Part shown: one piece after another, positions 1 through 24,000 of the stretch | How positions within the stretch are numbered: the stretch's first letter is position 1 | Layout: each line of letters opens with the position of its first letter | From: Methanoculleus sp. 7T | Lineage (GTDB): Archaea > Halobacteriota > Methanomicrobia > Methanomicrobiales > Methanoculleaceae | Length of the DNA stretch: 24,000 nucleotides | NCBI RefSeq assembly: GCF_023195915.1 | Contig: NZ_JALPRP010000001.1 | Coordinates: 1,928,797 to 1,952,796 of the forward strand | Reading direction: 5' to 3' | Position numbers and translations under genes: made by a program | Notes under the pieces: model-generated | Seen by the model: only the letters and a program-made list of their open reading frames with translations | What the model was told of the DNA's origin: nothing | Database searches by the model: none

Positions 1-3000
1 CACATGACGCTGAAGGAGTGTAACGTTGTCTATATCAATCCAGGGACTACTGGCATTTCCTGAAATAATTCTCTCGGGATGGTGGAAGTACCAACCGTCG
101 TGAGGACCATTATGGGCATAGGTGGCAATAGTTGATATTGATGTTCCTCGTCTTCCAGCGCGTCCTGCTCTTTGCTGATAGTTCTCCCTCATGGGGGGGA
201 CGTTCCTAAGGCTGATAGCAGTCAAAGAACCGATATCAATGCCAACTTCCATCGTTGTTGTACAACTCAATACATCAATAGGAAGTTCGTCATCTAACAG
301 TAGATTCTGGAACCGCATCTCGTAACTTTCTGTTGTGGACCAAATATCATCTCGCTGATCTTTGTAAGATAGTTGTGCTGTGTGTTCTTCGGTATTAATG
401 GTACGGATCGATTTGCCCGATCCCTCTGTAATTGCACCAAGGACTGGATCTCTCCAGAATTTGTATCGTTCAAGATCTCCATCATTCATCTCGTAGACAT
501 CAACCGAACCGCAATGTGCACATTTCTCGAACAGAGTATACGGGAAAATGCCTGAACAAGTTCTACAACGATGCCACTTGTGTTCATCTTCGGTTTTTAA
601 TGTAATTTTATCTAATATAAGGTAATATCTGCTCTCTTCCTCTCCGCTTCCGCGACTAAGGAATGTTTCGGAAAGTATGGATGCAATCCAGTTAATCTGT
701 TCCTGAGTATACCTTTCTATCAGGATTTTTTTAAATTTTGGTGGTAGTTTCTGCAGGTCTTTCTCTTGTATACCAAATCTAGTAAACTTACGGAGGGCAA
801 TATTGAACCGTATTTGATCCGAGATCTGGTTTCCAATAGCAAATGAGTTCGTACAGTGATAGTGAGCCCATGCCGCGAAAAGGGCAATGAATTCCTCTTC
901 GGACATCTTGATGCCATGTTCGTAAAACGAGTCAAGACAGTCTCGAATGTCGTCCTTTTCGCAAGGTTCCATCCAACCCAGTCCAAGATCGGTCAATGAC
1001 CTAAAAGGCGAGCAAAGGTTCTTTAGGAGTTGTTCTGAAAAAAGTCCTGGCTTATTCTTGAAATCACGTGTAATTCTATCATACTTGAGTGGTTTGTTCC
1101 GTTTTCCTGCTTTTTCAATGATGACCTTGATGGTTTCTAGATCTTCATTAAAGCGTTCCTTATCCCCCCCATAAAACAGGCGCAAATGATTGTAGTACGC
1201 TATCTCTAAGAATGCGGGATAAAGCATATCAAGTGTGGCACTCTCCCCTGTTTCCTCAGCCCATTGCTGTAAACGGGCAGCCGCTAGAACTAAAACCGCC
1301 CTTGCAGCCTGATCATCTGCTGTCCTTGTCATATCTTTAGCGAGTACTGCGGCCCTTTGTCTACTGTCAGAAAAGATGAGGACTTTTCTCCCAGCATTTG
1401 GTTGTCGCTTAAGTTTTTCCTCATCAAAGAGTATAGGAGGTTGGACAGATAATTGTGAAGAAACAATGTTGTAAAATGGTTCATTTCCCTTTGTAGAAAA
1501 GTCAGAAAACGAGTAACTACTTAACTGTTTTTCACATTTGGGACAATAGTAAAATGTTAATTGCTCTGGTTTCCCTTTTACTGGTTTAAGAGAATAACAG
1601 ACCTGTAAGAATCCACTCTCCCCAGCATGAATGTTGTCGAAATGGATGAACCCGGTCTTTGCATCTAGCCACCCCAAGCGGATATTTTTTTTATTTATGG
1701 GATGGTTCTTTGGATTCTGTGGGATGATATATAGATGCACTTCCTTTAACTCTTTTCCAAATATTTCCCCTGGTGTTTGCCATAAATATTTTTTATCCTC
1801 GAAATTTTCCGCATTAAGCAAGTATCCTTTAAGAAACAGGGCTCCGCATCTTCTATCATTGATTAACTCATAGATTCTCGCACCACAATGGGGACAGATG
1901 TCTTGTTCACTATCTGAGTAAATTTTACCAAGAGCGACTCCATCTCCAGTGTGTTTTTGGGGGCAATTGGGATTTGTACAGGTGTACAGTCCCTGCAGAC
2001 CACGGAAAAACATGTGCAGTCTAGCATGAAAAAGAACCTGTCTGTCTTTTTTGGCAAGTGGTAAAAGCGATAGAAGAACTTGTGTTGCAGCGAATGCGGT
2101 TTCAAAATCATCGTTTGGAAAAGCGATTACTGCGAGTTTTGTAATTTCGGTAGCGTTTCCTGCGGTTTGATTCATTATCCGCTGTACAGGTCCATATTTT
2201 GGCAATGTTTCAAATAGCCATTCTTTCAGTTCTTCAATCGTAGTATATGGGGGTCTGACCCCGTCAAGTTCTTGGAAGAACCCCTGTATTGCCAGGACTT
2301 TTTTCGCATCATCAAGTTGAAAGTCAGCCAGAGGCAGAGCACTTATCTGTTTCGCTGAGAACTCTATAGGATTCTGGGAATTAATCTTTCTGTTTGCTCC
2401 GGCAATTATCGAGAATGTATCTTTCTCACCTGAGGTAAGCTTCCTTAGAAATTCTTTTAGCTTGCTATTTGTTTCCTCACTGTCAATAGGAATACTGGCA
2501 CTGGTGAGGATGAACCGTACCTTATCACGTGTTATTCCTAATTTGTACATCAACCGGCGAATAAGGAGAGCAACCTCTCCCCCGGCGGACCCACGGTACA
2601 TGTGCGCTTCATCAATGACTATTAGGAGTTTGTTTTCTGGCGATTCGTTTAACCAATTCTTGGTGTTTGACCAGAATGGCTGCTCAATCTGTCGAATCAA
2701 CATGTATTGGAGCATTGAATAGTTGGTGACCAGAATGTCAGGACAATGATCTTGCATTTCTTTGCGGGTGATCAATTCCGCATCATGTGTATTTGGTTGA
2801 TGGACCCCTTTTTTTAGATTTGTAGTATAGGATTCTAGGTTCCATTTTGAAGGATACTTCCCAAGCGATTTGAGTTCCTCAATAAATCCTGGGCTACGGT
2901 TGATTAGGTCACGTTCCAGTGTTTTTGCCAGTTTTATATTCTTATCTTTTACAGGCTCACCCGGGTACGGCGTTCTACCTGTATACATCCCAAATTGGGG

Positions 3001-3576
3001 AATCCGTATGCTTGCATCGCAGGCATATTCTTTAAAAAGTTTATGGTATTCTCCACTGTAATCTCCAATCAGTTTCCGCAGACGACCAATCTGATCTGCG
3101 ACCAATGCATTCATGGGGTAGAGTAACAACGCTCTGACACCCCGTTTACTCCAAGTATCTGGACGTGTTTTTGCCTCAACCGCAAGGTTTGCAACAAGAG
3201 GCCACATGAAGCACTCAGTCTTTCCAGAACCCGTGCCTGTAGTCACTAAAATATCCTTTCCTTGATAAAAATCCTCAAGCGCTTTAATCTGGTGGCTATA
3301 GGGGTCTTTGAAAACCCCTAACTTCCTTTCACACATTTGGTGGAGGAATTGTTTGATATTTTCTGGGATGTTTGCATCAGCTAATCCATTGTTTAAGGCT
3401 AAGTACGTTTGGTTTGACTCGATGCAGGGATTTTTGTAAATGGAGTTATCTTCATCCAAGATCTCTTTCGATGCGTTCAAAAGAAGATCATTCTCGCCAA
3501 AGTATTGCGCCTGAATGTAGTCCTTTAGTTTTCCGACAAGCTCGCTGTGTATATGCTGAACACTGTATTCAGACAT
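1..3576 (-). CDS. Large SF2 DEAH-box helicase with Cys4 zinc-ribbon insertions; partial, C-terminus lies beyond the window edge
   Basis: My own translation of the minus strand from ATG 3576..3574 stays open for 1192 codons to nt 1. The ORF is not in the supplied track because it runs off the edge. Helicase motifs occur in order in one frame: motif I/Walker A TTGTGSGKTE (nt ~3217-3243), Ia LYPMNALVADQ, II VIDEAHMYRG (DEAH nt ~2602-2613), III LTSAS, IV-like KVLIFSDSRQRA (nt ~1357-1383), V SCTTTMEVGIDIG, VI QRAGRAGRRG (nt ~145-177). Cys4 clusters are CTNPNC...CPHCG (nt ~1879-1980) and CRTCS...CAHCG (nt ~505-567). An SD-like GGTGGTG sits just upstream of the ATG. The ATG overlaps the upstream gene's stop (ATGTCTGA). 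Confidence 0.85.
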   Translation of the reverse strand, partial: MSEYSVQHIHSELVGKLKDYIQAQYFGENDLLLNASKEILDEDNSIYKNPCIESNQTYLALNNGLADANIPENIKQFLHQMCERKLGVFKDPYSHQIKALEDFYQGKDILVTTGTGSGKTECFMWPLVANLAVEAKTRPDTWSKRGVRALLLYPMNALVADQIGRLRKLIGDYSGEYHKLFKEYACDASIRIPQFGMYTGRTPYPGEPVKDKNIKLAKTLERDLINRSPGFIEELKSLGKYPSKWNLESYTTNLKKGVHQPNTHDAELITRKEMQDHCPDILVTNYSMLQYMLIRQIEQPFWSNTKNWLNESPENKLLIVIDEAHMYRGSAGGEVALLIRRLMYKLGITRDKVRFILTSASIPIDSEETNSKLKEFLRKLTSGEKDTFSIIAGANRKINSQNPIEFSAKQISALPLADFQLDDAKKVLAIQGFFQELDGVRPPYTTIEELKEWLFETLPKYGPVQRIMNQTAGNATEITKLAVIAFPNDDFETAFAATQVLLSLLPLAKKDRQVLFHARLHMFFRGLQGLYTCTNPNCPQKHTGDGVALGKIYSDSEQDICPHCGARIYELINDRRCGALFLKGYLLNAENFEDKKYLWQTPGEIFGKELKEVHLYIIPQNPKNHPINKKNIRLGWLDAKTGFIHFDNIHAGESGFLQVCYSLKPVKGKPEQLTFYYCPKCEKQLSSYSFSDFSTKGNEPFYNIVSSQLSVQPPILFDEEKLKRQPNAGRKVLIFSDSRQRAAVLAKDMTRTADDQAARAVLVLAAARLQQWAEETGESATLDMLYPAFLEIAYYNHLRLFYGGDKERFNEDLETIKVIIEKAGKRNKPLKYDRITRDFKNKPGLFSEQLLKNLCSPFRSLTDLGLGWMEPCEKDDIRDCLDSFYEHGIKMSEEEFIALFAAWAHYHCTNSFAIGNQISDQIRFNIALRKFTRFGIQEKDLQKLPPKFKKILIERYTQEQINWIASILSETFLSRGSGEEESRYYLILDKITLKTEDEHKWHRCRTCSGIFPYTLFEKCAHCGSVDVYEMNDGDLERYKFWRDPVLGAITEGSGKSIRTINTEEHTAQLSYKDQRDDIWSTTESYEMRFQNLLLDDELPIDVLSCTTTMEVGIDIGSLTAISLRNVPPMRENYQQRAGRAGRRGTSISTIATYAHNGPHDGWYFHHPERIISGNASSPWIDIDNVTLLQRHV

Positions 3577-4609
3577 CTTGCACCACCTGAATGTTCAGAT
3601 TCTTTAGTATATTTGTAATAATTGGAAGGAATACTGGCAACGTAATGAATTCTGTTCTGTCCAAAATATTTCGAATGGGCCAAGCTACCATATAAAACAG
3701 CATTTCCTCTCTCCCTGGGAGGGCAGAGTGTAGTTTGATTTTGATGGCATCCCTGTAAGTTGTTATTATGGCTCGTTCTGGATTATGATTCAGATATCGA
3801 AAGCCATACATGAACCTACGGACCTCTTGCAACTTTACAATGTGATCTGGAAATGCATGAGTATATGTCATTCCATTTTCCTGTTTAGCAAATCCGTAAT
3901 CATCACGGTTATTTCGATACACTGTTGCTTTCCATGGGTGGCAAAGCGATTTGTCCCATGACTCGGAGAAAACTCGCCTTGAAAGCGGGTCAAAATACCT
4001 TCGAGCGTCGGATATCGTAGTGTTTGGTGTATATTCACTTCTAGCAAACTTGCTATATTTGAGAACAATTGTTTTTGCATCAGTTTGTGGTATCAAAAAG
4101 AGTTCTTCGATCGGATAGGTATCAGATTCTGAAATCCCGTCGACGTACCACCCCAGACCATATGTCTTTCCCTCTCTTCCAAATGATGTCCCACGCAGTA
4201 GATATAAGTTATTGGTAATTTTCGCGTATTTGTCGGGCGGCAACTGAATGGTGTTATCTGGCCCCGAAACTAGAAATCCAGAGAACTCCAACCTCTCTTG
4301 AATTATTTTGGCTGGTTGGATACCCTGTTTCTCCGGAGGGTAAAACCATCTCCTTACGTTCGGGTAGAGATCTAAATAGGTTGAAAGAATAATATTGCAT
4401 TTTCTGGTCACATGGTGTCTTGTGTACGGTGCATATCTTGGATCCTGAGAATCACTTTCAATCTCAAGGTTTCTATCCAATACTGCTGTTTTGGTCCACT
4501 CTGATATGGCAGAGTAGAGTATTCGAGCAATGTACGCATTTTCATCTTCACAAAAAAAACGGGTTATCCCCAGCCCCTGTGCTATGATTTCGTGGGGATC
4601 CGGTCCCAT
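3569..4609 (-). CDS. Hypothetical protein, third gene of the low-GC cassette; no motif I recognise
   Basis: Long ORF in the supplied track (3569..4627, 352 aa), but the track start at 4627 is TTG. The first ATG is at 4609, preceded by GGAGG (4625..4621) at SD distance and lying 5 nt after the upstream stop. That gives about 346 aa beginning MGPDPHEIIAQGLG. Composition and coupling match its neighbours. Confidence 0.75.
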   Translation of the reverse strand: MGPDPHEIIAQGLGITRFFCEDENAYIARILYSAISEWTKTAVLDRNLEIESDSQDPRYAPYTRHHVTRKCNIILSTYLDLYPNVRRWFYPPEKQGIQPAKIIQERLEFSGFLVSGPDNTIQLPPDKYAKITNNLYLLRGTSFGREGKTYGLGWYVDGISESDTYPIEELFLIPQTDAKTIVLKYSKFARSEYTPNTTISDARRYFDPLSRRVFSESWDKSLCHPWKATVYRNNRDDYGFAKQENGMTYTHAFPDHIVKLQEVRRFMYGFRYLNHNPERAIITTYRDAIKIKLHSALPGREEMLFYMVAWPIRNILDRTEFITLPVFLPIITNILKNLNIQVVQDV

Positions 4610-4613
4610 AAAG

Positions 4614-7109
4614 TTATTCTCCTCCAAGAAGTTTGTCTACGATCTTTTTGAGATCGTCTCTGTCAAGATATTCCAACCCTTGATTCAACTCATCTATAGT
4701 TCCAAGTAATTTGCAGTAGGTTGCAAGTTCGAGAAGTATTATAGTCTCCACATTTTTCCCATCATTTGTTGCAACCGTGGATACTATCGCAGTTCTGGTT
4801 AGATTGTATCCATTTGTTGCATTTACCGCCCGTGATAACTTAAAGATCTTCTGATAAATACTCTTAATATTCCCTTGTTTTTCAACGGGTGCAACGATGG
4901 TACAATATCCAGGGTTCAAGTCTTCAGTTTCAACGGAGGTGATTACATCATCGGAGTTCATGAAAGCCACATATCCAAGCAAACTTGGTGGGAGTATTCG
5001 CATAGTTTCTGCGAAATCGAGTGAATACAGGATGTATTTTTCTGGGTTTTTGTCGGCCATATCCTTTGCAAGGTGCGCATAGCAGTATTCATCGATGGAT
5101 CCGATGACGTTTTGAAGAAGAACTACGTTTCCAGAGGCAGTTTTTACAGTATTTATCAGTGAAGAATAGTCGGTGTAACCTGTAGGAACAGAGATTATTT
5201 CGGGTGTTTGTGAGCAGAGTGTAACTGAGATGGCCTTGGCCATGAGACTTACATTACACCCTGCAAGAAGTAGTGGAGTTCTCGTCAGATATGCCCCTGC
5301 AATAAATTCAGCAAGAATTTCAGCATATTCTTGGTCAACTCCTATGTTCTGCAGGTTTTCCTTTAGATCATAAATTAAATCCTTGAGATCTGTAATCTCG
5401 AGAGGATCTGCTCCATAGTCTTCTGCTGGTCGTATCAATAGACCTGAATTTGATACTGATGCAATACTTGCCTTTTCAGACTCCCTAGTTGGCATCAACC
5501 CTTTGAATAGTGCCAGATCACCGAGGACTCTCCCTGGGTTATGTTGTATATCCTTGAATCTCTGCTCACAATAGGACTTTAATTGGTCATTGATTGCTTC
5601 TAAAGTTCGCTTATCCCTCTCAAGTTGTGCTAACTCTTCCCGAATGCGTTGCCGATCTGCGATGTCTTTCTCCAGTTGCTCTCTGGACGCCTTCAATATC
5701 GCTATATCATTCTGGAGCCTATTAGATTCCTCACGTAGTGATTGAAGTTCGTTCAGGATTATATTTTGTTGTTCGAGGCGGAACTGCTCGCTCTCTTTAG
5801 CAATAGCCTGTAATCGTTCCTTTTTGAATACGGCAATTTCCTCAACAGCGATATTTTTTTGTTCTTTCTCAAACGCCTTGAGTTCCTGCTGGATACGTTT
5901 CTCATGGTCCTGTCTTATCCGCTCGCTCTCAGATTCAACAGTTTTTTTGAGCGATTTCAATGCATCAGTCTCAGCTGTTCTCTCTGCCGCTATTGCAAGA
6001 ATTTCACCCTTAATATCCTCGATACGATCTTCTAGATCAGCAATTTCTGCTTCTAAAGATTCTTTTTGCTCAAACAAGCCCTGATTGGCTATGTGACGTA
6101 TCTTATTAATGTATTCTTCATTGATCTTTGGTATGTGGTCAATAACACCTCTTACAAATCCTTCAACCTTATCGTCGGTATCGAGATATGAATTTATTAT
6201 TTCTATTTGTGAATCTAACCATTGCTTATTCTCTGGAGACAACGCTAATGCCGGTTGTCCCTTTGGACTTGATAGTGCTTCGATCAGGATATTTTTCATC
6301 AGTCTTTTTTCGTCCTCGGAGTAGCTTAGGCGAGTGGCAATTCGGTCAAAATACTTCGCGAGAACGGCTGAATCTGTGTGAAGTTCCAGAGTGTCTAATT
6401 TATCCTGTGGTGCAATTCTCATTTTTTGGTAGATGAGTCGTCGAGTCAGGTTTGTGTGATTCTCAGACAATAAGGTTTTATATTGCGGATCAAAGGAGTC
6501 AATAACATCTTCCTTCTTGATTTTACATCGAACCAGTGGCTTTTTATCAGTTACAAAAAGCAACTGGTCGTCACGCAGACAGGATGCTGCTTTCGTTATC
6601 TCGATACAGAAATAGAACTCTTCATCGTAATCATAAACCACAAGAAGGTTTTCTGAAAAAGTGTCTGGTACAACAATGCCTTTTTCCAATATGTGCACGA
6701 GCTCATCATCTGAGCCTATCGCAAATCTCAAGTTGCCTGGGGATTCGGAAGAGAGTTTAGAGTTCTCCAAGAAGATCAATTCGTAATAATTGTATTTGCA
6801 GTGAGGAGGTTTAGGGAGACTTAAAAAGGGGATTACGTTATACTCATCTGGAGTAGCACTTTCTTTCCATGTCCAGATACCTATGGTGTCATGCTCAAAG
6901 TGGATGGAGTTATTCTCCTTCCTAACTGGCAGGAGCATGGGTCCCCCATCTGGCTTTGTGTAGATTATGCCTACGGTGTTTACTCTACTTTTTGTCCAGT
7001 CTGTCGTGGAAATATCTGCGATCCTTAAGATTTTGATCTCTTGCTCGCTAAACCTCACTGGAATTCCTATGCAACATCGCAAGTTGGGGAATTTTTTTGG
7101 GCTTATCAT
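4614..7109 (-). CDS. 831-aa protein with a central coiled-coil of about 170 aa; second gene of the cassette; function unknown
   Basis: Uninterrupted 831-aa ORF. Its ATG overlaps the upstream stop (TAATG at 7107..7111), with AGGAG upstream. Residues ~345-516 (nt ~5560-6075) are E/K/Q/L/R/I-rich and heptad-like (EAEIADLEDRIEDIKGEILAI...LQNDIAILKASREQLEKDIADRQRIREELAQLERDKRTLEAINDQLK). The C-terminal part contains a strand-loop-helix resembling a P-loop but lacking GK[ST] (TPLLLAGCNVSLMAKAISV). Confidence 0.85.
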   Translation of the reverse strand: MISPKKFPNLRCCIGIPVRFSEQEIKILRIADISTTDWTKSRVNTVGIIYTKPDGGPMLLPVRKENNSIHFEHDTIGIWTWKESATPDEYNVIPFLSLPKPPHCKYNYYELIFLENSKLSSESPGNLRFAIGSDDELVHILEKGIVVPDTFSENLLVVYDYDEEFYFCIEITKAASCLRDDQLLFVTDKKPLVRCKIKKEDVIDSFDPQYKTLLSENHTNLTRRLIYQKMRIAPQDKLDTLELHTDSAVLAKYFDRIATRLSYSEDEKRLMKNILIEALSSPKGQPALALSPENKQWLDSQIEIINSYLDTDDKVEGFVRGVIDHIPKINEEYINKIRHIANQGLFEQKESLEAEIADLEDRIEDIKGEILAIAAERTAETDALKSLKKTVESESERIRQDHEKRIQQELKAFEKEQKNIAVEEIAVFKKERLQAIAKESEQFRLEQQNIILNELQSLREESNRLQNDIAILKASREQLEKDIADRQRIREELAQLERDKRTLEAINDQLKSYCEQRFKDIQHNPGRVLGDLALFKGLMPTRESEKASIASVSNSGLLIRPAEDYGADPLEITDLKDLIYDLKENLQNIGVDQEYAEILAEFIAGAYLTRTPLLLAGCNVSLMAKAISVTLCSQTPEIISVPTGYTDYSSLINTVKTASGNVVLLQNVIGSIDEYCYAHLAKDMADKNPEKYILYSLDFAETMRILPPSLLGYVAFMNSDDVITSVETEDLNPGYCTIVAPVEKQGNIKSIYQKIFKLSRAVNATNGYNLTRTAIVSTVATNDGKNVETIILLELATYCKLLGTIDELNQGLEYLDRDDLKKIVDKLLGGE

Positions 7110-8722
7110 TACTTTCTAGTCTCCTGATTTAATTCAGATATGAGATGATAGTATGCTCGCCTTGATATTTTTCTGGATATTATCGCTTTTCTGAGATATT
7201 CATCCCTTTTAGGGCAATTTCCGAGATGATTCCGAATATATTTCACTTTCACGGGGGTTGATATAAACATATCTCCTCCCAAAGCGAGTTTCTGATACAT
7301 CATGTCATCGCATTTTATTGAGTCTCTCATTATGGTCCGAATGCGTTTTGGAACACTCACCTGGTAAGTTACATCCATTCCATGGCGTACGCATATCTTG
7401 TCTCCGTCGGAGAGGTTTAAAAATGCATGAATAGTTTGTTCATTCCAGTAAACGCTTTTCAGTTGTTCTTCTGAGTGATGATAAATATTACATTTGCTGT
7501 CTGAGTTAAAAGACAGGGTTATCCTGTCCTTGAGGAGAAAGGAGTCGCCGTTTTCAAGTGGTTTACTATCACACTCCAGTAATATTTCAGGAGGTTTGTA
7601 ATGTGATATCTCATCAGAACACCCGCACATGAGGTGAACCTTACATCCTCCGTTGGAGGTAATATCTGTAGAGTCCTTGATTGAGAGGTCTAGTAACCAT
7701 CCCGTGTTAATCCGAATCTTTGGAATGGGTTTTCTGGACTGCCTTTTTGTTTGCTGATAATAACTAAATCTATCTGCTTTTTGCGCTAGGCTGAGGATGT
7801 GCGTTGGTCTGCTGTACAACTGTCTGTTCCCATGTTGCACATGAGGAGGCCAGAGTGGAATTAATGGAGGGTGCCACTCGATAAGTTTGACCCTGAGATT
7901 ATTTGCAAACTCCTGAGCGTTTTCTGTGACCTTGATAAATTGTATTCGATAGATCCGCCACTCAGATTCATATCCGAAGGATTTCCCCTCCAGTGTTCCT
8001 AATGGTTCATATTCGAGAAAATCTTCAGTGTGATCTGGTATTTTAGAGGCTGTCGCCAGATAATAATACTTATCTGTCGTTATCTCTGCGTTTTCTGAGA
8101 TACCACGAGCATAAGTATTACTGCTGTATCTAAACAATGCCCCTTCTTCTGGGAGTCCCGCTTGATATTCCCTCCAGCTTTTAATAATACCCTGATTAAC
8201 CGAACATTCACTGTATTTAAGGGAGTAATAATCGCATATCCACTTCAATTGAATATATGTGCTCTCCCCCGCGACTACTTGACTCATAAGGAGTCTATTT
8301 TCTTTGAGCTCTGCATTATTTGGATTGATAATTTGTACTATGAGGTTTTCGTTTCTAGCAGATGCAACGATCTTTTCTTCTAATGGGGAAAAGCCAAGAA
8401 AGAGTCCAAAGGTCTCTCCCCCCTTTAAAATGTAGATATTTTTTGAACGTTGGCCTGACTTGCGCTCCTCCTGCTGTCTCTGATACATGGCCGCATATCT
8501 ATTATCCGAATAATGGTTGGGGCAATCTTGGGTTTTGGGATTATTTGGAAGGTGTCTAAAGTAGGTTCTCTCATCCCCATTTACTAGCCTAACCGGTTCT
8601 CTGCACTCTGGGCAAATAAAATTGGCACTTTTGAAAAAATGAAAGTAAGGGTCATTTGCAAGGGCTCTTGCATAAACCAACTCTTTACATCCGGAAGATC
8701 TCTTCCTGATTGCGTAATCCAC
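7109..8722 (-). CDS. 537-aa protein with an N-terminal CoiA-like zinc finger; first long gene of the cassette; function unknown
   Basis: Uninterrupted ORF with a GTG start at 8722, preceded by AAGAGGGG (SD-like). Residues 35-71 read FICPECREPVRLVNGDERTYFRHLPNNPKTQDCPNHY. This fits the CxxC-(x13)-[YH]F.H-...-C pattern I associate with the N-terminus of CoiA-like competence/nuclease family proteins. The rest has no motif I recognise. Confidence 0.85.
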   Translation of the reverse strand: MDYAIRKRSSGCKELVYARALANDPYFHFFKSANFICPECREPVRLVNGDERTYFRHLPNNPKTQDCPNHYSDNRYAAMYQRQQEERKSGQRSKNIYILKGGETFGLFLGFSPLEEKIVASARNENLIVQIINPNNAELKENRLLMSQVVAGESTYIQLKWICDYYSLKYSECSVNQGIIKSWREYQAGLPEEGALFRYSSNTYARGISENAEITTDKYYYLATASKIPDHTEDFLEYEPLGTLEGKSFGYESEWRIYRIQFIKVTENAQEFANNLRVKLIEWHPPLIPLWPPHVQHGNRQLYSRPTHILSLAQKADRFSYYQQTKRQSRKPIPKIRINTGWLLDLSIKDSTDITSNGGCKVHLMCGCSDEISHYKPPEILLECDSKPLENGDSFLLKDRITLSFNSDSKCNIYHHSEEQLKSVYWNEQTIHAFLNLSDGDKICVRHGMDVTYQVSVPKRIRTIMRDSIKCDDMMYQKLALGGDMFISTPVKVKYIRNHLGNCPKRDEYLRKAIISRKISRRAYYHLISELNQETRK

Positions 8723-8739
8723 TGAAACCCCTCTTTAAA

Positions 8740-8907
8740 TCAATGATATGTTCTTTCAGTTAAGATAATCTCGTCGAATTGTTCATGTAGGCGATCTGTG
8801 AGAACAAACTCATCCTGTGCTTTGTCATAGGGTGTTTCCGGCAAGCTTATCCCACCTTCAGGCGATCTCGCTGTATGACGCTCTCCTCCGACATCCCAAA
8901 AGGCCAT
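8740..8907 (-). CDS. Possible 55-aa ORF spanning the GC/AT compositional junction (speculative)
   Basis: Hand translation gives MAFWDVGGERHTARSPEGGISLPETPYDKAQDEFVLTDRLHEQFDEIILTERTYH, with its stop at 8742..8740. That is 17 nt upstream of the GTG of the 537-aa gene. The ORF is below the 60-aa cutoff of the supplied track. Its 5' half is GC-rich and its 3' half AT-rich. There is no recognisable motif. Confidence 0.2.
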   Translation of the reverse strand: MAFWDVGGERHTARSPEGGISLPETPYDKAQDEFVLTDRLHEQFDEIILTERTYH

Positions 8908-8983
8908 CGTATCGCACCACTGCTCTACGAAGCGTTCAGGACTACCGGCAACGTCCCGTTGTCCTGAAGGAGATGAGCCCCGC

Positions 8984-9478
8984 TCACCGGCTCACCAGCG
9001 CAGGCAGCCGCCCGTTGTGCGCCTCTTGGTATCTCTCCTTCAGGGCTTCCTCGGCAGTTCCCGGATGATCGTCGACGACCATCCACCCGTACTGCAGTTC
9101 CCACCCGGATGAGAGGAGCGCCCATAGAGGGTACTGAGCAGTATGGCGGGTTGCAAATTCCAGGTATCGGGCGTGGAGGGTGTTCTTGCTCCCGGGGTGT
9201 GTCCCTGCCGACCCAATGTAGATCGTCAGGCAGTCGTCGATCGCCAGGAGTCGGTCAAGCCGGCTGCGAAGAAACCGGCCTGCCACGTCCCAGCCAATTG
9301 ACCTGGCCAGACCGACGGCCTTCTCGTGGACCTCTCCTACTGGAGTTCCGCGTCGGTGAATCCGGATGACGTAAACCCCTTTCCGCTTCGGTGGTTCTGC
9401 GTCCTGAAACCGCGTGAACTCAAACTTGTCGAAGAGGCCGTTGCAGCAGCCGCCTTCCAGCGAAGATCCTTTCATCAT
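8984..9478 (-). CDS. GIY-YIG-like nuclease domain protein (tentative)
   Basis: 164-aa ORF starting 10 nt downstream of the PLD gene stop, so probably co-transcribed. It contains KGVYVIRI (GIY-like), TIYIGSAG (YIG-like), LHARYLEF (conserved Arg region) and C-terminal AEEALKERYQEAHNGRLPAL (Glu-containing helix). The spacing between the GIY and YIG elements is longer than canonical, so the family call is tentative. Confidence 0.6.
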   Translation of the reverse strand: MMKGSSLEGGCCNGLFDKFEFTRFQDAEPPKRKGVYVIRIHRRGTPVGEVHEKAVGLARSIGWDVAGRFLRSRLDRLLAIDDCLTIYIGSAGTHPGSKNTLHARYLEFATRHTAQYPLWALLSSGWELQYGWMVVDDHPGTAEEALKERYQEAHNGRLPALVSR

Positions 9479-9488
9479 AGTCTAGCCG

Positions 9489-10259
9489 TTACCGATAGTA
9501 GGTCTTGTAGCAGTCATCGCAGATTGGCCGGGTCTTTGTTGTCGCATGTTTGGTCCCGCACTTGTGACAGACCTTCTCCTTGTAATCTGGGTTGTTGAAG
9601 CGGGTCCAGGAAGCAAAGCACTTCGGACAGTACGGCTTCTCCGGGTTATAATCGATCGTCGCTCCGCACCGGATGCAGTACGCAGCCTCCCCCAGCACCG
9701 TGTCCAGCGCCTTCTCGAAGAACCCTTTCTTTGGAGGGGCTTTCAGCTTCGGCGATATGGTCCTGATGGGTTTTCTCGGTTCATAGGTCCGTTGATTCAC
9801 GTTGGCCGCCGCAGCCGTCTGGTTGTTGCTCTCCGGGCTGCTTGCTTGCAAGATCCTTTCAACTTCTTCAAGCGTCTGGGTGTAGAGGACCGGATCGGTC
9901 TCCCGGAAAAACCGGACACCCATCTCCCAGTTGTTGCTCTGCGAGTGCTCGTAAAGGTTCATCGAGGTGATTATGCCGAACTGCTCGTTGATGTAGCATT
10001 TGGCGTGGAGGTCGTTGCACTTGTAGAGTTGAGCGCTCTGCAATTGTTTGAGAAACGCCAGGTCCTCCGGATTGGGGTTCGTGTCGCTCCGGTAGACGAT
10101 GTCGATGGGGACCTTTTTGTCGTCAATGCTCTGGAGGTATTTCCTGTTGTGCGGGGTCAGGCTGATGTAGGGAGAGATGATGAAGATTTGCTCCTCTGCG
10201 TTCTTGATGATCTCGATGAACGCTGCACTTACCCCCAATGCGTCGAGAAAATCTGCCAT
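9489..10259 (-). CDS. PLD/HKD-family (Nuc-like) nuclease domain protein with C-terminal tandem zinc ribbons
   Basis: 256-aa ORF with an ATG at 10259 and AGGAG upstream. It has a single HKD-type motif, LHAKCYINEQFGIITSMNL (HxKx4E...TSxN). The C-terminus has CIRCG...CPKC and CHKCG...CDDC pairs. The 238-aa plus-strand ORF 9546..10262 is its antisense shadow. Confidence 0.85.
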   Translation of the reverse strand: MADFLDALGVSAAFIEIIKNAEEQIFIISPYISLTPHNRKYLQSIDDKKVPIDIVYRSDTNPNPEDLAFLKQLQSAQLYKCNDLHAKCYINEQFGIITSMNLYEHSQSNNWEMGVRFFRETDPVLYTQTLEEVERILQASSPESNNQTAAAANVNQRTYEPRKPIRTISPKLKAPPKKGFFEKALDTVLGEAAYCIRCGATIDYNPEKPYCPKCFASWTRFNNPDYKEKVCHKCGTKHATTKTRPICDDCYKTYYR

Positions 10260-10497
10260 TAGATTGCTCCTAATGGTATACTATACGGTGGGGCGGCGAA
10301 AAAGATTCTTATACGCCCCCTTTGCTCAGGATCACTGGTATGGAGCCGTTTTGCTGGAAATTCAACCGAACGGAGAGTGGAACGCTGACATAAAGTATTT
10401 GGTGATCGAGAAGAAATTTTCAATCAAGAATAGAAGGGCACAGCGGAGTTATACTGAGAGTTGGGCAGTACCGCGAGGGCGGTGAAACAGGGAGCCT
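10260..10497. promoter_or_regulatory. Divergent intergenic region between the PLD operon (-) and the NERD gene (+), with TATA-like elements
   Basis: A 238-nt gap between divergent starts. TATA-like strings are tatactata (10277..10285) and tcttatac (10307..10314). I cannot place transcription starts by eye. Confidence 0.3.
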
Positions 10498-11493
10498 ATG
10501 GTCATAATACATGGAGTATCCGGAAGTACGAAGTACCTGCTGAATGGGCTGAAATCTGTTGGTGGAGGAAGTCTGGGGACCTTTGAAGATATTCACCACT
10601 TTTACAACAACTATACCGGAATCCTGGCCGAGACCGAAGCCGCGGTAAATGCTCAACTGGATGAGAGGATAGCCGGTCTGGGCGACGCTGAGGTCCAGTT
10701 TGATGCCCAGATTCGGGAGGGCATTGCCCGGCGGACTGCAGAAATTGATGCAGAGATCGCCGAACTCAAGACGAAGATTGCCAACGCAACGAATATTCTG
10801 ACACGGTGGGGCTATACAGTCAAATGTTGGATTGCGGTCTCTCTACGGTCCCGGAGCATATCCCGCCCCTCCAGTGGCCTGAAGTCGGAACTACGCGGCG
10901 TTCAAAACGAGAGAGCGATGCTGATCCGGAAGAGGCCGGAACTTGTCAACAAAGGGTGCAGCAACATCATTGCGAACCATGCATTCATAGCCGATAATCT
11001 GTTGTTCTATATCGGTGCCATCGGGGAGGAAACGGTCATCGCCGCCCTCTCCCGGATCTCCGACGAGTACCACCTGTTCAATGACGTGAACCTGCGTTTC
11101 CATCCTCCTATCCACTGGAGAGAGATGAATGACTACATCAAGTCGAGCCAGATCGATCACATCGTCGTAGGGCCGACGGGTCTCTTCGTCGTGGAGACGA
11201 AGAACTGGAAGTTCTCAGACATTGAGAAGAAATCTGACAAACTGGTCTACCAGGTGAGACGATCAAGCCTGGCGCTCTGGTACTACCTGCGGAAGAACTA
11301 TGCACGAAATGACGTGCCGAAGACCCGCAATGTCGTCGTCTCGGTGCAGGGCTGCCGTCCCGGTCAGAAACTGGACTCCCACATCGATATCACCACCCCC
11401 AACAGGCTCTGTGAATACATAACGAAAAGAACGAACACCCTGCCGGCAGATGCGGTCGATCGGTTGGTTGCCGTGATTGGCCGGATCGCATGA
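10498..11493 (+). CDS. NERD (nuclease-related domain) protein with an N-terminal coiled-coil region
   Basis: 331-aa ORF with GGGAG upstream of the ATG. The C-terminal half matches the NERD pattern: GAIGEETVIAALSRISDEYHLFNDVNLRF...SSQIDHIVVGPTGLFVVETKNWKF. The N-terminal ~100 aa are A/E/I-rich and helical (AETEAAVNAQLDERIAGLGDAEVQFDAQIREGIARRTAEIDAEIAELKTKIANA). Confidence 0.85.
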   Translation: MVIIHGVSGSTKYLLNGLKSVGGGSLGTFEDIHHFYNNYTGILAETEAAVNAQLDERIAGLGDAEVQFDAQIREGIARRTAEIDAEIAELKTKIANATNILTRWGYTVKCWIAVSLRSRSISRPSSGLKSELRGVQNERAMLIRKRPELVNKGCSNIIANHAFIADNLLFYIGAIGEETVIAALSRISDEYHLFNDVNLRFHPPIHWREMNDYIKSSQIDHIVVGPTGLFVVETKNWKFSDIEKKSDKLVYQVRRSSLALWYYLRKNYARNDVPKTRNVVVSVQGCRPGQKLDSHIDITTPNRLCEYITKRTNTLPADAVDRLVAVIGRIA

Positions 11494-11564
11494 GGTTAAA
11501 GAGATCGACTCCTTGATACGAGAGCCATCTCTATCTTTCCAGGTGACGGCTGGAATTGGATAAC

Positions 11565-11576
11565 GTTTTCATTTTT
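11565..11576 (+). terminator. Oligo-T tracts downstream of the NERD gene (possible archaeal terminator)
   Basis: gttttcattttt lies 72 nt after the NERD stop. Archaeal RNAP commonly terminates at T-runs. This is weak evidence. Confidence 0.2.
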
Positions 11577-11715
11577 CGGGTGCGAGTAAGTTGATATGAT
11601 TGCTCTCTGGGCATATCTGTGGACTTTTGTGTTCTGGTGAGTTCGGTAAAAAAATCTAGCCGGGTGTTACCTATATATGAAAAGCTATAATTTTAAATAG
11701 GATAACAATAATCTA

Positions 11716-11934
11716 ATGGAACTGGATCTCTTCGTTACTGTTACAGTAAGTATTATTTCCGCTCTTGGGGGAGGTGTTATGACCTATAGCACAGTAAGAG
11801 TGAGTATAGAGTCAAGATTGAAGGAATTAGAAAAAGAAGTCCAACTCCTAGGGCCAATTAAATGTATTTTGTTAGAGAAGGGCAGTGAACATGTAATTGA
11901 CGTCTTTAAGGGGGGTAACCATGAGTCTCACTAA
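11716..11934 (+). CDS. Small hypothetical membrane protein (72 aa, N-terminal TM segment)
   Basis: ORF in the A+T-rich islet. It has an N-terminal hydrophobic helix (LFVTVTVSIISALGGGVMTY). TATA-like strings (cctatatatg, ttttaaata) lie 17-45 nt upstream. Its 3' end overlaps the next ORF by 14 nt. Confidence 0.45.
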   Translation: MELDLFVTVTVSIISALGGGVMTYSTVRVSIESRLKELEKEVQLLGPIKCILLEKGSEHVIDVFKGGNHESH

Positions 11935-12127
11935 AACAGAGTTCAATAAAATGGAATATCTGTTAGGAAAAGCGAAAGTGCAAGGACTCACTCCATCCGA
12001 AGAGGGAGAATTAAGAATGTACGTTTCCAAAGAACGTCCCTCTGCAAAGAATTCATCGCTTGAAGATCTTATTGCTCTTGGCTTGATCCTCGTTGGAATT
12101 TACCTTCTAATCAAAGCCCTCGAATAA
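11921..12127 (+). CDS. Small hypothetical membrane protein (68 aa, C-terminal TM segment)
   Basis: The track ORF starts at TTG 11897, but the ATG at 11921 is preceded by AAGGGGGGT (SD-like). It has a C-terminal hydrophobic helix (LIALGLILVGIYLLIKAL). It overlaps the upstream small ORF, which suggests coupling. Confidence 0.45.
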   Translation: MSLTKTEFNKMEYLLGKAKVQGLTPSEEGELRMYVSKERPSAKNSSLEDLIALGLILVGIYLLIKALE

Positions 12128-12216
12128 TTTGTATACCAAAATCTGACTTTAACAACTACCAATAGTTTTTCATCTCGGCACTTGCGATACAATGTATCCG
12201 AAAAGCACTCAAAGGG

Positions 12217-12734
12217 TTATACAGCCTTCTCGACCCTCTCCTTCAGCCCGGACGCGAACGCCTCCATCGAGTCCAGGTCTTTGAACCCGGCGAAGATAAC
12301 CTTCCCTGACGAGAATACGAGAGCGGTCCCTGCCTCGCCCCGGTAGATCAGGCCCGGGAACTGCTCGGGCTCGTACTCGACCTGCTCCATCCTGAGCGCG
12401 ACGACGAGTCGTGATAGTGGGACTTCTATCTGGAAGTCATCCATGCCGACGACATTCCGGATTTCCGGCGCCGTTGCGAGTGAAGGATCAATGATGGGTA
12501 AGTTTAGGGTGAGGAACTCCTGATAGGACTTATCAACATCGTCAAGGGACGTAAGGCCGTAGATGATGTACTTCCCGCTCCGGTAGATGGTTGGCCTTCC
12601 CCTGGAGAGGAGGATGTAGGCCCCGTGGTAGATCTTAGGGTCATACTTATAGGTAGACTCGAGAGCTCCGGCAACCGCTCAAATGGGATCGGCTGGTGGA
12701 GGTCGCCGGAAGCAACGATGTTGATGATCTTCAT
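12217..12734 (-). pseudogene. tbp: TATA-box-binding protein (TBP) paralogue interrupted by a 1-nt frameshift
   Basis: The second TBP repeat is intact in ORF 12217..12444 and its upstream extension: VEYEPEQFPGLIYRGEAGTALVFSSGKVIFAGFKDLD. The first repeat starts at ATG 12734 (MKIINIVASGDLHQPIPFE) but is in a different frame. The two frames join near nt 12675-12680, and the downstream frame has a TGA immediately upstream of the junction. The span is 518 nt, which is not a multiple of 3. Adding one nt would give about 173 aa with two TBP-like repeats. Confidence 0.7.
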
Positions 12735-13214
12735 TCCCAAATATGAACGGGACCCCGGCAAGACCTTCTTCTGGCGGGACGGGATGCTGAAGTAACCTAC
12801 CTCACCCCTGCCCAGCACCCGCACGATCACCGCCACCACCCCGCCGGCCCCGGCGCTCACCGTCGATAACCTCCGCTCCTCTCCCACTTCCTCCGCCCGA
12901 GAGCCGCTCCGGCGCCCAGCAACATGGTCCCGGAAGACCGGGCTCCCGGGTGGTCTTCTCGTTGGTCATCCCCGTAACCTTCCCTGAGGACAGCAGAATG
13001 GGGAAGAGACAAATCCTGCCCGTGAGGGCTATGCCGGGGGATCCGGGCCTCCCGGAGAAATGCCCCGCGATCAGCCTCGACGATGCCGGCGTGACGGAGG
13101 ACGGCGGGTGCGGGGTCACGGTCCGCCGCCGGGAGCAGTACTTCATGTTCGACCGTGAGGTCTACCGGACCTGGAGCAGGGGTACTTCCGTCTGGCTGGA
13201 CGGACGACCCGACG

Positions 13215-13296
13215 ATGACAGCAATGACAGCAGTTTTCAGCAGAATGACAGCAACTGCTGTCATTCTGCTGTCAACGTGCTGTCACATGCTGTCAT
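13215..13296. repeat. Array of seven TGACAGCA 8-mers (3 forward, 4 reverse) centred on a perfect 16-bp inverted repeat
   Basis: ATGACAGCA occurs at 13215, 13224 and 13245. Its complement TGCTGTCA occurs at 13256, 13267, 13278 and 13288. Spacings are 9, 21 | 11, 11, 10 bp. The arms cagcagaatgacagca (13238..13253) and tgctgtcattctgctg (13256..13271) are exact reverse complements separated by 2 nt. Confidence 0.8.
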
Positions 13297-13767
13297 TCTC
13301 CACCACCGGTCGACCCCCCGACTCCATCCCCTCCCGGTGGCAAAGGACGGGCCCGGGCCCGCGTCTGCGGCCGGCGGCCGACACCCTCCGTGAAACGGGG
13401 CGGCCTCCGTTACAACCGCCTTGCGAAGGCGAAGCGGCCCGGGAAAGTGCAACCCCTCTCCCCGGCGTGCTCGACCGCCGGGAGTTTTCCCGGATAAAGG
13501 CCGAACTCGGCCGGTGCGACGCGGGGAGAAAATGGCGGTCTACCGCTCGCGGGAGGCGCAGGCGAAGGTCTGCGATCAGTGCTGCGCCCGGGAGTGGAAC
13601 GGGCGGGCGGAGAGGGTCGTGTACGCATGACCTGCCGGATAAGGAACGGCGGGTGTCCGGGCATCGAAGGTGGGAAGCAGAAACGCAGTGAGCACCGGAG
13701 GTGCGAAGGAAGACGGATGGCACAGAAAGAGTATAACGGATACTTCCTCATTGTTGAGAGAAAAGCA

Positions 13768-14517
13768 ATGACCCGAAACCTTCGTGCGATTCTGTGCCTC
13801 CTCATACTGCTCTCGGCGGCTGCATCCCCGGCAACCGCCGGGGATGTCACGTCCGAGACGTCGATGAAACTCTCGATCACCTCCCCAAAGCAGTATGATA
13901 CGATATGGAGCGATCTCGCCCCGCCCCGCGCCGAGGTCGCCGGCAGGGCCGAAGCCTCGAATGGGATACGGGACGTGGTTGTCGCGAGCGGCGCCGGGGA
14001 GGTGTCATGCGGGAACGGGACCGAGTTTGCCTGCTCCGTCCCGGTCACGGAGGGGAACGAGACGATCACCGTGACCCTGATCGATAACCTGGGAAAAACT
14101 TCGGACGCGGTCCTGAACGTCTACGTCAACGTCGACGTCCCCCCGCCGCCCCGGATCTCTGCGATCGGGACGGTGAGGGACAGCGACGGCCGTCCGGTCC
14201 CGGGCGCGGCGGTGAGGTTTGAGTCCGTCCTCCCATTGAACGGCGCACCGTATCCCCTGGCGACCGAGACCGCCGGTGATGGAAGCTACCTGATAGAGAA
14301 CGCGTTTGGCTACGGGCAGACCGTCTCGGTCGAGAAGGACGGCTACCTCCCCCTGCACCGGGTGGTCGTCTTTGAGGAGACCGTCAACAGGCTCGACTTG
14401 GAACTGGAGCCGGAGCCGCAGGGGAGGGCGGTTCCCGGGTTCTCCGCCTGGATTGGCGTGCTTGCGCTCTCGGGAGGACTGCTCGCCGCCCGTGTGGCGA
14501 GGAGGCGGAGGGGGTGA
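13768..14517 (+). CDS. Secreted surface protein with a carboxypeptidase-regulatory-like domain and a PGF-CTERM archaeosortase sorting signal
   Basis: The track ORF starts at 13579. ATG 13768 gives a classic signal peptide (MTRNLRAILCLLILLSAAASPATAGD), with TATA-like gagtataa 33 nt upstream. A CarboxypepD_reg-like segment reads GTVRDSDGRPVPGAAVRFES...GDGSYLIENA...VSVEKDGYLP. The C-terminus PGFSAWIGVLALSGGLLAARVARRRRG has PGF, a TM helix and a basic tail. Confidence 0.85.
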   Translation: MTRNLRAILCLLILLSAAASPATAGDVTSETSMKLSITSPKQYDTIWSDLAPPRAEVAGRAEASNGIRDVVVASGAGEVSCGNGTEFACSVPVTEGNETITVTLIDNLGKTSDAVLNVYVNVDVPPPPRISAIGTVRDSDGRPVPGAAVRFESVLPLNGAPYPLATETAGDGSYLIENAFGYGQTVSVEKDGYLPLHRVVVFEETVNRLDLELEPEPQGRAVPGFSAWIGVLALSGGLLAARVARRRRG

Positions 14518-14660
14518 AGCGAGGATGAGGACCCGCCCGCTCACCCTTTCGCTCGTCGTCACGGCCGCGGCATCGAGTTGAGGCTGAAGAAGGATCCGCT
14601 CCTGCAGTAGGGCCTGAATCCCGGGAGATTTAAACTCAGATAAGCATTGTATCATCTACC

Positions 14661-14667
14661 TTTTTTT
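14661..14667 (+). terminator. T7 run downstream of the PGF-CTERM gene (possible terminator)
   Basis: ttttttt lies about 145 nt after the stop codon in an otherwise GC-rich spacer. This is weak evidence. Confidence 0.2.
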
Positions 14668-14923
14668 CCTCTGAGGACCCAAGTGTCTTTCCAGGGGATC
14701 CTATACCTTTTCGCGTTCGGACTCTGCAAATCCTGTCTGAATAACAGATCCCGGCATTACCGGGCCTGAGCAACTCGCAACACCCCGCAGGACGCAATCC
14801 CGGTCATGAAGGAGATGCCGAACCGGCGATATACCATGGACCCGCCTCCGGCGAGTGAAGGACCGGATCGAAGGCGGTGACAATCTCTTCTCTCTTCCGC
14901 AGATGATGGTCCACGAAAACACT

Positions 14924-14931
14924 GATATATT
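14924..14931 (+). promoter_or_regulatory. TATA-like box upstream of the 228-aa secreted-protein gene
   Basis: gatatatt is centred about 33 nt upstream of ATG 14961, in a GC-rich background. Confidence 0.3.
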
Positions 14932-14960
14932 GGGATACTAATAGCGCTCGAGGTCGAGCA

Positions 14961-15647
14961 ATGAGAGCATCGATAAGATTGCTGGCAGGCTGCCTGCTGA
15001 TGCTGCTGCTGGCATGTCAGGCTTCCGCCATGGCTCCGCCCGCATGGGTGCAACCCGGAACGACAGTGACGTATCAAGCCGCATTAACCCCATACTACGG
15101 TATCGATCCCGACGATCCGATGGAGCGGTGGGTGCATTACGAAGGGACCGGAGTATACGGCTACCTGACCGATACGGTCACCGGCGGGGACGCACAGAGC
15201 GGTTATTCCGGCGACTCGGTGGTGATCAGCGGCATCGATGGAAACATCCTGTATCAGGGCACATGGTCGTATCAACCCGGAGACCCGGGTATCGGGCTGG
15301 TGCCGTTCTGGGTCGACCTCGATAATCCCGCATTCGACCAGCAGTTCCTGGTCCTCGAGGGCCCGCTGGAACTTGCCGGGCAGCAGTGGAATGCGCAGGT
15401 CTATTACTACGCAAACCTCGGGACCAGCTTCGATATCCGCTACGTCGTCGATAACGACAGCGGTCTCGTTTTAGTCAAGAATGCGGGACTGACCGGCGCC
15501 AACAACCAGATGCAGAGGGAGATCTACATACTGCAGTCGGTCGAGACCGGATACCCTGGGAGTGGCAGACCGGAGAACACTACCCGCGAGGTGGTCGAGG
15601 GCGCCCGGAGTGCAGGAGAGGTCTGGCGATCGAGGATGTCCTCATAA
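14961..15647 (+). CDS. Secreted hypothetical protein (signal peptide, Y/G/D-rich beta-type sequence)
   Basis: 228-aa ORF with an N-terminal signal peptide (MRASIRLLAGCLLMLLLACQASAMAPP). The third codon position is strongly G/C, as in neighbouring host genes. I recognise no family motif. Confidence 0.75.
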   Translation: MRASIRLLAGCLLMLLLACQASAMAPPAWVQPGTTVTYQAALTPYYGIDPDDPMERWVHYEGTGVYGYLTDTVTGGDAQSGYSGDSVVISGIDGNILYQGTWSYQPGDPGIGLVPFWVDLDNPAFDQQFLVLEGPLELAGQQWNAQVYYYANLGTSFDIRYVVDNDSGLVLVKNAGLTGANNQMQREIYILQSVETGYPGSGRPENTTREVVEGARSAGEVWRSRMSS

Positions 15648-15991
15648 TCAGGAACGAGGACTTGGGGCACAACCCCGATCTCAGGGGCGAGGCGCCGTTA
15701 TACGGTGTTCTTCGGGGCGGCTCGCAGTACGGCCCAAGTCTCCGCAAACGTGCGTAAGAGTGCCCCGATACCTACGGTTCTTCAATCACCGGATACTGTT
15801 TGGATCTGTTCCTGACTGCCGACCCATTCCCTCCGGCACATTACCCGGGACGAGCGGGCCGTCGCCACGGGGTCGTTCAGCCCCGGTGCAACAGCCGGTA
15901 TCGGCTTTAGATCCCGTGCATAGGCCGCTCCTTGCGCCCGTCCGGACAGTCGCGGATCCGACACCCGGGCAAAGGAGGGAACCCGACGTTC

Positions 15992-16270
15992 CTACTGTGC
16001 AAGGATCTTCTGCTTCTCCTGCTGGAACTCTTCCTCGGTCAGGGCCCCCATCTGCTTCAGTTCCGCCAGTTGCTTGAGTTGAGCCAGTTTCTGCTCCTGG
16101 GTCATGCCCGACTGGGCGGATGCGGGGGATGCCTGTTGCGACTGCGCCTCCTTCTGCATCTCTCTCTGTTGCATTCGCTTGTTGACCGCTCGGGATGTCG
16201 CGGTGGCCGTTCCGGCGACCACCGCCGTGCGAGCCACGGTGCCGATAAGGCCCGGTCGACCGCCTCTCAT
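15992..16270 (-). CDS. SHOCT-domain protein
   Basis: 92-aa ORF with GGAGGAGG 6 nt upstream of the ATG. The C-terminus KLAQLKQLAELKQMGALTEEEFQQEKQKILAQ matches the short C-terminal (SHOCT) domain pattern. Confidence 0.75.
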   Translation of the reverse strand: MRGGRPGLIGTVARTAVVAGTATATSRAVNKRMQQREMQKEAQSQQASPASAQSGMTQEQKLAQLKQLAELKQMGALTEEEFQQEKQKILAQ

Positions 16271-16300
16271 GATACGCCTCCTCCGATGTTCATACTTCTA

Positions 16301-16756
16301 TCAACTCGCTGTACCGCCACCGGCTGCTCTCTCCTCCTCGGGCCTCCATGCAAGCGCGGCGTCGACCACCTCTTTTGGGATGCGTTCGCCCGCGATCATC
16401 CGCCCATGGGCGTTCAGGACAGCATCCCGGAACCTCTTCGCCCACAGATGCTCGAACAGAAACAGCGCCGCAGAACTGTTGTTCTCCATGATCTCGCCGA
16501 CCTTGCGGATATCCTCTTCGGCAAGAAGTGTAGTCGCCTCCCGTGCGAGCGGGGCGAATGCATTTGCCGCATCTTTTTGAAGATCGCCGAGTTCCATCGC
16601 GCTGACGTTGCCCTGTTCGTCCTTCCTCACGAAGACCAGGTCGATGATTCGGATGACGCCCTTGTCGACCACCTCACGCAACGCCGGGAGAATCTCGCCT
16701 TTGAACTGGTTCCCCGGGAATTCGATGACCATATACTCCACCGGACCAAGAGACAT
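16301..16756 (-). CDS. DUF6325/DUF1269-like protein (MxxGPVEYxVIEFPGN family)
   Basis: The track ORF runs to 16885. The internal ATG at 16756 gives MSLGPVEYMVIEFPGNQFKGEILPALREVVDKGVIRIIDLVFVRKDEQGNV. This is the conserved N-terminus I recall for this family, which is often paired with a SHOCT gene. It lies 30 nt upstream of the SHOCT gene. Confidence 0.75.
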   Translation of the reverse strand: MSLGPVEYMVIEFPGNQFKGEILPALREVVDKGVIRIIDLVFVRKDEQGNVSAMELGDLQKDAANAFAPLAREATTLLAEEDIRKVGEIMENNSSAALFLFEHLWAKRFRDAVLNAHGRMIAGERIPKEVVDAALAWRPEEERAAGGGTAS

Positions 16757-17178
16757 AGCGCGCCTCCGGAGCAGGATGCCGGTCCAACTATATAACCCAG
16801 ACTGCTGCACGGTATACCAACTGTTTCCATCGGCGTTTGGGTTCGAAGAGGCGATAAAACGCCGCTTGGGCCCCCTGAGGTCCAACTCTCCGGCAGACCG
16901 ATGATACTTGAGACGTCGGGAGAAGGATGACGTCAGGACCGGTGCCCGGCCCGGCAGGGAGCGATCCCGTACGAAGAGACGCAGGGTTTAAATACCGGAA
17001 TTGCATCAGAACTCGATGTCATCTCCGGCTGGTTTCTGCATGGGTCATCATCCGGCGGCATTCCATTCGCCCCTGCGATAGGCTACGTCCTCACTCCTCA
17101 AGGCCCGAACCACGGCATTCTCGCGGAAATGCGATACCTAACCGCCGGAGCACGGATCCGATCTGAGAGGTATCCCCT

Positions 17179-18585
17179 ATGACGTCTGAACACGGCAAAG
17201 TTACAGGTTTTGTCCTCGTCGTGGCCGCAATCGCCGCCATTGCCGGGATACTCTTTGGGTTCGATACCGGTGTCATCTCGGGAGCGATTCTGTTCATCAA
17301 CGAGGAATTCAGTCTCACGCATGTCATGACCGAAGTGGCGGTGAGTTCCGTGCTGGTGGGCGCAATCATCGGGGCGCTCTTCGGAGGGTCTCTCTCCGAC
17401 AGGGTGGGCCGCCGCAGTTCCATTCTGGCCGCCTCGGTGATCTTCCTCATCGGCACGTTCGTGGTCGCCCTCTCCTCTCTCTTCTCCATATTTCTCATCG
17501 GCAGGATCCTGATCGGGATAGCGATCGGGATCGCCTCGTTCGTCGCTCCGCTCTATATCTCCGAAGTTGCGCCCGAGAGTATCAGGGGGGCTCTCGTATC
17601 GCTCAACCAACTTCTGATAACGATCGGGATCCTGATCGCCTACGGTGTGAATTACTACTTTGCAGCGGCCGGCGATTGGCGTGCGATGTTTTTTGCGGGC
17701 GTGATACCGGGCACGATCCTTCTCATCGGCATGTACCTGATGCCCCGAAGCCCCCGGTGGCTGGTGTTCATGAACCGCCCCGATGCCGCTGCAAGCGTCC
17801 TGCAGAAGATCCGCGGCACTACTGATGTCTCGGAAGAATTGAACGATATCAAGAGGAGCGTTCGTGAGGAGGGGGCCGGCACATGGTCGGATCTGGTTGC
17901 GCCCGCGGTCAGGCTTCCGCTGGTCCTCGGCGTCGGCCTGGCGGTCCTCCAGCAGGCGACCGGCATCAACACCGTCATCTACTACGCCCCGACCATCTTC
18001 CAGTTTGCCGGTCTCGCGGAAGCAACCGCCTCGATTGCCGCAACGGTCGGGATCGGTATCGTGAATGTCTTGGTAACCCTAGTCGCTATCTGGCTTGTCG
18101 ATAGGGCGGGACGCCGCCCGCTGCTCCTGTGGAGCGTTGCCGGTATGGGTATCGCCATGCTGATTCTCGGGACCGGGTTTGCCCTCAGTAACGGTGGCGC
18201 CGGAGAGACGGCTGTGTCGTTAGGGCTGGTTACCGCGATAGGCCTCATCATCTACGTAGCCTCCTTTGCGGTGGGCCTTGGACCGATCTTCTGGTTGATC
18301 ATCTCCGAGATCTATCCGCTCAGCGTGCGGGGGTTGGCCATGAGCCTCGCGACGGTCACGAACTGGGCTGCAAACTTCATCATTGCGGCGACGTTCCTCT
18401 CGATGGTGAACCTCATCGGCCAGTCCGGTGTCTTTCTCCTGTACGCCCTGGTCGCCCTGCTGGCGTGGCTGTTCATATTCAAACTCGTACCGGAGACAAA
18501 AGGAATGTCCCTAGAGCAGATCGAGGCATACTTCCGGTCCCGTGCACATCTGCGTTCGGGTGGAGAGGAGAAGGGGGCAGAATAA
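17179..18585 (+). CDS. MFS sugar-porter family transporter (sugar/inositol:H+ symporter type)
   Basis: 468 aa with about 12 hydrophobic segments. Signature motifs are GFDTGVISGA, LSDRVGRRSS, PRSPRWLV (PESPRW variant), QQATGINTVIYYAP and VPETKGMSLEQIE. Confidence 0.95.
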   Translation: MTSEHGKVTGFVLVVAAIAAIAGILFGFDTGVISGAILFINEEFSLTHVMTEVAVSSVLVGAIIGALFGGSLSDRVGRRSSILAASVIFLIGTFVVALSSLFSIFLIGRILIGIAIGIASFVAPLYISEVAPESIRGALVSLNQLLITIGILIAYGVNYYFAAAGDWRAMFFAGVIPGTILLIGMYLMPRSPRWLVFMNRPDAAASVLQKIRGTTDVSEELNDIKRSVREEGAGTWSDLVAPAVRLPLVLGVGLAVLQQATGINTVIYYAPTIFQFAGLAEATASIAATVGIGIVNVLVTLVAIWLVDRAGRRPLLLWSVAGMGIAMLILGTGFALSNGGAGETAVSLGLVTAIGLIIYVASFAVGLGPIFWLIISEIYPLSVRGLAMSLATVTNWAANFIIAATFLSMVNLIGQSGVFLLYALVALLAWLFIFKLVPETKGMSLEQIEAYFRSRAHLRSGGEEKGAE

Positions 18586-18896
18586 CGAGGAGGTTATCCC
18601 CAACCCCCTATGGGGCCGCAGGCTCGACCGGTGAACATCGGGGTGGTGGAGCGGATACAAATGACCGGGTTGTTCCCCAGTGCGCCTCCGGCACTCGAAC
18701 TCTCGTCCTGTGAGGATCAGAGGAGGTTGCCGGGCAGAGACTTGTCTAGGGAAAATCTCCTTCTCTCGATATGATACCCGGTGAGATGTTCGACTGCCGC
18801 CCGGCAGGGACATAGCGCCGAGGAATGATGTTCCTATCGGGGCGTCCATACTTTTGGAATGTGCTCGAGGTGTAAAACTGGGCGAGTTCCCGGCAG

Positions 18897-18906
18897 TTAT
18901 TTATAT
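18897..18906 (+). promoter_or_regulatory. TATA box upstream of the PsiE-like gene (consistent with a leaderless mRNA)
   Basis: ttatttatat is centred about 27 nt upstream of ATG 18929. It is the only A/T block in a GC-rich spacer. Confidence 0.35.
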
Positions 18907-18928
18907 CGATCTGCATGATAGGCCGTGC

Positions 18929-19381
18929 ATGCACCACTTCGTGGAGCGGTTTGAGCATTTTACCTACCTCGTGCTCATTTTGTTCTTGGTAGTGGTACTG
19001 CTCTTTACGCTCCTCGAACTGGGGTGGCTGACGTTCATAGGGCTGTTTGAGGTTTCTCCCTTCCGGCTTGAGAGCCCGGAGTTGTTCGAACTCTTCGGGT
19101 ACTTTCTGCTGGTCCTCATCGGCCTGGAACTCCTGGAGACGATAAAAGCGTACCTGGAGAGGAGGGAGTTCCACGTCGAGATCATCCTTCTCGTCGCGAT
19201 CATCGCTATCGCAAGAAAAGTTATCCTCCTAGGTTCGGCAACTCCGGGCGAGCTTGTCGGTATCGCGCTGATCATCATCGCTCTCTGCGGCGGTTATTAC
19301 CTCTTACGCCGGGCGGGACTGCCGTATTCTCTCTCGTCGGACAACCGTGTATCCTCATCCGAGAGGCAAGAGGAACCCTAA
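18929..19381 (+). CDS. PsiE-like (phosphate-starvation-inducible E family) membrane protein
   Basis: The track ORF starts at 18854. ATG 18929 sits at TATA+27. Four hydrophobic segments and the motif LIGLELLETIKAYL...ILLVAIIAIARKVILL resemble the PsiE family. Confidence 0.65.
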   Translation: MHHFVERFEHFTYLVLILFLVVVLLFTLLELGWLTFIGLFEVSPFRLESPELFELFGYFLLVLIGLELLETIKAYLERREFHVEIILLVAIIAIARKVILLGSATPGELVGIALIIIALCGGYYLLRRAGLPYSLSSDNRVSSSERQEEP

Positions 19382-19429
19382 ATGGGCAGCCGGCAAAAAT
19401 CGAGGGTTCCAAGCGAACTCGCTCTACGA

Positions 19430-20923
19430 TTACTCCGGCAACCGCAAATCAGACTGGTCTGGGGCCTGGGGAACCTGACCCGTGGGCAGTAGGATCGCGG
19501 CTACGAGACCGATCACCGCGAAAAACGCCAGAACAACCAAGGCCAGGGCGTAGCCCAGATTCCCCGTGACCAGGCTGGATACGATGACGGTGCCTGCGAT
19601 GGCCACGCCGAGCGAGGAGCCCAGGTTTGAGACACTGCGTGACAGGCCCGATATCTCCCCCTGATCCTCTTCGGGAAAACTGGACTGCACGATGTTGACC
19701 GAGGACGTCAACATGACCCCGACACCTATGCCGACCAGAAAGAGGCCCGGCACGAAGGTAAAGACGTTGGATGTCTCCCGCACCAGCAACAGCAGGAGGA
19801 AAATGCCGCCGACCGTCACGATAAAGCCCGCCCGGATCAGTGTTGCCTGGGAACGCCTCCGCGCCAGCCTGCCCGCGGCCATCGAGGAGAGCAAAATGCC
19901 GATCGTGGCCGGCGTAAGGATCAAACCGGTCTCGATTGCGTTGTAGCCCCGTACCGTCTGCAGGTAGACGGATACCACAAAAGAGAGGCCCAGCAGGACC
20001 AGCCACTGGATGTTCTGCGTGACGAGGCCGAGGTTGGATGTGCGGTTCTTAAACAGCCTGGTGGAGAGCAGAGGCTCCTTGCCCGCCCGTTCCATGGACC
20101 GGATGTGCCAGAAGAACCAGACCAGTAAAACCAATCCGATAAGCACGAACAGCCATACCGGCGAGATGCCGCCCTGCGGGATCACGACCACATTGCCGAT
20201 GACGAAATCCTGACTGGCCTTAAACCAGCCGTACGTCGAGGCCTGCAGGATGCCGACCACCACGAAGAACAGCCCCGTCGCCGAGAGGATGGTTCCGACG
20301 ATGTCTAATCTGGGTTTTGGGCCCTGAACGCCAGGATCGACGATCTTCCGGCTCTGGATGATGACTATGCCGACAACAAGAGCCTGCACGACAAAGGCGG
20401 CCCGCCAGCTGATCGCGGTGGTGATGATCCCGCCGACCAGCGGGCCTGCCGCCGCCCCGATGCCCCCTGCCGCGCTGATCGCGCCAAAAGCGCGGGCACG
20501 TGAGGTGAGGTCGGGAGAAAAGACCGTTGCGAGGATATACACGGGTGGGATCAGCAGCGCGGTCCCAATGCCTTCGAGGAGCGAATAACCGAGTATCAGG
20601 ACCCCGAGCCCCGGCGACGCTGCCGCTATCAGCGCTCCCACACCGTAAACCAAGAGGCCTCGCCTGAACAGATACGTGCGGCCCAGGATATCCGTCAGCT
20701 TGCTGCCGGGGATCATCAGGGCCGCCATGGTGAGCGTGAAAACGGCGATGGTCGTCTGAACACCGCTTACCGTCGTCCCCAGATCCGTGGCGATGTTGCT
20801 TATGGCCACGTTCATGTTCGAGGCAGCGTAACTGCAGATGAACTGGGCCAGCGCAAGCGGCAGGAGCACACCCTGCGGGGTTGCCGTCGGTGTCCGGGGA
20901 ACCTGGTCGGATGTGCTCTCCAT
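19430..20923 (-). CDS. MFS transporter, DHA2 (EmrB/QacA-type, 14-TMS) drug:H+ antiporter family
   Basis: 497 aa with about 14 hydrophobic segments. Motif-A-like GSKLTDILGRTYLFRRG, and glycine-rich ISAAGGIGAAAGPLVGG. Confidence 0.93.
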   Translation of the reverse strand: MESTSDQVPRTPTATPQGVLLPLALAQFICSYAASNMNVAISNIATDLGTTVSGVQTTIAVFTLTMAALMIPGSKLTDILGRTYLFRRGLLVYGVGALIAAASPGLGVLILGYSLLEGIGTALLIPPVYILATVFSPDLTSRARAFGAISAAGGIGAAAGPLVGGIITTAISWRAAFVVQALVVGIVIIQSRKIVDPGVQGPKPRLDIVGTILSATGLFFVVVGILQASTYGWFKASQDFVIGNVVVIPQGGISPVWLFVLIGLVLLVWFFWHIRSMERAGKEPLLSTRLFKNRTSNLGLVTQNIQWLVLLGLSFVVSVYLQTVRGYNAIETGLILTPATIGILLSSMAAGRLARRRSQATLIRAGFIVTVGGIFLLLLLVRETSNVFTFVPGLFLVGIGVGVMLTSSVNIVQSSFPEEDQGEISGLSRSVSNLGSSLGVAIAGTVIVSSLVTGNLGYALALVVLAFFAVIGLVAAILLPTGQVPQAPDQSDLRLPE

Positions 20924-21154
20924 GCTACCCTCGAGTAAGGCAGGTCAAGAGGTAATGCAGTATATTAACATTACTGTCTGAAATATTGCCCGGCAGATCA
21001 GGTTCTCCCGCCCTGTTCGGTTTCCAGATGCCGGGCTCTTCAAGAGACTCCGGCAGGGGTACAGGTCGTGCTCTACCGTATCTTTCCCTCTTTGAATCAC
21101 GGGTAAGTTCTTTTGCAAAATGGAGAAAAACTGCGTAATTCTTCGAGAATGCCG

Positions 21155-21164
21155 AAAAGTATAT
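21155..21164 (+). promoter_or_regulatory. TATA-like box upstream of the glucosidase gene (consistent with a leaderless or very short leader)
   Basis: aaaagtatat is centred about 30 nt upstream of ATG 21190, in the divergent spacer shared with the DHA2 gene. Confidence 0.35.
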
Positions 21165-21189
21165 CCGTTTCCTTTCCACCTGACCCCGC

Positions 21190-23994
21190 ATGTCATCCGC
21201 AAATGCTGTTGCCGCGACACAGGAGGGAGAGCGGCTTCGGGAGGTCTATGAGCAGGACGTGCCCTGGCGCAGGTGGGGGCCCTACCTGAGCGAGCGGCAG
21301 TGGGGGACGGTAAGGGAGGATTACAGCGACGATGGCAATGCCTGGGCATATTTTCCTCACGATCATGCCCGTTCCCGCACCTACCTCTGGGGGGAGGACG
21401 GGATTGCAGGCCTCTCGGACGACTCCCAGCGACTCTGTTTTGCGCTCGCCCTCTGGAACGGTGTCGATCCGTTCCTGAAAGAGCGGCTCTTCGGCCTTAC
21501 GAACGCCGAGGGGAACCACGGCGAGGACGTGAAGGAGTATTACTACTACCTGGACAACACCCCGACACATTCCTACATGAAGTACCTCTACAAGTATCCG
21601 CAGGCGGCGTTCCCGTACGACGATCTTGTAGAGACGAACAAGAAACGTACCCGTGACGAACCGGAGTACGAACTCATCGATACCGGCATATTCGACGACG
21701 ACCGCTACTTCGACGTCTTTGTTGAGTATGCGAAGGATTCCCCTGAGGATATCCTGATCCAGATCACGGTATGGAACCGGGGACCTGATGAGGCAACCCT
21801 GCACCTCCTGCCGACGCTGTGGTTCCGCAATACCTGGTGGCTTGAGAAAGGCACCAGAAGGCCGCTCCTAAAACAGGTGGAAGGCCCTCCCGACACGAGC
21901 GTCGTTCAGGCCGGCCACCCGGCCCTTGGGAACCGGTATCTCTATTGTGAGGGCGCCCCGGAACTGCTCTTCACCGAGAACGAGACGAACACGGAACGTA
22001 TATCAGGCACCCCGAACGCCAGCCCTTACGTCAAGGACGGCATCAACGACTACGTTGTATCCGGCCGATACGCGGCGGTGAACCCAGCCCGGACCGGGAC
22101 GAAAGCCTCGGCCTACTTCCCGCTGACCACTCCCGGCGGGGAGAGCCGGGTTATACGGCTGCGGTTGAGCGAGACCCCTCCCCCGGCACCGGTAGGAGCG
22201 AGCACAACCGAGGAAGACACCCCTTTCGGAAGCCGGTTTGAGGAGACATTGAGCCTCCGGAAGCAGGAAGCGGATGCGTTCTACGACAATATCACCCCCC
22301 CGTCGGTCGGTTCGGATGCGGCGAACGTGATGCGCCAGGCGCTCGCCGGTATGCTCTGGACGAAGCAGTATTACTTCTACGACCTGGATCGCTGGCTTCG
22401 TCAGCACGGGTCCAATATGGCTCTCGGTAGCAAATGCCCAGTCCGCAACAGCCAGTGGTTCCACATGTACAATGCAGACGTCATCTCGATGCCGGACAAG
22501 TGGGAATACCCTTGGTATGCGGCTTGGGATCTCGCATTCCATCTGGGCGCTATCACGATGATCGATCCGGGTTTCGCCAAACAGCAGTTGGAGTTGATAC
22601 TGCACGAACGCTACCTCCATCCCAACGGCCAGATACCGGCCTATGAGTGGAACTTCAGCGATGTCAACCCCCCGGTGCATGCCTGGGCCGCCCTGTTCAT
22701 CTACCACGTCGAGCGGGAGGTCTTCGGTGTCGCGGATGTCCGGTTCCTCGAGAAGGTATTCCAGAAGCTTCTGATGAACTTCACTTGGTGGGTGAACCGC
22801 AAGGACCGCTACGGCCAGAACGTCTTTGAAGGAGGGTTCCTCGGGCTCGATAACATCGGCGTCTTCGACCGCAGCGCAACAATCCCGTCGGGAGGGTATC
22901 TGGAGCAATCCGACGGAACCGCATGGATGGCGCTGTACTGCCAGAACATGCTGGAGATCGCCGCCAATCTTGCGATTCACGATCCGGTCTACGAGGAACT
23001 CGCCATCAAGTTCTACGAGCACTTTCTCTGGATCGCATCTGCGATGAACCGCATGGGCGAGAATCAGGAGGGGATGTGGGACGAGTGGGACGGGTTCTTC
23101 TACGATCTCCTCCACCTGCCGGACGGTAGCGCAACCCGCCTGAAGGTGCGGACCCTCGTGGGTCTCCTCTCCCTCTGCTCAAGCACTGTCTTCTCGGTGG
23201 AGATGCTCACAGAGCTGCCGGTTTTCCTCGAACGCGCACGTTCGTTCACCCAGAATCATCCGCTTCTCACCGCCAACATCACGTCGCCCGGCCGGGCCGG
23301 GTTCCAGGGTCGCCGCCTCCTCTCTCTGGTAAATGAAGAGAGATTGCGGCGGATTCTCTCAAGAATGCTGGATGAGGAGGAGTTCTTGAGCGACTACGGT
23401 ATCCGCTCCATCTCCCGTATCCATGCCGAGGACCCGTACAACTTCATACTGGACGGGCAGGAGTTCCGGGTCGAATACCAGCCTGCGGAGTCCAATTCGA
23501 GTATGTTCGGCGGGAACTCAAACTGGCGGGGACCCATCTGGTTCCCGATGAACATCGTGATCATCAGGAGCCTGCTCAACCTGTATTCGTTCTACGGGAA
23601 CAGCTTCACCGTCGAGTGTCCCACCGGCTCGGGCAAGTGGATGAACCTCTATGAGGTGAGCGAGGAGATCAAGAACCGGCTCGAGCGTATCTTCCTCCGG
23701 GATGAGGACGGTCGGCGCCCGGTCTTCGGAACCGTACCAAAGTTCCGAGAGGATCCGCACTGGCGCGACTACATCCTCTTCTACGAGTATTTCCACGGCG
23801 ACAACGGTGCAGGGCTGGGCGCAAGCCACCAGACCGGGTGGACCGGACTCATCGCCCGGCTTATTCAGGCGTATGCGTATATGACGCCGGAACAACTCCT
23901 GAAACCGGGAGGAAGGCAGTTCAGTTACAGGAGAAGTGCGGCTGCTCCTCCGCCGACCACTGAGGCCCCGCCGGCGGCACCGACTCCCCGCTGA
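21190..23994 (+). CDS. GH63-related / MGH1-like glycoside hydrolase (annotated 'glucosidase' family, ~900 aa class)
   Basis: 934-aa uninterrupted ORF with strong GC3. The conserved N-terminus WRRWGPYLSERQWGTVREDYS...NAWAYFPHDHARSRTYLWGEDGIAG and the central WFHMYNADVISMPDKWEYPWYAAWDLAFH block match my recollection of the bacterial/archaeal MGH1-like glucosidase family. The Pro/Ala/Thr-rich C-terminal tail is low-complexity. Confidence 0.9.
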   Translation: MSSANAVAATQEGERLREVYEQDVPWRRWGPYLSERQWGTVREDYSDDGNAWAYFPHDHARSRTYLWGEDGIAGLSDDSQRLCFALALWNGVDPFLKERLFGLTNAEGNHGEDVKEYYYYLDNTPTHSYMKYLYKYPQAAFPYDDLVETNKKRTRDEPEYELIDTGIFDDDRYFDVFVEYAKDSPEDILIQITVWNRGPDEATLHLLPTLWFRNTWWLEKGTRRPLLKQVEGPPDTSVVQAGHPALGNRYLYCEGAPELLFTENETNTERISGTPNASPYVKDGINDYVVSGRYAAVNPARTGTKASAYFPLTTPGGESRVIRLRLSETPPPAPVGASTTEEDTPFGSRFEETLSLRKQEADAFYDNITPPSVGSDAANVMRQALAGMLWTKQYYFYDLDRWLRQHGSNMALGSKCPVRNSQWFHMYNADVISMPDKWEYPWYAAWDLAFHLGAITMIDPGFAKQQLELILHERYLHPNGQIPAYEWNFSDVNPPVHAWAALFIYHVEREVFGVADVRFLEKVFQKLLMNFTWWVNRKDRYGQNVFEGGFLGLDNIGVFDRSATIPSGGYLEQSDGTAWMALYCQNMLEIAANLAIHDPVYEELAIKFYEHFLWIASAMNRMGENQEGMWDEWDGFFYDLLHLPDGSATRLKVRTLVGLLSLCSSTVFSVEMLTELPVFLERARSFTQNHPLLTANITSPGRAGFQGRRLLSLVNEERLRRILSRMLDEEEFLSDYGIRSISRIHAEDPYNFILDGQEFRVEYQPAESNSSMFGGNSNWRGPIWFPMNIVIIRSLLNLYSFYGNSFTVECPTGSGKWMNLYEVSEEIKNRLERIFLRDEDGRRPVFGTVPKFREDPHWRDYILFYEYFHGDNGAGLGASHQTGWTGLIARLIQAYAYMTPEQLLKPGGRQFSYRRSAAAPPPTTEAPPAAPTPR

Positions 23995-24000
23995 GGCGAT

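Follow-up and report, generated by a model that had tools for sequence, protein, structure and literature searches.

What kind of system is encoded by four tightly packed, A+T-rich genes of the archaeon Methanoculleus sp. 7T, and does it belong to a family that already has a name? The genes lie at one end of the 24,000-nt stretch of DNA analysed here (the window), and a preliminary description had put them forward as a candidate new, unnamed anti-MGE system. Our analysis leads to a different answer: the cassette is very probably a horizontally acquired, translationally coupled druB-druC-druD-druE operon of type I (DruE1) Druantia, belonging to a distinct clade that lacks druA. It is thus a DruA-less variant of a known system and not a categorically new one; the expectation of a horizontally acquired defence-type operon in an archaeal host was borne out.

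Layout and composition of the cassette

Four coupled minus-strand genes of 537, 831, 346 and at least 1192 aa had been described, and both sizes and junctions were confirmed (Table 1). The druB stop and the druC start fall within a single TAATG with a 1-nt overlap, 4 nt separate the druC stop from the druD ATG, and druD and druE overlap by 8 nt (ATGTCTGA). The SD-like motifs reported at each start were likewise found as purine runs 5' of all four (GAGGGG, AGGAG, GGAGGAG, AGGTGG). An upstream alignment of five loci revealed a conserved block, ...ATTATCTTA...ATATCATTG.TTTAAAGAGG..TTTCA, directly before the druB GTG. This leader, which travels with the cassette, is probably a promoter with an SD motif.

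Table 1. Positions of the cassette features in the window
Feature	Position (nt)	Strand	Remarks
druE	1..3576, continuing 1767 nt past window nt 1	-	1192 of 1780 codons (N-terminal) in the window
druD	3569..4609	-	346 aa from ATG; upstream TTG at 4627 gives 352 aa
druC	4614..7109	-	831 aa
druB	7109..8722	-	537 aa, GTG start
leader upstream of druB	8723..8781	-	conserved block in alignment of five loci

The four genes have a GC content of 0.41-0.42, compared to 0.60 in window positions 13001-24000. Contig L001, which is identical to the window (0 mismatches over 13,119 nt), supplies the remainder of druE and shows that the low-GC block stops exactly at the druE stop codon, 1.77 kb past window nt 1. 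These values agree with the earlier view of an A+T-rich block that entered a genome of about 60% GC by horizontal acquisition. The same disparity is found in related loci, where a cassette GC of about 0.40 stands against 0.55-0.63 for the hosts; the cassette is horizontally acquired.

Homology of the four proteins to DruB, DruC, DruD and DruE

The full 1780-aa DruE matches the PADLOC DruE1 profile with 1932 bits over profile positions 3-1774 of 1776 (window part: E=0, 1437 bits), whereas the DruE2-4 profiles reach at most 635 bits. Pfam places DEAD, Helicase_C and, at residues 1576-1656, MZB/DUF1998 domains on the chain, and GTGSGKT at residue 114, DEAH at residue 322 and four CxxC pairs confirm the giant DEAH helicase recognised earlier. 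The remark that no separate DUF1998 gene is present was right, yet a DUF1998/MZB domain lies inside DruE, beyond nt 1. Judged by these similarities, DruE belongs to the YprA/MrfA family of SF2 DEAH helicases and to the DruE1 subtype. Its C-terminal tail contains almost no invariant residues; for type I DruE, an inactivated C-terminal Vsr-like domain has been predicted (PMC12458937).

A YprA-family helicase with DUF1998/MZB is also a feature of DISARM and ARMADA, and a PLD-family gene lies near the cassette in the window. The preliminary description had nevertheless set DISARM aside, rightly as it turned out: DrmA models match generic helicase motifs only (E about 1e-12), DUF1998 is fused inside DruE with no separate DrmB, and the neighbouring PLD protein scores 28.2 bits against a DrmC cutoff of 133 and is not conserved with the cassette. 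A methyltransferase (DrmMI/MII) was not found among the proteins scanned, and there is no BrxHII-like helicase at the cassette.

The three accessory proteins had not been recognised as belonging to a named system. Their matches to DruB, DruC1 and DruD1 show that they do, although the assignment of the four genes to one named system is full for DruE and DruD and partial for DruC and DruB. The supposed 346-aa orphan, encoded directly upstream of druE, is to judge from its profile match a full-length DruD1 homologue (PDLC00008, E=2.3e-28, residues 14-349 against profile positions 7-332 of 338), and its length of 346 aa is kept in every sister locus. The 831-aa protein aligns partially with PADLOC DruC1 (PDLC00007, E=4.8e-11, residues 385-632). 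Alignment to DruC of Ralstonia UW163 by hhalign (E=3.5e-5, probability 72%, residues 549-684 against 326-463) covers a region outside the coiled coil, in a register that agrees with the DruC1 alignment, and BLASTP finds this protein as well (E=1.5e-4). With about 135-250 residues aligned, we regard it with moderate confidence as a DruC homologue. It is predicted to be beta-rich in its N-terminal region, to form a long hairpin of coiled coil at about residues 312-523, and to end in an alpha/beta and helical region without a Walker A motif; from the AF2 model, with a pLDDT of 49, secondary structure alone was taken. Neither DruC nor DruD has a match in Pfam or NCBIfam, and for DruD the PDB is empty as well.

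The 537-aa protein had been called a CoiA-like zinc-finger protein. The zinc ribbon is indeed present, but the CoiA label did not hold: CoiA_N covers the ribbon only (residues 31-60) and scores 21.4 bits, below the Pfam cutoff of 26.3, and neither the CoiA nuclease nor the C-terminal domain was found by Pfam, so membership of the CoiA family was rejected. The PADLOC DruB1 match is also confined to the zinc ribbon (E=6e-4). A profile built from the 40-sequence family aligns with P. putida DruB over residues 28-291 (hhalign 94.6%, E=6.4e-8), which points to homology over the N-terminal half; the C-terminal half gave no alignment to P. putida DruB. Among the relatives, 9 of 40 distant members reach the PADLOC DruB1 model, and DruB is the sole PADLOC family matched by any member. 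In the AF2 model (mean pLDDT 83), the zinc ribbon (CxxC...H...C) at the N terminus is predicted to be followed by tandem Ig-like beta-sandwich domains and, in the C-terminal part, by a helical domain. Arrays of Ig domains, with probabilities reaching 0.99, head the Foldseek matches of this model in the PDB.

Could the cassette instead be a housekeeping DNA-repair or competence module, a MrfA/YprA-like helicase with a CoiA-like protein and no immune function? DruE does match B. subtilis YprA/MrfA (6znp, E=9e-17), and the 537-aa protein is listed at NCBI as 'competence protein CoiA family'. However, the DruE1 score lies far above any repair-helicase score, the CoiA_N match is a sub-threshold hit to a zinc ribbon without the nuclease domain, and patchy distribution, variable flanks and foreign GC are unlike a core gene set, making this reading highly improbable. 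The empty Pfam and NCBIfam results for DruC and DruD, the sub-threshold match for DruB and the uninformative names of family members could also speak for an entirely new kind of anti-MGE system, without relation to those already named. We give this almost no credence, as the matches to DruE1 and DruD1, both of them full-length, refute it. Moreover, the B family matches DruB and no other PADLOC family, and each of the four proteins has its Druantia counterpart, in the correct B-C-D-E order, as the Druantia-like layout noticed before had suggested.

Comparison with other Druantia systems places the cassette more precisely. Type I Druantia is reportedly DruABCDE, as described by Doron et al. in 2018. 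Like the annotated type I examples, the five-gene loci L011 (P. putida pKF715A) and L013 (Ralstonia solanacearum UW163 pUW163a), the cassette has the B-C-D-E order in a co-directional, tightly coupled operon, with similar protein sizes. Also common to type I are DruE1 from end to end, including DEAD, Helicase_C, MZB/DUF1998 and the degenerate C-terminal tail, the full-length alignment of DruD to the DruD1 profile, the DruC coiled coil with the domain that follows it, and the zinc ribbon and first domains of DruB up to an IPxWP motif. In contrast to type I, the cassette has no druA (PF14236), the first gene of the canonical five-gene operon, and it resides in an archaeal host. Its DruE is only 31-33% identical to that of DruA-bearing type I loci, compared to 47-78% inside the DruA-less clade, and its accessory proteins score 0-97 bits with PADLOC, where canonical type I proteins score 500-900. 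The C-terminal half of DruB is not alignable, and DruC of Methanomicrobiales is about 200 aa longer, mostly at the N terminus. A haloarchaeal locus, on a plasmid of Natrialbaceae archaeon AArc-T1-2 (L012), likewise has an archaeal host and an end-to-end DruE1 (1569 bits), which is about 31% identical to the Methanoculleus DruE. Unlike the cassette, it keeps a long DruA (705 aa) on the opposite strand, and its accessory proteins number just two, of which one matches DruD1 weakly (E=7e-6) and the other matches nothing in PADLOC.

To our knowledge, type III (DruH-DruE) is the only mechanistically characterised Druantia. It shares with the cassette a large YprA-family DruE, the lack of a methyltransferase and tandem Ig-like folds in an accessory protein, reported for DruH and predicted for the cassette DruB. 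In the PDB, the cassette DruE has the relatives 9tu7 (E=1e-77) and 9wae (E=2e-69). Type III differs in having one accessory protein rather than three; in addition, PADLOC finds no DruH in the cassette, and the DruE3 profiles reach at most 583 bits, far from the 1932 bits of DruE1. PLD-type nuclease domains are part of the type III DruE (PMC12458937), whereas none was detected by Pfam in the full DruE of the cassette.

Absence of druA and spread of the four-gene set

The unusual feature of the cassette is the missing canonical fifth gene, druA. Neither Pfam PF14236 (DUF4338) nor the PADLOC DruA models matched any protein of the window. We searched six-frame translations of 12 cassette-bearing sequences by tblastn and a DruA HMM (--max): the window, seven Methanomicrobiales, Paenibacillus gallinarum and three other metagenomic contigs. 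The best E values were 0.3-3, with L010 and L018 little informative because they carry less than 500 nt upstream. Positive controls returned E<=1e-184, others E=8e-81 and 5e-34, and a Pseudomonas DruA query finds the haloarchaeal DruA with E=5e-16. DruA is not hidden within DruB or DruC either (hhalign probability <1%). Hence, druA is consistently missing from the cassette, at its own locus and in the eleven relatives sampled. For Methanoculleus sp. 7T, the search covered the 24-kb window and about 3 kb of flank, and a DruA elsewhere in the genome is possible. In the literature searched, we found no report of a DruA-less or methanogen Druantia.

The intact set of four genes recurs in other genomes, namely those of two Methanogenium species, Methanofollis, two Methanoplanus species and Paenibacillus gallinarum, and in metagenome contigs. 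In L020 it lies beside ZacB/ZacC and in L021 beside a McrB-like gene, a defence context that also speaks for the Druantia reading. The flanks differ between genera: haem-biosynthesis genes lie upstream in two Methanogenium loci, and a sensor gene, IS elements, an AAA_14 gene or an ABC-F ATPase in others. In the window, three nuclease-family neighbours had been named, of which PLD (PLDc_2, E=2.3e-10) and NERD (E=7e-14) were confirmed; the GIY-YIG-like label of the third, a 164-aa protein, is unsupported, as it has no match in Pfam, NCBIfam, PADLOC, PHROGs or the PDB. None of these three genes accompanies the cassette in any sister locus, and therefore we do not count them as part of the system; an HNH gene downstream is not conserved with it either.

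But might a variable, non-homologous neighbour take the role of DruA, or DruA act in trans? The window offers candidates in the PLD zinc-ribbon protein, the 164-aa protein and the downstream HNH protein. Nuclease-family genes (PLD, NERD, HNH) flank the cassette here and defence genes elsewhere, as in L020 and L021, and no nuclease is detectable by sequence in DruB, DruC, DruD or DruE. L012, with its divergently oriented long DruA and two further proteins, shows that accessory composition can be plastic. However, no neighbour is common to the different genera, the window neighbours have a GC of 0.54-0.61 as opposed to 0.41 for the cassette, and a 262-nt gap containing the conserved leader parts the PLD and 164-aa genes from druB. 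We therefore consider such a fifth component unlikely.

Even less likely, in our estimation, is a decayed type I system in which druA was deleted and the four genes are a non-functional remnant. Type I is defined by the five genes DruABCDE (PMC13316683, PMC7251935), and 'incomplete' Druantia loci were reported in Ralstonia strains (PMC7251935), which would fit such decay. Yet at least 12 loci retain all four ORFs intact and with constant lengths, despite protein identities of only 24-84% across two domains of life, and the tight gene overlaps and the leader directly 5' of druB are kept. In addition, an exhaustive profile search returned 364 clusters of DruB-like proteins at 50% identity, most of them full-length matches. 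A non-functional remnant would not be expected to persist or spread horizontally as this cassette does.

We tentatively propose, as a serious possibility that falls just short of the probable, that DruA-less druBCDE is a self-sufficient, separately evolving Druantia subtype that extends from methanogenic archaea to Firmicutes and Bacteroidota.

Proposed mechanism and significance

Identity and architecture can be read from the sequence matches, whereas we infer how the four proteins work together. The DruE of type III acts as a 3'->5' helicase at ssDNA/dsDNA junctions (10.64898/2026.05.12.722862, 10.64898/2026.05.13.724313). By analogy with this enzyme, the only DruE for which such activities were shown, the cassette DruE would engage invading viral or plasmid DNA at free ends or at ssDNA-dsDNA junctions and translocate 3'->5' with ATP. 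DruB, with its zinc ribbon and tandem Ig-like domains, DruC, with an SMC/Rad50-like long coiled coil and non-ATPase globular ends, and DruD, which has no recognisable domain, could form a sensor or adaptor module that recruits or licenses DruE. Unwinding would then block replication of the invader, and because no nuclease is detectable in the four proteins, its degradation may be left to a cryptic nuclease or to nucleases of the host. The operon contains neither DruA nor a methyltransferase, so self/non-self discrimination would most likely rely on DNA structure (ends, forks) rather than epigenetic marking. Host m6A modification has, however, been reported in connection with type I Druantia (10.1101/2024.04.14.589459), and a modification-based mechanism is therefore also possible.

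The accessory proteins of the DruA-less clade largely escape current PADLOC models: present profile sets catch no more than the helicase and, at the margin, DruD and DruC. Loci of this kind, above all archaeal ones, are therefore likely to be missed in counts or labelled incomplete. In RefSeq, 'competence protein CoiA family' should be renamed DruB-like, and 'coiled-coil domain-containing protein' DruC-like. Of the broad-range phage defences tested in E. coli, type I Druantia ranks with the strongest (10.1101/2024.04.14.589459). With a natural and widespread clade that has four genes and no DruA, functions that depend on DruA can readily be compared with those that reside in B-E, be it self-marking, sensing or the effector. 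If the clade is indeed a self-sufficient subtype, DruA would be accessory rather than core, a B-C-D-E complex would be the minimal type I machine, and recognition of foreign DNA would depend on its structure, as ends or forks, rather than on a modification mark. The cassette would then also provide the first tractable entry to Druantia in methanogens and their viruses.

The cassette and its four proteins

The four minus-strand genes of the cassette run head to tail, with druB and druC overlapping by 1 nt (TAATG), druC and druD separated by 4 nt, and druD and druE overlapping by 8 nt (ATGTCTGA). A purine-rich SD-like motif lies 5' of all four starts, and coordinates, junctions and upstream purine runs thus agree with the coupled, co-directional arrangement proposed in the preliminary description. 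Likewise, the A+T-rich character of the block in a genome of about 60% G+C holds, as the cassette genes have a GC of 0.41–0.42 versus 0.60 in the right half of the window. About 60 nt directly 5' of the druB start are conserved across the Methanomicrobiales cassettes (window, L006, L007, L009 and L010) and contain ATTATCTTA and TTTAAAGAGG in the alignment of upstream regions; this leader is probably the cassette's own promoter and ribosome-binding site. Past window nt 1, the locus was followed on L001, a public contig that matches the window perfectly over 13,119 nt and continues for 3.27 kb beyond it. The full druE product is 1780 aa, and MZB/DUF1998 (Pfam, residues 1576–1656), for which no separate gene had been seen, lies outside the window but within the helicase itself. 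On L001, the low-GC block ends exactly at the druE stop codon, 3' of which GC is back to a host-like 0.59–0.66, starting with a 383-aa HNH_4 gene.

Features of the cassette and its surroundings (window coordinates unless L001 is named)
Feature	Coordinates	Strand	Description
Leader	8723-8781	-	conserved, directly 5' of the druB start
druB	8722..7109	-	537 aa, GTG start
druC	7109..4614	-	831 aa
druD	4609..3569	-	346 aa
druE	3576 to beyond nt 1	-	1192 codons within the window
HNH_4 gene	L001 14996-16147		383 aa, about 1.9-3.0 kb past window nt 1
164-aa ORF	8984-9478	-	GC 0.61, host-like
PLD gene	9489-10259	-	C-terminal double zinc ribbon
Second low-GC patch	11494-12216		GC 0.39, between NERD gene and TBP fragments
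75-aa ORF	12217-12444	-	TBP domain PF00352
127-aa ORF	12504-12887	-	TBP-like by eye
MFS/sugar transporter	17179-18585	+	
MFS/sugar transporter	19430-20923	-	

In the comparison with PADLOC-DB, DruE and the DruE1 profile align from end to end (positions 3–1774 of 1776, 1932 bits), while the DruE2–4 profiles reach at most 635 bits on the full helicase. With GTGSGKT, DEAH and four CxxC pairs, it carries all SF2 helicase motifs, the zinc-binding inserts and the MZB. The tail following the MZB is poorly conserved across loci, in agreement with the prediction that type I DruE ends in an inactivated Vsr-like domain (PMC12458937). The 346-aa protein, previously described as an orphan, matches DruD1 over its full length (PADLOC, E=2.3e-28), and the 831-aa protein matches DruC1 over residues 385–632 (PADLOC, E=4.8e-11). 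Since similarity between coiled coils may be spurious, we compared the DruC family alignment with DruC of the five-gene Ralstonia UW163 locus using hhalign. Residues 549–684 align to 326–463 (E=3.5e-5, probability 72%), a region C-terminal to the coiled coil and in register with the PADLOC DruC1 alignment.

The match of the 537-aa protein to DruB1 is marginal and covers the zinc ribbon (PADLOC, E=6e-4), and an exhaustive profile search was therefore undertaken. Word-indexed searches with DruB, DruC and DruD reached the tight Methanomicrobiales clade only; the exhaustive search went further and returned relatives of DruB in 364 clusters at 50% identity, mostly of about 500–550 aa and matching end to end. 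DruB is the sole PADLOC family matched by any of 40 sampled relatives, and the hhalign alignment of a profile built from these 40 sequences with P. putida DruB extends across residues 28–291 (probability 94.6%, E=6.4e-8) and stops at a common IPxWP motif. Its RefSeq name, 'competence protein CoiA family protein', probably over-annotates what is a DruB-like protein; the CoiA-like label of the preliminary description fails as well, with CoiA_N similarity below the Pfam threshold and confined to the zinc ribbon.

The annotated loci on pKF715A of P. putida and on pUW163a of Ralstonia, the latter cited as a complete type I Druantia (PMC7251935), mirror the cassette in gene order and sizes. Together with the matches of B, C, D and E, this parallel places the cassette, as judged from sequence comparison, in the type I lineage of Druantia. 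It belongs neither to DISARM, ARMADA nor type III Druantia, and contains no CoiA protein. The Druantia-like layout recognized at the outset is thereby upheld by an end-to-end DruE1 and the order of annotated type I loci. The idea of an uncharacterized system, with three accessory proteins outside any named one, has to be given up: DruD1 is matched over its full length, and DruC1 and DruB in part.

A variant without DruA

But is this a canonical Druantia? Type I is defined as DruABCDE (PMC13316683; PMC7251935), and the DruA models of Pfam (PF14236) and PADLOC find no match among the window proteins. Searches by tblastn with three real DruAs gave no hit at E<=0.3 for the window, L001 or ten other related loci, and a DruA HMM, applied with --max to the cassette loci translated in six frames, has a best E of 3.1. 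On canonical control loci, the same HMM gives E<=1e-184; PF14236 recovers known DruAs at E=8e-81 and 5e-34, and the Pseudomonas DruA detects its haloarchaeal counterpart at E=5e-16. A DruA fused to or hidden inside DruB or DruC was rejected at an hhalign probability below 1%. A split DruA, in the form of two small genes upstream of the cassette on metagenome contig L016, was rejected for want of any DruA signal; in one of the two, a DxTHG-like motif was noticed by eye alone. DruC of Methanomicrobiales has about 200 extra residues, mainly in its N-terminal part, but DruC of the bacterial DruA-less members is of canonical size (610–653 aa), so these residues are not a general compensation for DruA. 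As the cassette lacks DruA, one of the five genes that define type I, we file it as what its sequence indicates: a DruA-less variant of type I Druantia, not a canonical member. The preliminary observation is confirmed and its interpretation partly supported, in that the cassette is not a new system but a variant of a known one. In the papers searched, which covered the ARMADA rows of the one large YprA-helicase survey that might list it, we found no druBCDE form and no methanogen Druantia; the variant may already have been described elsewhere.

The variant is not confined to Methanoculleus. All four genes are intact and DruA is absent in Methanogenium sp. S4BF (L006) and MK-MG (L022), Methanofollis formosanus (L007), Methanoplanus endosymbiosus (L009) and M. 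limicola (L014), the cultured bacterium Paenibacillus gallinarum (L021), and metagenome contigs L010, L016, L018 and L020; L010 falls within the Methanomicrobiales clade, and L010 and L018, with less than 500 nt upstream, carry little information on DruA. Further family members come from Paludibacter. The four-gene set is thus conserved from Methanomicrobiales to Paenibacillus, which answers the question of its conservation across archaea and bacteria. Searches of genome contigs added little, with no match to a single DruD sequence and only one more locus from a 10-sequence DruB alignment. DruE identity is 75–78% within the closest Methanomicrobiales, 47–57% to other DruA-less loci, and 31–33% to DruA-bearing loci including the haloarchaeal plasmid. 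Canonical B, C and D proteins score 500–900 bits on the PADLOC models versus 0–97 bits in the DruA-less clade. Given these two tiers of DruE identity and accessory models that barely match, the DruA-less clade is distinct. The Natrialbaceae plasmid (L012, 3376–14418) differs in yet another way, featuring a 705-aa DruA on the opposite strand, two accessory proteins (one with a weak DruD1 match, the other without a PADLOC match) and then DruE. Within the DruE1 lineage, the set of accessory genes is more plastic than one would expect from the ABCDE scheme.

Predicted structures and a possible mechanism

The AF2 model of DruB (pLDDT 83) predicts, with good confidence, a zinc ribbon leading into beta-sandwich domains in tandem, with a helical domain at the C terminus. 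Its best matches in the PDB by Foldseek are Ig-like domain arrays (probability up to 0.99); global TM-scores are low, as is usual when flexible arrays are compared. Across the 40 relatives, invariance is limited to the zinc ligands and a few aromatic, Gly or Pro residues, which argues against DruB being an enzyme. The DruC model, built on a shallow alignment and of low confidence, shows a long helical hairpin between globular regions; at pLDDT 49 it was kept out of the fold search. No Walker A motif was found in DruC, and no nuclease or methyltransferase domain was detectable in any of the four proteins by Pfam, PADLOC and further profile searches.

For type III Druantia, DruE has been shown to be a helicase of 3'→5' polarity that works at junctions of ssDNA and dsDNA, and Ig-like repeats are reported for the central region of its accessory protein DruH (10.64898/2026.05.12.722862; 10.64898/2026.05.13.724313). 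By analogy, B, C and D could sense or hold the ends or forks of invader DNA and license DruE, which would then unwind this DNA and block its replication. With both DruA and a methylase absent, discrimination by DNA structure seems likelier than discrimination by modification; the m6A link reported for type I Druantia of E. coli (10.1101/2024.04.14.589459) keeps modification in play.

Genomic neighborhood and significance

The flanks of the cassette vary by genus, comprising haem biosynthesis genes, GlnA, MFS/IS elements, a SLFN/AlbA_2-domain gene or an ABC-F ATPase, and its GC is about 0.40 in high-GC hosts: it is a mobile unit in variable contexts. On L020 it abuts ZacB/ZacC and on L021 a McrB-like gene. 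The PLD zinc-ribbon, 164-aa, NERD and HNH neighbors accompany it in no other locus, and their GC is unlike that of the cassette. The defence island previously read from the nuclease neighbors therefore stands as a variable, defence-island-like region, yet these genes are not parts of the Druantia system.

The 164-aa protein, earlier called GIY-YIG-like, has no match in Pfam, NCBIfam, PADLOC, PHROGs or PDB, leaving that label unsupported. The N-terminal 150 aa of the PLD protein strongly match phage family phrog_9329 (E=4.7e-37), annotated without a function, and DISARM DrmC is matched weakly (28 bits; cutoff 133). The PLD gene probably encodes a nuclease that acts alone, or else belongs to a defence system or mobile element. 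In the protein encoded directly downstream of druE, the HNH_4 domain is C-terminal (E=4e-8), with weak Cas9-HNH and phage HNH matches. The second low-GC patch holds two small overlapping hydrophobic ORFs (72 and 76 aa) with no PHROGs match. Next to it, the 75-aa ORF with its TBP domain (E=5.7e-13) and the adjacent 127-aa ORF, without a Pfam match, may together represent a TBP paralogue, disrupted or frameshifted, on the border of the variable region. This TBP match is consistent with the host, Methanoculleus sp. 7T, being an archaeon.

In both Methanogenium species the cassette follows directly on the haem/sirohaem biosynthesis operon, a shared chromosomal location that implies vertical inheritance in this genus or else a common insertion site. 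Transporter genes of the MFS/sugar type, present near the Methanoculleus cassette, also occur on both sides of it in Methanoplanus endosymbiosus, which may be coincidence or a shared variable region. There is no tRNA in the window, and no flanking direct repeats or att sites of at least 11 nt were found around the cassette, save two chance-level 11-mers in L001. At the contig end of L010 (1–29), about 420 nt upstream of druB, lies the tRNA 3'-end-like sequence GGTCCTGAGTTCGAATCTCAGCGGGCCCA, with a degenerate copy upstream in Methanofollis (L007, about 9540–9575). ARAGORN calls no tRNA at these sites and no matching downstream repeat was found; the sequence may be a remnant of tRNA-targeted integration.

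Taken as its protein matches suggest, the cassette would work like, and descend from, type I Druantia. It exposes a blind spot of current defence-system profiles for archaea, and it provides a natural DruA-minus comparison for work on the mechanism of type I Druantia.

Follow-up and report, generated by a model that had tools for sequence, protein, structure and literature searches.

A Probable Type I Druantia DruE Helicase Gene Ends a Four-Gene Cassette in the Archaeon Methanoculleus sp. 7T

MrfA/YprA of Bacillus subtilis (PDB 6znp) is the founding member of the YprA/MrfA helicase family and an established 3'-to-5' DNA helicase, and its role is repair, not defence. The helicase mechanism of its homologues has been described (10.64898/2026.05.12.722862; 10.64898/2026.05.13.724313; PMC12458937). 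For type I Druantia, Bell et al. (PMC12458937) reported that DruE carries an HTH insertion in RecA1 and only an inactivated nuclease-like domain at its C terminus, and that an inactivated McrB-like CnuB homologue is encoded by type I and II systems. Self-marking by m6A has been reported for type I Druantia of Escherichia coli (Ojima et al.). Our literature search found no mechanism for type I Druantia, types I and II being stated as uncharacterised, and no description of druA-less or archaeal Druantia.

We analyzed a window of 24,000 nucleotides from Methanoculleus sp. 7T. With a probability of about 0.92, positions 3576 to 1 of its minus strand encode residues 1 to 1,192 of DruE, the YprA/MrfA-family SF2 helicase that is the signature protein of type I Druantia, and the gene is the last of a druB-druC-druD-druE operon in a foreign 10.5-kb cassette. 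The family is known, and this protein is a new, under-annotated archaeal member of it; mild novelty is confined to the layout of four genes that lacks druA. Public NCBI annotation calls the protein only a "DEAD/DEAH box helicase."

The frame from 3576 to 1 contains 1,192 sense codons and no stop, which at this base composition would occur by chance with a probability of about 9e-34; each of the other five frames contains 47 to 95 stops. The start is the ATG at 3576. The gene was missing from the list of open reading frames because its frame runs off the window edge. It was completed from an assembly contig (L081) that shares 13,119 identical bases with the window and reaches past position 1. 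The complete protein has 1,780 residues, and the window frame is its exact prefix. A protein recorded for Methanoculleus sp. 7T is 100% identical and likewise begins with the window frame. An earlier note, made from the letters of the window, had described this frame as open from 3576 to 1, with no in-frame stop to split it, and as the largest gene present, and both statements agree with our translation: the 3,576-nt frame is the longest coding stretch, followed by one of 2,805 nt. That the listed short ORFs lie out of frame is true of both minus-strand ORFs inside it (720-986 and 1863-2111). Completing the gene beyond the window, as the note had proposed, yielded a protein with an MZB domain. 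The operon spans positions 8722 to 1 and comprises the following genes.

1..3576, minus strand: druE, codons 1-1192 of 1780 (open frame; PADLOC DruE1 E=0; prefix of the 1,780-aa protein on L081)
3569..4609, minus strand: druD, 346 aa from the ATG at 4609, the ORF extending to a TTG at 4627 (PADLOC DruD1 2.3e-28; gene call on L081)
4614..7109, minus strand: druC, 831 aa, with a central coiled coil (PADLOC DruC1 4.8e-11)
7109..8722, minus strand: druB, 537 aa, GTG start (PADLOC DruB1 6e-4, a marginal value; position conserved in 50+ loci)

The four reading frames are intact, and translational coupling along the operon is tight. The druB stop overlaps the druC ATG by 1 nt, the druD stop overlaps the start of druE by 8 nt, and the order B-C-D-E is conserved in 50+ loci. 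DruB has an N-terminal zinc ribbon in which C37, C40, H57 and C67 are invariant, and its Methanosarcina mazei orthologue matches PADLOC DruB1 at 1.8e-7. No Pfam or NCBIfam family exceeded its threshold for DruB, DruC or DruD. Profile searches built from 20 to 21 sequences each against PDB sequences returned coiled-coil noise for DruC, a generic zinc ribbon for DruB and nothing else; the DruC matches in PDB and NCBIfam are to coiled coils only.

The domains of DruE were placed by motif search, alignment to 79 homologues and to solved structures, and AF2 models. The features inside the window are as follows.

3217..3237, minus strand: Walker A/motif I, GTGSGKT, aa 114-120 (invariant in 79 homologues)
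2779..3048, minus strand: RecA1 insertion of about 89 aa, aa 177-266 (alignment anchors against MrfA and 9tu7)
2602..2613, minus strand: motif II, DEAH, aa 322-325 (motif search and homologue alignment)
2494..2502, minus strand: motif III, SAS, aa 359-361 (motif search and homologue alignment)
2056..2493, minus strand: insertion A part 1, all-helical, aa 362-507 (AF2 pLDDT 81.8; aligns to 9tu7)
1507..1989, minus strand: insertion A part 2, all-beta with two zinc clusters, aa 530-690 (AF2; aligns to 9tu7 and 9wae)
1357..1374, minus strand: motif IV, FSDSRQ, aa 735-740, RecA2 core strand (motif search and homologue alignment)
283..1254, minus strand: insertion B in RecA2, helical, aa 775-1098 (AF2 pLDDT 84.5, pTM 0.84; partly aligns to 9wae)
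511..567, minus strand: Cys4 zinc knuckle C1004/C1007/C1019/C1022, within insertion B (99-100% conserved; aligned to the CxxC...CxxC of 9wae)
142..282, minus strand: RecA2 motifs V-VI, aa 1099-1145 (Pfam Helicase_C at 1100-1144; aligns to MrfA 352-437)

SF2 motifs I, II (DEAH), III, IV, V and VI are all intact and are conserved in at least 90% of the 79 homologues; motif VI reads QQRAGRAGR at aa 1135-1142. The complete protein exceeds the Pfam cut-offs for DEAD, Helicase_C and MZB. MZB (DUF1998) lies at residues 1576-1656 (E=7.8e-11; 43 bits against a cut-off of 24.2), and its cysteines C1644/C1648/C1652/C1655 are invariant in the 79 homologues. Across the same homologues, the complete protein has six invariant cysteine clusters, three of them inside the window. 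In the literature, insertion A part 1 is termed "BrxA-like" and insertion B "MarR-like + ZBM." The zinc clusters of insertion A part 2 are formed by C533/C538/C561/C564 and by C577/C678/C681 plus one further ligand, the cysteines being invariant in 79 sequences. Foldseek searches of the PDB with the AF2 models of both insertions gave no significant match in a fold library that extends to April 2026 and seemingly omits the DruE cryo-EM entries.

The motif positions proposed in the earlier note (Walker A, DEAH, motif IV and motif VI) coincide with those above, as do its cysteine pairs, one cluster per insertion (533/538 with 561/564 and 1004/1007 with 1019/1022). The two insertions that it put at about 370 aa each come close to the roughly 618 aa by which DruE exceeds MrfA between motifs III and V, and the zinc-binding DUF1998 domain that it expected past the window edge is the MZB domain. 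Its description of the architecture as "highly expanded" holds relative to MrfA but not within the DruE family, where this size is ordinary and the insertions align to the solved type III DruE. The note made no mention of the third invariant cluster (C577/C678/C681), of the RecA1 insertion or of the place of druE as last gene of the operon.

The cassette is of horizontal origin. Its GC content is 0.417, against 0.53 and 0.62 in the flanks, and its edges are sharp, the upstream one lying in the interval below.

8723..9000, no strand: upstream cassette edge, GC rising from about 41% to 55-60%; no druA

No integration scars were found around the cassette, in that there was no tRNA, no Rfam match and no bracketing direct repeats. 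In the tree, methanogen DruE sequences interleave with Bacteroidales sequences. Because cassettes of about 40% GC sit in hosts of 53 to 62% GC and because of this interleaving, the data point to repeated transfer of the defence cassette between bacteria and archaea in anaerobic communities.

In Methanoculleus, druA, a gene that defines canonical type I Druantia, was not found beside the cassette, and the same holds for three further methanogen loci and for 80 related loci from bacteria and archaea. PADLOC and Pfam scans covered the ORFs that precede druB in the window and some 10 kb to either side of the cassette in loci L001, L081, L089 and L091, and they detected no DruA; DruA/DUF4338 was not among the 25 most frequent families listed for 99 ORFs upstream of druB in related loci. 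When the window and 85 loci were searched in six frames by tblastn with two DruA sequences, no match reached E<1e-3; this negative is weak by itself because BLAST with canonical DruB and DruC also misses this clade. The absence of druA is carried mainly by the HMM scans, which give the DruA controls 715 and 492 bits. In many bacterial loci an ORF of about 400 aa precedes druB. These ORFs were considered as DruA and rejected, since they encode C5-cytosine methyltransferases whose partner is an Eco47II or EcoO109I endonuclease.

The absence of druA, the foreign composition, and a neighborhood in which a TBP gene is broken and nuclease genes are scattered would all fit a decaying, nonfunctional remnant of a type I Druantia that lost druA on transfer into the archaeon. 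We regard this explanation as improbable, since the four ORFs are intact and tightly coupled and the catalytic and zinc-binding residues of DruE are all conserved. Moreover, druBCDE is again seen with no druA in 80 genome loci and in at least four methanogen genera with unrelated flanks, at DruE identities of 41 to 87%. The set has been kept through long divergence, and therefore druA was lost before the clade arose and not by local decay.

The druA-less druBCDE set may be a distinct, self-sufficient Druantia subtype that moves between anaerobic bacteria (Clostridia and Bacteroidales) and methanogens and works in archaeal cells without DruA, a tentative proposal that we rate as somewhat less likely than not. 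If it is true, and if DruA is tied to the m6A self-marking of the E. coli type I system, the subtype must separate self from invader in another way, possibly by reading DNA structure, as type III does, or with the help of a neighboring restriction-modification pair, an arrangement suggested by 14 bacterial loci. The proposal would further imply a Druantia system that acts against archaeal viruses. A DruE1 subclade of 80 loci, several methanogen genera among them, in which B, C, D and E are kept and druA is not found bears on which genes form the core of type I Druantia, and with the locus identified as Druantia, a methanogen genome gains a defence system in its annotation.

To assign DruE to a family, its scores against PADLOC models were compared. 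The window fragment scored 1,437 bits against DruE1 and the complete protein 1,932 bits, with residues 2-1771 matching positions 3-1774 of the 1,776-position profile. Canonical DruA-containing systems match this same model. The other Druantia models (DruE2, DruE3 and DruE4) also gave strong secondary matches of 376 to 635 bits, with DruE2 as the runner-up at 635 and DruE3 at no more than 583, and DpdJ and DrmA matched the complete protein weakly, at 80 bits or less. Such matches, together with a gene of weak DrmC-like similarity encoding a PLD and double-zinc-ribbon protein (9489-10259; 770 nt upstream of druB), could indicate another YprA-centered defence system: Druantia II, III or IV, ARMADA, DISARM or Dpd. 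This is very unlikely. The DruE1 score is about three times higher and covers the whole profile; the neighbors are DruB, DruC and DruD and not DruH, DruM/F/G, BrxHII/PglX or DrmB/D/E; and the PLD gene, at 50 to 55% GC against 41%, lies outside the low-GC cassette and is not conserved beside it in other loci. On the same two grounds, position and lack of conservation, the PLD gene and a downstream HNH gene were each rejected as a missing effector.

Against PDB sequences, DruE matched the DruE-type entries 9tu7 (1e-77) and 9wae (2e-69) and, in three collinear blocks, MrfA (6znp; 8.9e-17). NCBIfam models of housekeeping helicases stayed below their cut-offs (Lhr-type PRK13767, 24.5 of 849 bits; ligase-associated DEXH TIGR04121, 38.2 of 850; TIGR03817, 100.9 of 874). 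A housekeeping DNA repair helicase of the MrfA/YprA, Lhr or Hel308 type, which the SF2 core and MZB domain in common with MrfA and the generic NCBI annotation might suggest, is scarcely credible given that the Lhr-type and ligase-associated DEXH scores are so far under threshold, that the approximately 700 residues beyond MrfA follow the DruE pattern in an end-to-end DruE1 match, and that the gene sits with druB, druC and druD in a foreign low-GC cassette of patchy distribution. The earlier note's placement of the protein among defence helicases of the DruE/DrmA/MrfA clade is thus narrowed to type I DruE, and the clustering with housekeeping helicases that it had named as contrary evidence was not seen.

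From its genes, the cassette is predicted to have an antiviral defence role. By analogy to MrfA and type III DruE, DruE would load onto invading viral or plasmid DNA where this is single-stranded or forked and translocate 3' to 5' with ATP, unwinding the DNA, while an OB-CON-MZB canopy would clamp the tracking strand. The zinc-studded inserted domains, again as judged from relatives, may recognize DNA, stabilize the large protein or dock DruB, DruC or DruD. Putative DNA cleavage would need DruB, DruC, DruD or host factors because the nuclease-like domain of type I DruE is inactivated. The polarity, the substrate and the effector step of this scheme come by extrapolation from type III DruE, a protein only about 25 to 30% identical that has a DruH partner, PLD domains and a dimerization subdomain that are absent here.

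Among known systems, the locus can be compared with the druABCDE system of Pseudomonas putida pKF715A, an example of type I Druantia. The P. putida DruE matches the same DruE1 profile end to end, has the same motif order, zinc clusters and MZB domain, and likewise is encoded last, after druB, druC and druD. It is 1,841 aa long, against 1,780 aa here, and is 34% identical to the Methanoculleus protein; druA is present there and not here, and the host here is archaeal. BLAST finds nothing between DruB, DruC and DruD and their Pseudomonas counterparts, and the PADLOC submodels differ, with the Methanoculleus proteins matching PDLC00005/00004, 00007 and 00008 weakly to moderately and the Pseudomonas proteins matching 00005, 00006 and 00009 strongly.

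Type III DruE (9tu7 and 9wae; the DruH-DruE systems of E. coli and Pseudomonas aeruginosa) aligns across RecA1, the inserted regions with their zinc clusters (insertion B only partly), motifs V-VI and OB-MZB, at about 25 to 30% identity in the aligned blocks, and its helicase mechanism is presumably common to both proteins. The RecA1 insertion is much shorter in 9tu7. Of the type III traits, DruH had no match among the neighbors, the 589-aa C-terminal part contains no Pfam PLD domain, and the type-III-specific dimerization subdomain is reported to be absent from other Druantia types.

MrfA and DruE have in common an SF2 core and, toward the C terminus, a Cys4 MZB domain. MrfA has 751 aa, to which DruE adds the RecA1 insertion of about 89 aa that MrfA is without and about 618 aa between motifs III and V; DruE also has insertions in its OB region and is extended at the C terminus. 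An archaeal comparison is the type I-like Druantia of haloarchaeal plasmids (Natrialbaceae plAArc-T1-2-S and others), whose DruE is also of the DruE1 class (1,569 bits) and is 33% identical to that of Methanoculleus. That system has a long, divergently transcribed DruA (705 aa) and two accessory genes only, resides in a high-GC plasmid context and represents a lineage separate from the methanogen clade.

The minus-strand frame at window positions 3576 to 1 was translated and ran for 1,192 codons without a stop. At the base composition of this interval, stops should occur approximately once per 16 codons, and a frame would stay open this long by chance with a probability of approximately 9e-34; each of the five other frames of the same interval contained 47 to 95 stops. 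These data establish as real a frame that an earlier note had described over positions 1 to 3576, with none of the in-frame stops that might have split it. Its absence from the ORF listing is explained solely by its running past the window edge. The nested ORFs had been described as out of frame with it, which held for both minus-strand ones checked. The placing of the motifs was also accurate: Walker A lies at aa 114 to 120, DEAH at aa 322 to 325, the motif IV-like strand (FSDSRQ) at aa 735 to 740, motif VI (QQRAGRAGR) at aa 1135 to 1142, and the two Cys4 ribbons at 533/538 plus 561/564 and 1004/1007 plus 1019/1022.

The same note had assigned the frame to the defence helicases of the DruE/DrmA/MrfA clade and predicted an MZB domain beyond the window edge. 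Against DruE1, the PADLOC profile of type I DruE, the window fragment scored 1,437 bits (E=0), with a match that spans positions 3 to 1175 of the 1,776 in the profile; since the match ended there, approximately 600 residues were predicted to be missing. Pfam recognized only generic DEAD and Helicase_C domains in the fragment. A housekeeping helicase, the alternative that the note had raised, is not supported, since matches to the NCBIfam models of such helicases fell far below their cut-offs. A 16.4-kb assembly contig, L081, was found by exact-protein look-up with DruC; it was identical to the window at 13,119 of 13,119 overlapping bases and continued beyond window position 1 for another 3,270 bases. 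On this contig druE is a 1,780-codon ORF, of which the window fragment is an exact prefix. Complete DruE carries a Pfam MZB (DUF1998) domain at residues 1576 to 1656, above the gathering score, and matched DruE1 end to end with 1,932 bits, roughly threefold what it scored with DruE2, DruE3, or DruE4. Therefore, the MZB prediction was correct and the helicase is specifically the DruE of type I Druantia. The DruE1 model was also matched by the helicase of the canonical druABCDE system on a Pseudomonas putida plasmid (2,332 bits) and by that of a haloarchaeal plasmid system (1,569 bits). The best database match to the fragment, 100% identical and 1,780 aa long, is named only "DEAD/DEAH box helicase"; druE is under-annotated in public records. 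The helicase encoded by the window frame is not unusual; it is an ordinary DruE.

Collinear alignment blocks to MrfA (PDB 6znp), the minimal family member, were used as anchors. Compared with MrfA, DruE has approximately 89 extra residues inside RecA1 and approximately 618 between motifs III and V. AlphaFold2 models of the insertions, built on 49-sequence alignments, were confident. The model of residues 362 to 730 (pLDDT 81.8) has an all-helical domain (362 to 507) and an all-beta domain (530 to 673) bearing the first Cys clusters; residues 775 to 1098 were modelled as a helical domain with the 1004-1022 Cys4 knuckle (pLDDT 84.5, pTM 0.84). Bell et al. (PMC12458937) describe in Druantia DruE a BrxA-like helical domain, a beta-barrel zinc-binding module, and a MarR-like domain with a further zinc module, the last two being RecA2 insertions, as well as an HTH insertion in RecA1 specific to type I. 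As modelled, the insertions match this published architecture. Both regions also aligned to solved type III DruE chains, residues 267 to 781 to 9tu7 and residues 518 to 860 and 989 to 1178, Cys4 knuckle included, to 9wae. Therefore, the expanded architecture noted earlier is real relative to MrfA but is not special to this gene; it is ancestral to DruE. All helicase motifs were conserved across 79 full-length homologues, as were six invariant Cys clusters, the second of which had been overlooked.

Invariant Cys clusters of complete DruE (residues)
533/538/561/564, cluster 1
577/678/681, cluster 2
1004/1007/1019/1022, cluster 3
1387/1392/1405/1408, cluster 4
1492/1495/1530, cluster 5
1644/1648/1652/1655, cluster 6, in the MZB domain

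Three further genes of the system precede druE.

Genes of the cassette (window positions, best PADLOC match)
7109-8722, minus strand, druB (DruB1, 6e-4, marginal)
4614-7109, minus strand, druC (DruC1, 4.8e-11)
3569-4609, minus strand, druD (DruD1, 2.3e-28)
1-3576, minus strand, druE (DruE1, 1,437 bits)

Neighbouring genes share 1 nt or 8 nt at ATGA-type overlaps, and at one junction 4 nt separate them. Because the four genes overlap or abut, the sequence indicates a single operon. The GC content of the cassette is 41.7%, versus 53% and 62% in the flanks, with a shift that falls where druB starts and druE stops. The insertion was marked by neither a tRNA gene nor an Rfam element, nor by direct repeats on its two sides. 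In 80 related loci, DruC fell into length classes of approximately 650 to 720 aa, approximately 895 to 936 aa, and 831 to 835 aa, the last being the Methanoculleus, Methanogenium, and Methanofollis group. These separate classes suggest that a domain around the coiled coil varies through insertion or loss.

Several neighbouring genes were also observed. An HNH_4 endonuclease gene (383 aa, L081:14996-16147) lies just outside the window, past position 1, 110 nt downstream of druE on the same strand; its GC content of approximately 60% is host-like, and its position behind druE is not conserved among the other methanogen loci. Three small nuclease-type genes (8984-11493) of intermediate GC content (50 to 60%) lie between the cassette and host genes and look like an older layer of a defence island.

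Other genes in the window
8984-9478, unannotated 163/164-aa ORF
9489-10259, PLD-domain protein with weak DrmC/MkoB similarity and a double zinc ribbon at the C terminus
10498-11493, opposite strand, NERD-domain protein
17179-18585, plus strand, MFS sugar-porter-family transporter, host flank
19430-20923, minus strand, DHA2-type MFS efflux pump, host flank
21190-23994, plus strand, MGH1-like/GH63-type glycoside hydrolase, 934 aa, host flank

A TATA-binding-protein (TBP) gene looks broken (12217-12444 and 12504-12887, both minus strand): Pfam recognizes one TBP repeat in a 75-aa ORF (5.7e-13), and a TBP-like sequence start (MKIINIVASGDL...) lies just upstream in another frame. This gene, which adjoins the defence genes, is a pseudogene or else a split TBP paralogue; the presence of a TBP fragment is consistent with an archaeal host. 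The very GC-rich positions 12900 to 16900 (60 to 66% GC) are crowded on both strands with long ORFs that overlap one another, and gave almost no family matches, only a sub-threshold one to CarboxypepD_reg and one to DUF6325. Sugar porters are, to our knowledge, not typical for a hydrogenotrophic methanogen and may be linked to compatible-solute turnover.

Complete DruE has an intact SF2 ATPase/helicase core, an MZB domain, and multiple structural zinc sites, and druE is operon-coupled with three conserved partners. According to PMC12458937, MrfA unwinds DNA in the 3'-to-5' direction and holds the tracking strand clamped in its OB-CON-MZB canopy. Type III DruE unwinds DNA 3' to 5', starting at ssDNA-dsDNA junctions, and has phage replication intermediates as its targets (10.64898/2026.05.12.722862, 10.64898/2026.05.13.724313, PMC12458937). 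By analogy with both, Methanoculleus DruE would most likely translocate on and unwind invader DNA. Bell et al. (PMC12458937) predict that the nuclease-like domain at the C terminus of type I DruE is inactive, and profile searches found no nuclease or other known fold in DruB, DruC, or DruD. Ojima et al. associated an m6A mark on host DNA with Escherichia coli type I Druantia, the responsible gene being unknown.

Close relatives of this DruE (55 to 87% identical) were found in Methanocalculus, Methanofollis, Methanogenium, Methanoplanus, Methanosarcina, and Methanorbis. The four-gene set lies between unrelated flanks in Methanogenium, M. mazei, and Methanofollis formosanus, and in high-GC hosts the cassette is again at approximately 40% GC. 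Across four methanogen genera (L081 and the loci L001, L089, and L091), cassette GC was 0.38 to 0.42 and that of the flanks 0.32 to 0.62, and the DruE proteins differed by 20 to 45%. Therefore, the cassettes either kept a low GC content without drifting towards the host value or were acquired independently. In a neighbour-joining tree without support values, and thus only indicative, methanogen DruE proteins interleave with those of Bacteroidales; a Firmicutes/Fusobacteria group is sister to the two combined, and a long branch parts the whole clade from two druA-containing systems.

In canonical type I Druantia, druA (DUF4338) is the first gene. PADLOC and Pfam HMMs for DruA matched no ORF near the cassette in the window, in L081, or in the three other methanogen loci; two annotated DruA proteins, used as positive controls, scored 715 and 492 bits. 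For 99 ORFs that precede druB in related loci, DruA was absent among the 25 most frequent families listed. Two diverse DruA proteins, used as queries in six-frame tblastn, found nothing in the window or 85 loci, a search that is insensitive at such divergence because canonical DruB and DruC queries also fail. In 14 bacterial loci (L011, L014, L016, L018-L020, L022-L024, L029, L030, L035, and others), a type II restriction-modification pair lies directly upstream of druB (approximately 0 to 2 kb) on the same strand. Its methyltransferase is of the C5-cytosine type, sometimes with an HTH domain, and its endonuclease is Eco47II in 8 loci and EcoO109I in 6. The association with druBCDE might be functional; methanogen loci had no such pair upstream of druB.

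Haloarchaeal plasmids (H2, H3, H5, and H6; locus L087) carry a separate DruE1-class system. Its DruA is long (705 aa) and transcribed divergently, and the system has two accessory genes only, one with a faint DruD-like region. Type I-like Druantia thus has a second archaeal lineage, independent of the first. Methanogenic archaea have received a four-gene, druA-less Druantia I-like cassette, and that of Methanoculleus sp. 7T is a member, and possibly a variant, of the known Druantia system.

Follow-up and report, generated by a model that had tools for sequence, protein, structure and literature searches.

Collapsed box array in a Methanoculleus genome: relic of a conserved cis-element, and candidate replication origin, inside a mobile-element rep gene

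Why should a short stretch of an archaeal genome in which no gene can be called with confidence carry a dense cluster of identical boxes around a perfect palindrome? The question is raised by a 24-kb stretch of Methanoculleus DNA (the window), in which a first-pass annotation had picked out the boxes and offered readings of them, chiefly as iteron-like replication boxes of a mobile element or as a cruciform. With high confidence, the window array is the collapsed relic of a conserved cis-element that one mobile-element family has within its rep gene. The intact element is best read as a replication origin or Rep-loading element, a reading to which we assign a probability of about 0.6.

The boxes and the palindrome

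The 8-mer TGACAGCA has seven exact copies in the window, every one of them within 13216-13295, and a variant box completes the array. The features are as follows.

13216, 13225 and 13246: forward boxes, exact copies of TGACAGCA
13256, 13267, 13278 and 13288: reverse boxes, exact copies of TGACAGCA
13235-13242, forward: eighth box, the variant TTTCAGCA, read from the sequence
13216..13295, no strand: eight 8-bp boxes in a single array, into which the two inverted arrays of the family have collapsed, as judged from the sequence and from intact relatives
13238..13271, no strand: exact 16+16-bp inverted repeat with a 2-bp centre, containing the deletion junction GAATGACAGCAACTGCTGTCA/TTCTGCTGTCA that is common to locus A

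The seven boxes first reported in 82 bp, three forward and four reverse, are borne out by this count, and the variant adds an eighth. Start-to-start spacing of the eight boxes is 9, 10, 11, 10, 11, 11 and 10 bp; the starts of the reverse set reproduce the 11, 11 and 10 bp given for it before. A short repeat recurring at about one helical turn, as expected of iterons, is found here at 9-11 bp. The palindrome is also as annotated: its arms, CAGCAGAATGACAGCA (13238-13253) and TGCTGTCATTCTGCTG (13256-13271), match exactly, and the inverted repeat stretches to 21 nt at 90% complementarity. The density is indeed very unlikely by chance, with 0.62 copies of TGACAGCA expected in the window and none of 100 dinucleotide-preserving shuffles reaching seven. 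The 82 nt, taken as a single strand, are predicted to form one hairpin (-36.8 kcal/mol, z = -9.6), and this hairpin, together with pairing conserved across the family, provides the long stem-loop expected of a pRN1-type origin. A search of the whole window against Rfam gave no family match, and a known RNA family was rejected on that ground as the identity of the array.

Nor is the box a generic motif. In the 2.6-Mb genome that holds the window, TGACAGCA has 53 matches against about 65 expected, which rules out a genome-wide motif and answers the concern, raised with the first description, that the 8-mer might be over-represented in general. Of these matches, 25 fall in five Rep-related clusters: the window, C11:30.8 kb, two at C21:300.8-301.1 kb, and pairs at C11:1728 kb and C11:813 kb. 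The multi-box clusters of this genome all lie inside Rep genes or Rep remnants. A lone TGACAGCA-GG-TGCTGTCA palindrome at C11:813549-813566 lies outside any recognisable Rep ORF, with ...DPDDDS-like codons before it and A+T-rich DNA after it; it may be a very short Rep remnant.

A decayed integrative element surrounds the array

The array had been placed in about 1 kb without a confidently callable gene. That stretch holds no intact gene, but it is not gene-free, for it contains a frame-shifted rep remnant. About 0.8 kb of an element is left in the window, and decay to this dead rep, its leader and p80 is the reason that no gene could be called.

13046..13630, plus strand: 3' remnant of a Rep gene (pseudogene), about residues 567-761 of P0001
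12970..13045, plus strand: decayed promoter/leader of the p186-orc1-p90-p113-rep operon, with the TATA-like element mutated
12790..12969, minus strand: frame-shifted remnant of the small divergent gene p80, with MTNEKTTRE... followed by ...EERRLSTVSAGAGGVVAVIVRV in another frame
C11:30463-32745 (L001:6461-8746), minus strand: P0001, the Rep of locus A, 761 aa, frame open

Window 13044-13575 is 82% identical in DNA to the rep gene of locus A (C11:31046-30515; BLAST), and residues 553-755 of P0001 are covered by tblastn. Homology begins at about 13046, near Rep codon 567, and codons 1-566 are absent. The remnant has at least three changes of reading frame (at about 13261, which is at the palindrome, 13459 and 13530), its first zinc ribbon has lost its cysteines, and it contains an in-frame TGA, all of which mark it as a pseudogene. 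C-terminal sequence homology places it with the proteins of Pfam family PF27228; an intact ORF with the ATPase core is found neither in the window copy nor at locus A. Window 12800-13049 matches DNA that lies 4-6 kb from the rep segment in other copies (BLAST), and an internal deletion of about 6 kb joined the promoter/leader directly to Rep codon ~567. The core of an intact element consists of p80, divergent from p186, followed by Orc1/Cdc6, p90, p113 and Rep.

The neighbouring TBP pseudogene proposed at first reading is confirmed by a Pfam TBP match (E = 5.7e-13). This frameshifted TBP paralogue (window 12217-12750, minus strand) lies directly against the relic of the element; at the other loci examined, the element does not regularly have TBP next to it. 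Beyond the 3' side of rep, the defence-type cargo changes from locus to locus; at loci A, B and C and in the window it includes type I restriction-modification genes and DUF4062/AlbA_2-type proteins and, at window 1-11500, a NERD, PLD-nuclease and low-GC helicase cassette. It seems that the elements either are located at defence islands or bring such islands with them.

The window boxes are 94-97% identical to those of relatives, compared with 88% and 78% for the two flanks, the latter with six gaps. The better-kept boxes may simply have been inherited from the time when the element was functional. Because the relic was not found in any of 30 related genomes in which it was sought, it cannot be dated, and selection on it lacks a comparison.

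The Rep protein and its family

Rep is a protein of about 950 aa encoded by a family of integrative elements across the Methanomicrobiales. More than 1,400 homologues, mostly of about 960 aa and from Methanoculleus, all carry PF27228 in precomputed annotation; 537 matches were found in species-representative genomes of Methanoculleus, Methanofollis, Methanogenium, Methanolinea and Methanoregula, and at least 520 in metagenomes. Sequence searches of Rep against the local Pfam, NCBIfam and PHROGs libraries and the PDB returned no match, so that the protein is identified only by its predicted fold and by a distant tblastn match to a plasmid, in which residues 347-644 align at 23% identity (E = 1e-9) with the large ORF of the 4.4-kb pMTBMA4/pME2001. 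PF27228 (MTBMA_p00010-like) is named after that ORF, and pME2001 is the replicon of a Methanothermobacter shuttle vector (PMC8609365).

The predicted fold places a primase-like domain with its Zn module at the N terminus, followed by an MCM-like AAA+ ATPase, a winged helix (WH), a disordered linker of roughly 100 aa and, at the C terminus, zinc ribbons. In the AlphaFold2 model of P0005, an intact paralogue (mean pLDDT 74), folded domains extend to residue ~725, residues 732-837 are disordered (pLDDT ~25), and two small zinc-ribbon modules follow. By Foldseek, the ATPase part matches MCM helicases (E = 1e-8; TM 0.61 to the MCM ATPase tier), and the whole protein matches viral and plasmid primase-helicase replication proteins (E = 9e-30), with DUF927, VirE, prim-pol and NrS-1-like helicase types among the fold matches. 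Two small conserved proteins, p90 and p113, are translationally coupled to rep at nearly all loci. A free circular form was sought as terminal overlaps in 31 whole contigs and 80 metagenome loci, with none detected; an IMG/VR search for Rep recovered only the N-terminal primase domain. A literature search returned no paper on this element family or its arrays.

Boxes keep their layout inside rep genes while the peptide changes

At most loci the most repeated 8-mer of the whole rep gene falls in the DNA that encodes the linker. With linker limits taken from a 51-sequence alignment, the top box of 40 diverse loci occurs 205 times in 20,382 bp of linker versus 20 times in 466,151 bp outside it, and box density in the linker is about 230-fold above that of the surrounding DNA. 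At 24 of the 40 loci the linker holds four or more exact copies, against an average maximum of three in size-matched control windows of the same genes. The enrichment was replicated at 33 of 67 loci of an independent metagenome set, and some 40-50% of loci are without 4-5 or more exact box copies.

The sequence of the box is specific to the lineage (TGACAGCA, TGGCAGCA, GTACAGCA, TTGCAGCA, TTTCAGCA, TTACAGCA, TTGCTGCA, TTTGCAAC, GTTTGCAC, TTTGCACC, GCAAAGCT and GATACACT), whereas its positions are shared by most of the intact relatives. Measured from the first reverse box, forward boxes lie at -40, -31, -21, -10, +88 and +240, and reverse boxes at 0, +165, +250, +261, +271 and +291. Even where two Reps are no more than ~50% identical, these offsets agree to about 2 bp, and this is so for six box types in four genera. 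On the left, an array of forward boxes at helical spacing closes with a tight palindrome of a forward and a reverse box; further in, an inverted pair (+88/+165) surrounds a low-GC centre that has a small palindrome of its own; and on the right a second forward-reverse palindrome leads into an array of reverse boxes.

The DNA, rather than the peptide, is what has been kept. Two loci, L009 and L003, have the same box coordinates, and one and the same A-to-G change separates them at every copy; forward and reverse boxes share it, the copies lie in different frames, and the encoded residue is altered each time. In more distant members the boxes use all three reading frames. A peptide repeat is ruled out as the cause of the boxes by their use of three frames and both orientations and by copies that change in concert. 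The pattern is the opposite of the one that would have spoken against a DNA element at the outset, namely homologues that keep the amino-acid sequence and not the DNA motif: here the box layout is kept and the peptide is not. At locus A, P0001 reads straight through the boxes (...VWLDDDPDDDSNDSRFQQNDSNYCHSAVTCCHSPPPV...).

Several related features were encountered in the same survey. Box-bearing linker units have undergone tandem expansion with a period of 153 bp in L012 and L013 (L012:8400-9000; L013:8400-8850) and of 189 bp in L159 (last 1.4 kb of rep), giving up to 24 TGACAGCA boxes per rep gene. The linker of a Methanogenium marinum Rep (L063:8300-8800) repeats GGATGATG ten times, always in the same orientation and 24-27 nt apart, which looks like a true coding repeat and not the inverted box architecture. 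The conserved intergenic region between p80 and p186 was considered as a further site of boxes and rejected, as it is a promoter/leader and is invariant with box class.

A deletion made the window palindrome

The first-pass annotation described the boxes as built around the perfect palindrome. On this point the analysis differs: the palindrome is not the family's native design, and comparison with an intact relative shows it to be the product of a deletion of about 249 bp between 21-bp direct repeats, which fused two arrays that normally lie about 250 bp apart. The relative, L127, is a fermentation-metagenome contig with an intact 959-aa Rep (P0003), whose p90, p113 and p141 are 98-100% identical to the neighbours of locus A. 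Its left and right arrays each end in the 21-bp GAATGACAGCAACTGCTGTCA, and the two copies are 249 bp apart. Deletion in silico between these repeats reproduces locus A over 160 bp with one substitution. The window has the same junction as locus A plus one extra 11-bp box unit, by which the reading frame is broken. Occurrence of the junction at locus A, elsewhere in the same genome, also makes it less likely that the window palindrome is an assembly artefact. The arrays were fused when the central ~249 bp were lost between the repeats at their inner junctions, and the ~6 kb were lost separately.

Relative to its near-twin P0003, P0001 lacks residues 380-492, the Walker-A/ATPase core, as well as 83 linker residues, and both deletions are in frame and between short repeats. 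An independent collapse in L129 (3150-3540) leaves one forward box, 7 nt and two reverse boxes; it shifts the frame so that Rep stops at 758 aa and the zinc-ribbon tail becomes a separate 101-aa ORF. Together with the tandem expansions in L012, L013 and L159, these collapses indicate that the array region is structurally unstable.

Compensatory change preserves mirror symmetry around a low-GC centre

Symmetry was measured in an alignment of eight loci from four genera with six box types. The consensus has three nested levels, formed by the left and right arrays, the +88/+165 arms and the small central palindrome; pairing of the +88/+165 arms reaches beyond the 8-mers, and the central palindrome has a lineage-specific sequence. 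Paired cells make up 87.8% of the total, versus 26-46% when the partners are slid by 1-3 columns, and 21 pairs show changes on both sides, versus 7-9 in the slid controls; none of 500 shuffles matches the observed values. Compensatory changes keep the mirror symmetry. The extended form folds strongly as a single strand (z = -5.95), and the same symmetry data fit duplex DNA or a folded single strand, whether DNA or RNA, equally.

Averaged over 49 loci, the extended form has a GC content of about 0.64 that drops to 0.45 at its centre, a dip that may reflect codon usage of the polar linker. By analogy, the layout resembles that of a bidirectional origin, with mirror-image loading sites around an easily opened centre. 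This centre is deleted from the window copy.

Candidate readers do not track the box

If the boxes were iterons of the usual kind, the DNA-binding domain of the initiator would be expected to change with them; no such co-variation was found. The WH domain that follows the ATPase in primase-helicases of mobile elements has been proposed to read the origin (PMC5862659). In Rep, the WH and zinc-ribbon consensus is nearly identical among the TGA, TGG and GTA classes and does not track box class; differences occur only in the GTTTGCAC class, at residues ~664-672 and 718-722. Comparison of p90 and p113 across box classes likewise revealed no co-variation. Orc1 WH domains do not follow the box either: those of L006 and L007 are 53% identical and accompany the same boxes, whereas that of L009 is closest to that of L017, a locus with a different box. 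Arrays occur with or without orc1 nearby, and many loci with full arrays have no orc1 within 6 kb, so an adjacent orc1/cdc6 whose WH domain reads the boxes, as an Orc1/ORB origin would have, is not what is seen.

The lack of co-variation leaves the specific-reader part of the iteron model unsupported and is the chief weakness of a classic iteron reading. It points instead to a reader that tolerates changes at box positions 1-3, or to one that recognises symmetry or structure. The box core ...CAGCA is common to many classes. Recognition of a folded structure is as likely as classic binding to duplex iterons.

Other copies in the same genome

The three intact Reps of this genome have three different boxes, TTGCAGCA at locus B, TTTGCAAC at locus C and GATACACT at locus E; the Rep of locus B also has two outer TGACAGCA boxes. 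Confinement to the linker and the pairing of three Reps with three boxes are in keeping with iterons, which are sited in the gene of their cognate initiator and are specific to a replicon. Copies of the TGACAGCA class, on the other hand, are all defective here: locus A, the window, and a third relic at C21:300.8 kb, which keeps the normal extended box layout. Two further Rep relics of this genome have lost their arrays.

At C21:300.8 kb, an insertion or MITE inside the palindrome was considered and rejected, for what seemed to be inserted is the central region that family members normally have, its boxes at canonical offsets. Dispersed copies in unrelated contexts with target-site duplications, as MITE or IS terminal repeats would show, were not found. 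The surrounding region (C21:295000-301400; L002) packs three remnants of Rep 3' ends into 6.5 kb, with intact TGACAGCA arrays only in the third, interleaved with small toxin-antitoxin-like genes (MNT/HEPN, HicB-like, RelE/ParE-like), and gives the impression of a place where decayed elements have accumulated. Among the Rep paralogues, the one that diverges most, at 55% identity, has eight GATACACT boxes at C21:~150750-151075 arranged as 2+2 forward and 2+2 reverse pairs, following the same logic with a spacing unlike the canonical layout.

What the arrays may do

Anatomy, conservation and analogy point to the boxes as a replication origin or Rep-loading element inside the rep gene of Methanomicrobiales integrative elements. 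The replication machinery would recognise the mirror-symmetric module and load at it, or open the DNA, in both directions; the reader might be Rep itself or the co-translated p90/p113, and what is recognised could be duplex iterons or hairpins extruded from the DNA, by analogy with the stem-loop origin of pRN1. The family-wide layout favours the original proposal of iteron-like replication boxes of a mobile element or a cruciform; the simple dimeric binder that came with it is only putative, since none of the candidate proteins (Rep WH, zinc ribbons, Orc1, p90 and p113) co-varies with the box. Several points count against the origin reading: no reader tracks box class, no circular form was found in the contigs and loci searched, and ~40-50% of loci are without strong arrays. 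The low-GC centre could simply reflect the polar, disordered linker, and Orc1/Cdc6, which many elements encode, could serve a separate origin. As for the window copy, no intact TGACAGCA-class Rep is present in this genome, and the copy is probably inactive, because its centre is deleted, about 6 kb including the first ~566 rep codons is lost, and the rest is frame-shifted.

The symmetric module could instead be an RNA structure in the rep mRNA, acting as a translational pause or gate between the helicase/WH part and the zinc ribbon, or as an autoregulatory target. Compensatory change supports nested stems, among them the +88/+165 stem that extends past the 8-mers and a lineage-specific central hairpin; the single strand folds well in the extended and the window form alike; box type has no co-varying DNA-binding protein; and the arrays are exactly where several Reps in the databases stop or are split. 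However, a stem needs no identical direct repeats spaced 9-11 bp apart within an arm, yet every lineage has them, and Rfam offers no match. Covariation in an inverted repeat is the same for a duplex or a folded strand and does not discriminate, and we consider an RNA role unlikely. An assignment of the arrays to copy-number control, incompatibility or partition, as handcuffing iterons or centromere-like sites whose relics act as sinks for the cognate protein, is likewise unlikely. It would accommodate the three intact elements with three boxes alongside the uniformly defective TGACAGCA copies, the greater identity of the window boxes (94-97%) than of the frameshifted flanks (88% and 78%), and the tandem expansion of box units in L012, L013 and L159, but the core module has no ParA/ParB-like genes, the mirror layout with a low-GC centre is typical of origins, and the two other Rep relics of the genome have no arrays.

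Absence of function is improbable. A repetitive, low-complexity coding linker, or the selfish dynamics of palindromes and slippage, could have produced the arrays as a side effect, with the window palindrome as junk; in keeping with this, the region readily undergoes indels, collapses and tandem expansions, its peptide is disordered, and about half of the loci are without strong arrays. This explanation does not sit well with positions kept within ~2 bp at ~50% Rep identity while both box and peptide change, with boxes in three frames and both orientations, with covariation far above controls, or with a ~230-fold excess over the surrounding DNA. Very improbable, finally, is that the boxes are ORB-like recognition boxes of an Orc1-dependent origin of the element. 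In the Methanoculleus subgroup an ORC1-type gene lies 1-2 kb upstream of rep, and inverted boxes flanking a low-GC centre resemble an archaeal oriC; yet many full arrays have no orc1 within 6 kb, and the WH domain of Orc1 does not track the box, as the L006/L007 pair (shared boxes at 53% identity) and L009 (nearest to L017, with another box) illustrate.

Within the preferred reading as an origin or Rep-loading element, a bolder version can be put forward as a long shot. Codons for the initiator's disordered linker would themselves spell out the origin, which would be symmetric at three levels and read by shape or symmetry without a co-evolving reader; p90-p113-rep would be a self-contained replicon; and relics with intact arrays, the window copy among them, would owe their persistence to titrating the replication proteins of incoming elements of the same class, an incompatibility-type immunity within defence islands.

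Comparison with known systems

We know of no replication origin for a mobile element of the Methanomicrobiales, and of no replicating vectors for this order. If the linker arrays are origins, the p90-p113-rep cassette would be a complete replicon, and different box classes would define compatible sets of vectors. The arrays are a clear instance of DNA-level and protein-level constraints on the same codons, which is possible because the linker peptide is disordered. For annotation, the recurrent GC-rich stretches with striking palindromes in Methanoculleus genomes that appear free of genes can be recognised as decayed 3' ends of rep.

Rep has its domains in the same order as the PrimPol-PV1 supergroup and PrimQH-type proteins (PMC5862659), with a primase, a Zn-binding module, a P-loop ATPase (MCM-like in Rep) and a WH domain in succession. 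Members from the Methanomicrobiales are not mentioned in that work, and Rep differs in having an extra disordered linker and one or two C-terminal zinc ribbons.

Plasmid pME2001/pMTBMA4 of Methanothermobacter marburgensis likewise combines a homologous large ORF with inverted arrays of a CTGCAGAA-type box. Its arrays are intergenic (4088-4227) and upstream of the rep gene, whereas those of the Rep elements lie inside the gene, and the proteins share only ~23% identity. In the plasmid (L130, 4088-4227 and 3265-3325), three forward ACCCTGCAGAA boxes face two or three reverse TTCTGCAGGG boxes in non-coding DNA, and the plasmid also carries a phased (A)7TCT repeat with a 10-bp period. Boxes and repeat together form a candidate origin; a literature search found no mapped origin for pME2001/pMTBMA4.

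The origin of the Sulfolobus plasmid pRN1 is a 100-nt stem-loop that adjoins the primase-helicase gene orf904; what it requires is an intact structure and not a known iteron code (PMC4234260). The two systems share an archaeal primase-helicase Rep and a structured inverted repeat, and the 82-nt hairpin of the window is similar in size. They differ in that the pRN1 stem-loop lies downstream of orf904 and has no phased direct repeats, whereas the module of the Rep elements lies within the ORF, in linker codons rather than downstream of or outside rep, spans about 340 bp and has three nested levels.

Short asymmetric inverted boxes around a centre are also a feature of the SV40 and papillomavirus origins, an analogy of mechanism only. 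SV40 large T antigen (which binds GAGGC pentamers) and papillomavirus E1 read inverted boxes with the helicase's own DNA-binding domain, and two hexamers load head to head. Those origins are compact (~64 bp) and non-coding, and neither their helicase family nor the domain of life of their hosts is related, whereas binding by Rep is putative.

A further parallel in layout is phage lambda, in which the ori repeats lie inside the gene for the O initiator, in codons of the inter-domain linker, with a low-GC stretch adjoining, and in whose relatives the repeat sequence differs. The Rep elements have the same combination of a repeat array in the linker-coding part of the element's own initiator gene, low-GC DNA nearby and repeats that vary with lineage. 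Lambda has four direct 19-bp iterons with internal symmetry and an A+T-rich region on one side, whereas the Rep elements have asymmetric 8-bp boxes in two inverted arrays with inner pairs and a central dip; lambda O is a partner of the helicase loader, whereas Rep is a primase-helicase fusion without a co-varying reading domain. If the origin reading is correct, the linker arrays would be an archaeal counterpart of lambda O/ori, with an initiator that is also the helicase and with a mirror-symmetric layout.
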